Shown: in pieces, positions 1-64,000 of the stretch
Layout of the letters: the number at the start of each line of letters is the position of its first letter
Position numbering within the stretch: the first letter of the stretch is position 1
Source of the DNA: Chloroflexota bacterium
GTDB taxonomy: Bacteria > Chloroflexota > Limnocylindria > Limnocylindrales > CSP1-4
Length of the DNA stretch: 64,000 nucleotides
Direction: 5' to 3'
NCBI GenBank assembly: GCA_015478725.1
Contig: JADMIG010000002.1
Location: 57,254 to 121,253 of the forward strand
Notes under the pieces: model-generated
Database searches by the model: none
What the model saw: the letters and a program-made list of their open reading frames with translations, nothing else
Told to the model about the DNA's origin: nothing
Program-made: the position numbers and the translations under genes

Positions 1-625
1 CCGTCCGCCCGCCGAGGGCCGTCCGCCCGCCGAGGGCCACCACGGTCGCCGCCAGCTCGATCGCGTTCGGGACGAGGATGTCGACGAAGTCGAGGTCGGC
101 AGCCTCGAGATCGGACGCCGGAGCGGGATTGAGGATCGTCCGCGCTCCGGCCGTCCGTCCGGCGCGGAGCGCCTCGCGTACCGCAGCGGCCGGTACTTCC
201 CGGCTCACGAGGACGACATCGCCGGCGAGCGGACCGAGCCGCCGGACCGCGTCGACGACCATCGCCGGCGAGAGCCGATCGTTCGCTCCCGGGGCGACGC
301 TGATGAGGTTCTGGCCCGTCGCGTCGACGAGGATGAGCGCGACGCCGGTCGGTGCGTCCGGGATCGTGGCGAGTCGCGAGACGTCGACGTTCGCCGCGGC
401 GAGGGCGGCGCGCGCCTCGGATCCGAACGCATCGTCCCCGAGCGCACCGACGAAGAGTGTCGGCGCTCCGAGCCGGGCGGAGGCGACGGCCTGGTTGCCG
501 CCCTTGCCGCCGTGATGTCGTCCGAAGGCTCCGCCGTTGACCGTCTCGCCCGGACCGGGCAGCCGCGACCCGCGGATCACGAGGTCGACGTTGACCGAGC
601 CGACGACGACGACGCGCCCGCTCAC
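1..625 (-). CDS. Ribokinase / PfkB-family carbohydrate kinase; N-terminal ~208 aa, C-terminus lies beyond the window start. GTG start at 625
   Basis: Minus-strand translation VSGRVVVVGSVNVDLVIRGSRLPGPGETVNGGAFGRHHGGKGGNQAVASARLG... carries the PfkB GG and GGKGxNQA motifs. Starts 18 nt after the stop of the upstream SDR gene. Absent from the ORF track because it runs off the window edge. Confidence 0.7.
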   Translation of the reverse strand, partial: MSGRVVVVGSVNVDLVIRGSRLPGPGETVNGGAFGRHHGGKGGNQAVASARLGAPTLFVGALGDDAFGSEARAALAAANVDVSRLATIPDAPTGVALILVDATGQNLISVAPGANDRLSPAMVVDAVRRLGPLAGDVVLVSREVPAAAVREALRAGRTAGARTILNPAPASDLEAADLDFVDILVPNAIELAATVVALGGRTALGGRT

Positions 626-643
626 GAAGCGCTCATCGGACCG

Positions 644-1462
644 TCAGCCGGTGACGAACTCGGCGCCGTCGATGCGGATGATGTTTCCGCTGATGAACTC
701 GAGGCCGTCCGCGGAGAGCGCCGCGATCGCATTCGCGACGTCCACCGGCGTGGTGAGGCGGCCGGTCGGATTGCGAGCCAGGGCGACCCGGATGATCTCA
801 TCGTGCTCGGGGATCTTCATGAGCGCCGGCGTGATCGTAACGCCGGCCTGGATGGCGTTCGCCGTGATCCCCGTCCCGCGGCGGGCGAGCTCCATGGCGA
901 GCTGCCGGATGTGCGATTCGAGGGCCGCCTTCGCCGAGCTCACGACGCCGTAGGAAGGAACGACCCGGCTCGACCCTTCCGAGGTCATCGCGAAGATCCT
1001 GCTGCCGGCCTCGAGGAAGCCGCCGCGGACGAGATCCTGGACCCAGTAGACGAGGCTGTTCGCCATGACGTCCTGGGTCATCTCCATCTTCTTGCGGTCG
1101 ACCGCGTCCTTCGGATCGTCGGCGATGAACGGGACGAGGCTGCCGAAGGCGAGTGAGTGCATGACCGTTCGGACATACGGATGCCGCCCCTGCGCGCGAC
1201 TCCGCTCGAACCGCTCGGCGAGGGTCGCCAGGGCCGCCGCGCGCTTCTCGTCGTCGGCAGCGTTCATGTTGATGAACAACGCTTCGGATCCCGCCGCGGC
1301 GATCGCCGTCCTGATCTCCTCGACACGGCCGAGGGCGGCCCGGAAGTCGAGATGGATGCCACAGATCCGGTAGCCGGCGGCCGCCAGGGTTCGCGCCGTC
1401 GCCTCGCCCATCCCGGACGACGCTCCGAGGATGAGGGCCCAGCGCTCGCGGTCGTCGGTCAT
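644..1462 (-). CDS. SDR-family NAD(P)-dependent oxidoreductase (enoyl-ACP reductase-like)
   Basis: 272 aa with a Gly-rich N-terminal dinucleotide fold (ILGASSGMG) and a YxxxK catalytic motif (YGVVSSAK). Same operon as the downstream ribokinase. Confidence 0.8.
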   Translation of the reverse strand: MTDDRERWALILGASSGMGEATARTLAAAGYRICGIHLDFRAALGRVEEIRTAIAAAGSEALFINMNAADDEKRAAALATLAERFERSRAQGRHPYVRTVMHSLAFGSLVPFIADDPKDAVDRKKMEMTQDVMANSLVYWVQDLVRGGFLEAGSRIFAMTSEGSSRVVPSYGVVSSAKAALESHIRQLAMELARRGTGITANAIQAGVTITPALMKIPEHDEIIRVALARNPTGRLTTPVDVANAIAALSADGLEFISGNIIRIDGAEFVTG

Positions 1463-1582
1463 CCGGGTTCGCTCCTTCGGGCGCTCATCGGTGGCGGTTC
1501 GCTCGGCCGAGTCTAGCAGCGCGATCCGCCGCGGCCGCGCCGCGTTCCAGGCACGGCGGCCGCGGGACGCTCCGGGTCCCGG

Positions 1583-2830
1583 TCACACGACGCCGCGGTC
1601 GCGGAGCGCGCCGATCTCGGCCGGCTCGTAACCGAGCTCCGCGAGGATCGCGTCGGAGTGCTCGCCGAGGAGCGGCGGCGCCGTGCGGATCGAGGCGGGG
1701 GTCGCCGAGAGCTTCGTCGGCAGTCCGACCTGGCGGACGGGTCCGAGGATCGGATGGTGGACCGTGACGTCCATCGATCTGGCCTGCGCCTGTGGCATCG
1801 CGAACGCGGCCAGGATGTCGTTGATCGGCCCGCACGGGACATCGGCGGCGCCGAGGCGCTCGAGCCAGACGGCCGATGTGGCCGAAGCGAACCGCTCCGC
1901 GAGCATCGGACGGAGCTCGGTGCGGGCGGTCACGCGAGCAGCGTTCGTCGCGAATCTCGGATCGCCGGCGAGCGACGCGAGATCGAGCGCCCGGCAGAAG
2001 CGGTGCCACTGACGCTCGGAACCCACGGCCACCGCGAGGTCGCCGTCCGCCGTCGCGAACGTCTCGTACGGAACGATGTTCGGGTGCGCGTTCCCGCGCC
2101 GGCCTGGAGCGACGCCCGTCGCGAACGCGTTCTGCGCCTGATTGACGAGGATCGAGAGGGCGGCCTCGAGGATCGAGACATCGATGCGCTGGCCTCGGCC
2201 GGCCGCCGGCGAACTGGCCCGCTCCCGGCCGGCGATCGCGGCGAGGACCGCGACGGCTCCGTGGAGTCCGGTGACGAGGTCGGCGATCGCGACGCCGACC
2301 TTCGTCGGCGCACCGCCCTCGCCATCGGCGAAACCGGTGATCGACATGAGGCCCGCCTCCGCCTGGAGGACGAAGTCGTAGCCCGGTCGGCCCGCGTCCG
2401 GACCGGACGGTCCGTAACCGCTGATCGCGAGGTGGACGAGCGCCGGGTTGAGCATCTCGAGGGTGGCATCGTCGAAGCCGAGGCGGGCGAAGGCGCCGAC
2501 CCGGAAGTTCTCGACGAGCACGTCCGCCCGGCCGACGAGCCGCCGCAGGACCTCCCGCCCGTCGCCCACCGAGAGATCGAGGCGGATCGATCGCTTGTTG
2601 CGATTGACGGCGAGGTAGTACGCCGCGACGCCCGGATCGTCCGGCGCGATCCGGCCGGCACCCACCCACGGCGGTCCCCAGGAACGCGTCCCGTCCCCTT
2701 CGGGCGGCTCCACCTTGACGACATCCGCGCCAAGGTCCGCGAGGAGCATCGTGCAGTACGGCCCGGCGAGGACCGTCGAGCAATCGGCGACGAGGATGCC
2801 GGACAGCGGTCCGGACGACGAGGCGGCCAC
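1583..2830 (-). CDS. CoA-transferase family III (CaiB/BaiF-like)
   Basis: 415 aa. The N-terminal GILVADCSTVLAGPYCTMLLADLGADVVKVEPPEGD and the overall length are typical of family III CoA transferases. Confidence 0.85.
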   Translation of the reverse strand: MAASSSGPLSGILVADCSTVLAGPYCTMLLADLGADVVKVEPPEGDGTRSWGPPWVGAGRIAPDDPGVAAYYLAVNRNKRSIRLDLSVGDGREVLRRLVGRADVLVENFRVGAFARLGFDDATLEMLNPALVHLAISGYGPSGPDAGRPGYDFVLQAEAGLMSITGFADGEGGAPTKVGVAIADLVTGLHGAVAVLAAIAGRERASSPAAGRGQRIDVSILEAALSILVNQAQNAFATGVAPGRRGNAHPNIVPYETFATADGDLAVAVGSERQWHRFCRALDLASLAGDPRFATNAARVTARTELRPMLAERFASATSAVWLERLGAADVPCGPINDILAAFAMPQAQARSMDVTVHHPILGPVRQVGLPTKLSATPASIRTAPPLLGEHSDAILAELGYEPAEIGALRDRGVV

Positions 2831-2903
2831 GGACCCGATGGTATCGGGCTGGGGACCGTCGCGGACCGCCGCCGTCCGGAACCGGTCGGCCGAGAGCGAC
2901 GGC

Positions 2904-3401
2904 TCAGCCGACCTCTGCGGTCTCCTCGAGGTTGGTCACATCCGCCACCACCGCGCCGGTCGCCGCGACGAGGTCCGCCGCGGCGAGGTGCAGGTTGACG
3001 CCGCGGGCGCTGCCGCCGATCGCCACACGGGCACGACCCACGATCGAGGCGTCGGCGACGACGGGCCATCCCCCGTTCGCCCCGAAGGGCGTGATCGCTC
3101 CACGTTCGTAGCCCGTCGCCGCCTTCGCCTCTTCGGCATCCGGCAGCGAGAGTCGGCGGATGCCGAGGTGCTCGCGGAGGCGCGCCCAGTCGAAGCGGCG
3201 ACCGGCCGGAACGAGGACGAGGACGTAGTCGTTCTCGGCGCGCCGGACGACGATCGTCCGGACGAGGTCGCCGAGCGCGATGCCCTGGAGCTCGGCGCTG
3301 TCCGCGGGGTCGCGGGCGGGCCGCGTCCGCACGACCCTGAACGGGATGCCGGTCGCCGCGACCGCCTCGATCGCCGGCGTCGAGTCCGGGACCTCCGTCA
3401 T
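2904..3401 (-). CDS. YbaK/EbsC-type aminoacyl-tRNA (Cys-tRNAPro) deacylase
   Basis: 165 aa. The ITPFG and GGS motif region is consistent with the YbaK editing domain family. Confidence 0.75.
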   Translation of the reverse strand: MTEVPDSTPAIEAVAATGIPFRVVRTRPARDPADSAELQGIALGDLVRTIVVRRAENDYVLVLVPAGRRFDWARLREHLGIRRLSLPDAEEAKAATGYERGAITPFGANGGWPVVADASIVGRARVAIGGSARGVNLHLAAADLVAATGAVVADVTNLEETAEVG

Positions 3402-3483
3402 CCTGGCCCGCCGGTATCCATCGTTTCCGCAGGGTAGCGACTCCCGCCCGGCCGCGTCGAGGCCTGACGGCTACGATGCGTGG

Positions 3484-4431
3484 ATGAGCAAGTCGCGTCC
3501 ACTCACCCTCATGACCGTCCATGCCCACCCGGACGACGAAGCGATCGGCACGGGCGGCGTCATGGCCAGGGCAGTCCGCGACGGCCTTCGGGTCGTCCTC
3601 ATCACCGCGACCCGCGGCGAACAGGGCGAGATCGTCATCCCGGAGCTCGACACGCCGGCGAACCACCGGCGGCTCGGCGAGATGCGGATGGCCGAACTCG
3701 AGGCCGCGATGGGCGTCCTCGGGGTCACCGAGTGGGAGAACCTCGGATACCGGGACTCGGACATGATGGGGCGGCCCGGGAACGGCGACCCACGGACCTT
3801 CTGGCAGGCCGATCTCGACGAGGCCGTGGGACGTCTCGTGTGGTTCGTGCGGCGATACCGGCCGGATGTCATGACGACCTACAACGACTTCGGCGGCTAC
3901 GGCCACCCCGACCACATGCGCGTCCACCAGGTGAGCGTCCCGGCGTTCGATCGAGCGGGCGATCCGGCCTGGTATCCGGGCCAGCTTGCCCCCGAGTTCG
4001 GCGGGACAGGCGCGGCGACGGAGGATGGCGGCCTTGCGCCGTGGGCACCGCGCAAGCTCTACGAGCAGGCGATCCCGGCGTCCATCCGGACGGCGATGAA
4101 TGAGCGTCTCGCCGAGCTCGGACAGCGGAGCTTCTGGCTGCCGCCGGAGGACGCGACTCCCGAGCAGCAGGCGGAGTACGAGACGTTCATCGCCCGGGCC
4201 CTCGTGGCCGACGAGCAGGTGACGACGTGGGTTGACGTCTCGGGCGTCCTCGACGCGAAGTGGAACGCCCTGCGACGGCATGCGACGCAGATCAGCGAAG
4301 AGCAGGGCTTCATGGCCTTCGGACTCGACGCCTGGCGGGAGCACTGGTCGCGCGAGGCGTACGTCCTGCGCGCGTCGCGAGACGTGGACGTGTCGCTCCC
4401 CGAATCCGACCTTTTCGCGGGACTCGCCTGA
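3484..4431 (+). CDS. PIG-L/LmbE-family deacetylase, Mca/MshB-like (mycothiol conjugate amidase-like)
   Basis: HAHPDDE signature near the N-terminus, and YNDFGGYGHPDHMRVHQVSV matches the Mca/MshB zinc site. ATG at 3484 follows the convergent YbaK gene. The track ORF 3280.. is an in-frame upstream extension. Confidence 0.75.
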   Translation: MSKSRPLTLMTVHAHPDDEAIGTGGVMARAVRDGLRVVLITATRGEQGEIVIPELDTPANHRRLGEMRMAELEAAMGVLGVTEWENLGYRDSDMMGRPGNGDPRTFWQADLDEAVGRLVWFVRRYRPDVMTTYNDFGGYGHPDHMRVHQVSVPAFDRAGDPAWYPGQLAPEFGGTGAATEDGGLAPWAPRKLYEQAIPASIRTAMNERLAELGQRSFWLPPEDATPEQQAEYETFIARALVADEQVTTWVDVSGVLDAKWNALRRHATQISEEQGFMAFGLDAWREHWSREAYVLRASRDVDVSLPESDLFAGLA

Positions 4432-4442
4432 CGACGGGCCGG

Positions 4443-5438
4443 ATGACCCCAGGCGGCGATCTGCGGACGGGAGCCGCGACCCGGACCGCGACCCGCTCGC
4501 GGCTCGCGGCGCTCGGCGAGCGGCTGTTCGTCGAGCCGACCCGAGTCGGAAGCCGGTGCCTGCCGCCGCTCGGGCTGGTCGTCCTCGCCGCGATCGGCGC
4601 CTCGCTCCTCGTCATCGTCGCGTCGTCGAGGTGGGGAACCCCGACCGACGAGGCAGCGTACTGGCGTGCGGCGGTGCGACTCGTCCAAGGCACGCCCGTC
4701 TACGATCCACAGGCAGACCCGGGGACCCCCTATGCCTACTTCTACCCTCCGCCCCTCGCGCAGGTCCTTGCGCCACTGACGTTGATCATGTCCGAGTCGG
4801 TATTCACGGCCATGTGGACGGTCTTGCTCCTGCTGTGCCTGTGGTGGATCGCCGGGCGACGGCCGCTCGTGGCGCTCGCCTGCATCGCCTTCGTCCCTGT
4901 CGCGGTCGAACTCTGGTACCGGAATGTTCACCTTGTCCTGGCCGTGCTCATCCTGCTCGCGATCCGCCGATGGCCCGCGCTGTTCGCCGTCGGTGCCGCG
5001 ATCAAGCTCGCGCCAGGGCTCGGGATCGTGTACCTCGTCGCCGGGCGGCGCTGGCGGGACGCCCTGCTGACCTCCGCACTGGGACTCGCGATCCTCGTCG
5101 TGAGCGTCGCCATCTCGCCGAGCGCCTGGGCCGACTTCATCACCGTGGTAGCCGTCCGTGGTCCGACCATCGGGGCGAGCCTCGTCCCGGTGCCGTTCGT
5201 CCTCCGCGCGGTCGCCGGCCTCGCCCTCGCCGTGATCGCCGGCCTGCTCCGACCGCGGATCGGTGAGCCGCTGCTCGTGGTCGCGATCGTGATCGCCAAT
5301 CCGACGCTGTGGACGACCGTGTTCAGCCTGCTCATCGTCATCGTTCCGCTCATGACGACCGGCGCGCGGGCCACCGCGATCGGAACGAAGGAACGCCCCG
5401 TCCTGGCGGGAGGACGGGGCGTCGGGTCGAGCGGCTGA
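4443..5438 (+). CDS. Polytopic membrane protein, DUF2029/GT87-like glycosyltransferase
   Basis: ~330 aa with 8–9 hydrophobic helices, directly downstream of the PIG-L deacetylase. Start taken at MTPGG (4443) after the upstream gene ends at 4431. Confidence 0.55.
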   Translation: MTPGGDLRTGAATRTATRSRLAALGERLFVEPTRVGSRCLPPLGLVVLAAIGASLLVIVASSRWGTPTDEAAYWRAAVRLVQGTPVYDPQADPGTPYAYFYPPPLAQVLAPLTLIMSESVFTAMWTVLLLLCLWWIAGRRPLVALACIAFVPVAVELWYRNVHLVLAVLILLAIRRWPALFAVGAAIKLAPGLGIVYLVAGRRWRDALLTSALGLAILVVSVAISPSAWADFITVVAVRGPTIGASLVPVPFVLRAVAGLALAVIAGLLRPRIGEPLLVVAIVIANPTLWTTVFSLLIVIVPLMTTGARATAIGTKERPVLAGGRGVGSSG

Positions 5439-5447
5439 CCGGCGATC

Positions 5448-5524
5448 TGGCGGACCCGACCGGATTCGAACCGGCGATCTCCAGCGTGACAGGCTGGCAT
5501 GTTGGGCCGCTACACCACGGGTCC
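5448..5524 (-). tRNA. tRNA-Asp (anticodon GTC)
   Basis: Reverse complement GGACCCGTGGTGTAGCGGCCCAACATGCCAGCCTGTCACGCTGGAGATCGCCGGTTCGAATCCGGTCGGGTCCGCCA. Acceptor GGACCCG/CGGGTCC, anticodon loop CTGTCAC, T-loop GGTTCGAATCC, encoded CCA. Confidence 0.85.
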
Positions 5525-5653
5525 GGGAACGGCGGATGGGCAGGATAGCAGCTGCGACCGCTCTCGGCACCCGACACACCCCTCGGCACCCGACACACCC
5601 CGTGCGAACCTGACGAGCCGGGGGCATCCGCGAGCCCGGTATACTCGCGGCCC

Positions 5654-6766
5654 ATGCAGGCCCACGCCTCCGATCACCGCATCGACCTGCGCTCGGACAC
5701 CGTCACGAAGCCGACCCACGAGATGCGCCGGGCGATGGCCGAGGCGGAGGTCGGCGACGACGTCTTCGACGACGACCCCACGGTGCACGCCCTCCAGGAC
5801 CGTGCGGCCGAGCTCCTCGGCAAGGAGGCCGGCCTGTTCGTCGCGAGCGGCGCGATGGCCAATCTCGTCGCTCAGCTCGCCCACCTCGCCCGCGGCCAGG
5901 AGACGATCGCCGGATCGAGCAGCCACATCGTCCTCGATGAGGCGGCGGGCCATGCCGTCGTGGTCGGGACGAGCGTCCGGGCCATCGACGAGCAGCCGGA
6001 CGGGACGATCGACACGGACCGCATCCGGGAGGCCTTCCGCGACCCGCGCGACGTCCACGAACCCATCAGCGGGCTCGTCACGATCGAGAACACCCACGCC
6101 CACTCGATGGGCCAGCCGCTCTCCGCCGAGTACACCGCGGAGGTCGCCGCGATCGCCCACGAGCGGAGCGTCCCGCTCCACGTCGACGGAGCGCGATTCT
6201 GGAACGCGGTCGTCGCGCTTGGCGCCCGCCCGACCGACCTCGCTGGTCCGGCGGATACGGTGAGCTTCTGTCTCTCGAAGGGCCTCGCCTGCCCGGTGGG
6301 TTCACTCGTCGTCGGCAGCCGCGACGTCATCTGGCGGGCTCGCCGGGCTCGCAAGCTCGTCGGCGGCGGGATGCGCCAGGTCGGGATCCTCGCGGCCGCC
6401 GGCCTCGTGGCGCTGCGCGACGGTCCGGCCGGCATGATCGAGCGGCTCGCCGAGGACCATGCCAACGCGCGACGCCTCGCCGAGGGGCTCGCCGGCCTGC
6501 CGGGCATCGTCTCGCCGGGCGGCATCGCCCAGCCCACGGAGGGGCCGCTCGACCCCGAGCGGGTACGGACGAACTTTGTCATCTTTCGTGTCGAACGCAA
6601 CCGGGCCGCCTTCCTCGCGGCCCTCGCCGCGCGTGGTGTCCTCATGGTCGAATACCCGCATGGTCAGGTCCGCGCGGTCACCCACCATGGGATCGAGGCG
6701 GCCGACACCGAGACCGCGATCGCCGCGACGCGCGCGGCACTCAGCGAGACGGGAGGAACGCGATGA
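5654..6766 (+). CDS. ltaE: Low-specificity L-threonine aldolase
   Basis: 370 aa. [17 protein letters not shown] and the PLP-lysine region [14 protein letters not shown] are typical of threonine aldolases. Confidence 0.85.
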
Positions 6767-8508
6767 CCGGCGCGAGTCTCGCCGACGCCCAGCTCTCGCG
6801 CCCGGCTCCGGCCGCGGTGCCGGGACCGCTCGACGATCGTCTCTACGACCTCGTCGAAGCGCGGTTCCGGCGGCTCCTCCGCGACAACCCGGTCCTCGCG
6901 ACCTACGTCGGGATCCACACGGAGGACGCCCGACTCGGCGACGTCAGCCATGACGCCACGCTCCAGGAGCTCGCCGACGAGCGCGCCCACCTCGCGGCGA
7001 TCGAGGTCCTCGACCCGGCGGGCCTGTCGCCCGAGGCGTCATTCGAGCGGGAGCTGGAGATCCACAACCTGCAGCGCGTCCTGTTCGACGGCGAACGACT
7101 CCGCTTCTGGGAGCGGCGATCGACCGCGATGGACGCGGTCGGGGAGGCCCTCTTCCTCGTCTTCGCCCGGGACTTCGCGCCGCTCCGGGAGCGCCTGGCA
7201 TCGGCGAGCGGCCGCCTGGCGGCCGTTCCCGACTTCCTCGCCTCCGCGCGTCGCCGACCGGCCATCCCCCAGGTCCGCCTCTGGCAGCGGCTCGAGATCG
7301 AGTCCGCCGGCGAGCTCCCGGCCCTCTTCGACGAGATCGTCGCGGCCGGCCGGGCGGCGGTCCTGCCGAGCCTGGACCAGGCTGCGCTCGAGCGAGCCGC
7401 GGCGGCGGCCCGGGTGGCCGTCGTGGACTACGCGGCGTGGCTGACGGCGTCGCTCGCCAGCGGCAGCGACGACTGGGCGATCGGCCGCGAGACGTACGAC
7501 GAGCTCATCGGCCTGCGGGCGTTCGACGGCCTCGACGCCGACGCGATCCTCGACATCGGCTGGCGCCAGCTCGCCGAGCAGAAGGCGGCCCGCATCGCCG
7601 CCGCCCGCGAGATCGACCCCACGGTTGATGAGGCGACCGTCGTTGAGCGCATCAAGTCGGACCACCCGGCGACTTTCGGGGAGGCCCTCGACGCGTATCG
7701 CGAGGTCATGGTCCGAGCGCGCCGGTTCCTCATCGAGCGGGACATCGTCACGGTGCCGTCGGACGAGCGGATCGCGGTCATCGAGACGCCCGACTACCTC
7801 CGCAACGTCATACCGTTCGCCGCCTACTTCGACCCACCCAAGTTCGACCGCGACCCGTCCGGCATCTATGTCGTGACCCCGTTCGTCACGGATGGACCGG
7901 GCGCGATGCGGGAGCACAACCACAGCTCGATCAGCAACACGAGCATCCACGAGGCATATCCCGGCCACCACCTCCAGCTGTCGGTGGGCGGCCGCCACCC
8001 GTCGCTGACGCGGCTCACGACCGAAGCCCCGGAGTTCGTCGAAGGCTGGGGCATGTATTCCGAGCAGATGATGCGCGAGCAGGGCTTCGACGACGCCCCG
8101 AACTTCCGCTTCAACATGCATACGGACGCGATCTGGCGGGCCTGTCGGATCATCCTCGACGTCCGGATGCACCGTGGCGAGATCGGGGTGGACGAGGCGA
8201 TCCGCTGGATGGTCGAGCAGACGAACTTCGAGGAACCGAACGCCCGGGCGGAGGTCCACCGCTACACGTACACGCCGACCTACCAGCTCTCGTACCTCCT
8301 CGGCAAGGTCCTCCTCCTCCAGCTTCGCGCGGACGAGCAGCGCAGGCTCGGGTCCGCGTTCCGCCTTCGCGAGTTCCACGACACCCTCCTCCGCAACGGA
8401 AGCCTGCCGATCAGCTTCCAGCGCCGCCTGCTTCGCGCCGCCGCGGCACGCCGGCCGCGCGCCGCGGGCGGCGGTCCCGGCACCCTCGACGTCGCCGCCA
8501 GGGGCTGA
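6763..8508 (+). CDS. DUF885-family protein (predicted metallopeptidase-like)
   Basis: 581 aa. The HEAYPGHH motif and overall architecture match DUF885. Start overlaps the ltaE stop (ATGA). Confidence 0.7.
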   Translation: MTGASLADAQLSRPAPAAVPGPLDDRLYDLVEARFRRLLRDNPVLATYVGIHTEDARLGDVSHDATLQELADERAHLAAIEVLDPAGLSPEASFERELEIHNLQRVLFDGERLRFWERRSTAMDAVGEALFLVFARDFAPLRERLASASGRLAAVPDFLASARRRPAIPQVRLWQRLEIESAGELPALFDEIVAAGRAAVLPSLDQAALERAAAAARVAVVDYAAWLTASLASGSDDWAIGRETYDELIGLRAFDGLDADAILDIGWRQLAEQKAARIAAAREIDPTVDEATVVERIKSDHPATFGEALDAYREVMVRARRFLIERDIVTVPSDERIAVIETPDYLRNVIPFAAYFDPPKFDRDPSGIYVVTPFVTDGPGAMREHNHSSISNTSIHEAYPGHHLQLSVGGRHPSLTRLTTEAPEFVEGWGMYSEQMMREQGFDDAPNFRFNMHTDAIWRACRIILDVRMHRGEIGVDEAIRWMVEQTNFEEPNARAEVHRYTYTPTYQLSYLLGKVLLLQLRADEQRRLGSAFRLREFHDTLLRNGSLPISFQRRLLRAAAARRPRAAGGGPGTLDVAARG

Positions 8509-8515
8509 CCGCCGG

Positions 8516-9214
8516 ATGCTCGTCATCCCGGCGATCGATCTCGCCGGCGGACGCTCCCGGGTCGTGTACTGGCCAGGCGCAGCCGCCGGCATCGGCGCTC
8601 CCACGGATCGACCGGAGGCCATCGTCGAGCGCTTCGTCGCTCTCGGCGCCCGGATCGTCCATCTCGTCGACGTCGACGGGGCCCGCTCGGGAGCGCCCGC
8701 CAACCTCGAGGCCGTGGGTCGGGTCGCGGCACGCACGGCCGTGCCGATCCAGCTCGCCGGCGGCCTGGAATCGGCCGATCACGTCCGCCTCGCATTCGCC
8801 GCAGGAGCGACCCGGGTCGTCCTCGCGATGAACGTCCTCGACAGCCCGGATGTGCTCGCCGAGTGTCTCGCCGTCGCCGGCGACTGGCTCGCCGTGGGGC
8901 TCGACCCGCGACCCGAGCGGCTCGCCGCGTTCCCCTGGCGGCGGCCCGCACCGCCCACCTTCGACGGACTCCTCGGCGAGCTCGCGGATCGTGGCGTGGG
9001 ACGGATCGTCCTCACGCACGGAGGCGGCCGCGACGCCGCCCGCATCGTCGGGATCGCCCGGACCCGTGCCGTCGACGTGCTCGTCGCGGGCGGGGTGGCG
9101 GACATCCCCGCTATCCTTCGGTTGCGAGATGCCGGCGTCGCCGGCGTCATCATCGGCGAAGCGCTCCTCTCGGGAGCGATCGAGCTCCCCGCCGCCCTGG
9201 AGGCCGCCGCGTGA
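8516..9214 (+). CDS. HisA/HisF-family (beta/alpha)8 barrel protein
   Basis: MLVIPAIDLAGGRSRVV... N-terminus and a GGG motif near the C-terminus. Not in a his operon here. The track ORF 8174.. is an upstream extension. Confidence 0.65.
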   Translation: MLVIPAIDLAGGRSRVVYWPGAAAGIGAPTDRPEAIVERFVALGARIVHLVDVDGARSGAPANLEAVGRVAARTAVPIQLAGGLESADHVRLAFAAGATRVVLAMNVLDSPDVLAECLAVAGDWLAVGLDPRPERLAAFPWRRPAPPTFDGLLGELADRGVGRIVLTHGGGRDAARIVGIARTRAVDVLVAGGVADIPAILRLRDAGVAGVIIGEALLSGAIELPAALEAAA

Positions 9215-9927
9215 CGTTCTTCCATCCCCGTCGATCCATCGTCGTCGCCTTCATGGCGCTCGCGATCGGTGGCTGCAGCGCCGCGAGCGCACCGACGCCT
9301 GCCTCGAGTCCGACTCCGGCCTCGAGCCCTGCCCCGGCCGCCTCGTCGGCCGCCGGGCCGAGCAGCGGATCGACGACCTGCCCAACGAGTGCCCCGCCGC
9401 ACGCGGCCGCCGGCTCGACCGCCACGGCGACGATCCAGACGCCGAAGGGGACGATCGTCGTGAAGCTCGAGGCGGATCTCGGTCCGGCGGCGGTCGCCGA
9501 CTTCATCGCCCTCGTCGAGTGCGGCTTCTACGACGGCGTCGTCTTCCACCGACTCGTGCCGGGCTTCGTCATCCAGGGCGGCGACGGCCAGTTCGGTCGG
9601 AGTCCGAACGTCGATCCGAACCAGGTCGGTGCCGGCGGCCCCGGCTACACGATCGACGACGACCCGGTCAGCGCGGCATACGGTCGGGGCGTCGTCGCGA
9701 TGGCCCGCACGCAGGCTCCGCATTCGGAGGGCTCGCAGTTCTTCATCGTCCTCGACGACGCCGCCCGACCGGCCCTCGCGAGCGCGAACACGTACGCGAT
9801 CATCGGCCACGTGACGTCCGGGATGAACGTCGTCGACGCGATCGCCGCCATGCCGAACAGCGGGACCCCGAACAACGCCGCCATCGCTCCCGTGCCGATG
9901 ACGAAGGTCACGATCACCACGCCGTAA
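9211..9927 (+). CDS. Cyclophilin-type peptidyl-prolyl isomerase, lipoprotein (signal peptide + lipobox AIGGC)
   Basis: FHRLVPGFVIQGGD and GSQFFIVL cyclophilin motifs. Pro/Ser/Ala-rich linker after the lipobox. GTG start overlaps the HisA-like stop. Confidence 0.8.
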   Translation: MTFFHPRRSIVVAFMALAIGGCSAASAPTPASSPTPASSPAPAASSAAGPSSGSTTCPTSAPPHAAAGSTATATIQTPKGTIVVKLEADLGPAAVADFIALVECGFYDGVVFHRLVPGFVIQGGDGQFGRSPNVDPNQVGAGGPGYTIDDDPVSAAYGRGVVAMARTQAPHSEGSQFFIVLDDAARPALASANTYAIIGHVTSGMNVVDAIAAMPNSGTPNNAAIAPVPMTKVTITTP

Positions 9928-9936
9928 GGAGCCTCC

Positions 9937-10428
9937 ATGACCCGAGCGACCATTGCGACCGAGATCGGCGATATCGAGGTCGACCTGTACGACCAGTCCG
10001 CCCCGAAGGCGGTCTCGAACTTCCTCGCCCTCGCCCGCAAGGGGTTCTTCGACGACGTCATCTTCCATCGCGTCATCCCGGGTTTCGTCATCCAGGGCGG
10101 CGACGGCCAGTACGGGAAGAAGTCCGCGCTCGACAGCGCCAAGGTCGGCACCGGCGGACCGGGCTACCGCTTCGATGACGAGCCGATCAAGGGTGACTAC
10201 GTCCGCGGCTCGCTCGCGATGGCGAACGCCGGACCGAACACGAATGGCTCTCAATTCTTCATCTGCACGGACGACCTCACCGGCAAGCTCCCGAAGAACT
10301 ACACCCTGTTCGGCCTCGTGACGAGGGGGATGGACGTCGTGGACCGGATCGTCGCCGCGCCCCGCAACGGTCGCGACCTGCCGAACGCGCCGGTCGCCAT
10401 GACGGCCGTGACGATCCACGAGGACTGA
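9937..10428 (+). CDS. ppiB: Cytoplasmic cyclophilin-type peptidyl-prolyl cis-trans isomerase
   Basis: 163 aa. FHRVIPGFVIQGGD and MANAGPNTNGSQFFI are cyclophilin motifs. Confidence 0.85.
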   Translation: MTRATIATEIGDIEVDLYDQSAPKAVSNFLALARKGFFDDVIFHRVIPGFVIQGGDGQYGKKSALDSAKVGTGGPGYRFDDEPIKGDYVRGSLAMANAGPNTNGSQFFICTDDLTGKLPKNYTLFGLVTRGMDVVDRIVAAPRNGRDLPNAPVAMTAVTIHED

Positions 10429-10525
10429 CCGGCCCGATCGTGGTGCATGAAGCGGCCGTCAGGGCATCGTGGGCTTTCGGGCGCGGAAGGTTAAGGAATT
10501 TACACACGCGCGCCGCACAAAACCC

Positions 10526-10554
10526 TTGGCGTGTGAGGCTGAAAGCGGTACAGT
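10526..10554 (+). promoter_or_regulatory. Sigma70-like promoter TTGGCG-N17-TACAGT
   Basis: Read directly from sequence. Embedded in a locally AT-richer patch (ggaaggttaaggaatttacac) downstream of ppiB. Confidence 0.3.
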
Positions 10555-10560
10555 ATCGTC

Positions 10561-10745
10561 GCTGCGAGAGCGGCCAGCTGCCCCAGCTCCAAGGTCATGG
10601 GTAGGTAGGGTCAGGGTAGTCGGTGCAGCCGACGTGATAGATGCCCTTGGCGCGATGGCAGAAGGCGTCCCGCTTCGGCGGATCGCACCTTCACCGGGAC
10701 AGCAGCGGAGCGGTTCCTTCGGGAACCGCTCCGTTCTTTCTGTTC
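10561..10745 (+). ncRNA. Candidate ~185-nt small RNA bounded by a promoter and an intrinsic terminator
   Basis: No convincing ORF (the overlapping track ORFs are low-complexity). Ends in GAGCGGTTCC-TTCG-GGAACCGCTC followed by CGTTCTTTCTGTT. Confidence 0.25.
10708..10744 (+). terminator. Rho-independent terminator (10-bp GC stem, TTCG tetraloop, T-rich tail)
   Basis: gagcggttccttcgggaaccgctc + cgttctttctgtt. Confidence 0.5.
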
Positions 10746-10789
10746 ACCGCCGCCGACCACGTGGGCGCGCGGGTGCTGGATCCGACCGG

Positions 10790-11345
10790 CCCTTTTGAAA
10801 CGACCTGTGGTCTGTGCGATTCTCCGCTGCGTGGCGTGCACCACAAGCGCCGAAACGATCCGGCGCTGGATCCGCGAGGGCAGCCTCCGGGCCACCTCGG
10901 TCGGCCTGCAGTACGCACCCGCCCCTCCCGTCCGGATGGCCGCGGACGATCTCGGGCGAGCCGATGCGCAACCAGGTCGCCGCGGTACGGCGGTCGACGC
11001 GCCGCGGCAGATGTGATTCTCACAGGACGTTGTCGACAGCGGAGACCTGCCCGGCTTTCGCCGGATCCGACGACCGGCCGGGGTACGGCGCGACACACGC
11101 CGTTCCCGACAGGTGGTCTTCAGGCGGGCGTTGGTCACCGACTCCCCACGGGGCGCTGGCAGATCTGAGCGTGGATCGGGCTGGGCGGGCGCGGGGATCC
11201 TGCCCGATGCCCGGCTGAGGGCCACCTGTCACCGACCTCCAGACGAGCGCCCGCATGATGGCCATCTGCCGGAATCTCGAACGGAGGGCTGGCTCGATCC
11301 GATGGGCATCCTCGTCAAGGACGCGACCGGCAATCGCATCCAGCG
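10790..11345. mobile_element. Degenerate IS630-family transposase remnants: a plus-strand N-terminal HTH fragment (10795..11010) and a ~220-bp repeat R1 (~11100..11340, minus orientation). No intact ORF
   Basis: Plus-strand RPVVCAILRCVACTTSAETIRRWIREG...QPGRRGT resembles the IS630 N-terminal HTH / RPGRPP region. 11100..11340 is ~80–85% identical to the reverse complement of 25832..26050, which lies immediately upstream of a recognisable IS630 DDE fragment. Confidence 0.55.
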
Positions 11346-11398
11346 TTGGACCTGAGGCTGAAGCCATAACGTCGTTCGGCCGGTATCATCGACGCCTC

Positions 11399-11474
11399 GC
11401 GCCCGTAGCTCAGCGGATAGAGCGTCGGCCTCCGGAGCCGAAGGTCGCAGGTTCGAATCCTGTCGGGCGCGCCA
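11399..11474 (+). tRNA. tRNA-Arg (anticodon CCG)
   Basis: GCGCCCGTAGCTCAGCGGATAGAGCGTCGGCCTCCGGAGCCGAAGGTCGCAGGTTCGAATCCTGTCGGGCGCGCCA. Clean cloverleaf, anticodon loop CTCCGGA, encoded CCA. Confidence 0.9.
11458..11474 (+). repeat. 17-bp sequence at the tRNA-Arg 3' end (tcctgtcgggcgcgcca); left copy of a direct repeat
   Basis: Exact 17-bp copy at 12843..12859. Confidence 0.7.
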
Positions 11475-11788
11475 TTGACATACGTTTCCGTGGTCGGCCG
11501 CGCCCAGGCAGCAGAGGAACGGATACCTGCGCCGGGAGAGCGAGCGCGAAGCCGTGCGCTTTCCATCGCCGCCAAGATTGATGAGCCACGCCGTCGTGCC
11601 ATTCGGGTGGCCGACCCAGCGTCGATCGTCAAGCATGATCATCGCGACGAACACTGGCCGCGCCTTCCCAGTCCTGCGACCGACGAGCGAAAGTGTGACG
11701 ATCTCCCCGCAATACGAAGGGACGCCGAGCCTGACGAGGACCCAGAGGATGCGACCCGACCGACACTACCCTGGCCGGCGTGCGAGAG

Positions 11789-12223
11789 TCACCCGCTGTG
11801 GCCCCCTTCGCGTGCCCTCAGCACGTACGTGTCCCTGGTAAGAGTGCGGAATGACTCCGCGATGATCGCCTCGAGCACGCCGAGGTCCACCTTGTCGAGA
11901 TCCCGGATGTAAATACACCCGACACCCGTTGTGTGAGGTCCTAGCTGCGCCAGTTGTGTGCCATACCGCCCGATGCCGTCGAGCAGATAGATCGTCATCG
12001 CGGCTTTGCGCGGCGCGAAACCAGCGGCCGTCGCATCGCCCTCTCGGCCGCTCCTGTACTTGTAGTGGTACTGACCAAAGCCGATCACGCTGCCGTACTG
12101 CAGACGTGGCGACTCCCCCGTGGCTCGAGACATGAGGTCGAGCAGCTGTTCGGCATCCGCTCGCCGTTTCGGAGACGTAACCCCATCAAGGTAGGCCCGG
12201 ATGTCCTCGCTGGCCTCAGCCAT
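11789..12223 (-). CDS. DUF1801 (YdhG-like) domain protein
   Basis: MAEASEDIRAYLDGV...IGFGQYHYKYRSGREGDATAAGFAPRKAAMTIYLL. RBS AAGGGAGG sits 6 nt upstream of the ATG at 12223. The track ORF starts further upstream at 12289. Lower-GC codon usage. Confidence 0.6.
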   Translation of the reverse strand: MAEASEDIRAYLDGVTSPKRRADAEQLLDLMSRATGESPRLQYGSVIGFGQYHYKYRSGREGDATAAGFAPRKAAMTIYLLDGIGRYGTQLAQLGPHTTGVGCIYIRDLDKVDLGVLEAIIAESFRTLTRDTYVLRAREGGHSG

Positions 12224-12289
12224 GGGTGACCCTCCCTTGCCTCGCACCTGTGCATCAATGACGCCGCCGGTTGTCCGCGGCGATTCCAA

Positions 12290-12714
12290 TTACCCAATCC
12301 CTGTGAATATCAACTGGTCGTCGCGACAGTTCGTTCGAGTGTAGCGGCCGGCGTCGCGAAACCGAGTGCCTTGCGGGCGTCGATCGCTGCCCCCGACAGG
12401 TTGACGATTGCGCCGCACACCATGGTCCTCCATCGCATTGATCACGGGGTATTTGCCATGACGCAGCATCACAACCTCGTCAACGGAATCCCCATCGGGT
12501 CCGGGCGCACTGATGACCGCATTTGCTCCCTCGATCGCCTGGGCGACGGCGGTGGCGTCGGCGACCTGCCCAGCTGCGACCCGCACGCGCTCGCCGATCC
12601 GACCGACCTCCGTGGGTCGCGGACCAGCAGAGTCACGTCGTGACCCTTCGCGAGCGCCTGCTCGACGACGAGCTCACCGATACTGCCTGTGACTCCGAGC
12701 ACCGTGAGCTGCAT
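12290..12714 (-). pseudogene. Frameshifted NmrA-like / NAD(P)-binding oxidoreductase gene
   Basis: N-terminal MQLTVLGVTGSIGELVVEQALAKGHDVTLLVRDP (Rossmann GxxGxxG) in one frame (start 12714). The continuation ...GQVADATAVAQAIEGANAVISAPGPDGDSVDEVVMLRHGKYPVINAMEDHGV is in another frame (12586..12290). Break near 12600–12620. Confidence 0.55.
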
Positions 12715-12842
12715 CAGCCGATTCTGGCGAACGACAGCTCGGTAGGCGGAGCAACCGTAGCCCTGACTGGCAGAGAGGGTCGTGACATTCATCCCGTTCG
12801 AGCTCGTATCGCTCACTTGGCTGCATGCCGCCCACGTCCGAC

Positions 12843-12859
12843 TCCTGTCGGGCGCGCCA
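12843..12859 (+). repeat. Exact 17-bp direct repeat of the tRNA-Arg 3' end (attR-like)
   Basis: tcctgtcgggcgcgcca is identical to 11458..11474. Chance expectation for a 17-mer in 64 kb is ~1e-5. Confidence 0.7.
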
Positions 12860-12913
12860 CGAACACGCGTTCTATGTTGCTCAGGTTGCATGCGCCGGTC
12901 GGGCGCTCCGCCC

Positions 12914-13807
12914 CTACGTTCGACTCGGACTCCCGAGGCTGTCCACGAGTTGAACAAGCCATCGGTCGAATGCGTCTGCGAAGTCGTCGCCGAGGACGTC
13001 GAGATTCGGCTGGGGGAGCCCCTCGCTCGTGATCCGGTCCCGCAGAGACTCGACGACCCGCCGTGCCTCGATCGCGCGCACGGACGGAGACATCCCATCC
13101 TGCTTATGGAAACGAAGCACTTCGAGCGCCACACCGAACCGGGTCACCCAGTCGGGCTGGGCGATGGGCGGTCGGAGTCCCGGGAGGATCTCGCCTGGCT
13201 TGGTCGGGACGAGACGCCGCTCATTGCCCACGGTCCGTGCCTCGAGCAAGCCCGCCAGCATGAGCGCGTCCACGGCGAAGGCGACATTGGGCTTTGTGAA
13301 GCGCGTCTTGCGGGCAAGGTCGGCGACACTCAGACCGATCTGCGGAGCGGCCAACAGAGCCGCGAGCACGTCGGCCCGGGCATTCACCCCGAACGCGGCG
13401 CGCAGGCGGATGCGCAGTCGCGACTGTGACCGGGCCGATTCGAGTCGAGCCTTTCCTCGTGACGAGTACCCGGGGCGCGGCTGAGTCGCCATCGGCCAGG
13501 CCGGACCCCCGGCGGCGGCGACCGTGGCCACGTACTCGCCGATCGCTTCGGGTGGGGTCTTGAGCTCGCGCGCCACCTGCTTGAGACGCGATCCGTTGAC
13601 GTACCGGCCGTAGGCGACGCACCAGTCGGTGCTGACATCGCGCAGGCGCGCATCGGCATCGCCCAGCTCTGCCGTGAGCGCGATGAGCGCTTCGGGATCG
13701 ACCACGGCGTCGTCGGACTCGCCGACCGCGTCGACCCCGAGCGCGATCCATTGGATCCACGCCCGGTTGAGCAGGGCACTCTGGAGCGTGCTAGTCGAGC
13801 CAGCCAT
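12914..13807 (-). CDS. Hypothetical winged-helix/HTH protein, partner of the upstream nucleotidyltransferase
   Basis: 297 aa from MAGSTSTLQSALL (ATG at 13807, overlapping the upstream gene end by 17 nt). Central HTH-like LSVADLARKTRFTKPNVAFAVDALMLAGLLE. The longer track ORF (to 14302) is an antisense-overlap artefact. Confidence 0.5.
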   Translation of the reverse strand: MAGSTSTLQSALLNRAWIQWIALGVDAVGESDDAVVDPEALIALTAELGDADARLRDVSTDWCVAYGRYVNGSRLKQVARELKTPPEAIGEYVATVAAAGGPAWPMATQPRPGYSSRGKARLESARSQSRLRIRLRAAFGVNARADVLAALLAAPQIGLSVADLARKTRFTKPNVAFAVDALMLAGLLEARTVGNERRLVPTKPGEILPGLRPPIAQPDWVTRFGVALEVLRFHKQDGMSPSVRAIEARRVVESLRDRITSEGLPQPNLDVLGDDFADAFDRWLVQLVDSLGSPSRT

Positions 13808-14405
13808 CGGCGTCGTCCACCCCGAGTCGGCGGAGCGTTTCGATGAGCAGTGATCGGTAACCGGGCGATGGATCGTGCGTGACGGTCCAGCGAGCAGCGG
13901 CGAGGAGTTCGTCGCGGCCCGGACCGAGTTCGCGCAGGTCCTGTATGTGCCGGCTCCGAGGTCCCTGGTCGACGGCCGCGTAGAACTTGAAACAGACCAT
14001 GTCGAATCGACCCGCGAGCCAGGCGACGAGACCGCGGTAGTCGTGTCGTTCGAGGCGCCCTGAGAAGCCGTCAGGAAGGCCCAGATCGAGCAGCGACTCG
14101 GGACCGAGGTTGACCCAGTCGCTGGCGAGTCCGTAGGTGCGCGCGACGTCAACGACTGCGATGCGGAGCGGTTCGGGCATGGGCCGCATGGGCTTGATTC
14201 CGTCGCTCGTCCACTCGCCGAGAAGGTCGAGATCCTTCGTGGCGGGTCGCGTGACGAGCCCGCGCAGGATGAGGTTGCCGCCCCCGATGAGGACGACCTC
14301 ATAGTGGAGCCAGCGGGCCTCGAGGAGTTCTCCGAGTGCCCGGAGCGCTGTCTCGAGCTGGGTTCGTCCGATCGATGTCATTCCTCGACTGTAGACGGGC
14401 GCCAT
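13791..14405 (-). CDS. Minimal nucleotidyltransferase-fold protein (AbiEii/MenT-like)
   Basis: 204 aa. VVLIGGGNLILRGLVTRPATKDLDLL resembles the polymerase-beta-type GG...DxD nucleotidyltransferase motif of AbiEii/DUF1814 toxins. Confidence 0.5.
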   Translation of the reverse strand: MAPVYSRGMTSIGRTQLETALRALGELLEARWLHYEVVLIGGGNLILRGLVTRPATKDLDLLGEWTSDGIKPMRPMPEPLRIAVVDVARTYGLASDWVNLGPESLLDLGLPDGFSGRLERHDYRGLVAWLAGRFDMVCFKFYAAVDQGPRSRHIQDLRELGPGRDELLAAARWTVTHDPSPGYRSLLIETLRRLGVDDADGWLD

Positions 14406-14627
14406 GAAAGAGTCAATCTATCGAATCGATGCAATGAGTCTTCTTAATAGAGCACATGACCGAGCTTTTCTCGGTTCTCGCCGGTGGGTGGGCAGGCATC
14501 GGCCATGCACTGACATACCAGACGCGGCGATCATTTAGCCGACAACAGGCTGTCCGGGATCCGGATATCTGAGCCCTGTCCCGCCAAGTAGTCACACAAC
14601 GGGCCCGGCGGCTGCTATGATGACCAC

Positions 14628-14894
14628 ATGGACGTGGGCATTCGCGACCTCAAGGCACGCCTTTCAGAGCACCTCGACCGGGTGGCCCATGGTGAGGTGA
14701 TCACGGTCACCAGCCGTGGCCGACGCGTGGCGCAGATCGTGCCCATCCTGGGACGGGACAGCCTGGATCGCGGCCTCGCGGAGGGCTGGGTCACGCGTCA
14801 GGTGGAGCGCCCCCCTGAGCCGGTCCTCCGTCAGCGGCCACTTCCCGGAACACTGACGACGACCCAGCTGATCTCTCGGGACCGGGGGGCATGA
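14628..14894 (+). CDS. vapB: Type II antitoxin, Phd/YefM (VapB-type)
   Basis: MDVGIRDLKARLSEHLDRVAHGEVITVTSRGRRVAQIVP is the canonical Phd/YefM N-terminus. Overlaps the downstream PIN gene by 4 nt. TATGAT -10 element 9–10 nt upstream, so the mRNA is leaderless. Confidence 0.8.
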   Translation: MDVGIRDLKARLSEHLDRVAHGEVITVTSRGRRVAQIVPILGRDSLDRGLAEGWVTRQVERPPEPVLRQRPLPGTLTTTQLISRDRGA

Positions 14895-15295
14895 CGCTCT
14901 ATGTCGACAGCAGCGTGCTGATCAAGCGGTACGTCGCGGAGGACGACAGCGAGGATGCCGATGCGATCCTGCTCGGCGACACCGAATGGGTCACCGGTCG
15001 CCACTCGTTCGTCGAGGTTCTTCTGGCGATCCACCGCCGACTCGGGGATACGGAGCGTCACGTGGCGACGACGGCGTTCGAGCGTGACTGGCAACGCACG
15101 TTCGTTGTGGCTCTCGACGACGTGGTGTGCCGTCGCGCCGCGGAGCTCGGCATCGTCACCGGAGCTCGCTCCCTCGATGCCCTGCACCTGGCGGCGGCCG
15201 AGCGAGCTGGGGGCCGATCGGTGCCGATCGTCACGTTCGATGTGCGGCTCGCGCAAGCTGGCCGGTCCCTGGGGTTCGCGGTGATCGGGTCGTAG
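14891..15295 (+). CDS. vapC: PIN-domain ribonuclease toxin VapC
   Basis: 134 aa. The N-terminal LYVDSSVLI acidic pocket and later conserved Asp residues are typical of PIN domains. Confidence 0.85.
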   Translation: MTLYVDSSVLIKRYVAEDDSEDADAILLGDTEWVTGRHSFVEVLLAIHRRLGDTERHVATTAFERDWQRTFVVALDDVVCRRAAELGIVTGARSLDALHLAAAERAGGRSVPIVTFDVRLAQAGRSLGFAVIGS

Positions 15296-15315
15296 CGGAC
15301 GGCCCGCTTCGGCGC

Positions 15316-15831
15316 TCACGCCAGGAGCGCACCGACACGCTCGAGGGGTCGCTGCGACGGATGGGCGGTCACGCCATCGTTCAAGAAGGCCCGAGCGCAA
15401 CCACCCGCCAAGGCAGCATCGGCACCCGCACGCGCGACGACCAACGGCGAGGTCGGCACCCTCGTGGAGCTGGTCCAGATGATCCGGCGACGGGAGCCGC
15501 CGCTGAAGCCGGCGCCCGTGATCCTTCGTTTGGGCGGACCGACACCGTGCGCCGATCGTCGGGCCTTGGTGGGGCCTGCTAGCGTGAGCTCGCCGAGGGT
15601 CCCGCAGTCGGTCCATCGCGACGCCGCTTCGGCTACTTCCTCCGGGTCGAACCAGAGTGGAAGCTGCCTGTACCCCACCGAATCAGCTGTCGGGTTGGCG
15701 TGCTCGCGGTCGAGGTAGCTGTTGAACTCGGCAACCAGGGCGGCCATGGCCGCCATGGCCGCCACGAACCCCTGACGGTGCTCTTCCAGCGACAGCATCG
15801 ACAGACGCCGCGGGCGACGATCGAGTGTCAA
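15316..15831 (-). CDS. Hypothetical protein downstream of hipA (weak call)
   Basis: 171-aa ORF 13 nt after the hipA stop. The N-terminal half looks protein-like (EEHRQGFVAAMAAMAALVAEFNSYLDREH...). The C-terminal half is low-complexity and may be frameshifted. Confidence 0.25.
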   Translation of the reverse strand: MTLDRRPRRLSMLSLEEHRQGFVAAMAAMAALVAEFNSYLDREHANPTADSVGYRQLPLWFDPEEVAEAASRWTDCGTLGELTLAGPTKARRSAHGVGPPKRRITGAGFSGGSRRRIIWTSSTRVPTSPLVVARAGADAALAGGCARAFLNDGVTAHPSQRPLERVGALLA

Positions 15832-15843
15832 CGTCCGGGGGCG

Positions 15844-17094
15844 TCAGGCTCGAATCGCGTCATCGAGCACATCGAGCTCGGCACTGCCCAGGTCCAGGGG
15901 CCGGACCGTGTCGCGCCAGGTGGCGAGCGCCGCCCGGACCTCGTCGATGATGACCTCCGACTCCGATCCCGACAACCGGTAGAACGGGGCCGTCTCGCGC
16001 AGGACGTCGAGATCGCCCCGGTGGACCGCGCCATCAAGGGACAGCTCGTGCTCGGGCTTGCGAGGCGTGGGGTTCAGGTCGAAGGCCGGGGCCAGCCGCC
16101 AGCCCTCGGGCGTCCGCAGGTAGCCGTGGTTGCGCAGGTGGTCGTCACGGTGTGACGCCACGACGTTGAAGGCGGCACGCCGGAACAGCTGGGCCAGGTC
16201 CTCGCGGATCCAGCCGGGCGCCCCGTGGTCGGCGATGGCGAGGGCGATGTCGAGATAGCTCGCGTCGTCACGGTCGCGTCGAGACGTCATCGTCATCGCC
16301 GAGATGTAGAGGCGTCGCGTCCCGGGGGCCCGGTCGAACCGCCTCGCGGCGAAGATGCGGTGCCCATCATCGAGCGTCAGGAGCCGGTGCTCGGGCACCG
16401 CGATCCCGGCGCGGACCGCGAGGTCATTGAGCACGTACTCGCAGGCGCCGACATCATGGCGATCCATCCGCGACGGGAACTTGGCGATCCAGAGCGCGCC
16501 GCTCGCGCCCTCGAAGGTGGCCTTGGGTCGCGCGCCGCCGAGCGAGCTGCCCGGCGCGAGCAGGAGGGCCAACCGCTCCGCCTCGAGCGACCGAGCGCCG
16601 CGCGAGGGATGTTCGAGCTCCCGCGCGGCTGCTTCGAGCTCGCGGAGGCCGGCAATCGGCGGCACGCCCGGAGGCTCGTCGTCGAGGTACCGGCCGTCTC
16701 CGTCGACAAACCGGAGCGCCCCCATGCGCGAGAAGTCGCTGACGCCAAGCAGGAACTCCCACTCCCCGAGGGTCCGCCGGTGACGCCCCTCGGCACGGGC
16801 CAGGACGGCCTCCTGGCGCTCGAGGAGCGTCCGGCCCCAGCGGTCCGGCGCGGCGTCGGTGAAGACTGCGGCGATGCCGTCGCCGGCCCGCGGATACTGG
16901 TCGCCGGCGTACGGACCGTGAGCGGGGTCGATGACGAAGGCGTCGCGTCGGGCGAGCCAGGCCTCGTCATACCCGAACGCCACGACCGCGCCGGACGGCG
17001 ATGGGACCCGACGCAGCGTGCCCACACGGACCGGGCCGCCGAGCTCCGCGGCATCGAGCTCGACGATCACCTCGTGGGGCAGCTCGCGACTCAT
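15844..17094 (-). CDS. hipA: HipA-family Ser/Thr kinase toxin
   Basis: 416 aa. The GGARPKAT and DDHLRNHGY motifs are HipA hallmarks. Confidence 0.85.
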   Translation of the reverse strand: MSRELPHEVIVELDAAELGGPVRVGTLRRVPSPSGAVVAFGYDEAWLARRDAFVIDPAHGPYAGDQYPRAGDGIAAVFTDAAPDRWGRTLLERQEAVLARAEGRHRRTLGEWEFLLGVSDFSRMGALRFVDGDGRYLDDEPPGVPPIAGLRELEAAARELEHPSRGARSLEAERLALLLAPGSSLGGARPKATFEGASGALWIAKFPSRMDRHDVGACEYVLNDLAVRAGIAVPEHRLLTLDDGHRIFAARRFDRAPGTRRLYISAMTMTSRRDRDDASYLDIALAIADHGAPGWIREDLAQLFRRAAFNVVASHRDDHLRNHGYLRTPEGWRLAPAFDLNPTPRKPEHELSLDGAVHRGDLDVLRETAPFYRLSGSESEVIIDEVRAALATWRDTVRPLDLGSAELDVLDDAIRA

Positions 17095-17411
17095 CGGTCC
17101 GTGGTCCGCTTCATGCGCCGCGTGGGCCGGACGACGGCGTCGGCGAGCCGGCGGCCGAGCTCATCGTCCGCGGCGACGCGGGCGATGTCCTCGTCAAGCC
17201 CCAGGACGCCGAGCGCCCGGACGAGGACACCGAGCCCGACCGAGAGGTCCCCGTGCTCGAGGCTGTAGAGGGTCATGCGGGAGACGTCCATTCGCTCGGC
17301 CATCTCGGTCGCGGACATGCGCCGGCGTAGGCGGGCAAGGCGCACGCGGTCTCCCAGCGACTCCGCGAGCCGCTGGTAGCGCGGGAACGATGGCAGCGTC
17401 TGCTTGCTCAT
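17091..17411 (-). CDS. hipB: XRE-family HTH antitoxin HipB
   Basis: 106 aa from MSKQTL. The XRE-type HTH MSATEMAERMDVSRMTLYSLEHG is present. Overlaps the hipA start by 4 nt (ATGA). The track ORF extends upstream. Confidence 0.75.
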   Translation of the reverse strand: MSKQTLPSFPRYQRLAESLGDRVRLARLRRRMSATEMAERMDVSRMTLYSLEHGDLSVGLGVLVRALGVLGLDEDIARVAADDELGRRLADAVVRPTRRMKRTTDR

Positions 17412-17626
17412 GTCCAATATGTTAGACGGTAGGGTCGCTATCGTCAAGCTATTTGGACACTCGGTTGGTGCCGCCGCGGGATCGGGATCCGGACGACAAC
17501 GTGAGGGCGTCCACCGTGTTCGGCAGGCGATGGGCGAAAACGATCCGCCGCCGATCCGAGCCCGCGCGCTTCGTGCTTGTGACATATGATTGCGGGCGCA
17601 ACCACCGCGCAGGAGAGAAGTCCCTG

Positions 17627-18256
17627 ATGACCACCCAGTCAATCCCGCCGCCGTTCACGGCACCCGCACCGACCGAGCGCATCGAGCGCGTGGCTGAGGC
17701 CCTCGGGCGCCACAACATCGAGGCGATCGTCGTCGCGATGGGTGCGGAGGCCCGAGAACGGGTGCTCTCGATGATCCCAGCGGGCGCCGAGGTCCACTGG
17801 AGCAAGTCGCGGACGCTCGAGGAGATCGGCCTCACGGCGGACCTGCTCGCGGATGGCCGCTATGACGCCCTCCGACCGCGGTACCTCGCGATGGATCGGG
17901 CGACCCAGGGCCGCGAGATCCGCAAGCTCGTCGGCGCCCCGGACTTCATGCTCGGCAGCGTTCAGGCGATCACCGACGACGGCGCCCTGGTGGTCGTGTC
18001 CTACTCGGCCAGCCAGATCGGTCCGTATGCGAGCGGAGCCGGCCGGGTCATCCTCGTCGTCGGCGGCCAGAAGATCGTGGCCGATCTCGATGAAGGCCTG
18101 CGCCGCGCCCGCGAACATGTCCTCCCGTACGAGGACGCGTCCCTTCGGGCGCAGCTCGGAGTTCCGACCCGGCTTGCCGAGCTGCTCGTCATCTACGAGG
18201 CGGCGCGACCGGGTCGGATTACGGTGGTTCTGGTCCGCGAGGCGGTCGGCGTCTGA
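17627..18256 (+). CDS. LUD-domain (LutC/DUF162-like) protein
   Basis: ~210 aa from MTTQSIPPP. RBS AGGAGAG and a TATGAT-like -10 lie upstream. Similarity to the lactate-utilisation LutC/YkgG family. Confidence 0.65.
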   Translation: MTTQSIPPPFTAPAPTERIERVAEALGRHNIEAIVVAMGAEARERVLSMIPAGAEVHWSKSRTLEEIGLTADLLADGRYDALRPRYLAMDRATQGREIRKLVGAPDFMLGSVQAITDDGALVVVSYSASQIGPYASGAGRVILVVGGQKIVADLDEGLRRAREHVLPYEDASLRAQLGVPTRLAELLVIYEAARPGRITVVLVREAVGV

Positions 18257-18316
18257 CGATCGTTCTGCCGGGCGCCCGGGTGGGCGCCCGGCGATCCATG
18301 CCCGGCGCGGCTGGCT

Positions 18317-18880
18317 TCAGCCGAGGACGATGAGGTCCGTCGTGATCGGGATGGGGTTCGCCAGGCAGTCGCGGACCGGCGAGGTGTCCTGGACGTACTG
18401 GCAGAGCTCCTCGAGCTGCTCGGTGGTCGCATTCGGGCTCTTCACCCAGCCGGTGGCGCGGATCGCGCTGAAGCCGGCCCGCGGTCCGCCGAGGCCGACG
18501 AAGGTTCGCAGGTCGAGATCGCCCTCGATCTCATAGCGCAGCTCGGTGATGTCGATGCCTCGGGCGGCCGCGTTGTAGACGTAGCCGACCGCGTAGCAGA
18601 AGCCGAGCGCCTGGAGCAGGAGCTCGACCGCGTTCGGGCCCTCGTTCGAGCCGAGGAGGACCGGCGGTTCGTCGCCGATGAGGCGGAAGGCCTCGGGCCG
18701 CACCGCCGGCTGGCCGGCATGGACGAAGTCCTTGATCTCGCCGTCGTTGCGGGCGCCGGAGCGCCAGGTGCTCGATGCCTTGAACGTGAAGGCGCCGACG
18801 TTCGGGTCCTGCTGGACGGCCCCGATCGTGGCGATGAGCTGCTCGACGTTGACACCGTTCCGAGCGGTGATGGTGGCCAT
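18317..18880 (-). CDS. OsmC/Ohr-family peroxiredoxin-like protein
   Basis: 187 aa with OsmC-like conserved Cys-containing segments (GFCYAVG..., ...DCLANP). Confidence 0.75.
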   Translation of the reverse strand: MATITARNGVNVEQLIATIGAVQQDPNVGAFTFKASSTWRSGARNDGEIKDFVHAGQPAVRPEAFRLIGDEPPVLLGSNEGPNAVELLLQALGFCYAVGYVYNAAARGIDITELRYEIEGDLDLRTFVGLGGPRAGFSAIRATGWVKSPNATTEQLEELCQYVQDTSPVRDCLANPIPITTDLIVLG

Positions 18881-18984
18881 TGGTCTGCCTCCTGTCCTGC
18901 GGTCACCTCAGGTGGATGACCGCTTCGGGAGTAGAGACGCCTCGCCGATCGAAGTTATTCCGTCGCCGCGCTCGGGCAGAAACG

Positions 18985-19010
18985 GGAATAATCGGCCCAG
19001 CCGCAACGTC
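18985..19010 (+). promoter_or_regulatory. SigR/SigH-type ECF promoter-like element GGAAT-N18-GTC
   Basis: GGAATaatcggcccagccgcaacGTC lies 20–45 nt upstream of the ECF sigma gene. Consensus is GGAAT-N18-GTT. Confidence 0.3.
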
Positions 19011-19030
19011 AGGACGGACAAGCGGATCGC

Positions 19031-19693
19031 ATGCACGCAGCCGCCGAGGGAGCGATGATCGCGACTGTGACCGACGCGCAGAGCCAGCCCCAAGCGGAGA
19101 GCAGCGCCGACGAACCAGGTCGGGCGTTCGCCGCCATCGCTCGAGACCAGCTCGATGGCCTCTACGGCTACTGCGTCCGGCTCACGAGCGATCGGACCGA
19201 CGCGGAGGACCTCGTCCAGGACACCCTGCTGCGGGCGATGCGGGCGTACCCGGAGCTCCGCGACCCGGCGCGCGCGAAGGGCTGGCTGTTCGCGATCGCG
19301 ACGAATGCCTGGCGGGACCTCTGCCGCGCTCGCGGCCGCACGCTTCCGACGATCTCGCTGGACAGCCGCGACCCGGATGACGACTTCTCGTTGTTCGCGA
19401 CCCTGGCCATCGAAGACCCGTTCCCCTATTCCGACGAATTGCACCTGGACTTCCTTCGCCTGTTTCGCGACGAGGATGTCCAGGATGTCTTCGCCCGGAT
19501 CAACCCGGTCTTTCGGGCGCCCCTCATCCTCACGACGATCCACGGCTTCAGCTGCAAGGAGGCGGCGGCGATCCTCGACGTGCCGCTGGGAACCGTTCTC
19601 TCCCGCCTGCATCGAGGCCGGAAGCAGCTCGAACGGGGCATGTGGGACTATGCCGTCAGGAACGGCCTCGTGGAGGTTGGTGACGAACCATGA
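19031..19693 (+). CDS. ECF (group IV) sigma-70 factor, SigR/SigH-like
   Basis: Region 2 (DAEDLVQDTLLRAMRAY) and region 4 HTH (FSCKEAAAILDVPLGTVLSRLHRGRKQL) are present. Confidence 0.8.
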   Translation: MHAAAEGAMIATVTDAQSQPQAESSADEPGRAFAAIARDQLDGLYGYCVRLTSDRTDAEDLVQDTLLRAMRAYPELRDPARAKGWLFAIATNAWRDLCRARGRTLPTISLDSRDPDDDFSLFATLAIEDPFPYSDELHLDFLRLFRDEDVQDVFARINPVFRAPLILTTIHGFSCKEAAAILDVPLGTVLSRLHRGRKQLERGMWDYAVRNGLVEVGDEP

Positions 19694-19944
19694 TCGACTG
19701 CCGCGAGGCCGTCCGCCGGATGTGGGAATACCTCGACCACGCCCTGGAGCGCGGCCCGGCAGAGGAGTTCGAGACGCACCTCGAGGCCTGCCAGCGATGC
19801 TGTGGCGAGCTCGAGTTCTCGCGCCATCTCAAGGAGATGGTGGCGGCGACCGGCTCCGAGACGATGCCTGACCAGTTTCGCCGGCGGATCGAGTTGCTCC
19901 TCGAGGGCGGCAGCCTGCCGTCCCCTGGAGGGGACACGCCGTGA
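19690..19944 (+). CDS. Zinc-binding anti-sigma factor (ZAS, RsrA/RshA-like)
   Basis: 84 aa with HLEACQRCC (HxxxCxxC) plus an upstream Cys. Start overlaps the sigma gene stop (ATGA). Confidence 0.7.
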   Translation: MIDCREAVRRMWEYLDHALERGPAEEFETHLEACQRCCGELEFSRHLKEMVAATGSETMPDQFRRRIELLLEGGSLPSPGGDTP

Positions 19945-20795
19945 CCGACGTGCCGGTCGGCCACATCGCCGGCACGGACTTCCTTCAGCAGGACGCCATC
20001 CGCACTGCCGTCCGCGAGACGTATCGCACCGTGGGCCCGACCGACCGGCGGGTGGCGGAGCGCTTCTACCACCCGGAGCAGCTGGCAGGCCTGCCGGACG
20101 AGACGGTCCGCATGGCCCTCGGCGTGGGCGATCCGGTGGGCCGTGCCGGTCTGCGCGTCGGCGACGATGTCCTCGATCTCGGCTCGGGCGGTGGGATCGA
20201 CTGCCTCATCGCGGCGCGGTCCGTCGCGCCGGGGGGCCACGTGGTGGGCGTCGACTTTCTCGCCGAGATGATCACGCGGGCGACGTACGCGGCGACCGTC
20301 GCCGGGCTGACGAATGCCCGTTTCGTCGAAGCCGAGATCGAGGCGTTGCCGCTGCCGGACGATTCGTTCGATGTCGTGATCAGCAACGGGGTGATCAATC
20401 TCTCGCCACGCAAGGTGCGGGCGCTGTCGGAGGCGTTCCGCGTCCTGCGACCGGGTGGCCGCCTGGCGATCGTCGACCTCGTCCTGGATCACGATCTGCC
20501 GCCCGAGATCCAGACCCACCCGGCGGCCTGGGCCGGCTGCCTGTCGGGGGCCCTGTCCGAGACCGCCCTGTACAAGGGCATGCGGCGGGCGGGCTTCCGC
20601 GACGTCGGCATCGAGCCATCGAGCGACTTTGGCATCGGAGACTGCGCTCTCTACCCGCTCTTCAGCGACGAGCTCCTCGGGATGTTTCGGCGTCTCGTCC
20701 CGGCAGAGCGCCTCGGCCGGATCGCGAGGAGCGTGTATGTCGGCGCCCGCAAACCCGGCCCGCTCGAGTCGCTGCCGGGGCGCGCACGGGGCTGA
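19941..20795 (+). CDS. SAM-dependent methyltransferase, ArsM-like (arsenite methyltransferase family)
   Basis: VLDLGSGGGIDC SAM motif I with adjacent Cys, as in ArsM. Start overlaps the anti-sigma stop, so it is in the same operon. Confidence 0.65.
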   Translation: MTDVPVGHIAGTDFLQQDAIRTAVRETYRTVGPTDRRVAERFYHPEQLAGLPDETVRMALGVGDPVGRAGLRVGDDVLDLGSGGGIDCLIAARSVAPGGHVVGVDFLAEMITRATYAATVAGLTNARFVEAEIEALPLPDDSFDVVISNGVINLSPRKVRALSEAFRVLRPGGRLAIVDLVLDHDLPPEIQTHPAAWAGCLSGALSETALYKGMRRAGFRDVGIEPSSDFGIGDCALYPLFSDELLGMFRRLVPAERLGRIARSVYVGARKPGPLESLPGRARG

Positions 20796-20880
20796 GGCTA
20801 GCCGCTTGCGATGAGCGCCGCGCCAGAGGCTCCCGTGGTGAGAGGGGGAGGCGGACCGGCCGTTGCGGTAGCCTCATGCC

Positions 20881-21846
20881 ATGCTGAAGCCGAATCGAAC
20901 ACTGGCCATCGGACGCACAAGCGCCGAACCCGGAAGCCGGGCCACGGACCGCATTTCCATCGACCTCGGCGGGCCGGTCGTGGACGTGCCGGTGGTGCTC
21001 CTGAACGGAGCGCGGCCAGGACCGCGGCTGGGCGTCACCGCCGGGATCCACGGGGCGGAGTACGTCTCGATCGCCGCACTCCGCGAAGTCGCGATGAGCC
21101 TCGACCCCGCCGTCCTGTCCGGGTCGCTCGTCGCCGTCCTCACGGCGAACCCTGCCGCCTTCACCGCACGCTCGATCTACGTCAACCCGATCGACGGCCG
21201 GAACCTCAATCGCGTCTTCCCGGGTGACCCGGCAGGAACGCCGAGCGAGCAGTTGGCCGCCTGGATCTTCGACAACGTGATCCGACCCGCGGACGCGTTC
21301 GTCGACATGCATTGCGGGGACATGAACGAGGCGCTCGCGTCCTTCACGGGTATCGAGGAGACCGGCGATCCGGCGGTGGACGCACGATCGCTTGCGATGG
21401 CCGAGGCCTACGGGCTGGGGACCGTCCTCGTCGGCCCGACGCCCGGATCCACGACCACGGCAGCCGCAGCGTCGGGGATCCCCGCCGTCCTCGGAGAGGT
21501 GGGCGGCCAGGGCCGTTGGCCGGCCGAGGACGTGGCCCTCCACGCGGCGGGATTGCGCCGCGTCCTGCGCTCGCTCGGGATGGTGGACACCGCGCCGGAC
21601 GAGCCACGGCGGCCGACCCTCCGGCTCGACCACGAGGCATGGCTGCGGAGCGAGGCCGACGGGTGCTGGGAGCCGGCGGTCGCCGTCGGCGATCGCGTGA
21701 GCGTCGGCCAGGAGGTCGGCATGGTCCGCGACGTCTTCGGTGCGCCGCTCCAGGTCGTCCGCGCGCCGCTCGAGGGGGTCGTCCTTTTCCTCGTGACCTC
21801 GCTCGCGATGAATGTCGGAGACCCGCTCCTTGCGATCGCCGGCTGA
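20881..21846 (+). CDS. Succinylglutamate desuccinylase/aspartoacylase (AstE/AspA) family zinc hydrolase
   Basis: 321 aa. The AGIHGAEY motif and an M14-like metal site are present. Confidence 0.7.
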   Translation: MLKPNRTLAIGRTSAEPGSRATDRISIDLGGPVVDVPVVLLNGARPGPRLGVTAGIHGAEYVSIAALREVAMSLDPAVLSGSLVAVLTANPAAFTARSIYVNPIDGRNLNRVFPGDPAGTPSEQLAAWIFDNVIRPADAFVDMHCGDMNEALASFTGIEETGDPAVDARSLAMAEAYGLGTVLVGPTPGSTTTAAAASGIPAVLGEVGGQGRWPAEDVALHAAGLRRVLRSLGMVDTAPDEPRRPTLRLDHEAWLRSEADGCWEPAVAVGDRVSVGQEVGMVRDVFGAPLQVVRAPLEGVVLFLVTSLAMNVGDPLLAIAG

Positions 21847-21899
21847 CCGACCCGAAGTCGTCGGACGAATCCATGCGGCCGGGTGGGCCGGGCAGGCGG

Positions 21900-21965
21900 C
21901 GCCGACCGGCGGCAGCGGCGACGGTCGCTGAGCGCCGCCGACCGGCGGCAGCGGCGACGGTCGCT
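21900..21965. repeat. 33-bp tandem direct repeat x2 (+ partial) in the convergent intergenic region
   Basis: cgccgaccggcggcagcggcgacggtcgctgag repeated exactly twice. Confidence 0.8.
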
Positions 21966-22001
21966 GAGCGCCGCCGCCGCCGGGCCGATCCCAGAGACCA
22001 A

Positions 22002-22562
22002 CTAGAACGGCAGGCCGCGGCACGACACCCGCGGATTCCAGTCGGAGAAGAGACCCGCGGGGTTGTTCGACCAGAGCCACAGGTGGAGCTCGTAGAAGTC
22101 CGGCAGGTCGTAAGGGTTCGGCGCCGTGACGAGGGCCAGCCGCTTGTCGAAGAGGCGCGGCGGGCTGCTGCCGTTCGCCGCGTGCCAGGCGTCCTTGAGG
22201 ACGATGTACTCGATCGCGACGAGTCGATAGCTGCCATCGCCCCGCGGCTCGTAGACGAGTCCTTCTGGCCGGAGGGGGTTGAGCGCCGGGTCACCGACCA
22301 GGGCGCCCTTGACGTAGTGCTGGCCCATGCCGCCGACGCCGGGCTTCTGGGCGCAGCCCTTGACCGGCCCGTAGCCGGCCGCGATCGCGACGTCGAGATT
22401 GTGGAACGGCGCGGTTGCCGCCCGGACGTCGCCGAGGTTACGACCTTCATCGTTGTTCGCGGCGGAGTTGTTCGCGGCGGAGGCGACCGCCGTGCCGAGC
22501 ACGGCGACGATCGACACGAGCGCGATCGACGCGGAGATCCGCACCTTCGTGTTGCGCATCAC
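22002..22562 (-). CDS. Secreted hypothetical protein (signal peptide)
   Basis: 186 aa. N-terminal signal-like MMRNTKVRISASIALVSIVAVLGTAVASA. No recognised domain. Confidence 0.5.
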   Translation of the reverse strand: MMRNTKVRISASIALVSIVAVLGTAVASAANNSAANNDEGRNLGDVRAATAPFHNLDVAIAAGYGPVKGCAQKPGVGGMGQHYVKGALVGDPALNPLRPEGLVYEPRGDGSYRLVAIEYIVLKDAWHAANGSSPPRLFDKRLALVTAPNPYDLPDFYELHLWLWSNNPAGLFSDWNPRVSCRGLPF

Positions 22563-22810
22563 GCCACCTCCGTCGTCAGTTCATAGACCTCGGCGGTCGG
22601 GTGTCCCGCCCGCTCGTGGATCCGCATGACTGATTCTCTCGATGGCCCGTGCGACAGGCAGAAGACCTTGCCCGACTCCGCGTCGAGCCAGGCGCGCTCG
22701 AAATGGACGCTCTCGTCCCGCTCGATCGCGAGATCTCGCTCGTGGGCTTCCCTGAGTTGCTGCGCTGTGACGCCGACGAACCCGCTGTGGACATCCATGA
22801 ATGTCGCCAT
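22559..22810 (-). CDS. DUF4242-domain protein
   Basis: ~83 aa from MATFMDVH, the typical DUF4242 start. The track ORF includes a 10-aa upstream extension. Confidence 0.55.
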   Translation of the reverse strand: MATFMDVHSGFVGVTAQQLREAHERDLAIERDESVHFERAWLDAESGKVFCLSHGPSRESVMRIHERAGHPTAEVYELTTEVA

Positions 22811-22941
22811 CGACGAACCTCCGTCTATCAGCCCGGCCATGTGCCGGTGTTCGATGGAGCGAGGTTCGCGGGGAATGCATGGCGGGTCATCGGTCGAATG
22901 ACCGATGACCTCCCGCGTGCGGGGCCTACACTTCGGCGGCG

Positions 22942-25830
22942 ATGCACGCCGCCCTGAGGGCCGTTCGGTGCCCGCTCCTGATCGGTCGTGACGACTTGCT
23001 CGTCCTCGCGGATCGGCGTCTCGACGACGTCACCGCCGGGCGGGGCCAGTTTCTTCTGCTCGCCGGCGAGGCAGGGATCGGCAAGACCCGGCTGCTTGCG
23101 GCCATCCGACGCAGGGCGGAAGCCCGCGGATTCGTCGCTGTCGCGGGGTCGGTCGCCCCGCAGGACCGCGACGTGCCGGCATCGTCGATCCTGGACCTCG
23201 CTCGCAGCATGACCCGGCTCGCGCCGTTCGCCGAACTCGGTCGGCGGCTGCTCGATCTGCGCGACACAACCATGACGGCGGAGCACGTGCAGCGTCGACG
23301 GCTGGTGATGGACATCGTCGAACGGATCCTCGACACATTGCCGGGCCCGACGATGCTCTCGTTCGAGGATCTGCAATGGGCGGACGATGTCAGCCTCGAG
23401 ATCATCGCGGAGCTGGCGCGACGGTCACGTGACCGCACGCTCCTCCTGACCGGCGACTACCGGACAGAGGATGTGGCGTCCGGCGCGGGCCTTCGGGACT
23501 GGCGAGCACGGCTCATCACCCAGCGGATTGCGGAAGAGGTCCGGCTCGTCCCGCTGACCGAGGCGGAGACCGCCCTGGCCACGACCCTGATCCTCGACAC
23601 CGGACTCCCCGCGCCACGAGAGGTGTCGGCCGCCGTGTTCGAGCGGACGGATGGCATCCCGCTCCATATCGAGGAACTCCTCGGCGCGTTGAGCGCCGAG
23701 GACCGAGCGGATGGGACCGCGATCAGGGAGGCCACGGTCCCCGACACGATCGAGGACGCCGTGATCGCCCGGATCGCCCACCGCTCGCCCGAGGCGCGGG
23801 CGGCCGCCCGCGCGGGGGCCGTCATCGGTCGCTGTTTCGTCCCGGAGGTCCTGGCTGGAATCATGGACTTGCCGCCGGACGCCCTCGAAACGCCGCTCCA
23901 GGAGCTTGTCGACCATTTCATCCTCGATCCTCCCGGGCCGCGCGGTTTGTACGACTTTCGGCACCAGCTGCTGCGCGATGCGCTCTACCGCACGATCCCG
24001 GCCTCGGAGCGGCGCCGGTTCCACGCTCGCGCCGGGGAGTTCGGGGCTCACCTGGAGGGAGCATCGGAGATCCACGCATCTGTCCACTACGAGCGCGCCG
24101 GGCTCCGCCGCCAGGCATTCGAGGCCGCGCTGGCGGGTGCCCACGAGGCGACGCGGCTGTCGGCACACCGAGAGGCATTCGGGCTCTATCGACGCGCCGT
24201 CGACAACATGCCGGACGACCTCGACCACTCGGATCGCGGCGCGCTGCTCGAGGCATATTCGCGCGAAGCGGCGACGATCGAGCAGAACGGGATAGCCGAA
24301 CAGGCGAGCCGGCACGCGCGAGCCGCCTACCTCGCGGCCGATCGGCCGGCGAAGGCCGCCGAGATGCTCATCGGGGTGCTCGGCATCTGGCGCCGCGAGG
24401 CCCGATCGATCGCCGAGCGGTCCCGCCTTGCCGCCACGTCGTTCGACGAACTCGAGGTCCTGCCTGACAGCAGCGAGCGGGAGGTCGCCCGCGGTGCGCT
24501 GTTCGACGAATGGACGCGGATCCACCTGGACACGATCTCGGTCGACGCGGCCCGCTCGACGATCGCGAGGATGCGCGGGACCGCGACGTCTCTTGGGGAC
24601 GCGGTCGCCGCGATCCAGGCGGATGCCTTCGCGGCGACCGTCGACGTGCTCGAGGGCCGGGTGGCGATGGGTCTCGACGGGATCGCGTCCGCCGCCCACG
24701 AGGCACAGCGCGCTGGCTTCGAGGAGTCCGGTGTGACCGCCTTCCGCGACGCCGCCACGATGGCCGTCCGGACGATGGACTACGCGCGGGCGGACCGCTT
24801 CCTCAGCGAGGGGTTGCGCTACGCGGACGCGATCGAGCAGTCGCACTGTCGTCACGTGATGGGCGCGACGTCCGCGCTCGTCGCGTGGGCCGGGGCGGAC
24901 TGGGACGATGCGGCCGCGACGGGCCGCCAGACGATGGCGGACCACGGCTGCCGGCGCGCGGTGTCGATGGCTCGCTGGGCGGTCGGATACGTGGCCCTTG
25001 GTCGAGGGGATCTCCGAACTGCGGACGCGGAGTTGGCGTCTGCACTGTCGGTCGGGGAGGAGAGTGGCGCGATCGACCTCATCCTCCCGCCGCTCTGGGG
25101 GCTGGCCGAGGCCGCGCTCCTCGCCGACCGTCCCGACGGGGCGGCCGAGCGGTGCCACGACGCCCTCGAGCGGGCACGTGCGGTCGGCGAGCGGGCCCTG
25201 CTGACCCCATTCGTCGTCACCGGCGTCCGCGCCGAGCAGGCGGCCGGGCGACCCGAGGGGGCGCAGGCTTGGCTTGCGGCCTGTGCCGAGCACGTCTCGG
25301 CGCTGCCGGCCATCGCCCGGCCGGCGCTCGATCACGGCCACGGCCTGGTCGCCCTCGCCGCGGGTGCGACCGGCGTGGCGCGCCAGGCGTTGGAGGCTGC
25401 GCTCGCTGGATGGGACGAGCGGGGACGGATCTGGGAGGCCACCTGGGCGCGCCTCGACCTCGCGAACTGCCTCACCCGCTCAAACCGGTTCGCCGAAGCG
25501 GTCGTGCTGGCCGCCGAAGCTCGCGCGGTCGCCTCCAGACTGGACAGTCGGCCGCTCGCGGATCGGGCGGATGCCCTGCAGCGGATGGCCCGCGGTCATG
25601 TGGCGACGGACGAGCCGTGGCGCCCTTTGACGACCCGCGAGTTCGCGGTGGCGAGGCTGATCAGGGAGGGAATGACGAACGCCGAGATCGCCACGGAACT
25701 GGCGATCGCTTCGAAGACGGCGAGCAGTCATGTGGAACACATCCTCGCCAAGCTCGGCGCGTCACGCCGGACCGAGATTGCCGCCTGGGCGAGTGCCGTG
25801 GAGCGCGCGCCGGATCGCCGCTCGCCGTGA
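22942..25830 (+). CDS. Large ATP-binding LuxR-family regulator (LAL/MalT-like: AAA+ NTPase + TPR-like + LuxR HTH)
   Basis: 962 aa. N-terminal Walker A LLLAGEAGIGKTRLL. C-terminal LuxR HTH LTTREFAVARLIREGMTNAEIATELAIASKTASSHVEHILAKLG. Confidence 0.85.
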   Translation: MHAALRAVRCPLLIGRDDLLVLADRRLDDVTAGRGQFLLLAGEAGIGKTRLLAAIRRRAEARGFVAVAGSVAPQDRDVPASSILDLARSMTRLAPFAELGRRLLDLRDTTMTAEHVQRRRLVMDIVERILDTLPGPTMLSFEDLQWADDVSLEIIAELARRSRDRTLLLTGDYRTEDVASGAGLRDWRARLITQRIAEEVRLVPLTEAETALATTLILDTGLPAPREVSAAVFERTDGIPLHIEELLGALSAEDRADGTAIREATVPDTIEDAVIARIAHRSPEARAAARAGAVIGRCFVPEVLAGIMDLPPDALETPLQELVDHFILDPPGPRGLYDFRHQLLRDALYRTIPASERRRFHARAGEFGAHLEGASEIHASVHYERAGLRRQAFEAALAGAHEATRLSAHREAFGLYRRAVDNMPDDLDHSDRGALLEAYSREAATIEQNGIAEQASRHARAAYLAADRPAKAAEMLIGVLGIWRREARSIAERSRLAATSFDELEVLPDSSEREVARGALFDEWTRIHLDTISVDAARSTIARMRGTATSLGDAVAAIQADAFAATVDVLEGRVAMGLDGIASAAHEAQRAGFEESGVTAFRDAATMAVRTMDYARADRFLSEGLRYADAIEQSHCRHVMGATSALVAWAGADWDDAAATGRQTMADHGCRRAVSMARWAVGYVALGRGDLRTADAELASALSVGEESGAIDLILPPLWGLAEAALLADRPDGAAERCHDALERARAVGERALLTPFVVTGVRAEQAAGRPEGAQAWLAACAEHVSALPAIARPALDHGHGLVALAAGATGVARQALEAALAGWDERGRIWEATWARLDLANCLTRSNRFAEAVVLAAEARAVASRLDSRPLADRADALQRMARGHVATDEPWRPLTTREFAVARLIREGMTNAEIATELAIASKTASSHVEHILAKLGASRRTEIAAWASAVERAPDRRSP

Positions 25831-25831
25831 T

Positions 25832-26340
25832 CGCCGGACACGTCGTTGACGAGGATGCCCATCGGATCGAGCCCTCCGTCCCAGGGTTCCGGCAGATGGC
25901 CATGAGGCGGGCACTGGTCTGCAGGTCGGTGACAGGCGGCCCTCACCCGGGCATCTGGCAGGATCGACGTGCCGACCCGGCCCGCTCCACGCTCAGGTCT
26001 ACGAGCGCCCCGTGGAGAGTCGGTGACCAACGCCCGCCTGGGGGTCATCTGGCACGAACGGCATGCCGCGCCGTACCCCGTCCGATGGAACCGGAGCCGG
26101 CAGAAGGCCAAAGTGACCGACGTCGTCGGGCTGTATCTCAACCCGCCCGAGCGGGCGATCGTTCTGTCGGTCGACGAGAAGACCCAGTTTCACTTCACCC
26201 CGACCTCGGCGTCGTGGATGAACCAGATCGAGACGTGGTTCGGCATCCTCTCTCGCCAGGCCATCCGGCGCGGCAGCTTCGAGAGCGTCCGGGCCGTCAG
26301 CGCCGTCCGCAAGACGCAAGCCGATTCCGGCGCGCGACAC
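25832..26340 (+). mobile_element. IS630-family transposase remnant (internally deleted pseudogene) including repeat R2
   Basis: KVTDVVGLYLNPPERAIVLSVDEKTQ joins directly to FHFTPTSASWMNQIETWFGILSRQAIRRGSFESV; the central DDE region is deleted. Upstream, 25832..26050 encodes a degenerate N-terminal HTH and is the inverted homologue of 11100..11340. Confidence 0.7.
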
Positions 26341-26405
26341 CAGAAGCCAGGCCGGACTGCTCAGCCCGTCCCGCCTGGGGCGGGGGCGAGTGGCGAGTTC
26401 AGTCC

Positions 26406-26882
26406 TCAGCTCACCGCTTTCTTCACGAGCGCGCCGATCCTTGCCTCGTCGGCGGCGGTCAACTCCGTCAGAGCGAAGGAGGTCGGCCACATGGCGCCTT
26501 CGTCGAGGTTCGCCTTGTCGCTGAAGCCGAACGTCGCGTACCTCGCCTTGAACTTGTGCGCGCTTTGGAAGAAGCAGACGACATTGCCGTCCTTGGCATA
26601 CGCGGGCATGCCGTACCAGGTTCTCGGCGAGAGGGCTGGCGCGCTGGCTTTGATGATGGCATGGAGCCGCTCGGCCATGGCGCGATCCGATTCCGGCATC
26701 TCGGCGATCTTCGCGAGCACGTCGCGTTCCCCGTCCGCTCTGTCCGCGCGCGGGCCGCGGCGCGAAGCCGCCTTCAGCTCCTGGGCGCGCTCCTGCATCG
26801 CGGCTCGTTCCTCGTCGGTGAATCCCGCGGACGCCTTGTTTGTCGCGGTGGTGCTCCTGGTGGACTTCTGCGTGTCCTTCAT
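26406..26882 (-). CDS. Hypothetical protein, possibly DUF1801/YdhG-like
   Basis: 158 aa. Lys/Glu-rich N-terminus, then [30 protein letters not shown]. Family assignment is tentative. Confidence 0.45.
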
Positions 26883-26981
26883 TGCAGGTTTCCTCCTCTG
26901 CTAGGTTCGATCGGGACGACCCTCAGGTGAGCCGACGCTCGGTGTCGCGACGACGCTGAGCGCGGGAGCGGAGGTCGGCAC

Positions 26982-27380
26982 TCATCGGTCCTGAAGCAGC
27001 CCGAGGACGTTGCCATCGGGGTCGGTGACGGTGGCCACCAGGCGGCCCCAAGCGACGTCGTGCGCGGGCTCCTTCACGGTGGCACCGGCGGCGGTCACCT
27101 CGGCCAGCTTCGCCTCGATGTCCGGCACGTGCCAGTAGGCCACCGGTGAGGTCATGCCCTGCGGTCCGCCGCCCGGCACCAACCCGATGTGCTGGCCCGC
27201 GGCCTCGAAGCCGACGTAGTAGGACTCGTCGGTCTGCGGCGGTACGCCGAGCAGGGCGGCGTACACCGCCTTGGCCGTCGCCAGGTCGGACACGGGATGC
27301 AGCACGGTCTTGATTCCCTGGGTGGAAGAGCCGGTCATGGTCACTCCTGAAGTCGTGGTGGTGATGTCCATGGCGGTCAC
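26982..27380 (-). CDS. VOC-family (glyoxalase/bleomycin-resistance fold) protein
   Basis: 132 aa. Beta-alpha-beta-beta-beta pattern with conserved His/Glu positions (HPV..., HIGL..., E at the C-terminus). Confidence 0.65.
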   Translation of the reverse strand: MTAMDITTTTSGVTMTGSSTQGIKTVLHPVSDLATAKAVYAALLGVPPQTDESYYVGFEAAGQHIGLVPGGGPQGMTSPVAYWHVPDIEAKLAEVTAAGATVKEPAHDVAWGRLVATVTDPDGNVLGLLQDR

Positions 27381-27469
27381 TCTAGGTGACCTCGGTGACC
27401 GGCGCTTCTCGATTCCTGACCGGTCTGGTCACCTGTTTCGCCACCGCACCGCCTACGGCGGACGCGACG

Positions 27470-27855
27470 TGTCTCGGAGCTGACGATCCGGGCGCAGTCC
27501 AGGAAGAGACGCCGGCGGCGCTGCGAGGGCTCGTGGAGCAGGCTGGCGCAGACCTGCGGACGCGGCCAGCACCCACGGACTGGGCCATCGTCGAGCTCGT
27601 GGGTCATATCACCGACGCCGAGCTCGTCTCGAGCGGGCGGACCCGGAGGGCCTCCTCGCGCTCTTCGTGGCGCTCTGGGCCGCAAACCTCGCTCTGTGGC
27701 GTGGGACGCTCGCGGCGGATCGACCACGGTATGGGGTCCACGCGGAGCGCGGCGCGGAGAGCTACGAGTTGACGTTCCGGCTCATCGCCGGTCACGACCG
27801 GTTCCATCTGGCACAGGCTCGTCGCGCCCTCGCCCGGATCCGACCCACGTCCTGA
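27470..27855 (+). pseudogene. Frameshifted DinB/DinB_2-family (mycothiol-dependent enzyme N-terminal-domain-like) gene
   Basis: TDWAIVELVGHITDAELV in one frame (track ORF 27386..27772). The C-terminal part ALWAANLALWRGTLAADRP...IAGHDRFHLAQARRAL is in another frame (27667..27855). Break near 27630. Confidence 0.4.
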
Positions 27856-27969
27856 CGGGATACCGGATGGCGGGCGCACGTCGTCACGGGACCAGGAACC
27901 TGCATTCGTGACGGCGGTCGGTTGATCACGGGCACCAGACGAGACGCCCGATGGCAACGGAGACGCAGC

Positions 27970-28485
27970 CTACCGGTCGCGGCGTCCTTCAAGCTCCATC
28001 TGCTCGAGCGCAACGACGATCGCCACCGCCAGGGCCGCGTCAAAGCCAGAGGCAACCTGCACGCCGTAGCTGTCGCGCAGGCTGATCAGGCGGCGCGAAG
28101 CGACGATCACTTCGCTATCTCCGCTGCCCGCACGTATGACGTGGAACTCGCGGTCGATCCAGTCGCCCTTGACCGCGAGCTCGTCGCCGGCAACGAGTCG
28201 GACGGTGAAATGGTCCCCGATGACGTTGAATAGTGCCTCCTCGATGGTGGCCACGAGGTCACCGCCGCGCTTGATCTCGAAGGTCCTGTGCAGGTGCGCC
28301 AGCGATTGACCGATCGTGTAGAGCGTCTCGCCCGCTGGGTCCCGGAGTTCGAGGCTCCGGCGGAGGCTGAACGCCTTGCCGTCGACTTCGAAGACGCGAT
28401 CGCCCGTGTCATCCTCGATCCAGAGGTCGCCGCCGATCGACAGCAGCTTCTGGTTCAGGACATAGGTCTGACCGTCCGGTGCCAT
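27970..28485 (-). CDS. LURP-one-related / DUF567 (tubby-C-like) family protein
   Basis: 171 aa. YVLNQKLLSIGGDLWIEDDTGDRVFEVDGKAFSLRRSLEL is characteristic of LOR/DUF567. Confidence 0.65.
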   Translation of the reverse strand: MAPDGQTYVLNQKLLSIGGDLWIEDDTGDRVFEVDGKAFSLRRSLELRDPAGETLYTIGQSLAHLHRTFEIKRGGDLVATIEEALFNVIGDHFTVRLVAGDELAVKGDWIDREFHVIRAGSGDSEVIVASRRLISLRDSYGVQVASGFDAALAVAIVVALEQMELEGRRDR

Positions 28486-28521
28486 GCAGGACCTCCAGGG
28501 GAGCGGTGACCGCGATCGCGA

Positions 28522-28752
28522 TCAGGCGGCGACGGCGAGGTGGGACGCGTCGACGACCGGCCGGCGGGAGTGAGCCGCCGCGAAGTCGAGGGTGAGCAGC
28601 TGGCGCAGCACGCCGCGGCGCGCGGCGAGCGTCGAGCATTCGAGCCAGATGACGTCGGCGTGGTCGACCGGGACAGTGGCTGCGCCGCAGTCGCAGGTGG
28701 GGGTCTCGCGCAGAGCACCCTCGATGAGCTCGAGAGCCTGATCGTTGTTCAT
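28522..28752 (-). CDS. Small Cys-containing hypothetical protein (76 aa), divergent from the TetR gene
   Basis: MNNDQALELIEGALRETPTCDCGAATVPVDHADVIWLECS... The track ORF is a long N-terminal extension into GC-skewed sequence. Confidence 0.35.
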   Translation of the reverse strand: MNNDQALELIEGALRETPTCDCGAATVPVDHADVIWLECSTLAARRGVLRQLLTLDFAAAHSRRPVVDASHLAVAA

Positions 28753-28802
28753 CGTCGGATGGCCTCGTTCTGGAGATACGGTCCGTAGCGTATCATAACG
28801 AA

Positions 28803-29459
28803 ATGTACGACGAGCCGGAGACGACGACCACCCCCTCGGGCGCGCCTCCCGTGGGCGACGAGCCTGGACCGCCGACCCGCGGACGCGCCATCGGTCGGGG
28901 TCGGCCGCGGAGCGACCGAGCCCACCGGGCGATCCTCGACGCGACTCGCGAGCTGCTGGTCGCGGACGGGTTCGCGACACTCCGCCTCGAGCGCGTGGCG
29001 TCCAGGGCGGGCGTCGGGAAGACGACGATCTACCGCCGCTGGGCCACAAAGGAGGCGCTCGCCCTCGATCTCCTCATGGAGCTCGCCGGACCGCACATCG
29101 CGATCGCGGACCTGGCCGACACCCGCGAGGAGCTCACGGCCGCCGTGACGAACGCGATGCGAGCCCTGACCGAGACACCGTTCGGTCCGGTCATCCGGGC
29201 GCTCCTCTCCCAGATCGCCCGCAACCGCTCTCTCGGCGATCCGTTCCGGGCGACCGTGGTCCAGGGCCGGCGCGACGAGATCGCGAAGGTGGTCGCGCGT
29301 GGCATCGCTCGCGGCGACCTCCGGCCGGACGCCGACGTCGAGATCGCGACCGAACTGCTCGTCGGCCCGGTCTACTTCCGTCTCATTTTCGGTGGTGGGC
29401 TCACCCCGGACTTCGCGGCGAACGTGGCGGACGCCGTGTTCCGCGCCTTCCGGGTCTGA
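28803..29459 (+). CDS. TetR/AcrR-family transcriptional regulator
   Basis: HTH RLERVASRAGVGKTTIYRRWATKEAL. 218 aa. Confidence 0.85.
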   Translation: MYDEPETTTTPSGAPPVGDEPGPPTRGRAIGRGRPRSDRAHRAILDATRELLVADGFATLRLERVASRAGVGKTTIYRRWATKEALALDLLMELAGPHIAIADLADTREELTAAVTNAMRALTETPFGPVIRALLSQIARNRSLGDPFRATVVQGRRDEIAKVVARGIARGDLRPDADVEIATELLVGPVYFRLIFGGGLTPDFAANVADAVFRAFRV

Positions 29460-29498
29460 ACCCCGGCGACCCGGCGACAGGGTGCTCTCGAAGGACCG

Positions 29499-31217
29499 TC
29501 AGCCGGTCGTCCCGGTCGTGGCGTCAGAGATCCCCTCGGGCGCGACGCGGAGCTCCTTCTGCACGGCCGGCCGACCGACACGGCGACGACGATCGTGCAG
29601 CGCGTCGTGGATCTCCGCGTGCGTCCGACCGTCGGCGGCGACGGCCGCGGCGGGATGACCGCGGACGCGCCGGGCGGCCGCGCCGGCGGCGGCCAGCGGT
29701 GGATGCACGTGCGCGTGGCCGTGCGGATCGATCGCGTACGGCATGCCAGCCGCGAACAGGTCGGTGAAGAGGTCGACGAGCTCAGGATCGAACTGGATCC
29801 CGGCGTGGCGACGGAGCTCGGCGATCGCCTGATCGTGGGTGACGCTGTCGCGATACGGACGGCCCGCGACCATTGCCTCATACGCGTCCGCGATCGCGAC
29901 GATCCGGGCGCCCACGGGGATCTCCCGGCCCGCCAGACCGTGTGGATACCCACGACCGTCGAACCATTCATGGTGGTGGAGGACGATCGTCGCCGCATCG
30001 CGGAGCGCGCCTGCCTGCTCGAGGACGACCTGGCCGATCTTCGGGTGCTCCGCGACGACGCGCCACTCCGGCTCGTCGAGCTCGCTCGGCTTGGTGAGGA
30101 TCTCGTCCGGGATGGCGAGCTTGCCGAGGTCATGGAGGAGGCTCGCCACCCTGATCCGCTCGATCTCGCCGTCCGGCAGGCCGATGGACCGAGCCAGCTC
30201 CATCGCCGCGCCGGCGATCATCGAGGAGGGTCGGCCGGCCCAGCCGGGACGCGACTCGAGGGCGGCGGTGAGTGAATCCGTCGCCGCCCCGAATGCTGCC
30301 CGCCCGACTTGCGTCGCCTGCTCCCGGGCGCCGGGAGTGATCGCGGCCCGCCGCACGAGACCGTCGTCCTCGAGCTCGTGGAACACGTAGACCTGATCGC
30401 GCCCGAGGGCCTTGGCGCTGTACATGGCGTTGTCGGCGTCGCGGACGAGGCCGGTGAGATCGAGATGGCCCCCGAACCCACCGGCGACGCCGGCCGAGAG
30501 GGTGATCGAGGCCGCGGAACCGTCCTCGAGGACGACGCTCCGGCGGGCGACGTTGCGACGAAGCTTCTCCGCGAGCGAGGCGGCCGCGTCGACGTCCGTC
30601 TCGGGCAGGATGACCATGAACTCCTCGCCGCCGTAGCGGCCGACCATGTCGATCGCCCGGACGCTCGTTCGAAGCGCATCCGAAATCTCACGCAGGACGA
30701 GGTCGCCCGCCGCGTGACCGTGGGAGTCGTTCAGGCGCTTGAAGTGGTCCAGGTCGACGATGATGAGCGAGAGCTGATGCCCGTAGCGCGCCGCCCGCTC
30801 GATCTCCGCCTCGAGGCGCGTGAGGAGCGCCTGGCGATTGAGGACACCAGTGAGCGGATCGACCGTCGCGAGCGTCCACGCCTCCGTCACCCGTTCGGCG
30901 AGTCGACCGAAGCTCGCCCGAAGCCGCGGATCCTCGATGCCCTTTGCCCCGACGAGATGGCGCGCGTCCGTCGCCGCGACGAGGCGCTCCGTGAGCCTGG
31001 CGATCCGGCGGGTCTGGCGCCGTCCCACGGTCAGGGCATAGCCCGCGGTCCCGATCAGCGCGCCAATGAAGCCGACCGCGAGCCCGGCCACCGCGAGGGT
31101 GAGGCCAGGCGCGAAGTCGACGTGGTCCAGCATGTCTTGTTGAGGATCCCCCGGCGGAGTGATCGTGCCGACGTGGCTGCACGACGGATGTTCGACCCGG
31201 GCGGAGCCGGGGACCAT
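29499..31217 (-). CDS. Membrane-anchored GGDEF (diguanylate cyclase) + HD-GYP (c-di-GMP phosphodiesterase) protein
   Basis: N-terminal TM helix, GGEEF motif (RYGGEEFMVILPE), and HD...HHEWFDGRGYPHGL (HD-GYP). Confidence 0.85.
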   Translation of the reverse strand: MVPGSARVEHPSCSHVGTITPPGDPQQDMLDHVDFAPGLTLAVAGLAVGFIGALIGTAGYALTVGRRQTRRIARLTERLVAATDARHLVGAKGIEDPRLRASFGRLAERVTEAWTLATVDPLTGVLNRQALLTRLEAEIERAARYGHQLSLIIVDLDHFKRLNDSHGHAAGDLVLREISDALRTSVRAIDMVGRYGGEEFMVILPETDVDAAASLAEKLRRNVARRSVVLEDGSAASITLSAGVAGGFGGHLDLTGLVRDADNAMYSAKALGRDQVYVFHELEDDGLVRRAAITPGAREQATQVGRAAFGAATDSLTAALESRPGWAGRPSSMIAGAAMELARSIGLPDGEIERIRVASLLHDLGKLAIPDEILTKPSELDEPEWRVVAEHPKIGQVVLEQAGALRDAATIVLHHHEWFDGRGYPHGLAGREIPVGARIVAIADAYEAMVAGRPYRDSVTHDQAIAELRRHAGIQFDPELVDLFTDLFAAGMPYAIDPHGHAHVHPPLAAAGAAARRVRGHPAAAVAADGRTHAEIHDALHDRRRRVGRPAVQKELRVAPEGISDATTGTTG

Positions 31218-31274
31218 AGCGCGATGGTCCGGGCAGGTACCCGACCCGGGCGGTCCGACTCGACGGCCCGAGGC

Positions 31275-32026
31275 TCACTCGATGGTGAGGGACCCACGAG
31301 CGAGGACGGTCGCGTCGGCACTCACGAGGACGTGCTGCCATCGTCGCCCGTCGCTCTGCCAGGAGCGAGCCTGCAGCTCGGAGCCGAGCGAGGCGGGCGC
31401 CAGGTACTCGATCCGATAGCGGCGCGGTTCCGCCGCGAGTGCCGCGCCGCCGCCGGCCGCAGCGATCGCCTCCTCCATCCACTCGAGATAGCTCGCGTTG
31501 TTCGCGTGTCGGAACGGATCGATCTCGTGCGGCCGGACGGTGAACGACGACGCGGACGCCCCGGCGGGCGGGGCGACCGCATCGAAGCGGGTCGGGACGA
31601 ACCCCGCCGGTGGGACGGCGAACAGGGCCGGGAACTCGTCGGGGATGCGGGTCGGCATCCCGCGAGCCACCCCGGTCATGACCCAGTCCGTGAGGACTGT
31701 GGCGGCGAGGTCGCCGTTCGGCAGTGTGACGTCCGTTCGTCGGCGTGCCATGACCCGCCGGAAGCCGGTGACCTGCATCGTGACCGTCGCGGTCGTCCCC
31801 ATCGAGATCGGTTCGCGGACCTCGAGGTCGAGCCCGCGGACGAGCCAGGCAAGGCCGCGATCCGCGTACCACTCCCGTCCGAACCCGAGCCGTTCCGAAT
31901 GGATCCAGGCCGCATCCTGGGTCCAGCGGAGGAGCGTCCCGGCGCGGATCGCCGCATCCGGACCGCACTCGTCGAAACGGGCGCGATAGGGGATCGTCGC
32001 CGATGCGTGCTCCTCGGAATCGCTCA
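31275..32026 (-). CDS. Acyl-ACP thioesterase-family (tandem hotdog) protein
   Basis: ~250 aa from a GTG start (VSDSEEHASATIPYRARFDECG). Similar to FatA/B-like bacterial acyl-ACP thioesterases. The track ORF has an Arg-rich artefactual N-terminal extension. Confidence 0.55.
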
Positions 32027-32692
32027 CGCTGGTGCACCGGCCAGGCGGGCGAGGGTTTCGATCGTCACGATCCTGGTCCCGGCGTGCGGCTCCGTGCGGC
32101 CGGCGAGACGGACCCGGCAGGCGAGTCGCGTGTCGAAGACAACCAAGAATACGGCGAGACGCTCGTCCTCGTCGGCGGCATGGGAGCGGGCGTCGTCGAG
32201 CTGATGGAGGACGTCGCCATCGATGCCGCGGGCGCTCCATTTGCAGTCGAAGGCCTCCGCCCTGCCCGGCAGCTCGACCGTGACGTCGTACGGATGGATC
32301 TCCGCCCGGACGCCGTCGAAGAGGATGCGACGCTCCCGGCGCACGGCCGAGCGCGGACCGCCGTTCGCGGTGAGACGACGGGCGAGGAGCAGCTCCGTGA
32401 CGGCCTCAACGACCGCGCCGCGGAACTGGCTGCGGACCTGCTCGCCCCTGGCCGCCACCTCGAGCGATGCGCCGAGGAGCGCTTCGGACCGCTCGTCCGG
32501 GAAGCAGGTCGGTACCATCTCCCGCCAGAACGACGGGTCGGACGATTCCCCGTTCATCACCGCCCTCGCGAGGACGAGTTGCGCCGGCGACGCGTGCGCC
32601 ATGAGTTCGGCGAGGCGAGCGACGAGCGGGTCGGCCTGGATCCCCGAATACACGACCGCTCGGGCGTCCGGTGACGCGTCCTGGAAGCGCAC
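32024..32692 (-). CDS. Hypothetical protein (operon with the thioesterase)
   Basis: 222-aa ORF with balanced composition. Stop overlaps the thioesterase start. Confidence 0.4.
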   Translation of the reverse strand: MRFQDASPDARAVVYSGIQADPLVARLAELMAHASPAQLVLARAVMNGESSDPSFWREMVPTCFPDERSEALLGASLEVAARGEQVRSQFRGAVVEAVTELLLARRLTANGGPRSAVRRERRILFDGVRAEIHPYDVTVELPGRAEAFDCKWSARGIDGDVLHQLDDARSHAADEDERLAVFLVVFDTRLACRVRLAGRTEPHAGTRIVTIETLARLAGAPA

Positions 32693-32696
32693 CGGC

Positions 32697-33029
32697 TCAG
32701 GCGGCCGGCGCGCGTGACGCGGGACCGCCGACCGGCTCGTCGAGCGCGAGCGCGACGAGGTCCGGGAACGTGGAGAGCCAGTCGATCGCCCGATGCGGAT
32801 CGGCGATCCGGCCGGCCTCCTCGATCGCGAGGCGGATGGCGGCGGCGCGATCCGTGGCGAGTCGCTCGCCCGCTCGTCGATCCGCGATCTCGTCGAGCCT
32901 TCGTCGCTGAGCGGCGGCCAGGTCCGTCACGTAGGTCCACGCATCGTCGATCGCCTCGCCGAGCGATTCGAGTCCAGCGACGGTCTCGACCGCCGCGGCG
33001 ACGAGGTCTTCGATGGGTTCGCTCACCGG
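32697..33029 (-). CDS. Small hypothetical protein (weak call)
   Basis: ~110 aa from GTG (VSEPIEDLVAAAVETVAGLESLGEAIDDAWTYVTDL...), upstream in the same minus-strand operon. Confidence 0.3.
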   Translation of the reverse strand, partial: PVSEPIEDLVAAAVETVAGLESLGEAIDDAWTYVTDLAAAQRRRLDEIADRRAGERLATDRAAAIRLAIEEAGRIADPHRAIDWLSTFPDLVALALDEPVGGPASRAPAA

Positions 33030-33521
33030 ATGAGCGTATCCGAACCGGCGACGGGGGGATCTCGAGAGAGGCAGGCTGGTCGTCGGGAGGTGATCGCCGG
33101 GACGTGATCGTCGGGACCTGATCGTCCGGTCAGCGATCTCGCGGCAGGAGAACCGTCCGCCTGCCGATCGCGAAGCGGCGCCCGTCGGCCGGCTCCCGGT
33201 CGAGGTCGCGACGAGCCCTCGCGGCAAGGTCGACGAGGGTCGTCCGATGCGCCCCATCCCACGCGGCCGAGTATGCCGCGATCGCCTGCCGCCGGATCGC
33301 GGCTGCGACCTCCCGTTCGCCGCGCCGCTCGAGTGCAGCGACTCGGTCGAGGACGGCACGGTACAGTGCCGGGAACTCGTCGTTCGGGGAAAACTGGGCG
33401 GGCATGCGTCGAGCATGACCGGTCGCCGCCCCGGACTCGATAGGGAAGTGGTCAGGCGACGGCCGCCGAAGGGACCACCGGCCGGTGCCTCTCGGCACCT
33501 CCCGGTGTCGGATCGTGATGA

Positions 33522-34328
33522 ATGGAGGCGATCTCGGTGGATCTCGGACTCTCGGGCCGCGGCGCTATCGTGGGTGGCGCCTCGTCCGGACTCGGCCTGG
33601 CGAGCGCCGAGGCGCTCGCTGCGGAAGGCTGCCGGCTCGTCCTCTGGTCGCGCGGCGGTCCGGGGCTCGACGATGCCGCCACGATGCTCCGAACCCGGCA
33701 TCGCGTCGAGGTCGCCACGGTCGCGGCGGACGCTGCGGACCCGGAAGCGGCCTCGATCGTCGCCGCAGCCGCCCGATCCGCGCTCGGTGACGTCGACATC
33801 GTGGTGCTCAACGCGGGTGGGCCTCCACCGGTCGACCCGACCGCCACGGACCCGGCCGGGTGGGCACGCGCGTTCCAGCTCCTCGCCACGACCCCGATCG
33901 AACTCGCGACGCATCTCCTGCCCGGGATGCAGGCGCGAAGCTGGGGACGGATCGTCGCGATCCTCTCATCGGGGATCCGGCAGCCGATCCCCGATCTCGT
34001 CTACTCGAATGCGGGTCGCAGCGCACTCATGGCCTGGCTCAAGACGACGGCGCGCGGCGTCGCCAGCGGCGGCGTGACGATCAACGGCGTCGTGCCGGGT
34101 CGCCTCGAGACGCCGCGGATCGTCTCCCTCGACCGCGGCCGGGCTGAGCGGACCGGCGAGACGGAGGAGGCGGTCCGGGCCTCCCACCTGGCAACGATCC
34201 CGGCCGGACGCTACGGCCGCCCTGACGAGCTCGCGAGCCTCGTCGCGTACCTGTGTTCGGAGCGGGCGAGCTACCAGACGGGCACATTCAGCGCCGTGGA
34301 CGGCGGCCTCATCGCCGGCCTCCCGTGA
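33522..34328 (+). CDS. SDR-family oxidoreductase (3-oxoacyl-ACP reductase-like)
   Basis: GGASSGLGLA Rossmann motif, NAG, and the YSNAGRSAL (YxxxK-region) catalytic segment. Confidence 0.8.
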   Translation: MEAISVDLGLSGRGAIVGGASSGLGLASAEALAAEGCRLVLWSRGGPGLDDAATMLRTRHRVEVATVAADAADPEAASIVAAAARSALGDVDIVVLNAGGPPPVDPTATDPAGWARAFQLLATTPIELATHLLPGMQARSWGRIVAILSSGIRQPIPDLVYSNAGRSALMAWLKTTARGVASGGVTINGVVPGRLETPRIVSLDRGRAERTGETEEAVRASHLATIPAGRYGRPDELASLVAYLCSERASYQTGTFSAVDGGLIAGLP

Positions 34329-34370
34329 GGCTCCGCCCACGTTGGATCGAGGGCCACCGGGACTGACTGG

Positions 34371-34688
34371 TCAGTCCCCCGAGTGTGCGCCGGAGCGGAT
34401 GGCGAACCGCTCGAACGTTCCGCTCGCCGGCTGCCATACGACACGCACCGCGTCCACCTGCCCTCCGAGCGGGCCGCGCTCGAGGTCCCCGACGAGCGCC
34501 TCGAGCGCCTCGAGCGGACCCTCCGCAACGCAGTGTACGGAGCCGTCGATGTCGTTCGCGACCCAGCCGACGAGCCCTCGCCCGATCGCCGCGTCGCGGG
34601 CGAAGAACCGAAAGCCGACGCCCTGGACGCGACCCACGACCGTCGCCTCCAGCCGGACTGCCGACCCGTCCGGGTGTCGCCCGCTCAC
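34371..34688 (-). CDS. acyP: Acylphosphatase
   Basis: VQGVGFRFF and GWVAN..DGSV signature motifs. 105 aa. Confidence 0.8.
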   Translation of the reverse strand: MSGRHPDGSAVRLEATVVGRVQGVGFRFFARDAAIGRGLVGWVANDIDGSVHCVAEGPLEALEALVGDLERGPLGGQVDAVRVVWQPASGTFERFAIRSGAHSGD

Positions 34689-35908
34689 GCCGCGCGAGGA
34701 GGTCGGATCGACGGCCAGGCGAGAGCGAGTGAATCGACCGCCAGTTCCGGACTCGCGTTCCCGAGGACGGCCGTCGCCGCTCGATCGAGGCGGACGAGGA
34801 AGTCAGCGAGCGAGCGGGGGGCGATCCGCCCGGCGATCGCGACGATCTCCTCGAGGAGCGTCGGATCGTGGAGCCGGCGGACGTCGCCCTGGGCGGCGCG
34901 CGCCAGGTCCAGGGCGATGTCGCGCCATGCGTCGAACAGGGCCAGCGCGGCCCGGCGCCGCTCGGCGGCCGGTACGGACCTGGTGGTCGATCCGTCCGCC
35001 GTCGGATCTGCGGCTGGAGACCCGATCGGTGCGCCATCAGCGCTCGCCGCGTCGCTCGCCGTCGCGGCACGATCGGCGTCCTGCCGGGGCGCGCGACGAC
35101 CGCGAGACGAGGGCCCGGCCCCCACGAGGCCCCCGACGAGTGCCGCGTCGAGGACGGCCGCCCGGCCGAGAAGACCGCGGACGACCGAGAGCCGGCCCGT
35201 CGGAGCGGCGGACAGAAGGTCGAGCAGGCCGCGATCGATCTCGCCACGCACCATGACCACCTCCGGAGCGACGGCGTAAGCGTGGGCGATGCCCGGTCGA
35301 CCGCCGGCGAGCCTCGCGAGACGGGACGCCGTCGGCGGATCGGCTATCTCGAGGTCGGCGAGCCAGCGCTCGATCTCGCGCGTGGCGACGGTCCCGAGCC
35401 GGATCCGGGCGCAGCGCGAGCGGATCGTCGGCAGGAGCCGATCCTCATCGTCCGCCGCGAGGATGAGGTGGACGCCGGGCGGAGGCTCCTCGAGGAGCTT
35501 CAACAGCGCGTTCTGGGCATCCTCGTTCATCCGATGGGCGCCCTCGACGAGCGCCACCCTGGCTCCTCCCTCGAGCGGCGACAGCGCGAGCTCGCTGGTC
35601 AGCTCACGGATGCCGGGCCGCGGGTCGGTCGGCGTGGCGGCGATCCTGATCTGGTTCCCGGCCCCGCCCGGGCTGAGCCGGTGGAGGTCGGGGTGGTTGC
35701 CGTGGGCGACGAGCCGGCACGCCCGACACGACCGACAGGGTCTGACCGCCGACCCGCTGGCTCCGCAGAGCAGGAGTGCCCCGATGTCGAGCGCGAGCGT
35801 CGTCTTGCCGACCGACGGCGGTCCGACGATGAGGAGCGCGTGCGGGAACCCACGCCTCGCCATCGCCCGGACGGCGCGGACGGCGGCCGGCTGCCCGCGT
35901 GTGAGCAT
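34685..35908 (-). CDS. holB: DNA polymerase III delta-prime subunit
   Basis: HALLIVGPPSVGKTTLA Walker A, the CGASGSAVRPCRSCRAC zinc module, and SRC (IRSRCARIRL). Start taken at MLTRGQ. The track ORF starts 15 codons upstream. Confidence 0.75.
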   Translation of the reverse strand: MLTRGQPAAVRAVRAMARRGFPHALLIVGPPSVGKTTLALDIGALLLCGASGSAVRPCRSCRACRLVAHGNHPDLHRLSPGGAGNQIRIAATPTDPRPGIRELTSELALSPLEGGARVALVEGAHRMNEDAQNALLKLLEEPPPGVHLILAADDEDRLLPTIRSRCARIRLGTVATREIERWLADLEIADPPTASRLARLAGGRPGIAHAYAVAPEVVMVRGEIDRGLLDLLSAAPTGRLSVVRGLLGRAAVLDAALVGGLVGAGPSSRGRRAPRQDADRAATASDAASADGAPIGSPAADPTADGSTTRSVPAAERRRAALALFDAWRDIALDLARAAQGDVRRLHDPTLLEEIVAIAGRIAPRSLADFLVRLDRAATAVLGNASPELAVDSLALAWPSIRPPRAA

Positions 35909-35966
35909 GCCGGCCCCCGGGTCGTCGTCCGTCGTCGAGCGCGCCGGTCTCACGCGCCGACCACCC

Positions 35967-37895
35967 TCAGCCCTCGGTCGGCACGGCCTTCGCGCGCACG
36001 GCGCGCCGCCTCGCAGCCGTCGGCACGGCAGTGTCCGGAGGCAGCGACGCGGCCGGCGCGTCGACGGCCGAGGCCGTCCCGGGCGCCTTCGCCCGTGTGG
36101 CGCGACGCCTGGCCACCGGCTGGTCGCCCGCGGCGGCGGACGACGAGGCGGGCACGTTCGACTCGTTGGCCGGCGTTGCGGAGGTCCTGGCCCGCGTCGT
36201 CCGTGGCCGTGTCGGTGCCAGCTCGGCGGTGGTCGAGGCGGATCCGGCGGCGCTCGTCCGCTCCGCGATCGCAGCGGTCATCGGGACCGCGTCGACCGGC
36301 TCCGCCGAAACACGGGGTCGTCGCGGACCGCGAGCCTTCGGGGTGGCCACATCGGTCTCGGTGGCAGGCACCGGCATCGCGCTCCCGGCCGCGGGCGTGC
36401 GTCCGGATGGGCGAGGTCGGTTCCCGGCGCCCACAGCCAGCTGGGCGCGCAGCATCGCCTCGAGCTCCGGTGGGACCTCGCTCCAGCCTTCGCCCGGTCG
36501 CGGCGCACCACCGATGCGATCCGGTCGATCGCTTCGGCCCGGGCCCTGACCCGGGCCGCGTTCGTCGCGCCGTCCGACGTCGCGACGGACGCCCTCGGTT
36601 CGAGCGACGGTGCGGCCACTCACGTCCGGATACCGATTGATTCCGCCGGTGAGACCGCCTCCGCTCCGGTTGCCGAATCGCTCCCGGTCGACCGCTGCGG
36701 CATACCCGCTCCGGACGCCGCGCGCACCGCCCGTCCGACCGACGGAACGCGTCCCCCCGTGCCGCTCGGCGATGAGGTATTCCGGGATCGCCGGCTCGTC
36801 GTCGAATTCCTCGTCGAGGGCTGCGTCCCGCCGCGGGCTCGATGTCTGGCGCTGACCGAGCTGGGAGTCCCAGACCGATCCGAACGCCGCCGGCTTCGCC
36901 GTGCGAGGCGCGACCGGCTGCTCCGCGGCGAGGATCTCCACACCACGATCGTCCTGCTCCACCGTCGAGCCTGGTGGGACGAGCTCTCCTTCGGCCCGTC
37001 CTCGCCCCCGGCCGCGGCCCCGCCCGCCGCGACGACGACGCCGCCGGCCGTCCTCCCCGAGGATCTCGTCCGCTGGCTCCGTTCGCTCCTCGACGACGTC
37101 CTCCGGACCAGCGACGACGTCGGCGACCGGCCGGACGCGCGACAGCTTCTCGCCGGGCAGGGCGACCATCGCCGGCCGTGCGATCGCGGCGGTGGATCCT
37201 TCGTCCGCGACAGGAGCTGGCCGACTGCGTCCTCGACCGGACGCCCGCTCGGCCGCGACCGGACGCTCGGCCGCGACCGGACGCTCGCCTTCGGTCGCGC
37301 GACCGCGTCGGCCGCGGCCGCGACCCGCTCCCGTCCCCTCAGTCTGCTTGTCCGGCACCTCAGTCATGGACAGATCCTCGTCGTCCGTGGCGACGCGTCG
37401 TCCGGATCGCGACGATCCCTTCTCGACCTTTGCGATCTGGGTGATGTCCGTGAAGAGGTCGGCGACCTCCATGAGGTCCGACGAGGTGTTGCCGCGAAAG
37501 CTGATGACCTCGCAGCGGACGCCCATCTCCTGGACCGCCCGGATGGCCGGGGCGAAGTCCCCGTCGCCGGACACGACGATGGCGATGTCGAGGTTGCGGG
37601 CCGTCTTCATCATGTCGACGACGAGCTCGATGTCGAGATTCGCCTTGACTTTCCCGTCACCATACTTGCGGATGTCCTTGCTCACGACCTTGTAGCCGTG
37701 GCGACGGAGGAAGTCGTGGAAGTTCCGCTGATTCTCGTTGTCAGGATCGAGGCCCGTATAGGCGTACGCCCGCACGAGATCCCGCCCGGCGGTCGCCGAC
37801 TTGAGCATCGTCACGTAATCGATGTCGACGCCGGCCGACTTGGCCGCATAGAAGATGTTCGCCACGTCCACGAAGACGGCGACGTTCTTGCCCAC
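35967..37895 (-). CDS. NYN-domain (LabA-like) protein with a ~480-aa Arg/Gly/Pro-rich disordered tail
   Basis: N-terminal 160 aa MGKNVAVFVDVANIFYAAK...IAIVVSGDGDF is a NYN/PIN-like fold. The tail contains RGRGRGRGR and ERPVAAERPVAAER repeats. Confidence 0.75.
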   Translation of the reverse strand: MGKNVAVFVDVANIFYAAKSAGVDIDYVTMLKSATAGRDLVRAYAYTGLDPDNENQRNFHDFLRRHGYKVVSKDIRKYGDGKVKANLDIELVVDMMKTARNLDIAIVVSGDGDFAPAIRAVQEMGVRCEVISFRGNTSSDLMEVADLFTDITQIAKVEKGSSRSGRRVATDDEDLSMTEVPDKQTEGTGAGRGRGRRGRATEGERPVAAERPVAAERASGRGRSRPAPVADEGSTAAIARPAMVALPGEKLSRVRPVADVVAGPEDVVEERTEPADEILGEDGRRRRRRGGRGRGRGRGRAEGELVPPGSTVEQDDRGVEILAAEQPVAPRTAKPAAFGSVWDSQLGQRQTSSPRRDAALDEEFDDEPAIPEYLIAERHGGTRSVGRTGGARGVRSGYAAAVDRERFGNRSGGGLTGGINRYPDVSGRTVARTEGVRRDVGRRDERGPGQGPGRSDRPDRIGGAPRPGEGWSEVPPELEAMLRAQLAVGAGNRPRPSGRTPAAGSAMPVPATETDVATPKARGPRRPRVSAEPVDAVPMTAAIAERTSAAGSASTTAELAPTRPRTTRARTSATPANESNVPASSSAAAGDQPVARRRATRAKAPGTASAVDAPAASLPPDTAVPTAARRRAVRAKAVPTEG

Positions 37896-37956
37896 TCTGA
37901 CTCCTCAGGGCTGTATGGGGCCGGCGCGATGACCGCTGCTCGGCGTCCCGGATGGT

Positions 37957-38421
37957 TCAGCTGCGACGCGCGACGGCCTTCGTCACGGCCACGGATCGAC
38001 TCATGCTCGGACCGGCATCGATGAATCCCTTGTCCTCCCACCGGGTCCGCTCGGCGGGATCGTCGGGTCGCGGCGCCTCGACCTCGGCGCAGGCCTTGTT
38101 GCGCGCCGACCGGAGGATCTCCTCGAGGAGCGCCCCCGTCACTCGGTCGACGTCGTGTCCCGGATCGACGACGAACAGGTCCACCACACCGACGAAACCG
38201 CCGGCGCGGACGGACGGCCGGAGCGCGAGGACCGCGCCGCCGACCATCTCGCGTCGCGCTTCCGCGACGATGACACTGGCCTGCGGCAGGTAGACGAGCT
38301 GGCGCAGGAGGTCCGCCGCGGCGAGCGGACCCGACCCCTCGGTCGCCCACGAGGAGACCTCGCAGAGCGCGACGAGCCGGTCGATGTCCGTGATGCGGGC
38401 CGCTCGGACCTGATATTCCAC
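37957..38421 (-). CDS. GNAT-family N-acetyltransferase
   Basis: 154 aa. Acetyl-CoA binding region VGFVGVVDLFVVDPGHDVDRVTGALL. Confidence 0.65.
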   Translation of the reverse strand: MEYQVRAARITDIDRLVALCEVSSWATEGSGPLAAADLLRQLVYLPQASVIVAEARREMVGGAVLALRPSVRAGGFVGVVDLFVVDPGHDVDRVTGALLEEILRSARNKACAEVEAPRPDDPAERTRWEDKGFIDAGPSMSRSVAVTKAVARRS

Positions 38422-38837
38422 GCGGACGGGTACAACCTCGCGAGGTGGTGGCCGCCGGAGCTGTCTCGCCCCGGATCGAATCCCGGGAGCCGGCAGCGGA
38501 GGGACCGCACGGGGGTCGCGTCCGACGATGACGTCGGCTGCGGCCGATCCGGGTCGCTCGTGGACCGGTGTTGCAATCGGCTGGCCACTCGGTAATATAC
38601 GGCATCGCTTCGGCGGCTACCTGCGCGCCGCCCGGCCTCGTCATCCGCGACGCTGTCGTAACGCACCACCGCCTCCCCCGATGAACGGCCGCGTCCCATC
38701 GCCGCCGGATCGTCGGGATACGAGGGCGAAGGGCGCCGTCAGCCCGCCGGATGACGATCCCGAGGTGCTGCGCGGGCTGTCGACCGGCGCGTCGACCGGC
38801 AGTCGCCGGTCGATGAGCGATCAGGAGGAGACAGTTC

Positions 38838-40160
38838 ATGAAAGTCACCAAGCTCGGCGCGCTCGCGTCCGGTGCGGTGCTCGTCCTTGGCGCGTGCAGC
38901 AGCGCGGCCACCCCGAGCCCGTCCACCAGCGGCGCCGCCTCGACAGCACCGTCCGCGGCCACATCGGCCGCCGCCAGCGGCGGCGCGACGAAGGGCACGA
39001 TCCACATCGCGATCAGCCTCCCGCTCCAGGGCAGCGAGCTCGCGGCATCCCAGCCGATCATCAACGGCGTCCTGCTCGCGGTGAAGCAGGCCGGCGGCAC
39101 GGCCGGCGGATACACCGTCGACGTCCCGCAGTCGGCGATCTACGACGACGCCCTCAACGGCGCGCACGATCCGCAGACCGGCGCGGCGAACATGACGAAG
39201 ATCGTCGCGGACGCGAGCACCGTGGCCGTGGTCGCGTCGCTCAACTCGAACGTCGCCCAGGCGGAGATCCCGATCTCCAACGCGGCCGGCCTGCTCCAGT
39301 GCTCACCGGCCAACACGAACCCGGGGCTCACACAGGGCGCCCCCGCGGCCCAGCTCCGGACCAAGCCGAACAACTACATCCGCGTCGTCACCACGGACAA
39401 CCTCCAGGGTCCGGCGGCCGCCCAGTACATCATCCAGACGCTCGGCAAGAAGTCCGTCTACATCATCGACGACACCGAGACCTACGGTAAGGGCATCGCC
39501 GACGCCTTCGAGGCCGAGTTCAAGAAGGAAGGCGGCACCGTCGTCAAGCACGACGCCGCTCCCAAGACGACGAACGACTACGTCTCGATCATGACCGCGG
39601 CAGCGGCCCTCAAGCCGGATTCCATCTACTTCGGCGGCGTCACCGCCACCGGCGGCGCACGGATCCTCCTCGCGGCCGCCCAGGCCGGCCTCGGGAATGT
39701 CCCGTTCGTCGGCGGCGATGGCATCAATGACGGCTCTGGCCAGACGAAGGACTCGTTCCTCAACCTGGCGGGTGCCGCTGCGGCGAACGCATTCAGCACG
39801 CTCGCCGGCATCGGCGACTTCCCGGGCAAGGTCCAGTTCAACACCGACTACAAGGCCGCCTACGGCCAGGACGCGACCGGCTATGCCGGGATGGGATACG
39901 CCTGCGGCCAGGTCATCCTCGACGCGATCAATCGCGCCGCGGCGACCAACCCCGCGGACATGGCCGGCCTCCGCGAGGCGGTCCGCGTCGCAGCCACGGA
40001 TACGTCGCATAGCTATACGACGATCCTCGGCCCGGTCACGTTCGACGCGAACGGCGACACGAGCCAGCACATCGTCTCGATCTACGCCGTCGATCCGACG
40101 GCAGCGGGCGGCAAGGGCGACTGGGTCTTCAAGATCCAGGTCAACTACGGCGCCAAGTAG
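38838..40160 (+). CDS. Branched-chain amino acid ABC transporter substrate-binding lipoprotein (LivJ/LivK-type)
   Basis: Signal peptide + lipobox LVLGAC. Type I periplasmic binding fold. First gene of a 5-gene ABC operon. Confidence 0.85.
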   Translation: MKVTKLGALASGAVLVLGACSSAATPSPSTSGAASTAPSAATSAAASGGATKGTIHIAISLPLQGSELAASQPIINGVLLAVKQAGGTAGGYTVDVPQSAIYDDALNGAHDPQTGAANMTKIVADASTVAVVASLNSNVAQAEIPISNAAGLLQCSPANTNPGLTQGAPAAQLRTKPNNYIRVVTTDNLQGPAAAQYIIQTLGKKSVYIIDDTETYGKGIADAFEAEFKKEGGTVVKHDAAPKTTNDYVSIMTAAAALKPDSIYFGGVTATGGARILLAAAQAGLGNVPFVGGDGINDGSGQTKDSFLNLAGAAAANAFSTLAGIGDFPGKVQFNTDYKAAYGQDATGYAGMGYACGQVILDAINRAAATNPADMAGLREAVRVAATDTSHSYTTILGPVTFDANGDTSQHIVSIYAVDPTAAGGKGDWVFKIQVNYGAK

Positions 40161-40245
40161 CACCAGCCACTGACCGGCGAGGCCGGGGCTCTTCGAGCCC
40201 CGGCCTCGCACTATCCGCCCGCTCACCTGATCGGAGGTCGAGGAC

Positions 40246-41322
40246 GTGACCGCGGTCGCAGCGAGCCCCGCCAGGCTGGTGGATCCGCGCCGGCGGAACG
40301 CCAGGTTCATCGTCGCCGCGATCGCCCTCGTCGCCTGCTATTCCCTGTTCCTCTGGGGAGCCCTCGTCCTCACCCAGGGCCTGCCCGTCGACGCATCGTT
40401 CCGGCTCGCCCTCCAGCAGACGGCCAACGCGCTGTCCATCGGGTCGATCTACGCGCTCATCGCCCTCGGCTACACGATGGTGTACGGCATCATCGAGCTC
40501 ATCAACTTCGCCCACGGCGACATCTTCATGATCGGCTCCTTCCTCGCCGTCATCGTCACCGGCTACATCGGTGGTCAGAGCGGCCCGATCACGAACAACC
40601 TGCCGCTCCTCGTCATCCTCATCGTCGGCGCGCTGCTCTTCACGATGCCGATCGTCGGCGTCCTCAACATGCTCATCGAGCGCGCCGTCTACCGGCCCCT
40701 GCGGAACGCGCCGCGCCTCACCCCGCTCATCACCGCGATCGGCATGTCGTTCATCCTCCAGAACGTCGCCCTCGTCATCGCCGGCAGCGGGGACCGCTCC
40801 GCGCCGCAGATCTTCCCGCTCACCTGGCAGGTCGACCTCGGTGGCGCGAACATCCCGCTCCTCTCGATCTTCGTGTTCGTCCTCGCGATCGTCCTCATGG
40901 TCGCCCTCCAGACGTTCGTCTCCCGGACCCGACTCGGGCGGGCGATGCGCGCGACGGCCCAGGACCGCGAGGCATCGGCGCTCATGGGTGTGGACCTCAA
41001 CCAGACGATCGCCCTGACGTTCCTCCTCGGCGGCATGCTCGCCGGCGCGGCCGGCGTGGTGTGGGGCCTCACCCACGGCTACGTCCGGCAGGACCTCGGC
41101 TTCAACGCCGGGCTCAAAGCCTTCACCTCCGCGGTCCTCGGCGGGATCGGCAACATCGCGGGGGCGGTGCTCGGCGGCTTCGTCATCGGCTTCATCGAGA
41201 ACTTCGCGAGCTCGATCGGCTTCTCCCGCTGGTCCGAGTTCCTCACCTTCATGGTCCTCACGTTCGTCCTCATCTTCCGGCCGTCCGGCATCCTCGGCCA
41301 GCAGCTCGGTGACCGGGCATGA
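40246..41322 (+). CDS. livH: Branched-chain amino acid ABC transporter permease
   Basis: Polytopic membrane protein, LivH-type. Confidence 0.85.
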   Translation: MTAVAASPARLVDPRRRNARFIVAAIALVACYSLFLWGALVLTQGLPVDASFRLALQQTANALSIGSIYALIALGYTMVYGIIELINFAHGDIFMIGSFLAVIVTGYIGGQSGPITNNLPLLVILIVGALLFTMPIVGVLNMLIERAVYRPLRNAPRLTPLITAIGMSFILQNVALVIAGSGDRSAPQIFPLTWQVDLGGANIPLLSIFVFVLAIVLMVALQTFVSRTRLGRAMRATAQDREASALMGVDLNQTIALTFLLGGMLAGAAGVVWGLTHGYVRQDLGFNAGLKAFTSAVLGGIGNIAGAVLGGFVIGFIENFASSIGFSRWSEFLTFMVLTFVLIFRPSGILGQQLGDRA

Positions 41323-42581
41323 GCACGGCGGTGGCGAAGCGGAGAGGGCCGACCTGGCGTGAGGCACTCGCCACCCACGCCGAGCAGCACCGATCGACGA
41401 CGGTGATCGTGAGCATGCTCATCGCGGGCGTCCTCATGATCTTCCTGCCCAAGGTCCCTCCGCTCACGTTCCTCCAGCCGGCGCAGCCGTGGTACGACTC
41501 GTTCGCGAACGCCGGGGTCTTCGTCCTCCTCGCCCTCGGCCTCAACGTCGTCGTCGGGATGGCGGGGCTCCTCGATCTCGGGTACGCGGCGTTCTTCGCG
41601 ATCGGCGCCTACACGTACGCCTTCGCGGACTCGCCATTCAGCCATAACCACTATCCGTTCCTGCCGATGCTCCTCATCGGGGCCGGGGTCGCGGCGATGT
41701 TCGGCATCGCCCTCGGCGCGCCGACACTGCGGCTCCGCGGCGACTATCTCGCGATCATGACCCTCGGCTTCGGTGAGATCGTGCCGATCGTCTTCCTCAA
41801 CGCGGACCCGTACACCCAGGGCACGAATGGGATCGGCGGCATCTACCGCCCCGAACCGCTGCCGCTCGTCGGCGAGTTCGGGGCGCTCACGCCCTTCGCC
41901 TACTTCATCGTCATGCTCGTCATCATCACGATCGTCATGATCCTCATGTATCGGCTCCAGGATTCCCGGATCGGGCGATCGTGGATGGCGATCCGGGAGG
42001 ACGAGCTCGCCGCCGCCGCGAACGGGATCAACACGGTCACGACGAAGCTCCTCGCCTTCGCCCTCGGAGCGACGACGTCCGGGCTGGCCGGCGTCTTCAA
42101 CGCGTCCAAGCTGACGATCGTGTCGCCGGACCAGTTCGCCTTCACCGTCTCATTCACGGTCCTCGCGATGGTCATCATCGGCGGGATGGGCAACATCTGG
42201 GGCGTCGCGGTCGGAGCGTTCGTCGTCTTCAACATCCAGTCGGTCGTCCTCAAGCAGCTCAACACTGTCTTCGGGGCCCTCGCCACGGCCACCGCGTCCA
42301 TCCCGGGCCTCCACGACGTGACGAACTTCGTCGCGCACATCAACTTCCTCAACTACCAGTTCCTCCTCTACGGCCTCGCCCTCGTCCTCATGATGCTGTT
42401 CAGGCCCGAGGGTCTCTTCCCGAGCCAGCGGCGGCGGCGCGAGCTCCACGTCGCGGACGAGCTCGGCGGGCCGGATGAGGCCGTCGCTCCCGCCGTCCTC
42501 GGCTCGCTCGGCGAGACGTCGGGCGCGGAGGAGGAGTTCGGGGAAGAGGCGGGCGAGGGCGCGCGAGGAGACCGATCGTGA
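41319..42581 (+). CDS. livM: Branched-chain amino acid ABC transporter permease
   Basis: Polytopic membrane protein, LivM-type. Acidic C-terminal tail. Overlaps the neighbouring genes by 4 nt. Confidence 0.85.
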   Translation: MSTAVAKRRGPTWREALATHAEQHRSTTVIVSMLIAGVLMIFLPKVPPLTFLQPAQPWYDSFANAGVFVLLALGLNVVVGMAGLLDLGYAAFFAIGAYTYAFADSPFSHNHYPFLPMLLIGAGVAAMFGIALGAPTLRLRGDYLAIMTLGFGEIVPIVFLNADPYTQGTNGIGGIYRPEPLPLVGEFGALTPFAYFIVMLVIITIVMILMYRLQDSRIGRSWMAIREDELAAAANGINTVTTKLLAFALGATTSGLAGVFNASKLTIVSPDQFAFTVSFTVLAMVIIGGMGNIWGVAVGAFVVFNIQSVVLKQLNTVFGALATATASIPGLHDVTNFVAHINFLNYQFLLYGLALVLMMLFRPEGLFPSQRRRRELHVADELGGPDEAVAPAVLGSLGETSGAEEEFGEEAGEGARGDRS

Positions 42582-43570
42582 CCGACCTCCTGCTCGACGC
42601 GCGCGGCGTGACCAAGCGCTTCGGCGGCCTCGTAGCCGTCAACAACATCGACTTCACGATCCCGGCGCGGTCGATCGTCAGCCTCATCGGCCCGAACGGC
42701 GCGGGCAAGACGACGTTCTTCAACATCATCGCCGGGATCTACGATCCCACCTCCGGCCGGATCGACTTCCGGGGGCGGACGATGATCGCCCACCCGCGGC
42801 GAGCGTGGCTCGAGCCGCTCCTCTGGCTCGTGCCGCCGGGGATCGTCTTCGCCCTCACGTGGCTCCTCAGCACCAGCGGCCTCAGCGGTCCGATCGTCGT
42901 CCTCGGCGCCGTGATCGGGCTCGTCGTGCTCCTCGGGACGCTCGTCACCGGCGTCGCCAGACCGCCGTATTACCAGCGGAACCTCGTCCGCTTCGGGATC
43001 TTCCGCAGCGCGCGCCCGAACGACATGGTGGTCGTGGGCCTCGGTCGGACGTTCCAGAACATCCGGCTCTTCCAGAATATGACGGCCCTCGAGAATGTCC
43101 TCGTCGGGATGCATACGAAGCTCAAGGCGACCTGGCTGGACGCGATGCTCTCGACGCCGCTCGACCGGCGCGAAGAGGCGGAGGCCCGCGTCCGGGCGGC
43201 CGGATTCCTCGCCCTCGTCGGGCTGGCGGACCGTGGTCCAGAGCTCGCGAAGAACCTGCCCTACGGCGACCAGCGGCGCCTCGAGGTGGCCCGCGCACTG
43301 GCCTCCGAACCTGCCCTTCTCCTCCTCGACGAACCGACGGCCGGCATGAATCCGCGCGAGACGGCGGACATGACGGCGCTCATCGGCAAGCTGCGCAACG
43401 AACTCGGCCTGACCATCCTCCTCATCGAGCACGACATGCGGGTCGTGATGGGCATCAGCGACCGCGTCACCGTCCTCGACCACGGCGAGAAGATCGCGGA
43501 GGGGACACCGGAAGAGGTGCGACGGGATCCCAAGGTCATCGAGGCGTATCTCGGGACGCCAGCCGCATGA
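42578..43570 (+). CDS. livG: ABC transporter ATP-binding protein (LivG-type, with inserted TM hairpin)
   Basis: Walker A GPNGAGKTT, ABC signature, LIEHDM. A ~80-aa hydrophobic insertion follows Walker A. Confidence 0.85.
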   Translation: MTDLLLDARGVTKRFGGLVAVNNIDFTIPARSIVSLIGPNGAGKTTFFNIIAGIYDPTSGRIDFRGRTMIAHPRRAWLEPLLWLVPPGIVFALTWLLSTSGLSGPIVVLGAVIGLVVLLGTLVTGVARPPYYQRNLVRFGIFRSARPNDMVVVGLGRTFQNIRLFQNMTALENVLVGMHTKLKATWLDAMLSTPLDRREEAEARVRAAGFLALVGLADRGPELAKNLPYGDQRRLEVARALASEPALLLLDEPTAGMNPRETADMTALIGKLRNELGLTILLIEHDMRVVMGISDRVTVLDHGEKIAEGTPEEVRRDPKVIEAYLGTPAA

Positions 43571-44334
43571 CGGCCGTGAACGCAGCCTCGACATCGCGCT
43601 CGGCACCGGCCGACGGCTCGGCCGAGCCGATGCTCGTCCTCGATCGTGTCCACACCTACTACGGCCACATCCACGCCCTGCAGGGTGTCTCGATCACGAT
43701 CGGGCGAGGCGAGATCGTCACCCTCATCGGCGCGAACGGCGCCGGCAAGACGACGACGCTCAAGACGATCAGCGGGCTGCTCCATCCGCGTGCCGGATCG
43801 GTCACGTTCGAGGGGCGGGACATCAGTCGGACCGCGGCCCATCACCTCGTCCGGGACGGAATCGGCCACGCCCCGGAGGGCCGCCGGATCTTTCCGCGCC
43901 TCAGTGTCCTCGAGAACCTGCAGATGGGCGCGTTCACCCGCGACCAGAAGACGATCGGACCGGACATCGAACGCGTCTTCACCCTGTTCCCGCGACTCCG
44001 CGAGCGGACGCATCAGCTCGGCGGGACCCTGTCGGGCGGAGAGCAGCAGATGCTCGCCATCGGCCGGGCATTGATGAGCCAGCCGCGGGTGCTCCTCCTC
44101 GACGAGCCGTCGCTCGGGCTTTCACCGATCCTCGTCCAGCAGGTGTTCGACACGATCCGCGAGATCAACGCGCTCGGCACGACGGTCCTCCTCGTCGAGC
44201 AGAACGCGCTCCAGGCACTGAACATCGCCCATCGCGGCTACGTCCTCCAGACCGGGACGATCGCACTCGAGGGTCCGGCGCGCTCGCTCATCGCCGACCC
44301 GATGGTCCGGAAGCTCTACCTCGGCGAGGACTGA
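43567..44334 (+). CDS. livF: ABC transporter ATP-binding protein (LivF-type)
   Basis: MTAVNAAS... Walker A GANGAGKTT, LSGGEQQM signature, LLLDEPS Walker B. The track ORF is a long in-frame artefactual extension from 42475. Confidence 0.85.
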   Translation: MTAVNAASTSRSAPADGSAEPMLVLDRVHTYYGHIHALQGVSITIGRGEIVTLIGANGAGKTTTLKTISGLLHPRAGSVTFEGRDISRTAAHHLVRDGIGHAPEGRRIFPRLSVLENLQMGAFTRDQKTIGPDIERVFTLFPRLRERTHQLGGTLSGGEQQMLAIGRALMSQPRVLLLDEPSLGLSPILVQQVFDTIREINALGTTVLLVEQNALQALNIAHRGYVLQTGTIALEGPARSLIADPMVRKLYLGED

Positions 44335-44354
44335 GGACCGAGGACCGTCTCGCT

Positions 44355-44783
44355 TCAGCGCGGTTCCGGCTCGTGGTGGATCTCGAGGACCGCGCGACCG
44401 AGCCCGACGATCCCGATCGCCACGATGACCAGCCCCGGGGCGTGGTCAGGTCGGAGTGCGTCGAGCGGGCCCTCCGCGATGAGGGCGGCCAGCCGGACGA
44501 TGAAGCCGACGAAGGCGACCACGACGACGATGAGGTAGGCCGGCCATCGGTCGAGGCCGATCGGTCGCTCGCTCGTGAACGGCAGGCTCACGAGGGCCAG
44601 CATCGCGAGCGCCGCGAGGAACACGAGGAGGCCCGTTCCCACGAAGGCGTTGTCGCTGTATGGCGGAAGGCCATCCGCGCCGCCGACGGTCGACCAGGGG
44701 ACGAGGCAGCCGACGAGCGTGACGATGGCGAATGCCGCGGCGATGCGACGCCCACGCCCGAGCGGACGACGGTGCATCGTCAC
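44355..44783 (-). CDS. Hypothetical membrane protein
   Basis: 142 aa with 3–4 predicted TM helices. Confidence 0.45.
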   Translation of the reverse strand: MTMHRRPLGRGRRIAAAFAIVTLVGCLVPWSTVGGADGLPPYSDNAFVGTGLLVFLAALAMLALVSLPFTSERPIGLDRWPAYLIVVVVAFVGFIVRLAALIAEGPLDALRPDHAPGLVIVAIGIVGLGRAVLEIHHEPEPR

Positions 44784-45346
44784 TCGGCCGCTCCGTACAC
44801 CTCGGGACGAAGGACGCCCACGAAGCGGAGGTTCCGATAGATCTCGCCGTAGTCCAGCCCGTAGCCAACGACGAACTGATCCGGGATGGTGAAACCGGTG
44901 TAGTCCACGGGGATCTCGACAAGCCGGCGCGCCGGCTTGTCGAGGAGCGTGCAGATCCGGAGCGACTGTGGACCCTTGCCGCGGAGGTAGCGGAGGAGAT
45001 AGTTGAGGGTGAGGCCGGTGTCGATGATGTCCTCCACGAGGAGCACGTGCTCGTCGGCGATGGTCGCCGAGAGGTCCTTGAGGATGCGCACGAGGCCGGT
45101 CGACTCGGTCGTGCTTCCGCCGTAGGAGCTCACCTCCATGAGATCGATCCGGAGCGGGATGTCGATCTCGCGCATGAGGTCGGCCATGAACGGGAGCGAT
45201 CCCTTGAGCACGCTGACGAGGGTGAGACGGCGACCGGCATAGTCCGCGCTGATCTGGCGGCCGAGCTCGGCGACCCGCGCCCGGATCCGGTCCTCGGAGA
45301 CGAGGACCTCGGCCACGTCGGCCCGCAGGTCGGTGGTCTCGCGCAT
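44780..45346 (-). CDS. hpt: Hypoxanthine-guanine phosphoribosyltransferase
   Basis: From MRETTDL. PRPP-binding motif VLLVEDIIDTGLTL. The track ORF has an upstream Arg-rich extension. Confidence 0.85.
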   Translation of the reverse strand: MRETTDLRADVAEVLVSEDRIRARVAELGRQISADYAGRRLTLVSVLKGSLPFMADLMREIDIPLRIDLMEVSSYGGSTTESTGLVRILKDLSATIADEHVLLVEDIIDTGLTLNYLLRYLRGKGPQSLRICTLLDKPARRLVEIPVDYTGFTIPDQFVVGYGLDYGEIYRNLRFVGVLRPEVYGAAE

Positions 45347-45353
45347 CCCCTGG

Positions 45354-46013
45354 TCAGCGCTCCGTCGCAGCCGCGACGGCGTCCGCGGCAGGGCTCGCAT
45401 CCGGACCCACGCGGACGGTCCGGCGGCGGGTGCGGTGGACGCGCGCAGGCGCATCCACGGTGGCCGCCTCGGCCGCAGGCGCAATGGCCGCGCTCGTTGC
45501 CCCCCGACGGTGGGCCGGCGTCGCCTGACCGAGCGTGCCGGTCATCTCGTCAATCAGGGCGACCTTGCCATATTTCAGCATGAGCGCCCGGAAGTCACGG
45601 CCGTAGAACAGCTTGATCCTGATGTCCGGGTAGAGCTCGCGAAGACGGCGGAGCTTCCGGTTCTTCTTTCGGACGAGGCTCTGCCTGAGGGTCGTCATCT
45701 CGACGTACAGCTCGAGATCGGGCAGCCAGAAGTCGGGCGAGAAGCTCTCGACGACAGCCCCCTGAAGGTCCCACAGGATCGGAAACGTCCGCGGCTCGTA
45801 TTCCCAGCGGACGCCGTAGAAGTCGAGGATCCGGGCGAACTCCGCCTCGCTCGCGTGGGCGAAGCCCGGGAGGTCCTGGCTCGAGGCGGGCCCCGCACCG
45901 AGTGCGAGTCGACTCACGGGCGGCCGCGACGGGGACGGGACGGACGGCACCGATGCTCCATCGGCGGTGAGTGTACCGCGCGGCGGGCTGCCGCGGCGGG
46001 CTTGTTCGGACAT
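45354..46013 (-). CDS. Conserved hypothetical protein upstream of hpt (position usually held by tilS, but not TilS-like)
   Basis: From MSEQARRG. The well-composed C-terminal half is EFARILDFYGVRWEYEPRTFPILWDLQGAVVESFSPDFWLPDLELYVEMTT...KKNRKLRRLRELYPDIRIKLFYGRDF. No PP-loop SGGxDS motif. Confidence 0.45.
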   Translation of the reverse strand: MSEQARRGSPPRGTLTADGASVPSVPSPSRPPVSRLALGAGPASSQDLPGFAHASEAEFARILDFYGVRWEYEPRTFPILWDLQGAVVESFSPDFWLPDLELYVEMTTLRQSLVRKKNRKLRRLRELYPDIRIKLFYGRDFRALMLKYGKVALIDEMTGTLGQATPAHRRGATSAAIAPAAEAATVDAPARVHRTRRRTVRVGPDASPAADAVAAATER

Positions 46014-46037
46014 ACCCCCTGGGGGTATGATCGGGTC

Positions 46038-46391
46038 ATGACCGGAACCGAACGACGCAGCAGGCCCACCCCGCCACCCGCCGCGGATTTCCGCCACTCC
46101 TACTCGAAGGACAAGTCGCTGCTCGCGCGGCGACTGTCGCGGATGGAAGGACAGGTCCGTGGGATCGCCCGGATGATCGAGCGGGAGGAGTACTGCGTGG
46201 ACATCCTCCAACAGACCGCTGCGCTTCGGGCAGCGGTCGACGCCCTGTCGATCCTCGTCCTCGAGGATCACGTCCAGGGGTGTGTCCGCACCGCCGCGGA
46301 GCGCGGGGAGGCGGATGCGTACGTGGACGAGGTCATGGACGTCGTTCGACGGACCCTCGGGCGGCCGGTCCGGGCGGGCCGACCGGCCTGA
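46038..46391 (+). CDS. csoR: CsoR/RcnR-family metal-sensing transcriptional repressor
   Basis: DKSLLARRLSRMEGQVRGIARMIEREEYCVDILQQTAALRAAVDALSILVLEDHVQGCV with the conserved Cys/His ligands. The track ORF extends 700 nt upstream artefactually. Confidence 0.8.
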   Translation: MTGTERRSRPTPPPAADFRHSYSKDKSLLARRLSRMEGQVRGIARMIEREEYCVDILQQTAALRAAVDALSILVLEDHVQGCVRTAAERGEADAYVDEVMDVVRRTLGRPVRAGRPA

Positions 46392-46412
46392 CGACGCGCC
46401 GCAACGGGTTGG

Positions 46413-46453
46413 TTATCCACGAACATGTGGACAGCCTGGGGATTGGTGGATAA
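46413..46453. promoter_or_regulatory. Cluster of three DnaA-box-like 9-mers within 41 bp
   Basis: TTATCCACG (46413-21, +), GTGGACAGC (= GCTGTCCAC on the minus strand, 46427-35), GTGGATAAG (= CTTATCCAC on the minus strand, 46445-53). Followed by CCGTTGACA CCCCGTTGAC direct repeats / -35-like elements. Confidence 0.5.
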
Positions 46454-46666
46454 GCCCGTTGACACCCCGTTGACGCACCCGTAACGTCCGGCTTCCGCAC
46501 GCGGGTCGAGGCCGTCGGGCACCGTCGCTCGCGAGGGGTCCGGGGAAACCCGGACCGTGACCGGACGGGCCGCGGAAGACCGACGCTGACCCACCGCGCG
46601 TGCGCCGTACGACGACGCCGGGAACGGAGCGCAGGCGGACCTCGCGCACGGCCCACAGGGAGGTGC

Positions 46667-47503
46667 GTGACCCACCGCCGCGACCCGCTCCCGACGGACG
46701 TCGAAGCATCGCCGGCCCTGCCGGAGCGCTTCCACGAGACCATCGCCGAGGGCCTCCTGTCGATGGGCCTGACGCTCGACCCGGCGGTTCTCCAGGCGAT
46801 CTCCGACCACGTGCGGCTCCTCCTCGCGTGGACGGAGGCGATCAACCTCACCGCGATCCGCGACCCCGTCGCGGTGGCCAGGGACCACGTCCTCGACAGC
46901 CTCACCGCGATCCCGCTCCTGCGGCGGCACGGCGCGGCGCCGATCCTCGACCTCGGGTCCGGCGGCGGATTCCCGGGCCTGCCGCTCGCACTGGCCCTCG
47001 GCTCGGAGCGAGCCCTGCTCGTGGAGTCCGTCGGCAAGAAGGCACGCTTCCTCGCGACCGTGATCGACGCACTCGGCCTGCGCCCACGGGTCGCCGTCGC
47101 CGCGACGCGCATCGAGACCCTCGCGGCGGATCGCCATCATCGAGCCCACTGGCCGATCCTCACCGCCCGCGCGGTCGGGCCGCTCGCCGAGCTCATCGAG
47201 CTCGCCGCGCCGCTCGCCACCACCGGTGGCGTGCTCGTCGCCTGGAAGCGGCGGCGAGATCCGACCGGGTTCGCGGAGCCTACCGGGCGAGGCGGCAGGA
47301 TCGACGGATCGCTCGTCGGAACGGCGGGTGAGTTCGATGCCGCGCGACGGAGCGCGGACCTGCTCGGCTTCGCCGAGCCGGTCGTTCACCCTGTCCACCT
47401 CGCGGGCCTCGGCGACCACGTCCTCGTGGTCGTCGACAAGATCGCTGCGACGCCGCCCGGTTACCCGCGCGACCCCGCGCTGCGCAAGCGACGCCCGTGG
47501 TGA
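46667..47503 (+). CDS. rsmG: 16S rRNA (guanine527-N7)-methyltransferase RsmG (GidB)
   Basis: SAM motif LDLGSGGGFPGLPLAL. GTG start with a GGGAGG RBS 5 nt upstream. Confidence 0.8.
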   Translation: MTHRRDPLPTDVEASPALPERFHETIAEGLLSMGLTLDPAVLQAISDHVRLLLAWTEAINLTAIRDPVAVARDHVLDSLTAIPLLRRHGAAPILDLGSGGGFPGLPLALALGSERALLVESVGKKARFLATVIDALGLRPRVAVAATRIETLAADRHHRAHWPILTARAVGPLAELIELAAPLATTGGVLVAWKRRRDPTGFAEPTGRGGRIDGSLVGTAGEFDAARRSADLLGFAEPVVHPVHLAGLGDHVLVVVDKIAATPPGYPRDPALRKRRPW

Positions 47504-47521
47504 CGGCGCTACCCTGACGCG

Positions 47522-48241
47522 ATGCTCCTCGCGATCCTCTCCGACATCCATGCGAATCGCGCCGCTCTCGAAGCCGTCCTCGCCGCTGCGGGACCCGTCG
47601 ACGGGATCCGGGTCCTCGGCGACATCGTCGGCTACGGACCGGATCCCGACGCCGTCGTGGAACTGCTCGCCAACCGCGGGGCGACCGGCGTGCGCGGCAA
47701 TCACGATCTGGCGGCCCTCGACGGCGAGGGGGTCGACTGGTTCAACCCGGACGCTCGGGCGGCGATCGAATGGACGCGGCACACGATCGGCGAGACGACC
47801 CGCTCCTGGCTCGCGGCTCTCCCGGAACGCCTCGTCGACGGACCGTTCACCCTCGTCCACGGGAGCCCCCGAGATCCCACCTGGGAGTACATCGTGGACG
47901 CCGGCATCGCCGGCGAGAACCTCGTCCATCTCGCGACCCGGCACTGCCTCTTCGGCCACACGCACATCCCGCTCGCGTTCCTGCGGCATGAGGACGGGAT
48001 GCGCGAGCTCCCGGCGGCGAGCAGCCCGCTGACACTCGACGAGCGGACCGCGTTCGTCAACCCGGGCAGCGTCGGACAACCGCGGGACGGCATCCGGGCG
48101 GCGAGCTGGCTCCTCCTCGACACTGCCGGACCCACGGTGACGTGGCGACGGACCCCGTACGACATCGCCGCCACGCAGGCAGCGATGCGATCGGCCGGCC
48201 TCCCTCCACGGCTCATCGCCCGGCTCGACCGAGGCGCCTGA
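47522..48241 (+). CDS. Metallophosphoesterase (YfcE/calcineurin-like)
   Basis: DIHAN, GDIVGYG and GNHD metal-binding motifs. Confidence 0.75.
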   Translation: MLLAILSDIHANRAALEAVLAAAGPVDGIRVLGDIVGYGPDPDAVVELLANRGATGVRGNHDLAALDGEGVDWFNPDARAAIEWTRHTIGETTRSWLAALPERLVDGPFTLVHGSPRDPTWEYIVDAGIAGENLVHLATRHCLFGHTHIPLAFLRHEDGMRELPAASSPLTLDERTAFVNPGSVGQPRDGIRAASWLLLDTAGPTVTWRRTPYDIAATQAAMRSAGLPPRLIARLDRGA

Positions 48242-50304
48242 TGACCGGCGGCCGACGCCCGCTCAAGGGGCGGAAGATCGCGGACCGACGCCTGCGGGTG
48301 GACCGACCCCACGCGGCCTACTTCCGGTACACGGGCCAGGGGTCGCTCGTCGCGAAGGAGGCAGCGAGCCGGCCGCTCACGCCAGCCGGTCGGATCGTCG
48401 CCCGGGTCAAGGCCGTCGCACTCGGCCGCCCGCTCTCGAACGAGGAGGAGATCGGCGAGCGCCTCGCGAAGAAGAAGGCCCTCGCGATCTTCAGCTCCGA
48501 TGCGATCTCCTCGTCCGCCTACGCGACGGAGGAGATCCTCCGCGTCCTCATCGTCGCCGCCGCGGCGGGAGCCCTCGCCTACTCGATCGCGGTCTCGGTG
48601 GCCATCGCCGTCATGCTCACCGTGGTCTCCATCTCGTACCGACAGGTCTGTCGCGCCTACCCCTCGGGAGGCGGCGCCTACATCGTCGCGCGTGAGAACC
48701 TCGCCCCGATGGCCGGCCTCATCGCGGCCGCCGCCCTGCTCATCGACTATGTCATGACGGTGGCGGTCTCGACCGCGTCGGCGATCCAGCAGATCCAGTC
48801 GGTCGTGCCACAGGCCTACGACTACCGGATCGAGATCGCCTTCGTGTCGATCTCGCTCATCACGATCGGCAACCTGCGCGGCCTCCGGGAATCGGGAAAC
48901 ATCTTCGCCGTCCCGACGTACCTGTTCGTGGGCCTCGCGCTGCTCATCGTCGCGGTCGGGCTCAGCCGGATCGTCGGCGGCACCGCCGCCCCGATGCTTC
49001 CGCAGCCGGGGGCCGTCCAGCCGGGCACGGAAGCGCTCGGCCTGTTCCTCCTCCTCAAGGCCTTTGCGGGCGGCTCCGTCGCCCTCACCGGCGTGGAGGC
49101 CATCGCCAACGGGGTGCCCGCCTTCAAGCCCCCCGAGGCGAAGAACGCAGCGAACACGATGATCTCGATGGCCGTCATCCTCGGCGTCATCTTCATCGGC
49201 CTGACGATCATCGCCCATGCCTATGCGATCGTGCCGAGCCAGGACAACAGCGGCGGTCCGACCGTCGTCGCGATCATCGCCGCCACCGCCCTCGGTCTGA
49301 ACAGCCCACTGTTCATCCTGTTCCAGGCGAGCACAGCCCTCATCCTGTTCCTCGCCGCGAACACGAGCTTCAACGCGTTCCCGCGACTCGCCGCGATCCT
49401 CGCCGCGGACGGCTACATGCCGCGCCAGTTCAGCTTCCGGGGCGACCGGCTCGCCTACAGCTGGGGCATCGTCCTGCTGGCCGCCGTCGCGTTCGGCCTC
49501 CTCGTCATCTTCAACGGCGACACCCACGCGCTCATCCCGCTGTACTCGGTCGGCGTCTTCGTCTGCTTCACGCTCTCGCAGACCGGGATGGTCCGCCACT
49601 GGCGCAGGGTCCGCGAGGCGGGCTGGCGGTGGCGAGCGCTCGTCAACGCGTTCGGCGGCGTCCTCACGGCGGTGGTCCTTGCCGTCGTCGTCGCGGTGAA
49701 GTTCCGCGACGGCGCGTACCTCGTCGTCATCCTCATCCCCGTCCTCGTCAGCCTTATGCTCTTCATCAACCGACAGTACGCCGCGTCGAGGCGCCAGCTC
49801 GCACTCCGCCCGGACCAGGTGATCGGACCGCCACATCGCGCGGAACGGGTCGTCATCCCCATCCCGACCCTCAACCGGGCAGTCGTCCAGGCCGTCAACG
49901 TCGGCCGTTCCATCAGCGACGACGTCCGGGCGGTCTACATCTCGGACGCCCCGGACGACGCGGCTGCGATGCGGGCGGAGTGGGATCGGCGAGTCCCGGG
50001 CGTTCCGCTCGTCGTCGTCGAGTCTCCGTACCGGGCGCTCGTCGGTCCGCTCATCGCCTACCTCGACGTGCTGGACCGAGGCGGGGCGTCCGATCATGAC
50101 GCACCGATCACGTTCATCGTCGTCCCCGAATATGTCGCCCGCAACTGGTGGGAGCGGATCCTTTACAACCAGTCCTCCAAGCGTCTTCGCAAGGCCCTCC
50201 TCGGTCGACCGAACACGGTCGTCGTCAACGTCCCCTACCGGCGCGAGGACGCGGCGTCGTTCGACCACCAGCCCGGGGAGGCGCCGGATACCGTCGAGCC
50301 CTGA
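48241..50304 (+). CDS. APC-superfamily amino acid permease with a ~200-aa C-terminal cytoplasmic domain
   Basis: ~12 TM helices (ATEEILRVLIVAAAAGALAYSIAV...), then a soluble C-terminal domain. ATG overlaps the upstream stop (TGATG). Confidence 0.8.
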   Translation: MTGGRRPLKGRKIADRRLRVDRPHAAYFRYTGQGSLVAKEAASRPLTPAGRIVARVKAVALGRPLSNEEEIGERLAKKKALAIFSSDAISSSAYATEEILRVLIVAAAAGALAYSIAVSVAIAVMLTVVSISYRQVCRAYPSGGGAYIVARENLAPMAGLIAAAALLIDYVMTVAVSTASAIQQIQSVVPQAYDYRIEIAFVSISLITIGNLRGLRESGNIFAVPTYLFVGLALLIVAVGLSRIVGGTAAPMLPQPGAVQPGTEALGLFLLLKAFAGGSVALTGVEAIANGVPAFKPPEAKNAANTMISMAVILGVIFIGLTIIAHAYAIVPSQDNSGGPTVVAIIAATALGLNSPLFILFQASTALILFLAANTSFNAFPRLAAILAADGYMPRQFSFRGDRLAYSWGIVLLAAVAFGLLVIFNGDTHALIPLYSVGVFVCFTLSQTGMVRHWRRVREAGWRWRALVNAFGGVLTAVVLAVVVAVKFRDGAYLVVILIPVLVSLMLFINRQYAASRRQLALRPDQVIGPPHRAERVVIPIPTLNRAVVQAVNVGRSISDDVRAVYISDAPDDAAAMRAEWDRRVPGVPLVVVESPYRALVGPLIAYLDVLDRGGASDHDAPITFIVVPEYVARNWWERILYNQSSKRLRKALLGRPNTVVVNVPYRREDAASFDHQPGEAPDTVEP

Positions 50305-50458
50305 GCGGCCCGCCGGCTCCGGTCGGGCCCGGGCGGTGGTATCGTGACCGCCGCGTCGACGCCGGACAGGCGCCGACCACCGCAAACCGACCATCATCCG
50401 CGCGGTCGAAGCGGCGTTTCCGACCTCGCACCCCGCTCATCCGGGAGCCCACCCACCG

Positions 50459-50920
50459 GTGTCCGACCATGAACCGCAGACCGCCATCCGGTGCGCCGTC
50501 GTCGCTCTGAACGGCGGGCCGAGCGACCCCCGGATCGTCCGGCTGGCGATCGACCTCGCCCGCCCCTCGAAGTCGATCCTCGTCGGCGTCCACGTCGTGG
50601 AGATCGACTGGACCCTCCCGCTCGACGCGGACGTGGCCGGTCGGTCGGAGGACACCCAGCGCGTCCTCGACCTCGCCGAGCAGATCGCCGATCACGCCCG
50701 CTACCGGATCGAACCGGTGCTCCTCCAGGCCCGGGATGTCGGCGCGGCGCTCGTCGACGAGGCCACGGAGCGGTCCGCCGACCTCCTCATCCTCGGCCTG
50801 CCGTACCGCAAGCGGTTCGGCGGCGACTTCGCGATCGGGCGGACCATCCCGTATGTCCTGAAGAACGCCCCGTGCGCCGTGTGGGTCGTGCGGGACCCCA
50901 TCCCCGAGGAGGGACCATGA
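50459..50920 (+). CDS. Universal stress protein (UspA family)
   Basis: 153 aa. ATP-binding region LLILGLPYRKRFGGDFAIGRTIPYVLKNAPCAVWVV. Confidence 0.8.
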   Translation: MSDHEPQTAIRCAVVALNGGPSDPRIVRLAIDLARPSKSILVGVHVVEIDWTLPLDADVAGRSEDTQRVLDLAEQIADHARYRIEPVLLQARDVGAALVDEATERSADLLILGLPYRKRFGGDFAIGRTIPYVLKNAPCAVWVVRDPIPEEGP

Positions 50921-51417
50921 AGGCGGTCATCGTCGGCTGTGGCCGCGTCGGCGCGGTCGTCGCCGAGTCGTTCGATCGAGCCGGCCATCAGGTGATCATC
51001 ATCGACCGTTCGACCGCGGCATTCGACAAGCTCGACTCCTCGTTCAAGGGGGAGGCAGTCCGGGGCGACGGCACGGACGAGGACGTGCTCCGCCGCGCCG
51101 GAGCCGAAGGGGCGGACCTGTTCCTCGCGCTCACCGAGGGCGACAATCGGAACACCATGTCCGCCCAGCTCGCGCTCGAGGCACTCGGGGCGCAGCGCGT
51201 CGTCGCCAAGATCAACGATCCGCTCCGGGCCGACGCATATGCCGACCTCGGCATCGCCACGATCTGCCGGACCGACCTGATGCTCGACGCGATCCTCGAT
51301 TTCGCCGGGCTTCCGAACGGCGGACCGCGGGGCGTGCTGCGCCCGAAGGGGACCCACCCGGGCGGCACGCATCACGAACCGGCGCCCGCGACCGGCGCCG
51401 CCACGACGGAGGGCTGA
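50917..51417 (+). CDS. TrkA-N (RCK N-terminal, NAD-binding) K+ transport regulatory protein
   Basis: MKAVIVGCGRVGAVVAESFDRAGHQVIIIDRS Rossmann motif. ATG overlaps the usp stop. The track ORF 50491.. is in-frame upstream read-through. Confidence 0.75.
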   Translation: MKAVIVGCGRVGAVVAESFDRAGHQVIIIDRSTAAFDKLDSSFKGEAVRGDGTDEDVLRRAGAEGADLFLALTEGDNRNTMSAQLALEALGAQRVVAKINDPLRADAYADLGIATICRTDLMLDAILDFAGLPNGGPRGVLRPKGTHPGGTHHEPAPATGAATTEG

Positions 51418-51419
51418 CC

Positions 51420-52097
51420 ATGTTCGTGCTCGTCGTGGGTGGCGGCAAGGTGGGCTACTACCTGGCCAAGGAGCTCGTGGAGGCCGGTCACGAGGTGGTC
51501 CTCCTCGAGAAGGACCGAGCGCGGGCCGATCAGATCGCGGACGAGATCGGTTCGATCGTGCTCGCCCACGACGGCTGCGAGGGCAAGTACCTCGGCGAGG
51601 CCGGGGCGAACCGGGCCGACATCGTCGCCGCGGTGACGGGCGACGACGAGGACAACCTCGTGATCTGCCAGATGGCGAAGCATCACTTCGACGTCCCGCG
51701 CACGATCGCCCGCGTGAACAATCCGAAGAACGAGTCCCTGTTCAAGCACCTCGGCGTCGACGAGATCATCAGCCCGACCCGGATGATCCTCGGCTCGATC
51801 GAGCAGGACATCCCGGTCCACGAGCTCCTCCACCTCGGCACCCTCGGCGGGTCGGATCTCGAGCTCATCGAGGCGCCGCTCCAGGCCGGCTCGCCCGCCA
51901 TCGGCCGGTCGCCGAACGACCTGACGATCCCCGAGGGATGCGCGCTGTTCGCCGTCGTCCGGGCCGGGCGGGCGATGCCGCTCCGCGCGGACATGACGCT
52001 CGCGGTCGGCGACAAGGTCATCGCGATCGGGCGCGCAGAATGCGAGGCGGCCCTCCACAGCCAGCTCATGGGCGAGACCGAGGCGGTCGGCGGCTGA
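51420..52097 (+). CDS. trkA: TrkA-family K+ uptake regulatory protein (RCK N + C domains)
   Basis: MFVLVVGGGKVGYYLAKELVEAGHEVVLLEKD. C-terminal TrkA-C domain. Confidence 0.85.
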   Translation: MFVLVVGGGKVGYYLAKELVEAGHEVVLLEKDRARADQIADEIGSIVLAHDGCEGKYLGEAGANRADIVAAVTGDDEDNLVICQMAKHHFDVPRTIARVNNPKNESLFKHLGVDEIISPTRMILGSIEQDIPVHELLHLGTLGGSDLELIEAPLQAGSPAIGRSPNDLTIPEGCALFAVVRAGRAMPLRADMTLAVGDKVIAIGRAECEAALHSQLMGETEAVGG

Positions 52098-52119
52098 TCC
52101 TGGGGATCGCCCTCGCGCC

Positions 52120-52250
52120 TCGCCTCGCCTCGCTCGCCTCGCCGAAGTTCGCGTCGGCGTCCAGCCGTTCGCGTCGGCGTCCACCCGTTCGCGTCGCTCG
52201 CCTGCCCGTTCGCGTCGCTCGTCTGTCCCGACTTCGCGTCGCGTACGCGC
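52120..52250. repeat. Degenerate ~20-bp tandem repeats (ccgttcgcgtcg... x5) downstream of trkA
   Basis: ccgaagttcgcgtcggcgtccag / ccgttcgcgtcggcgtccac / ccgttcgcgtcgctcgcctgc / ccgttcgcgtcgctcgtctgtc / ccgacttcgcgtcgcgtacgcgc. Confidence 0.6.
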
Positions 52251-52439
52251 CCGATGCGTGGTAGACCGTGGGAGCGGCGGCGGCCGCCCTGGCGCCCGCA
52301 CCGCGGACCCTGACCTGGGCGCCTTCCGCCCCGCTCGCCGAGTCCAGTACGCACCCCGCGCGTATCCGGCGCAGTCCGACCTGCCCGGCAGGCAGGACGC
52401 CCCCGGATCCCCGGCCCATCAAACACCGAGCACACGTCT

Positions 52440-52470
52440 CTTGACAACAAGATTGTCAATGTTCTAGCAT
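52440..52470 (+). promoter_or_regulatory. Promoter (TTGACA-N18-TAGCAT) overlapped by the perfect inverted repeat TTGACAA-N6-TTGTCAA; HAIR-like HspR operator candidate
   Basis: cTTGACAAcaagatTGTCAAtgttcTAGCAT. HAIR consensus is CTTGAGT-N7-ACTCAAG and the arms here are CTTGACA / TGTCAAt. Sits 240 nt upstream of hspR, with an AT-richer leader in between. Confidence 0.4.
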
Positions 52471-52711
52471 CCGACCATGTCCGGTTCCTTAAACATGAAC
52501 ACCACGCGTGCGGGTTCCGGACGCCCGCACCCAGCACGGAGGTTCACGACGATAACGATCGTGTGCCGCCCGTCGCCGTTCGGAGAGCTCTGTCGCTTGG
52601 TTCGGCGACGGATCGGCTCGTTGATGACAGTTTCGTTCGACCGGCCCGCTGGACCGGCGTCTTCGATGGCGGACCCGGCCGTCGAGCCGGCCGGAACCGG
52701 AGCCTGAGCGG

Positions 52712-53062
52712 ATGACCTCGCGCGCGGAACGAGACCCGGCGCGGCCCGTCTACGTCATCAGCGTGGCGGCCAGCATCGTCAGCGTTCATCCGCGGACCCT
52801 GCGGATCTACGAGGACGAGGGTCTCCTCTGCCCGGCGCGGACACCGAGCAACAACCGGCTCTACAGTGAGGACGACATCCGACGGGTCCTCTGGATCCGC
52901 CACCTGACCCGCGACCGGGGCGTCAACCTGGCCGGGATCCGCCTCCTCTTCGAATTGGAGGAGCGACTCGGGACTCGAGTCCTCGAGGCGCTCTTCGACG
53001 AGGGGATGGCGGACCGGGCCAGGACCGCCGACGGCGACCGACCGGACCGCACCGACCCGTGA
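52712..53062 (+). CDS. hspR: MerR-family heat-shock repressor HspR
   Basis: VYVISVAASIVSVHPRTLRIYEDEGLLCPARTPSNNRLYSEDD is the classic HspR N-terminus. Confidence 0.8.
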   Translation: MTSRAERDPARPVYVISVAASIVSVHPRTLRIYEDEGLLCPARTPSNNRLYSEDDIRRVLWIRHLTRDRGVNLAGIRLLFELEERLGTRVLEALFDEGMADRARTADGDRPDRTDP

Positions 53063-53144
53063 TCATCCATATGGACAGGGCAGTCGCCCCGTTCGACACG
53101 CATCCGGCGACGACAATGATCGCCGTCCCGCCGAGGAGAACCTG

Positions 53145-55712
53145 ATGGCCGACAAGACCGCCAAGCCGGAGGAGGCGCGACCCGCCGCTCAACCGGGCCC
53201 GGAGAGCCGCCCGACGGGACCGCTCGAGATGCCGCTCGTCGCCCTCCGCGAGACGGTCATCTTCCCGGAGATGATCGTCCCGCTCCAGGTCGGCCGCGAG
53301 AAGAGCGTCAACGCACTCAACGCCGCCGTCGCGGCGGGCGGACCCATCGCCCTCGTCACGCAGCGCCGCGCTGAACAGGAGGAGATCGAGAAGCCGGACG
53401 AGCTGTACGCCATCGGGACGCTCGCCAAGATCGCCCAGGTGGTCCAGCTCCAGGACGGCACCGTGCGGGCGATCGTCCAGGGCCAGCGCCGCATCAGGGT
53501 CGTCAGCTTCACCCAGACTGCCCCGTACCTCGCGGCCACGATCGAGGAGCTCCCGGACGGCATCCCCGACGGGGTCGAGGTCGAAGCCCTCATGCGATCG
53601 GTCCAGGCGCAGATCGAGCAGTACGTCGCGAACGGGGCGCCCGTCCCGCCGGAGGCGGCCGTCGCCGCCCGGAACATCACGGATCCGGGGCTCCTCGCGG
53701 ACATGGTCGCCTACAGCCCGGATATGACGACGGAGCAGCGCCAGGAGCTCCTCGAGACCGTCGACGTCATCGAGCGCCTCAAGCTCGTCAGTGGCTTCCT
53801 CGCCCGCCAGGTGGAGATCCTCGAGCTCAAGGGCCGGATCCAGTCCGAGGTCAAGTCCGAGATGGACAAGACCCAGCGGGAGTACATCCTCCGCGAGCAG
53901 CTGAAGGCGATCCAGCGCGAACTCGGCGAGGACGATCCGCAGCAGGCCGAGATCGGCGAGCTCCGCGACAAGGTCGAGGCCGCCGGCATGCCGGACGAGA
54001 TCAAGGCCCGGGCGATCAAGGAGATCGACCGGATGAGCCGCATCCCGTCGGCGAGCCCGGAGGTCGGCGTCATCCGGACGTACGTCGACTGGCTCGTCGG
54101 GTTGCCGTGGAACGTCGCGACGACCGACCTCCTCGACATCAAGCAGGCCGCGAAGGTCCTCGACGAGGACCACTACGGCCTCGAGAAGATCAAGGATCGG
54201 ATCCTCGAGTATCTCGCGGTCCGGACGCTCGCCGACCAGATCCGCAGCCCCATCCTCTGCTTCGTCGGACCGCCCGGCGTCGGCAAGACGAGCCTCGGCA
54301 AGAGCATCGCCCGGGCGATGGGCCGCAAGTTCGTCCGGATGAGCCTTGGCGGGATCCACGACGAGGCGGAGATCCGCGGTCACCGCCGGACGTACATCGG
54401 CGCTCTGCCCGGACGGGTGATCCAGAACATCAAGACCGCCGGATCGAACAACCCGGTCTTCATGCTCGACGAAGTCGACAAGATCGGGATGGACTTCCGG
54501 GGCGATCCGTCGAGCGCGCTGCTCGAAGTCCTCGACCCGGAGCAGAACAACACCTTCCAGGACAACTACCTCGAGGTCCCCTTCGACCTGAGCCGCGTCC
54601 TGTTCATCGCGACCGGAAATCTGCTCGACCCGATCCCGGCCCCGCTTCGGGACCGGATGGAGATCATCCATCTGCCGGGGTACACCCAGAAGGAGAAGGT
54701 CGGGATCGCTCGCCGGTTCCTCATCCCGAAGCAGATGGAGAACCACGGCCTCAAGACGAAGCACATCGACATCACCGACGAGGCGCTCCTCGAGCTCGTC
54801 CAAGCGTACACCCACGAGGCCGGCGTCCGAAACATCGAGCGCGAGATCGCGAACATCATGCGCAAGGTGGCGCGGACCGTGGCCGAGGGTCGCAAGCGGA
54901 AGACCGTGGTCGACCTGCGCAAGCTCGACGAGTACCTCGGGCCACCGCGCTTCGAGTACGGCGAGCTCGAGCGGGAGGACCAGATCGGCTCGGCGACCGG
55001 TCTCGTCGTCACGGAGGTCGGCGGGGACGTGGTCGCCGTCGAGGTGACGATCATGGAGGGCAAGGAGGACTTCATCCTCACCGGCCAGCTCGGCGAGGTC
55101 ATGCGCGAGTCCGCCCGGGCAGCCCTGTCGTGGATCCGCAGCCACGCGGCGGCCCTCGGGATCGAGCGCGAGACGTTCGAGAAGAACACCCTCCACATCC
55201 ATGTCCCGGCTGGGGCGACGCCGAAGGACGGCCCGTCGGCCGGCGTCACGATGGCGACCGCCATGGTGAGCGCGTTCACCGGCATCCCCGTCCGCAAGGA
55301 TGTCGCCATGACCGGCGAGATCACCCTCCGAGGGCGTGTCCTCGCGATCGGCGGGCTCAAGCAGAAGACGCTCGCGGCCCACCTCTCGGGAGCCAAGACC
55401 GTCATCATCCCGAAGAAGAACGAGAAGGACCTCCGCGACATCCCCGACGAGATCCGCAAGCAGATCCGGATCATCCCGGTCGAGACGGCCGAGCAGGTCC
55501 TCGAGGCGGCGCTTCGTCGCCGTCCGACCCCCCTCGTGCCGAAGACACCGAAGGCGGCGTCCGACGAGCGCGGCGGCGGGACGACGGCCGAGGACGGCGG
55601 GCATGTCCGCCGTCCGAACTTCCCGCCGTCGGATCAACCGCCCGTCATGGTCGAGCCACCAGCGCGACGGGCGATACGCGCACCGACCGGCGGCCGGCGA
55701 CGGTACGACTGA
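53145..55712 (+). CDS. lon: ATP-dependent Lon protease (LonA), with a ~70-aa basic/Pro-rich C-terminal extension
   Basis: Lon N-domain, Walker A GPPGVGKTS, and protease site KDGPSAGVTMATA. Confidence 0.9.
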   Translation: MADKTAKPEEARPAAQPGPESRPTGPLEMPLVALRETVIFPEMIVPLQVGREKSVNALNAAVAAGGPIALVTQRRAEQEEIEKPDELYAIGTLAKIAQVVQLQDGTVRAIVQGQRRIRVVSFTQTAPYLAATIEELPDGIPDGVEVEALMRSVQAQIEQYVANGAPVPPEAAVAARNITDPGLLADMVAYSPDMTTEQRQELLETVDVIERLKLVSGFLARQVEILELKGRIQSEVKSEMDKTQREYILREQLKAIQRELGEDDPQQAEIGELRDKVEAAGMPDEIKARAIKEIDRMSRIPSASPEVGVIRTYVDWLVGLPWNVATTDLLDIKQAAKVLDEDHYGLEKIKDRILEYLAVRTLADQIRSPILCFVGPPGVGKTSLGKSIARAMGRKFVRMSLGGIHDEAEIRGHRRTYIGALPGRVIQNIKTAGSNNPVFMLDEVDKIGMDFRGDPSSALLEVLDPEQNNTFQDNYLEVPFDLSRVLFIATGNLLDPIPAPLRDRMEIIHLPGYTQKEKVGIARRFLIPKQMENHGLKTKHIDITDEALLELVQAYTHEAGVRNIEREIANIMRKVARTVAEGRKRKTVVDLRKLDEYLGPPRFEYGELEREDQIGSATGLVVTEVGGDVVAVEVTIMEGKEDFILTGQLGEVMRESARAALSWIRSHAAALGIERETFEKNTLHIHVPAGATPKDGPSAGVTMATAMVSAFTGIPVRKDVAMTGEITLRGRVLAIGGLKQKTLAAHLSGAKTVIIPKKNEKDLRDIPDEIRKQIRIIPVETAEQVLEAALRRRPTPLVPKTPKAASDERGGGTTAEDGGHVRRPNFPPSDQPPVMVEPPARRAIRAPTGGRRRYD

Positions 55713-55757
55713 GCCCCCTCGGGGTACGGGTGTCGGGCGGGACCCGGAGGGCCTGAC

Positions 55758-56855
55758 ATGGAATTCAGGGACTACTACGCGACCCTCGGCGTGGCCCGGA
55801 CGGCGAGCCAGGCGGAGATCAAGAAGGCGTTCCGGAAGCTCGCTCGGGTGCACCATCCGGACGTCAAGCCGAACGACAAGGCCGCGGAACGTCGCTTCAA
55901 GGACATCAACGAGGCGAACGCGGTCCTCTCGGATCCGGGAAAACGGGCCCAGTACGACACGCTCGGCCCGGATTGGGAGTCGGTCGCCCGGGCCGGCGCC
56001 GGCCATGCCGGCCGGGGGGCGTCGGCGGCCGGTGGCGCGGGCCCCTTCGCCGGTTTCGGTGGCGGCAACGTCCGCTACGAGTTCCGGACCACCGGCGACG
56101 CGTCCGGATTCTCCGATTTCTTCCGCACCTTCTTCAGCGGCGACGCCCGTGACGGCGGCCCGTCCGGGAGCTCGACGCGGGCGCGCACGACGAACGACGC
56201 CACGTTCGAGGAAATCCTCGCCGGGATGGGCCTCGACGCTGCCGGCTCGACCCCTGCGACGGGCGCGACCGGTGGCGCAGGGCGACGACCGAGCAGCGGT
56301 CGCGGCGGTTCGCGGACAGCCGGGGCCGGGGCGGGCCGACACGATCGGGACCTCGAGGCGACCGTCGATGTGACGCTCGAGGAGGCCTACAACGGCACAA
56401 CCCGGCTCGTCGAGATCGACGGCAAGCGGCTCGAGGTGACGATCCCGCGCGGCGTCGACGCCGGGAGCAGGATCCGGCTCGCGGGTAGGGGCGGTGACGG
56501 TCGGGATCTGTACCTCGTGACGTCCCTCCGACCCCACCCCACATTCACCCGGCGCGGAGCGGACCTCGAACGCGAGGTGCCGGTCACCCTCCGCGAAGCG
56601 CTGCTCGGCGCCGAGGTGCCGGTCGGGACGCTCCGTGGCCGCGTCCTGCTCACGGTCCCGGCCCGGACCCAGAATGGCCGGACGTTCCGACTCAGCGGGC
56701 AGGGGATGCCGCGGCTCTCCGGCGACGGCATCGGCGACCTCTACGTCAGGATCCGCATCGTCCTTCCGACACGCCTGAGCAGCGAGGCCGAGGACGCCGC
56801 CCGCCGGTTCCTCGAGCTCGTCGAGCAGCCGGATCCACGCGTCGACGCGACCTGA
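55758..56855 (+). CDS. dnaJ: J-domain co-chaperone lacking the Zn-finger (CbpA-like / type II DnaJ)
   Basis: J-domain with HPD (ARVHHPDV), a G/F-rich region and C-terminal substrate-binding domains. No CxxCxGxG repeats. Confidence 0.8.
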
Positions 56856-56884
56856 CACGCAGCAGCAGAGAGAATCGGACCCAC

Positions 56885-59680
56885 ATGCAACTCGACCGCT
56901 TCACGGAAAAGGCCCAGGAGGCGATCGTCGCCGCCCAGCAGCTGGCCCAGACGCTCCAGAGCCCTGTCCTCGACGCGGAGCACATCCTCGCCGCCCTCGT
57001 CGAGCCCGACGACGGGATACCGGCCGAGACGCTCCGCCGGCTCGGCGTGGACCTGCCCGTGTTCCGCGGCGAGCTCGCGGCACTCCTCGCCCGACGGCCG
57101 CGTCTCCAGGGCGGGTCGCTCACGGTGGATCGGCGGGCGAGCCGGGCGATCGAGCTCGCCCAGGCGCAGGCGCGTCGCCTCGCCGACGAGTACGTCTCGA
57201 CGGAGCATCTCCTCCTCGGCGTAGCCGAGGTCGGTGGCGACGGAGCGGCGCTCCTCGAGCGCGACGGGGCCGGCATGGAGGCGATGCTCGCCGCCCTCCA
57301 GGGTGTCCGCGGCAGCCAGCGCGTCACGAGCCCGACGCCCGAGACCACGTATCAGGCCCTCGCGAAGTACGGCCGCGACCTGACCGCGGAGGCGCGGGCC
57401 GGCAGGCTCGATCCGGTGGTCGGCCGCGACGAGGAGATCCGACGGGTCATCCAGGTCCTGAGCCGGCGGACGAAGAACAACCCGGTGCTCATCGGCGAGC
57501 CGGGGGTCGGCAAGACGGCGATCGCCGAGGGCCTCGCCCAGCGGATCGTCCGCGGCGACGTGCCGGAGACGCTCAAGGACAAGCGCGTCGTCTCGCTCGA
57601 TCTCGGCGCCCTCATCGCCGGGGCGAAGTTCCGCGGCGAGTTCGAGGAGCGGCTCAAGGCCGTACTCAAGGAGATCAGGGACGCCGAGGGCCGGGTCATC
57701 CTCTTCATCGACGAGCTCCACACGGTCGTCGGCGCAGGCGCCGCCGAGGGCGCGATGGACGCCTCGAACCTGCTCAAGCCGATGCTCGCCCGGGGCGAGC
57801 TCCACACGATCGGCGCGACCACACTCGACGAGTACCGCCGGCACATCGAGAAGGACGCGGCGCTCGAGCGTCGCTTCCAGCCCGTCCTCGTCGATCAGCC
57901 GAGCGTCGAGGAGACGATCAGCATCCTTCGCGGCCTGCGCGAGCGCTACGAGGTCCACCACGGTGTACGGATCACCGACTCGGCCCTCGTGGCGGCAGCG
58001 GCGCTCTCCGACCGATACATCAGCGGCCGGTTCCTGCCGGACAAGGCGATCGACCTCGTCGACGAGGCGGCAAGCCGGCTCCGGATGGAGATCGACTCGA
58101 TGCCGGTCGAGCTGGACGAGCTCGAGCGACGGCAGATCCAGCTCGAGATCGAGCGGGAAGCCCTCCGCAAGGAGAAGGACGACGCGTCCAGGACGCGCCT
58201 CGCCGCCCTCGAGCGCGAGCTCGCCGACCTCGAGGAGGAGAGCGGCGGGATGAAGCAGCGCTGGGAGGCCGAGAAGACCGCCATCGCCGCGCTCCGCGCC
58301 ACGAAGTCGGAGCTCGAGAGCGCCCAGGTCCGCATCGAGCAGGCCGAGCGGGAGGCCGATTACGGGACGGCCGCTCAGCTCAAGTACGGGACCCTCGTCG
58401 AGCTCCAGGAGCGGCTCCGGACACAGGCTGCCGCGCTCGCCGCGCTCCAGGGGCCCGGCCGTCTCCTCAAGGAGGAGGTGGGGGCGGATGACATCGCCGG
58501 GATCGTCGCTTCGTGGACCGGCATCCCCGTGACCCGGCTCCTGGAGGGCGAGACCGCCAAGCTCGTCCACATGGAGGAGCGGCTCCACGAGCGAGTCGTC
58601 GGCCAGGACGAGGCGATCGCCGCCGTCTCGGACGCGGTCCGTCGTGCTCGGGCTGGTCTGCGGGATCCGCGCCGTCCGATCGGATCCTTCCTCTTCCTCG
58701 GCCCGACCGGTGTCGGAAAGACCGAGCTCGCTCGTGCCCTCGCCGAGTTCCTCTTCGACGACGAGACGGCGATGGTCCGCCTCGACATGAGCGAGTACCT
58801 CGAGAAGTTCTCGGTCTCGCGGCTCGTCGGCGCCCCACCCGGCTACATCGGCTACGAGGAAGGGGGGCAGCTGACCGAAGCGGTCCGCCGGAGGCCGTAC
58901 CAGGTCGTCCTCCTCGATGAGATCGAAAAGGCCCACCCGGACGTCTTCAACGTCCTCCTCCAGGTCCTCGACGACGGTCGTCTCACGGATGGCCAGGGTC
59001 GCACGGTCGACTTCAGGAACACCGTCCTCATCATGACCAGCAACGTCGGATCCCAGTTCATCGCCGGATTCAGCGGCACCACGGACGCTCGGGCGGCCGC
59101 CGCCTACGAGCAGATGAAGGCGCAGGTGACCGAATCGCTCCGCCTCCAGTTCCGGCCGGAGTTCCTCAACCGGATCGACGAGATCATCGTCTTCCACGCC
59201 CTGACGGAAGCCGACCTCGCGGCGATCGTCGATCTCCTCCTCGCCGACCTGTCGCGCCGGCTCGCGAGCCAGGACCTCGGCCTCGAGCTCACCGCCGCCG
59301 CTCGTTCCCTCATCGCCCGAGAGGGGCATGATCCGGCGTTCGGCGCACGCCCGCTCAAGCGGACGATCCAGCGACTCGTCGAGAACCCGTTCGCCCGGGC
59401 GCTCCTCCAGGGGCAGTTCAGGCCCGGTGACCACGTCGCCGCCGATGCCGACGTCATCGGCGGCACGATCGTCTTCTCGACGGACGCGGCCTCCGTGACG
59501 GTGGACGCCGGCGACCACCGCGATGCGCGATCGCCGAGCGGGGCCGGGCCGGCGGCACGTGGCGCGGGCGAGCCCGGCGGCGGGGACGGCCGCGCGACGC
59601 GACGGCGCTCCCCGCTGGACCTTCCCGACGTGGATGGCGACCGGCCTCGCGAGCGCGAGGGCGGCGAGCTCGTGAACTGA
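56885..59680 (+). CDS. clpB: ATP-dependent chaperone ClpB (with a ~70-aa charged C-terminal extension)
   Basis: Two AAA+ modules ([18 protein letters not shown]), a long middle coiled-coil, and Clp N-domain repeats. Confidence 0.9.
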
Positions 59681-59682
59681 TC

Positions 59683-60330
59683 GTGCGCCTCGAGGGCGCG
59701 ATCGCCCGCCTCGAGCGCCTCCGCGACGGTGGTGGCGGGCCGCTGCCCCGCGGCCCCGAGATCCTCATGCCCAGGTTCACCGATGGTCGCAGGGGGCCCC
59801 GCCTCGACATCCCGCCCGGTGCGCGGCAGGCGGCGGTGCTGGTGCTCGTCCATCCATCGGACGACGGCGAGGCACGGGTCGTCCTCACCGAACGGACGAC
59901 CTACGAGGGCCTCCACAGCGGTGAGGTGAGCTTCCCCGGCGGCAAGTCGGAGCCGGACGACCTGGATGCGGCCGCGACCGCGCTGCGCGAGGCGACCGAG
60001 GAGGTCGGGCTCGACGCGGCAGCGGCGCACGTCTCGGTCCTCGGGGTGCTCGAGGAAGTGTGGATCCCGGTGAGCGACTTCCGGATCATCCCGGTCGTCG
60101 CCGTCGCCGAGCGGCGGCCGGCGCTGGTCGCCGCACCGGCGGAGGTGGCCCGCATCCTCACGCCGCCCCTCGAGGCGTTCCTCCCGGGCGCTCCGATCGA
60201 GGTGCTGGACCGGATGGTCCGCGACTGGCCACTCCGCTTCGGGGGCTACCGCATCGACGGGCTCCACGTATGGGGCGCGACCGCCCGGATCCTCGGTCAG
60301 CTCGGCGCGGTCCTCGGCGCGGATCAGTAG
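59683..60330 (+). CDS. NUDIX hydrolase (CoA pyrophosphatase-like)
   Basis: Nudix box GGKSEPDDLDAAATALREATEEVGL. GTG start 3 nt after the clpB stop. Confidence 0.75.
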   Translation: MRLEGAIARLERLRDGGGGPLPRGPEILMPRFTDGRRGPRLDIPPGARQAAVLVLVHPSDDGEARVVLTERTTYEGLHSGEVSFPGGKSEPDDLDAAATALREATEEVGLDAAAAHVSVLGVLEEVWIPVSDFRIIPVVAVAERRPALVAAPAEVARILTPPLEAFLPGAPIEVLDRMVRDWPLRFGGYRIDGLHVWGATARILGQLGAVLGADQ

Positions 60331-60788
60331 GGCTCTCCTTCGCGGGCGGTCGGCTCGCGTGGCCGATCGCGGGCCGCGAGTCCGCCGATCGCCGGCGCGT
60401 CCCGGGTGGACGAGGCGAGTGCTGGACGTGCCACGCCCTCGAGGACCGCCCGGCCCGTCTCGTCATCGGCGGCGAACTCGACGACGATCGCCCGCATCTC
60501 GGAGTGCTCCGTCCAGGCCGCATGGAGAACGTCCGCGGGCCAGAGCACCGCCTCGCCGGCATTCACCCGCGAGCGCTCCTCGCCGACCGCGACCCAGCCG
60601 CCGCCTTCGATGACGACGAACCACGTCGTGTTCGGATTCGAGTGCGGAGCGATGTGGGCGCTGCGAGCGAAGGCGAACTCGGCGATCGAGCCGCGTCCGT
60701 CGGCGTGGACGACGACCCCGGTCAGGCCGGTCGTGCCGGCCGGGCCCTCCGGACGACGATGCCCGACGCCGAACCGAACGACCTCCAC
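60324..60788 (-). CDS. Cupin-domain protein
   Basis: 154 aa. Two cupin motifs around HSNPNTTWFVVIEGGG and GEAVLWPADVLHAAW. Confidence 0.6.
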   Translation of the reverse strand: MEVVRFGVGHRRPEGPAGTTGLTGVVVHADGRGSIAEFAFARSAHIAPHSNPNTTWFVVIEGGGWVAVGEERSRVNAGEAVLWPADVLHAAWTEHSEMRAIVVEFAADDETGRAVLEGVARPALASSTRDAPAIGGLAARDRPREPTAREGEPY

Positions 60789-60795
60789 GGCCGGT

Positions 60796-61269
60796 TCAGC
60801 GCCGCTTGCGGCCGCGCTTCGACGGGGCCACCCGGACGGGCTTGGCCGAGGCGCGCCCGGTGGCCTTGGGGCGGATGGTCGACTCCGGATGAGCGTATTT
60901 GGTGCGCGTGAAGTAGCGCTGCTTGGCGAGCTTGAGCTCGTACGCCGCGAGGACCGGCGGGAAGTGCGAGAAGCGGATCCAGACGAAGACGGCCAGGCCG
61001 ATGGTGAGCGTGACCGGCACGAAGAAGAAGTCGAAGACGAAGACCGAGAAGACGAGGACGAGGCTGAACGTGATGATCCCGGTCCAGAGGAGCCACTCGT
61101 ACAGGTCGAGGTACGGGGGGTGACCGTGGAGCCGCCGCGTGCGGAGGTTGTACATCGCGACGAGGACGACGAGCCAGACGAGGGACGCGACGACGATCGG
61201 GATGAAGAGGTCGTGGAAGTTCCGGCTGTTGAACGGCAGGAACAGGTAGTCCCACGGGGCGAGCTTCAC
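60796..61269 (-). CDS. Small membrane protein with a Lys/Arg-rich C-terminal tail (lower-GC codon usage)
   Basis: GTG start (VKLAPWDYLF...). Three TM helices. Tail ...RPKATGRASAKPVRVAPSKRGRKRR. The 617-aa track ORF is mostly antisense to purH. Confidence 0.5.
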   Translation of the reverse strand: MKLAPWDYLFLPFNSRNFHDLFIPIVVASLVWLVVLVAMYNLRTRRLHGHPPYLDLYEWLLWTGIITFSLVLVFSVFVFDFFFVPVTLTIGLAVFVWIRFSHFPPVLAAYELKLAKQRYFTRTKYAHPESTIRPKATGRASAKPVRVAPSKRGRKRR

Positions 61270-61404
61270 GGTCGACTGGGTCCTCCACGCGATCGCCGCC
61301 CGGACGGGTCCAGAGTCCGGTCGGCGGGCCCGAGTATGCCACGGACCCGGGTATACTCGCGCCGGACCGGGACGGATCCCGCCGCCGAATGGGAGGAAAC
61401 CGGG

Positions 61405-62952
61405 GTGCGTGCCCTGCTCTCCGTGGCCGACCGTGACGGGATCTCGACCTTGGCTCGCGACCTCCGCACGCTCGATGTCGAGATGTTCGCGACGGATGGG
61501 ACCCGCGAGCACCTCGCGGCGGACGGCATCGAGGTCCGCGCCGTCTCGGACCTGACGAATGTCCCGCCGCTCGTCGGCGGCCAGGTCAAGACGTTCCATC
61601 CCGCGGTCTACGCGGGGATCCTCGCGCGGCGCGACGTGCCGGCCCAGCTCGAGCAGCTGGCGGAGCACGGCATCGGCCTGATCGACATCGTCGTCGTCAA
61701 CGTCAAGGCGTTCGCCCCGGAGGTGGGAGCCCGCCTCGTGCGGATCGACGAGGCCATCGAGATGATCGACATCGGCGGGGCGGCCCTCCTCGGCGCCGCG
61801 GCGCGGAACAGTGCCGGCGTGGCCGCCGTCGCGAGCCCGCGCCACTACCCGCAGCTCATCGCCGAGCTGCGAGCGTTCAGCGGCGTCTCGGCCGAGTTCC
61901 GCCAGCTCCTCGCCGCCGACGCGTTCGGCGCGATCGCCGCCTACCACGCGGAGATCGCCGCCTATCTCAATCAGGTGAGCGGCAAGACATTCCCCACCCG
62001 GCTCGCCATGGTCCTCGAGAAGGTGGAGGACCTCCGCTACGGCGAGAATCCCCACCAACGGGCGGCGTTCTACCGGGAGACGACGCATCGAAGCGGGACC
62101 CTCGCGGACGGGGCTCGACTGCAGGGCGCCGCGCCGTCCTTCAACAACCTGCTCGACCTCGACGCGGCATATCGGATCGCGTCGGACTACACCGGGCCGA
62201 CGGTCGTGATCGGGAAGCACACGGACCCGGTCGGGATCGCGTCGCACGACGAGCTCGTCGAAGCGTACCGGCACGCCCTCGAGACGGATCCCGTCGCGAG
62301 CTTCGGTGGCATCGTGGCGGTGAACCGGACGCTCGATGGGGCGACCGCCCGGGAGATCGCCGCCAACAGTTACGAGGCGGTCATCGCGCCGGGCTTCACC
62401 GACGCGGCGTTCGGCATCCTCCGCGGCAAGGCGGGCCTCGAGCTCCTGTCCGTGCCCCCGGATCCCACGGACGGGATGCGCGACTACGGGATCGCCTCCC
62501 TCGACTTCAAGCGCGTCGCCGGCGGCCTCCTCGTCGAGACGTTGGACGACCTCGGGCTCGACAAGGGACAGCTCCAGGTCGTGACGCGGCGACGACCGAC
62601 GCTCGAGGAGCTCACGGACCTCCTCTTCGCCTGGCGGGCAGTTCGCCACGTCCGCTCGAATGCGATCGTCCTCGGCCGCGGCGGTGCGACCGTCGGGATC
62701 GGCGCGGCCCAGGCGAGCCGCCAGGTCGCCGTGGAGATCGCCCTCCGACGCGCGGGCGACCGTGCCAGGACCGCGGTCATGGCGTCGGACGCATATTTCC
62801 CGTTCCCGGACGGCATCCAGGCCGCCGCGAACGCGGGCGTCACGGCGATCATCCAGCCGGGTGGATCAATCCGCGACGAGATGGCGATCGAGGCCGCCGA
62901 CCGCCACCACCTCGCGATGGTCTTCACCGGCCGTCGCCACTTCCGCCACTGA
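61405..62952 (+). CDS. purH: Bifunctional AICAR transformylase / IMP cyclohydrolase
   Basis: GTG start with a GGGAGGA RBS. MGS-like N-domain [13 protein letters not shown]...[13 protein letters not shown] and AICARFT C-domain. The track ORF 60406.. is an artefactual N-terminal extension. Confidence 0.9.
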
Positions 62953-62953
62953 G

Positions 62954-63949
62954 ATGGAGCAGGTCCTCGCGCTCGACATGGTCCGCGTGACGGAGGCGGC
63001 CGCCATCGCCTCCGCCCGCTACATGGGCCGCGGCGATCGGATGGGGGCGGATCGCGCGGCGACCGAGGCGATGCGCCGCACGATGGACGAGCTCGAGATG
63101 GCCGGCACGATCGTCATCGGCGAGGGCGAGCGCGACGAGGCGCCGATGCTCTACATCGGCGAGCAGGTCGGCCGCCTGGCCGGCCGGCCGGGCGCCGATC
63201 CCGGGGAGGGACAGGCGATCGATATCGCCGTCGATCCGCTCGAGGGGACGAACCTCGTCGCGATGGGCCAGTCCAACGCGATCACGGTGCTCGCCGCCTC
63301 GGAGCGGGGTGGGTTGCTGCACGCACCGGACACGTACCTCGAGAAGCTGTGCGTCGGACCGGTCGCGGCCGGTCGCGTCGACATCCGCCTCTCGCCGACG
63401 GAGAACGTCGGGCGGATCGCGTCGGCCCTCGGGCGGAGCGTCTCGGATATCACCGTGGTCATCCTCGACCGACCGCGTCACGAGACGCTCATCGCGGAGG
63501 TCCGCGATGCCGGTGCCAGGATCAAGCTCATCAGCGACGGCGACCTCTCGGCGGCGATCTCGTGCGCGGTGTCCGGCACCGGCGTCCATGCCGTCATGGG
63601 CATCGGCGGCGCGCCCGAGGGCGTCATCACGGCCGCCGCGCTCCGCTGTCTCGGCGGCGAGATCCAGGCCCGCTTCCGCTTCCGCAACGACGAGGAGCGA
63701 CGGCGGGCGGTCGCGATGGGCCACGGCGACGAGGACCATGTCTACACGACCGAGGAGCTCGCGTCCGGAGAGAACCTCGTGTTCGCCGCCACCGGCGTGA
63801 CGGAGGGGGACCTGCTCCAGGGCGTCCGGTTCTTCGGCGGCGGAGCCCGGACCCACTCGCTCGTGATGGCCTACCGGACGAAGCAGGTCCGCTTCGTCGA
63901 CACCGTTCACATGTTCGACCGCAACCGACCCCCGAGCGTCCGCCTGTAG
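62954..63949 (+). CDS. glpX: Fructose-1,6-bisphosphatase class II
   Basis: [41 protein letters not shown]... is the canonical GlpX N-terminus. The track ORF 62660.. is read-through from purH. Confidence 0.9.
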
Positions 63950-64000
63950 GGACGATCTGACCGGACCGCCGGCGCAGGCGCTCCGCGCTCAGTCTCCGAG

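Follow-up and report, generated by a model that had tools for sequence, protein, structure and literature searches.

When the 3′ end of a tRNA gene is found again a short way downstream, what was inserted between the two copies, by which kind of enzyme, and how far does the inserted DNA reach? The question arises for a tRNA-Arg(CCG) gene in a 64,000-nt stretch of DNA from a Chloroflexota bacterium (from here on, the window, to which all coordinates refer). The first-pass annotation described a decayed integrative element, its integrase lost, within an island reaching 17,650 and packed with toxin-antitoxin (TA) modules. The decay and the loss are borne out, the extent is not. We think it quite probable that an element inserted into the 3′ end of the tRNA gene by a large serine recombinase (LSR) survives, gutted, as the segment 11475-12842, and that the genes beyond attR are separate accessory cassettes.

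The tRNA-Arg(CCG) gene and its 17-nt repeat

Both ARAGORN and Rfam (Rfam tRNA 71.9 bits) report an intact tRNA-Arg(CCG) on the forward strand at 11399-11474, and the same PPIase operon lies upstream of this tRNA in 26 related loci. The last 17 nt of the gene, TCCTGTCGGGCGCGCCA, have two exact copies in the whole 64 kb, at 11458-11474 and 12843-12859, just as first annotated; the chance recurrence of an exact 17-mer is ~1e-5. When extended, the match covers 21/22 nt, and 79% over 39 nt. The 3′ part of the tRNA is the integration target (attB), now attL, whose core (11458-11474, forward strand) comprises the T-stem 3′ strand, the acceptor-stem 3′ strand, the discriminator base and CCA, and is identical to the attP core of the related locus L089 and to the attR cores of L021, L096 and others.

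The second copy belongs to attR (12835-12859, forward strand), in which 8 nt of the element P arm precede the 17-nt core. Window positions 12836-12859 are identical to the attP of L089 (24/24 nt), and the attR copies in L096 and L021 give matches of 23-35 nt; the P-arm match in the window extends just 7-8 nt past the core. Read in antisense, attR gives ARPTGVGR, which is the tail displaced from the recombinase gene. After attR comes a flank, CGAACACGCGTTCT (12860-12873, forward strand), which also follows attR in L021 and L096 and directly follows the tRNA in L007 and L038. In L013, a diverged form of the same flank follows the tRNA, and then an ordinary sulfate permease gene. This flank is most likely the B′ half of attB, that is, native sequence downstream of the tRNA. 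That the repeat is a true attL/attR pair, produced by site-specific integration into the tRNA 3′ end, is supported.

No other stretch of the window profile is as poor in GC as the 1,368 bp between the repeats (GC 0.640 vs. 0.703 for the window), in line with the lower GC noted at first, and GC, GC3 and CAI are all low there. Pfam confirms the two genes previously described there, both on the minus strand. One is a 144-aa DUF1801 gene (11789-12223; PF08818, E 5.6e-10; GC3 0.74 and CAI 0.45 vs. 0.89 and 0.71 for core genes), putative cargo of the relic. The other is an NmrA-like/NAD(P)H-binding gene (12293-12714) with NAD_binding_10/NmrA matches in two reading frames, at 12472-12714 and 12293-12586. 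Because profile positions 1-31 and 42-92 of NAD_binding_10 are matched in different frames and positions 93-184 are absent, it is a frameshifted, 3′-truncated pseudogene.

The recombinase remnant and its relatives

Which enzyme made the insertion? Immediately after the tRNA, on the minus strand at 11475-11559, we observe the last 28 codons of an LSR gene, AHGFALALPAQVSVPLLPGRGRPRKRMS, recognized by tblastn matches to LSR C-termini. A six-frame translation of the window has this motif a single time, vs. 0.01 expected, and its reading frame runs on into the tRNA antisense (MARPTGFEPATFGSGGRRSI). Residues are identical at 21/28 positions to the C-terminus of the full-length LSR P0396. The DNA is homologous to the LSR 3′ end in L182, where an intact 515-aa LSR adjoins tRNA-Arg(CCG) at the syntenic chromosomal locus, with the same Beta_elim_lyase-DUF885-HisA-PPIase genes as neighbours. 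Full-length relatives carry a Resolvase domain, and two of them a Recombinase domain as well; as examples, P0167 (510 aa) matches PF00239 at 1.3e-11, and P0233 (517 aa) has Resolvase plus PF07508. There are 700 LSR relatives at E <= 1e-10, and the 120 listed all have PF00239 and are ~435-530 aa long. By a simple pattern match to the last residues, 51 of these 120 end in the tRNA-antisense tail (most in ...ARPTGFEPATFGSGGRRSIH) and 39 in the alternative tail ...ARPTGVG..IPIEGRDEW..RSA. Judged by these sequence matches, the recombinase behind the relic was an LSR and not a tyrosine integrase. The earlier statement that no integrase survives holds for gene calls (no integrase or recombinase gene is called in window 1-50 kb), but it overlooks the 28-codon remnant.

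The annotation had also spoken of a classic integrase insertion into a tRNA gene, of which the attL/attR pair stands and the type of enzyme does not. A P4-like tyrosine-integrase island that has since lost its integrase could be suspected from the 17-nt identity block, which spans T-loop to CCA, the geometry typical of T-loop-targeting tyrosine integrases. And in published surveys nearly every tRNA integration is the work of a tyrosine integrase (PMC7192596, PMC10654092). We give this reading scarcely any credence, as an LSR gene or remnant adjoins tRNA-Arg in the window and in the relatives examined, and the gene calls of window 1-50 kb, 27.2-28.8 kb excepted, contain no Phage_integrase domain.

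Could a DDE transposase instead have made the repeat, as a target-site duplication? At exactly this position, L005 and L062 carry a 1.3-kb IS481-family element (NF033577 6.6e-72; rve + rve_3 domains), on either side of which stands a 16-nt duplication of that tRNA end, CTGTCGGGCGCGCCAT; and the first 7 nt after the window tRNA (TTGACAT) resemble the end of that element (TTGTCAT). The window segment, however, lacks terminal inverted repeats and resembles these insertion sequences in neither DNA nor protein. On the left it ends in the LSR gene terminus with its 21/28 identical residues, TTGACAT being part of that coding sequence, and on the right in a match to the attP arm of the LSR. A transposase origin is very improbable.

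Among related Limnocylindria (Chloroflexota), we observe all four att forms: attP, attB-like, attL and attR. A contiguous attP is present in L088-L093. The attB-like arrangement, in which GAACACATGTTCT comes directly after the tRNA, is found in L007 and L038, and it matches window 12833-12875 (86% over 43 nt for the L007 tRNA 3′ end plus flank). These two sites look unoccupied, in genomes whose PPIase is just ~80-84% identical and which include no truly close (same-species) relative. In 11 PPIase-linked loci we see the attL form with LSR remnants that grade in length, and longer LSR fragments are seen at attL in contigs reached via other queries; attR is present in L021, L067, L018, L066 and L096. 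The attP is a quasi-palindrome of ~46 bp, with symmetry at 15/22 positions about GACT|CCTG (10/22 for the runner-up centre), and it is from this symmetry only that we infer the crossover position and dinucleotide.

How would such an element have come and gone? In this LSR family, attP would lie within the last codons of the recombinase gene, as the ~46-bp quasi-palindrome centred at the T-loop/T-stem junction. Its right arm would copy the tRNA 3′ end, and integration would therefore rebuild the tRNA (attL), with the original 3′ end staying at the far side as the 17-nt direct repeat (attR). By the same event, the C-terminal tail of the recombinase would be swapped for residues encoded by the tRNA antisense. 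Later deletions, in the order of events that we infer, would have cut the recombinase gene here to 28 codons and the opposite arm to 8 nt, and the remnant would therefore be immobile alone.

Genes beyond attR and the extent of the island

Only 11475-12842 is bounded by att sites. The TA-type genes of the proposed island are all distal to attR.

The first of these are two minus-strand genes, a DUF6036-type nucleotidyltransferase (NTase; 13791-14381, 196 aa) and a winged-HTH protein (wHTH; 12914-13807, 297 aa), genes 1 and 2 of a cassette, which overlap by 17 nt. The NTase starts at 14381, and not at 14405 as first proposed, which gives it the length of its database homologues (>1000; the best 120 listed have lengths of 193-197 aa throughout and share 81-100% identity with the query, and some bear the name DUF6036). 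Its sequence carries a G-G-x(n)-DLD motif. In other genomes, the wHTH is always paired with the NTase, and the two turn up together in neighbourhoods that are otherwise unrelated; at the DNA level, the L096 and L099 copies of the cassette are 84-87% identical to that of the window. The pair appears to be a mobile two-gene cassette. Because the Pfam matches of both genes are below curated cut-offs (DUF6036 E 3.9e-4 and MarR_2 E 1.2e-5), it is TA-like only in architecture, and a toxin-antitoxin function would be presumptive. Thus, of three TA-type modules claimed, vapBC and hipBA stand and this one is only a candidate.

A GC-poor divergent promoter region (14382-14627, GC 0.565) separates the NTase operon from vapBC. 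The part originally singled out as AT-rich, 14406-14627, has GC 0.559, and a promoter-like TTGACT-17-TACAGT on the minus strand (14416-14388) lies 6 nt before the NTase ATG at 14381; TATGAT at 14616-14621 lies 6 nt before the vapB ATG. The vapBC-type module (14628-15295, plus strand) has a Phd/YefM antitoxin (14628-14894) and a PIN toxin (14891-15295) with a 4-nt overlap (PF02604 E 2.3e-8; PF01850 E 1e-10; TIGR01552 E 8.5e-12), and the acidic residues D6, E42, D96 and D117 of the toxin are all present. It is followed by orf160 (15316-15798, minus strand; GC3 0.79, CAI 0.51), a hypothetical protein with no match in Pfam, NCBIfam or PADLOC and the last gene with atypical codon usage. The hipBA module (15844-17411, minus strand) consists of HipB (XRE-type HTH, 17091-17411) and the HipA kinase (15844-17094), again with a 4-nt overlap (HipA_C E 2.9e-42; HTH_31 E 5.8e-8; 31 bits against the couple_hipB model, below its cut-off of 72), and has a promoter-like site upstream at 17447-17419. 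From their domain content, which Pfam finds as first described, we predict that vapBC and hipBA are canonical modules. In composition hipBA looks native, its GC3 (0.88-0.91) and CAI (0.67-0.72) being those of core genes.

Where does the island end, then? Nested insertions had been suggested, and tandem insertions at this tRNA site are indeed common in relatives (L018, L066 and L096, with two or three att copies). It is possible, though we consider it doubtful, that the DNA from the tRNA out to ~17.5 kb, or beyond, is all made up of decayed elements arrayed in tandem at one att site, with the TA cluster in an older element whose distal att was lost. In L096, the same flank and the wHTH/NTase cassette keep the collinear order of the window, with an LSR att copy on either side; this metagenome contig (L096/L097) is the only case of the pair beside such an att copy, and the tRNA is out of view there. 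The genes from 12914 to 15798 have GC3 0.78-0.82 and CAI 0.50-0.59, vs. 0.89 and 0.71 for core genes, and are found at this locus in 0/80 genome-derived relatives; DUF1801, vapBC, orf160 and hipBA are absent from all relatives' loci. A right flank can be recognised in a single relative, L067, and there synteny picks up again at window 31.3 kb instead of 17.65 kb. Against an array, no third att copy is found at 12870-32000, where the best local scores (13-15 of 29) are at chance level, and the 12860-12873 flank stands right behind the tRNA in L007 and L038 (a diverged version of it does in L013), as a native attB flank would. The low GC3 and CAI stop at ~15.83 kb, and hipBA is native in codon usage. 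A candidate att copy at 14541-14566 did less well than shuffled sequence.

The 17,650 boundary is not established, because no further 17-mer copy marks an outer att boundary downstream, an empty site joining the tRNA to DNA past 17.6 kb is absent from 80 genome loci and 80 metagenome loci, hipBA is native, and synteny with L067 resumes only at 31.3 kb. Under the reading that we prefer, a single gutted LSR element, the wHTH/NTase, vapBC, orf160 and hipBA genes would be cassettes in flexible DNA that accumulates beside an integration hotspot.

Against this reading, the flank after attR could instead be what decay has left of the left end of an older tandem element, since in L096 this flank and the wHTH/NTase cassette have LSR att copies on both sides. 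If so, the TA cluster would be at least partly element cargo.

Comparison with known systems

The predicted vapBC and hipBA modules resemble type II VapBC and HipBA in domains, antitoxin-first order, 4-nt overlaps and catalytic residues, with no difference noted; no described TA family (AbiE, MNT-HEPN) fits the NTase/wHTH pair.

As in P4-like and other tyrosine-integrase tRNA islands, the 3′ end of a tRNA is targeted and restored, a 17-nt direct repeat marks the far boundary, and there are atypical composition, accessory cargo and tandem arrays at one site. Unlike in P4-like islands, the recombinase is a serine recombinase, here cut to 28 codons, and the element is just 1.37 kb. The relic is like CIME-type remnants in keeping attL and attR while the recombination module is gone, but its P arm is eroded to 8 nt, and therefore even mobilisation in trans is doubtful. 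The arrays of the relatives are like tandem accretion, elements having integrated again and again into an att site already there, and tandem arrays of integrative elements have been described (PMC7192596).

The relatives' ~500-aa Resolvase-domain proteins, with a cysteine-rich and coiled-coil-like C-terminal part, and their ~46-bp quasi-palindromic attP are like those of the phiC31, Bxb1, A118 and SCCmec/Ccr LSR elements. Known LSRs, however, mostly hit protein-coding genes or intergenic DNA and have short common cores, whereas here the target is a tRNA with a 17-22-nt identity block, and the family carries its attP within the 3′ end of its own recombinase gene. In one survey, serine integrases used a tRNA gene in 14/297 cases (4.9%), which was called previously unreported (PMC7192596). 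The archaeal SSV1-type integrases also have attP inside their own gene, such that integration alters the integrase reading frame; but SSV1 integration cuts a tyrosine integrase gene in two, whereas here the last ~25-35 LSR codons are swapped and the gene stays intact (L182). The feature in the window is an ordinary relic; the tRNA-targeting LSR family to which it belongs is moderately unusual.

The att-bounded relic at tRNA-Arg(CCG)

The tRNA-Arg(CCG) gene at 11399-11474 is intact according to both ARAGORN and Rfam. Its last 17 nucleotides, TCCTGTCGGGCGCGCCA, have only two exact copies in the window, at 11458-11474 and 12843-12859, which bears out the exact 17-bp repeat of the tRNA end claimed in the first-pass annotation. 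The similarity between the two copies stretches to 21 of 22 nts, and to 79% across 39 nts. The intervening 1,368 bp have a GC content of 0.640, the minimum of the GC profile of the window (0.70 overall), and include, with Pfam support and as already described, a DUF1801 gene (11789-12223) and a frameshifted NAD_binding_10/NmrA-like gene which is split across two frames and is missing its C-terminal half.

Thus, this segment has the intact target tRNA and the distal 3′-end repeat of an att-flanked element, but instead of a recombinase gene beside one of the att sites we find 28 C-terminal codons. No recombinase gene is called across positions 1-50 kb, and to that extent it is correct that no integrase survives, yet those 28 codons of a large serine recombinase (LSR) persist. 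With so few codons left, the segment is a relic and not a functional member of the att-flanked elements.

The codons are found at the left end, where 11559-11475 (minus strand) encodes AHGFALALPAQVSVPLLPGRGRPRKRMS in a frame that continues into the tRNA antisense. At 21 of the 28 positions, these residues agree with the C-terminal end of P0396, a full-length database LSR, and the DNA aligns with the end of the LSR gene of L182, a relative with an intact LSR at the same locus. When the window is translated in six frames, a single HG[LFMI]A[LIV][AV]L motif is seen, versus 0.01 expected. At the right end, 12836-12859 is identical at 24/24 nts to the attP of contig L089, and 12835-12873 matches the attR and flank of contig L096 at 35/39 nts, with ARPTGVGR as its antisense translation. 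Both ends of the LSR element are therefore recognisable in the window. Complete LSR domains (Resolvase, Recombinase, and an extended C-terminus) are seen in relatives (the proteins P0167 and P0233, and the L182 protein of 515 aa); the window keeps the extreme C-terminus only, and everything that mobility would require is, judging by the sequence, lost from the window element.

Two features suggested along the way do not hold. A P-arm homology of ~40 nts proposed by eye is backed by alignment for just 7-8 nts, and the 48 nts 3′ of the tRNA, considered as an "insertion" or IS footprint, are actually the tail (...VPxLPGRGRPRK...) that the proteins of one LSR subfamily naturally have.

Other types of element can be considered. 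In a tyrosine-integrase tRNA island we would expect a different recombinase; here the tRNA-abutting gene is an LSR gene, and a Phage_integrase-family recombinase appears neither in the gene calls of the window nor among the few proteins scanned beside tRNA-Arg in relatives. An IS481-family insertion sequence is present at this locus in the relatives L005 and L062, and not in the window, where both an IS481-type DDE (rve) transposase and terminal inverted repeats are absent from 11475-12842. In sum, the earlier reading of a decayed tRNA-linked element stands as to the scar and the decay, but the recombinase is of the serine type, the att sites bound only 1.37 kb, and the edge at 17,650 is only putative. 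As such, the feature in the window is an ordinary relic.

Related loci and the LSR family

With the PPIase gene that lies 5′ of the tRNA (9937-10428) as query, 80 species-level loci of relatives were collected, the closest of which are MAGs of Candidatus Limnocylindria/Limnocylindrales, phylum Chloroflexota. The synteny of a HisA-like gene and two PPIase genes upstream is kept in essentially all 80. Downstream of the PPIase gene, the only conserved features are a ~165-nt non-coding element and, in 26 loci, tRNA-Arg(CCG) at a distance of 0.3-8.8 kb.

The non-coding element (10577-10740, plus strand) is found 3′ of the PPIase gene in 79/80 Limnocylindria loci with 75-90% nucleotide identity. Its substitutions have no 3-nt periodicity, and it does not match any Rfam family. 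In the predicted fold, the closing helix is invariant, and there are hairpins inside it and an intrinsic terminator with numerous compensatory changes; at three pairs, the double changes number 13, 18, and 7. We consider this element a candidate for a new small RNA. The annotated 204-aa ORF that overlaps it (10611-11225, minus strand; GC3 0.72, CAI 0.44) is probably spurious.

A direct repeat of 14-17 nts of the tRNA 3′ end is present 0.3-6 kb downstream in 8 of the 26 tRNA-bearing loci, and the sequences 3′ of a core copy are of three kinds. Kind A is the end of a 1.3-kb IS481-family element (transposase NF033577, 6.6e-72) with a 16-nt flanking duplication; kind B is the 3′ end of a conserved coding sequence on the minus strand; and kind C is a short flank, (C)GAACACRYGTTCT, which is the one after the window's second repeat. 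In two distant relatives, L007 and L038, flank C comes directly after the tRNA, with 43 nts at 86% versus the window, so these loci look like unoccupied sites. A search for empty sites, as had been proposed, thus yields apparent ones for the junction with the post-repeat flank and none for the outer boundary.

The IS481-family copies span 12368-13684 in L005 and 12058-13374 in L062, and are truncated in four other loci (L018, L066, L074, L080). The element has ends TGTC...GACA, and ATGAGTCGCGACAT motifs are repeated in its left end. It sits exactly at the tRNA-Arg/LSR attL core, where the 16-nt duplication is CTGTCGGGCGCGCCAT, and therefore these few bases are a target for two types of mobile element.

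The kind-B sequence translates to ...AIYERIVV.GP.FVG.RLTPAAYAHGLALALPE.V-MARPTG..., in which the 17-nt core, read in antisense, gives ARPTG. It could pass for a small stand-alone gene, as the first matches (192/192) are all ≤183 aa and have no Pfam domain, but a profile search identifies it as the C-terminus of 510-517-aa proteins. Because those proteins have a Resolvase catalytic domain, to which P0233 adds a Recombinase domain, they are large serine recombinases. A further search reports 700 related proteins; the 120 listed are ~435-530 aa long, and all 120 have PF00239.

When the tails of those 120 listed proteins are sorted by a simple pattern match on their last residues, 51 end in the tRNA antisense, most of them as FEPATFGSGGRRSIH, and 39 end in VG..IPIEGRDEW..RSA. 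This second tail is encoded by the sequence 5′ of the distal repeats in five loci (L018, L021, L066, L067, L096), and the sequence encoding it is contiguous with the LSR gene in contigs L088-L093. The tail variants together with this contiguity place attP inside the last codons of the LSR gene. The four att forms are all seen: attP in L089, attB-like sites in L007 and L038, attL, and attR. An attL with LSR remnants is present in 11 PPIase-linked loci, where the remnants start at residues 356-455; L088-L093 and contigs L096/L097 have longer fragments, which start at residues 303-324.

In the PPIase-fetched relatives (L014-L074) and in the other contigs examined, with the exception of L182, the LSR gene is cut back from its 5′ end, with starts at residues 303 to 473, while the few codons adjoining the att core are always retained. 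These remnants look like a graded deletion series. An IS3-family element cuts the LSR gene of L088. L182 has an intact LSR of 515 aa, which directly adjoins tRNA-Arg(CCG) beside Beta_elim_lyase-DUF885-HisA-PPIase genes, as in the window.

LSR att sites are ~40-50 bp long, with imperfect inverted repeats around a crossover dinucleotide, and the sites of this family appear to conform. The L089 attP has 15/22 complementary positions around the junction of GACT and CCTG (the next best centre has 10), and ACCTGTTCTG is common, at an equal offset, to the flank of attB and the right arm of attP (L096, L089). For the L182 LSR (P0411) and for P0396, ~60 bp around a GGTTGCTAACGCGTGTCCGACTCCTGTCGGGCGCGCCATTGCAACC-type sequence would take in the attP, and the attB would be the tRNA-Arg(CCG) 3′ end plus GAACACATGTTCT. 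The flank at 12861-12872 holds an inverted repeat GAAC-N4-GTTC, whose position is equal in L007, L021, and L096, and which together with the common ACCTGTTCTG would fit a recombinase half-site. The palindrome may also resemble a Gram-positive-type SOS (LexA-type) box; it lies downstream of a convergent gene.

With these sites, integration would swap the last ~25-35 residues of the LSR for residues encoded by the tRNA antisense. We think it improbable that this tail exchange is functional, that is, a built-in switch of LSR activity or directionality after integration as opposed to a by-product of the site geometry. The relic itself would appear to be a fossil of a widespread Chloroflexota (Limnocylindria) LSR family that uses tRNA-Arg(CCG) as attB.

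Genes beyond the second repeat and the outer boundary

The winged-HTH/nucleotidyltransferase (wHTH/NTase) pair, vapBC, orf160, and hipBA are all outside the att pair. They had been described as including three toxin-antitoxin-type modules, and two of these are indeed recognisable as such. The vapBC genes, with a 4-nt overlap, encode a Phd/YefM-PIN pair (PF02604, 2.3e-8; PF01850, 1e-10) of type II, in which the translation predicts the PIN acidic residues D6, E42, D96, and D117. The hipBA genes would also form a type II system, with a HipA (HipA_C, 2.9e-42; Couple_hipA, 1.7e-4, just below cut-off) that has the D-x-H-x-x-N motif as DDHLRN, and, encoded upstream, an XRE-type HipB (HTH_31, 5.8e-8) with a weak, below-cut-off couple_hipB match (1.4e-7). 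The third module, however, agrees neither with AbiE (AbiEii PF08843 plus AbiEi PF13338) nor with MNT-HEPN (NTP_transf_2). Its winged-HTH protein (297 aa) has a weak MarR_2 match; its NTase (196 aa, 13791-14381) has a weak DUF6036 match, no PADLOC match, and no relative in the PDB by sequence search, and its AlphaFold2 model (mean pLDDT 54.9) is too poor for use. Finally, orf160 (160 aa) is without match in any library.

The NTase/wHTH pair has >1000 homologues; among the 120 best listed, every length is within 193-197 aa and the identity with the query is 81-100%. The two genes are always paired, in differing neighbourhoods where the nucleotide homology to the window is the cassette alone, and the pair behaves as a mobile cassette. 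In contig L096, the cassette has an LSR att copy on either side, in an order collinear with the window attR and its flank. This arrangement keeps alive the reading of the region as a tandem array, at least for the NTase/wHTH cassette. As for the other genes, vapBC, orf160, hipBA, and DUF1801 are in no fetched relative, genome or metagenome, either at the locus or elsewhere in the retrieved loci, and exact look-ups of HipA, wHTH, and DUF1801 have matches confined to this genome and the sample it comes from.

The genes from DUF1801 to orf160 have an atypical codon usage (GC3 0.74-0.82, CAI 0.45-0.59), and hipBA has an ordinary one (GC3 0.88-0.91, CAI 0.67-0.72). The core genes have GC3 0.888 ± 0.041 and CAI 0.713 ± 0.075, although the contrast is somewhat inflated by a core-gene set past 27 kb that was picked with a GC3 filter. 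The intergenic region at 14382-14627 has a GC content of 0.565. Hexamers resembling a -10 box occur 6-7 nts before the starts of NTase (14388-14393, start 14381), vapB (14616-14621, start 14628), and hipB (17419-17424, start 17411). This spacing fits leaderless transcripts and suggests leaderless mRNAs for the NTase-wHTH, vapBC, and hipBA operons, in agreement with what had been proposed for vapBC.

Where does the flexible region end? Partial copies of the 17-mer had been suggested as a way to fix the outer att edge, but there is no further att copy downstream, nor any P-arm-plus-core match above chance in 12870-32000. A degenerate third att at 14541-14566, upstream of NTase as in L096, is rejected, as its local alignment to L096 has a score of 18 versus 20.2 ± 2.6 for shuffles, and a 3-mismatch match to the 17-mer at 16943, within the hipA coding sequence and without P-arm context, is judged to be chance. 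With neither a further att copy nor an outer empty site, the boundary at 17,650 is putative. A right flank can be identified in a single relative, L067, where synteny resumes at window positions 31.3-37.9 kb, so the flexible region may be ~20 kb long.

Logan contigs from run SRR12886061 break at both att copies, one covering 11447-12862 and the next 12833-17477, with a 30-nt overlap. These breaks could be taken as evidence of excision, but the overlaps are off the positions of empty-site or circle junctions, and they are likely due to k-mers common to co-occurring relatives.

A LUD-domain gene follows hipB. Its homologues are often directly downstream of tRNA genes for Pro, SeC, and His (loci L108, L120, L121, L146), and one is within an LSR element relic in L067 (6334-6930). 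The LUD-domain gene may itself be island cargo; in 80 metagenome LUD-gene loci, no other gene is common with the window. The flexible region also includes a second DUF1801 gene, a weak match at 26406-26882 (minus strand), which is ~14 kb past the first and adjoins a glyoxalase gene. The tRNA-Pro(CGG) of 94 nts reported by ARAGORN at 23730-23823 (minus strand), inside the gene of a 962-aa AAA_16/GerE regulator, has no Rfam support and therefore is probably a false positive.

For annotation, the tRNA-Arg locus should be described as a dead integration scar beside flexible DNA, not a mobile island of 6 kb, with each of the three toxin-antitoxin-like cassettes treated as a separate acquisition.

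Comparison with known systems

Islands linked to a tRNA gene, with a repeated tRNA 3′ end, decay, and tandem arrays, follow textbook logic. The logic here is alike, but the recombinase is of a different type, a serine recombinase. Among mapped elements, t(m)RNA genes are used by 44.5% of those with tyrosine integrases versus 14/297 (4.9%) of those with serine integrases, and the survey authors describe tRNA use by serine integrases as unreported before and needing (experimental) proof (PMC7192596). In mycobacterial prophages, tRNA sites go with tyrosine integrases, and the common cores of the serine integrases are short (PMC10654092). From the scar we arrive at many serine integrases with a tRNA gene as their apparent target, a choice that is rare in the first of those surveys (PMC7192596). 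The LSR family behind the scar is moderately interesting. Having the four att forms, and an intact LSR at the same locus in L182, a direct recombination test is straightforward. The serine-integrase toolbox could thereby gain an enzyme that is directed to a tRNA gene and has a long identity block. In comparison with the well-studied serine integrases, the differences of this LSR family are its 17-22-nt identity block and an attP inside the end of the gene.

Follow-up and report, generated by a model that had tools for sequence, protein, structure and literature searches.

Gene pair and promoter

The window, i.e. the whole stretch of 64,000 nt analysed, contains a cassette of two overlapping genes for a predicted nucleotidyltransferase (NTase) and a partner protein, preceded by a promoter and a predicted operator:

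13791–14381, minus strand: NTase gene, predicted toxin; 196 aa plus stop, based on homologue length, promoter position and DUF6036/AbiEii profile matches in the family
12914–13807, minus strand: partner gene, predicted antitoxin and autorepressor; 297 aa plus stop, based on the translation and on homologues of 297 aa
13791–13807, minus strand: overlap of 17 nt, from the partner start to the NTase stop
14388–14416, minus strand: sigma-70-type promoter, TTGACT (14416–14411), 17-nt spacer, TACAGT (14393–14388), then 6 nt to the ATG at 14381; based on conservation of the upstream region
14418–14432: 15-bp palindrome GCATCGA-T-TCGATAG, predicted operator, abutting the −35 box
14405–14445: longer, imperfect inverted repeat (~41 bp) that has the palindrome at its centre and the −35 box in its right arm

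A preliminary description of this DNA had reported two genes overlapping by 17 nt; the ORF list and the translation bear out both the coordinates and the overlap and place both ORFs on the minus strand. The partner reading frame of 297 aa is counted from an ATG internal to a longer ORF. Both genes are real because each has more than 500 homologues, many of them 81–100% identical and of the same length, and the differences from homologues fall mainly at third codon positions. For codon positions 1, 2 and 3 we counted 394, 302 and 1085 differences in the NTase gene and 4370, 3118 and 11260 in the partner gene. The 204 aa initially given for the NTase is the length of its longest ORF (13791–14405, minus strand), and only the start needs revision. 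The true start is almost certainly the ATG at 14381, eight codons downstream of the ATG at 14405, because the homologues are annotated with a length of 196 aa and the upstream ATG falls within the spacer of the conserved promoter (−35 box, 14411–14416; −10 box, 14388–14393).

This promoter was the only promoter-like site found between positions 12700 and 14700. Its conservation extends over 81 unique upstream regions, 76 of them with a 17-nt spacer and 75 with a 6-nt leader, and the family consensus reads TTGACT-N17-TAnnnT-N6-ATG. Since the −10 box lies only 6 nt from the ATG, the operon mRNA is predicted to be leaderless. At least five of the seven palindrome pairs are complementary in 60 of the 81 promoters, compared with ~2% of control registers. 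Pair 4/12 alternates between T-A and G-C, a symmetric co-variation, and divergent clades carry other palindromes at the same position. On average, the outer arms of the inverted repeat agree at 7.1 of 13 positions, compared with 2.0–3.2 in shifted registers; in the related loci L036 and L041 the arms are 17–20 nt long.

The nucleotidyltransferase and its partner

Profile matches and motifs place the NTase in the AbiEii/MenT (DUF1814-like) superfamily, on its DUF6036 branch, in agreement with its initial likening to AbiEii and MenT toxins. DUF6036 (PF19502) was matched by all 13 diverse family members tested (best match 4.6e-11, 43.2 bits; threshold 23.6). The window NTase itself scored 20.7–20.9 bits, just under the Pfam gathering threshold of 23.6, and relatives with the same partner scored 32–43 bits. 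Many homologues at 81–89% identity carry a precomputed PF19502 match, and one that is 86% identical is named 'DUF6036 family nucleotidyltransferase' by NCBI; an exact look-up of the window NTase protein returned no record. AbiEii (PF08843) was matched by four of the 13 members, one of them above threshold: the motif III–IV region of this 50%-identical relative scored 29.9 bits against the Pfam AbiEii model (threshold 22.5). The window NTase itself gave no Pfam AbiEii match in the profile search, and DUF6036 outscored AbiEii in every family member tested. A PADLOC search with the NTase yielded weak AbiEii matches only (best 1.3e-4). The profile check on housekeeping and resistance NTases proposed in the preliminary description was negative: Pfam aminoglycoside, lincosamide and GlnE-type families were not matched by the window NTase even at E≤1. 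PDB sequence searches with the single sequence and with a profile returned nothing for the NTase, solved MenT chains included. Its AF2 model was poor (pLDDT 57), the input alignment consisting of 81–93% identical sequences only.

Two regions of the NTase gene carry the catalytic motifs (196-aa numbering):

14226–14285, minus strand: catalytic core G33–D52, hGG-x15-DxD with R45 and T48 (T-x-D); based on invariance in homologues
13938–13988, minus strand: motif III/IV region, K132-LYA ... R144-H145-xx-D148; based on conservation and the AbiEii match in a relative

The motifs first quoted as GGGNLILRG...KDLDLL are present. G33-G34 is followed after 15 residues by D50-L-D52, with R45 in between; K132-(F/L)-Y-A135 and R144-H145-x-x-D148, a variant of the motif IV pattern +DxxD, lie further downstream. 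G33, R45, T48, D50, D52 and D148 are conserved in 112 of 112 distinct homologues and K132 in 111, and the NTase is predicted to be catalytically competent. Both the Arg and the spacing of x15 are characteristic of AbiEii/DUF1814 (PMC3985639). Known phospho-acceptors are T65 of AbiEii, T39 of MenT1 (T39-x-D41) and S78 of MenT3 (PMC11375011, bioRxiv 2026.01.19.700257). Relative to the first catalytic Asp, T48-K49-D50 of the NTase takes the MenT/AbiEii phospho-acceptor position.

The AF2 model of the partner (pLDDT 90.7, pTM 0.91) confidently predicts a helical N-terminal domain, a MarR/ArsR-type winged helix and a C-terminal helical bundle:

13514–13807, minus strand: N-terminal helical domain, residues 1–98; W20, G24, D37, E39, T45, R54, W62 and R74 invariant; no known family
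13205–13426, minus strand: winged helix-turn-helix (wHTH) of MarR/ArsR type, residues 128–201
12932–13150, minus strand: C-terminal three-helix region, residues 220–292; no known family

In the N-terminal domain D61 is, like D37 and E39, an invariant acidic residue. Pfam MarR_2 matched residues 144–198. Outside the winged helix, no Pfam family was found in 62 diverse partner members and no solved structure resembled the partner in a fold search with the AF2 model; the TM-score normalised to the partner was ≤0.24 for every PDB structural match. AbiEi and HEPN models matched none of the 62 members, HEPN structures were absent among the top structural matches, and His was absent from the columns listed as fully or nearly invariant in three partner alignments. 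The members and the structure search thus agree with the original view of a partner with a central wHTH and no HEPN, AbiEi or COG5340 signature. PDB sequence searches with the partner, by single sequence and by profile, gave ArsR/MarR matches only, and searches of PHROGs and NCBIfam gave generic HTH matches only. The partner family comprises 589 clusters at 50% identity (E≤1e-10) and has no Pfam model beyond the wHTH; public records name the homologues only HTH, MarR or ArsR regulator. In our reading it is probably a new antitoxin/repressor family. A PADLOC match of the partner to PDC-M05A was rejected; it covers the wHTH only (residues 138–203), and the NTase did not match that candidate system. 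Antitoxins are usually smaller than the partner, whose main role could be a different one.

Linkage, genomic context and decay

The neighbourhood comparison suggested in the preliminary description revealed that co-conservation of the two genes is essentially obligate. The partner gene lay immediately downstream in all 77 NTase-anchored metagenome loci with room for it. In the partner-anchored genome loci, the NTase gene was directly upstream in nearly all cases, down to ~35% partner identity. Among three loci at 34–39% partner identity, two had a full NTase gene and the third a C-terminal NTase remnant. NTase and partner identities correlated (r=0.92, n=105). The NTase gene came first in every locus examined, as expected from the reported order with the toxin-like gene ahead, the reverse of AbiE and MenAT. 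Close loci almost all share the 17-nt overlap, which suggests that the two genes are translationally coupled; in divergent loci the overlap measures 4, 14 or 23 nt.

The cassette is common in uncultured soil Chloroflexota and occurs in many surroundings. We found 65 distinct contexts upstream among 88 loci and 77 downstream among 98 loci. A genome locus scan with an alignment of 11 closer sequences detected two copies in six of 74 genomes. Neighbours were often PIN/Phd/HipA modules or IS110, and in the window the cassette is flanked by:

14628–15295: Phd/PIN
15844–17372: HipA and an HTH protein
11399–11474: tRNA-Arg

The vapBC and hipBA neighbours named previously are present. The accompanying term 'tRNA-linked island' holds in so far as a cluster of toxin–antitoxin (TA)-like modules lies beside tRNA-Arg, but none of the genes called within 10 kb is an integrase. 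An Rfam search gave tRNA only. No homologues were found in the viral contigs and plasmids searched, and the cassette is thus unseen on such classic mobile elements.

Decay of the cassette was asymmetric. The NTase gene was broken or absent with the partner gene intact in 20 loci and the reverse was found in two, in counts that include a partner-anchored locus set biased to intact partners and in which some 'disrupted' NTases may be frameshift errors of long-read assemblies. In the NTase-anchored set alone, broken NTase versus broken partner genes numbered four versus zero.

Interpretation and comparison with known systems

Overlapping bicistron, obligate pairing, variable context, paralogy and promoter palindrome are generic features of TA systems, and the cassette has them all. 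We consider it probable that the locus is an autoregulated two-gene TA-like cassette composed of an NTase toxin and a new antitoxin/repressor. With regard to toxicity, RNA target, neutralisation, phosphorylation and DNA binding by the partner, we infer the following course. By analogy with MenT and AbiEii, the NTase would transfer nucleotides to RNA, most likely to the acceptor ends of tRNA, and in this way block translation and arrest growth. The partner, like MenA1, MenA3 and AbiEi, would bind the NTase and might neutralise it by occluding the active site, by triggering auto-phosphorylation of Thr48, or by both. Its central winged helix would bind the palindrome abutting the −35 box and repress the leaderless operon. 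The full proposal is more tentative: the cassette could represent a new TA, possibly abortive-infection (Abi), family with a DUF6036 toxin and an antitoxin of a three-domain fold that both represses a leaderless operon and triggers Thr48 auto-phosphorylation. The preliminary claim that the system is undescribed has its basis in a literature search of the searchable library for DUF6036 or PF19502, in which no paper mentioning the family was found.

Resistance or detoxification genes are often under the control of MarR-type regulators. This frequent role, the annotation of the partner solely as an HTH, MarR or ArsR regulator, public records without TA annotation for either gene and the absence of cassette copies from phage contigs and plasmids would all suit a MarR/ArsR-like factor that controls a non-toxic NTase acting on a small molecule (e.g. 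an antibiotic), a protein or RNA. We regard such a regulator–enzyme pair as unlikely. AbiEii was matched, whereas the aminoglycoside, lincosamide and GlnE-type NTases were not; the pair occurs in dozens of unrelated contexts, has paralogues and frequently lies next to TA modules; and its overlap and one-to-one linkage persist to ~35% identity. Moreover, the NTase decays and the regulator is kept, the opposite of what is expected for a useful enzyme cargo, which speaks against the enzyme being one. Reversed roles, with the NTase as an antitoxin that inactivates a toxic partner by nucleotidylylation, are known from type VII HEPN-MNT pairs. In these the NTase gene comes first. The same order is found here and the N-terminal domain of the partner is modelled as all-helical, but the partner is not a HEPN protein with an Rx4-6H motif and the decay pattern suggests that the harm comes from the NTase; we hold this exchange of roles to be highly improbable.

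That the cassette serves mainly in abortive-infection defence against phages, with infection releasing or activating the NTase, overlaps with the TA reading rather than excluding it. AbiE, the closest relative that has been characterised, is an Abi system (PMC3985639), and the pair is located in variable, TA-rich regions. On the other hand, no recognised defence gene was a conserved neighbour of the cassette, no PADLOC system-level match was obtained, and many AbiE and MenAT homologues have no demonstrated antiphage activity. Defence as the main role appears rather doubtful to us.

If the TA reading is true, it gives a first function to the uncharacterised Pfam family DUF6036 and to a partner family without a Pfam model beyond the wHTH, and shows that the uncultured Limnocylindria, an abundant group of soil Chloroflexota, have a major TA family. 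To the NTase toxins of AbiE and MenAT the cassette would add an antitoxin with an unrelated architecture and the opposite gene order. With the cassette it can also be examined whether NTase toxins in general undergo auto-phosphorylation induced by their antitoxins; if our reading of Thr48 is true, this mechanism is not confined to DUF1814 but occurs in a second NTase family as well. Together, the co-varying predicted operator and the conserved leaderless promoter form a regulatory system that is compact and easy to test.

AbiE (AbiEi-AbiEii; Streptococcus agalactiae, Lactococcus) is a TA/Abi system that was assigned to type IV and has recently been moved to type VII. The cassette has in common with it an NTase of the Pol-beta superfamily, here the predicted toxin, with hGG-x15-DxD, the motif II Arg and motif III KLxA, a Thr at the phospho-acceptor position two residues ahead of the first catalytic Asp, a winged helix in the partner, a bicistronic operon and promoter inverted repeats. 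However, the NTase here is ~100 aa shorter, scores best with DUF6036 instead of DUF1814 and has RHxxD as motif IV. Its partner lacks AbiEi/COG5340 similarity and has a central wHTH (N-terminal in AbiEi) and two extra helical domains. The NTase gene comes first, whereas the antitoxin gene does in AbiE, and the mRNA is predicted to be leaderless.

MenT1 of MenAT1 (Rv0078B-Rv0078A, Mycobacterium tuberculosis) is close in its residues T39, D41, K137 and D152, which correspond to T48, D50, K132 and D148 here, although the NTase has no sequence-level match to any solved MenT chain. MenA1 has 68 aa, no DNA-binding domain and an upstream gene; the partner has 297 aa, a wHTH and a downstream gene. The MenT toxins of MenAT1 and MenAT3 are known with unrelated antitoxins that neutralise by inducing auto-phosphorylation. 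As diverse antitoxins of MenT-type toxins have been described before, the cassette does not amount to a new principle.

DUF6036, the best-scoring family for all members tested, is an uncharacterised nucleotidyltransferase family with no described function or partner. With the HEPN-MNT type VII systems the cassette shares a small NTase gene followed by an overlapping second gene; unlike in these, the partner is not HEPN and the NTase has AbiEii-type C-terminal motifs. MarR/ArsR transcription factors are typically compact single-domain proteins of about 100–150 aa. The partner has their type of winged helix-turn-helix but, at 297 aa, carries extra helical domains at both its N- and C-termini.

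Gene pair, linkage and neighbourhood

Two overlapping minus-strand ORFs were found where the preliminary description had placed a nucleotidyltransferase (NTase) gene followed by a winged-helix-turn-helix (wHTH) partner gene, and their coordinates bear out the 17-nt overlap that it reported:

13791..14405, minus strand: NTase ORF as called mechanically (ORF list, 204 aa)
12914..13807, minus strand: partner gene (297 aa, from an internal ATG within a longer ORF)

The source record, a Limnocylindria-type Chloroflexota MAG, annotates them as 'hypothetical protein' and 'helix-turn-helix transcriptional regulator', respectively. Each protein has >500 database homologues, of which the best 120 are 81–100% identical and nearly uniform in length (NTase 196 aa, partner 297 aa). 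Nucleotide differences from the homologues are most frequent at the third codon position (394/302/1085 by position for the NTase; 4370/3118/11260 for the partner). From the uniform lengths and the third-position excess, we conclude that both are genuine genes.

With the partner as anchor and each species represented by a single genome, we collected 80 loci from 74 genomes. Limnocylindria-type Chloroflexota supply nearly all of these genomes, alongside one Zixibacteria and one Actinomycetes bin; this dominance of one phylum arises partly because the locus-scan patterns were derived from close relatives. The NTase gene lay directly upstream in nearly all loci with room for it, down to 39–45% partner identity. 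Most loci have an overlap of 17 nt; in divergent loci it is 4, 14 or 23 nt. Three distant partners (34–39% identity) were preceded by a full NTase in two cases and by a C-terminal NTase remnant only in the third. In the NTase-anchored metagenome set, 77/77 loci whose downstream sequence reaches 150 nt or more have the partner directly after the NTase, and the divergence of the two proteins was correlated (r=0.92, n=105). The possibility that the second gene is not co-conserved with the first, raised in the preliminary description, is clearly contradicted by these counts and this correlation. At the junction (13808–13823, minus strand), the bases for a conserved NTase C-terminal peptide, GV(E/D)DAD, double as a purine-rich Shine–Dalgarno-like stretch and the partner ATG; conservation of the peptide may partly reflect the translation-initiation signals of the partner.

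In the window, tRNA-Arg borders the cassette on one side and a Phd/PIN pair together with a HipA/HTH pair on the other, and the cassette region shows a mild GC dip (62–67% vs 69–75% in the flanks):

12290-12843, minus strand: NAD(P)H-binding gene (NAD_binding_10/NmrA-like), truncated and split in two frames (probably a pseudogene), next to the partner gene on its downstream side
14628-15295, plus strand: Phd/YefM-type antitoxin and PIN toxin pair, divergent from the cassette
15316-15831, minus strand: unannotated ORF (160–171 aa) without Pfam match, between Phd/PIN and HipA
15844-17372, minus strand: HipA kinase and upstream XRE-type HTH gene, beyond the Phd/PIN pair

A 24-nt copy of the tRNA-Arg(CCG) 3′ end (12836–12859, plus strand; original at 11451–11474) occurs about 1.4 kb beyond the tRNA on its downstream side, in the interval that separates the NAD-binding pseudogene from the cassette; it has 2 mismatches, and no such copy is expected by chance. 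It resembles an att-type scar left by integration at the tRNA, and the cassette sits just outside the segment bounded by this repeat. Elsewhere in the window, ARAGORN called a tRNA-Pro(CGG) (23730–23823, minus strand); at 94 nt, this would be an unusually long tRNA for a bacterium.

Promoter, start codon and predicted operator

When the sequences upstream of the cassette were aligned for about 30 homologous loci, the last 60 nt proved strikingly conserved, and similarity was lost beyond about 60 nt. The following elements were recognized:

14416-14411, minus strand: −35 box, TTGACT
14393-14388, minus strand: −10 box, TAnnnT, followed by ATG at 14381
14418-14432: 15-bp palindrome GCATCGA-T-TCGATAG, one base upstream of the −35 box

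Among 81 unique upstream regions, the layout comprised TTGACT (75/81), a 17-nt spacer (76/81), TAnnnT and 6 nt to the start codon (75/81). It was the only promoter-like site in 12700–14700 (0.3 expected by chance). The separation of −10 box and ATG by 6 nt implies a leaderless mRNA. Moreover, the promoter spacer contains ATG 14405; translation of the NTase therefore almost certainly starts at ATG 14381 and gives 196 aa, in agreement with the homologue annotation. The ORF of the preliminary description stands, its 204-aa length almost certainly does not, and residue numbering follows the 196-aa form.

The palindrome has the consensus yTrkCGA-T-TCGmyAG. At least 5/7 complementary pairs were present in 60/81 unique promoters, compared with about 2% in other registers; pair 4/12 alternates between T-A (19) and G-C (19), and in some loci the palindrome takes a perfect form, CTGGCGA-T-TCGCCAG. 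Outer arms lengthen the symmetry to about 41 bp (7.1/13 matching positions vs 2.0–3.2 in shifted registers), which places the −35 box within the right arm. Divergent clades have the same architecture with other palindromes (TTCTCGA-T-TCGAGAA, GCGCG-TAT-CGCGC, CGCGCA-CTTGACT-TGCGCG); several of their loci repeat a half-site just after the −35 box, and most retain the order −10, 6 nt, start codon. This pattern fits a dimeric wHTH repressor co-evolving in specificity with its predicted site. A perfect 6-bp inverted repeat, ACCGAG-N5-CTCGGT (14459–14478), lies in the AT-richer intergenic stretch that separates the divergent phd/PIN pair from the cassette promoter; read by eye, no T-run comes after it, and it could be an operator of that pair.

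Families of the two proteins

The only Pfam match of the window NTase was DUF6036 (PF19502), at 20.7–20.9 bits, just under the threshold of 23.6. Among diverse family members from loci with the same partner, DUF6036 was matched by 13/13 (best 43.2 bits) and AbiEii (PF08843/DUF1814) by 4/13, in one member at 29.9 bits (threshold 22.5) across the motif III/IV region and in another at the N-terminal catalytic region. A PADLOC search of family members gave weak matches, to AbiEii models only. Resistance-type and housekeeping NTase families, the latter named in the preliminary description as evidence against its reading, did not match the window NTase even at E≤1. The motifs agree with the AbiEii/DUF1814 set of Dy et al. 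(PMC3985639): motif I, G33-G34, then exactly 15 residues, then D50-x-D52; motif II, containing Arg45; motif III, K132-L/F-Y-A; and motif IV in the variant form R144-H145-x-x-D148. Profiles and motifs together support the proposed AbiEii/MenT resemblance. In T48-K-D50, a Thr precedes the first catalytic Asp by two residues, the position equivalent to the phospho-acceptors AbiEii T65, MenT1 T39 (with D41) and MenT3 S78 (PMC11375011; bioRxiv 2026.01.19.700257). G33, R45, T48, D50, D52 and D148 never vary across 112 distinct intact homologues, 111 of which also retain K132; the invariance of the catalytic residues indicates that the NTase is under selection to stay active.

The winged helix is the sole recognizable part of the partner. 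Its central position was confirmed by a MarR_2 match (residues 144–198), and the partner profile hit ArsR-family PDB entries at 1.9e-08. A confident AF2 model (pLDDT 90.7, pTM 0.91), built from a 48-sequence alignment at 32–89% identity, consists of a four-helix N-domain (1–98), a linker, the wHTH (128–201) and a three-helix C-terminal region (220–292). In 62 diverse members of the partner family, Pfam families other than wHTH ones had zero matches and neither AbiEi nor HEPN models matched, as the preliminary description had noted for the window protein. The family forms 589 clusters (50% identity, E≤1e-10), mostly full-length at about 300 aa, with invariant residues in the N-domain (W20, G24, D37, E39, T45, R54, W62, R74) and where the wHTH begins (R136, G140, R144). 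Some relatives (P0292, 1591 aa; P0281, 746 aa; P0246, 886 aa; P0298; P0318, 652 aa), about 34–57% identical, carry the whole 300-aa module N-terminally in longer proteins, with extensions lacking a Pfam match. The module may act as a sensor/regulator head in front of other effectors, or the long forms could be read-through artefacts of gene calling.

Gene decay, proposed mechanism and relation to known systems

The cassette shows several features typical of toxin-antitoxin modules. Where 1.5 kb or more of upstream flank was available (88 loci), it occurs in 65 unrelated upstream contexts; for the 98 loci with downstream flank, the downstream contexts number 77. Despite the unrelated flanks, its proteins are 70–90% identical. 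Frequent neighbours are PIN/Phd/MazE modules or IS110, and 6 genomes hold two copies, often divergent paralogues. The NTase was truncated, internally deleted, frameshifted or absent beside an intact partner at 20 loci, and the reverse was seen at 2, although some of the NTase-decay calls are possibly long-read frameshift errors. The NTase-anchored set alone, in which sampling bias is opposite, gave 4 vs 0. On contig CAWGBA010000009.1, two homologous loci about 9 kb apart (L050 and L052) both have disrupted NTases and intact partners. Such asymmetry would be expected of an NTase that is harmful without its partner. Reversed roles of the HEPN-MNT type were also considered, and the asymmetry (20 vs 2) argues against them.

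With the NTase as predicted toxin, the operon would yield a leaderless bicistronic transcript; NTase synthesis would come first, and translation of the partner would be coupled to it. The partner would bind and neutralize the NTase, probably by active-site occlusion and induced T48 auto-phosphorylation, by analogy with AbiEi–AbiEii and MenA–MenT, and would repress the promoter by blocking access to the −35 box. Free NTase would probably block translation by nucleotidylating tRNA 3′ ends.

The pair falls under no PADLOC system, and no mention of DUF6036 or PF19502 was found in the literature searched. Among known systems, the locus would work most like AbiE/MenAT. However, in AbiE the antitoxin is of the AbiEi type, its gene comes first and the toxin is DUF1814, whereas here the partner is not AbiEi-type, the NTase gene comes first and the NTase scores best to DUF6036. 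The superfamily of the predicted toxin is thus already known; the predicted antitoxin/repressor family and the operon layout are new. Pairing of MenT toxins with unrelated antitoxins has precedent, so the cassette leaves current concepts unchanged, yet it merits testing.
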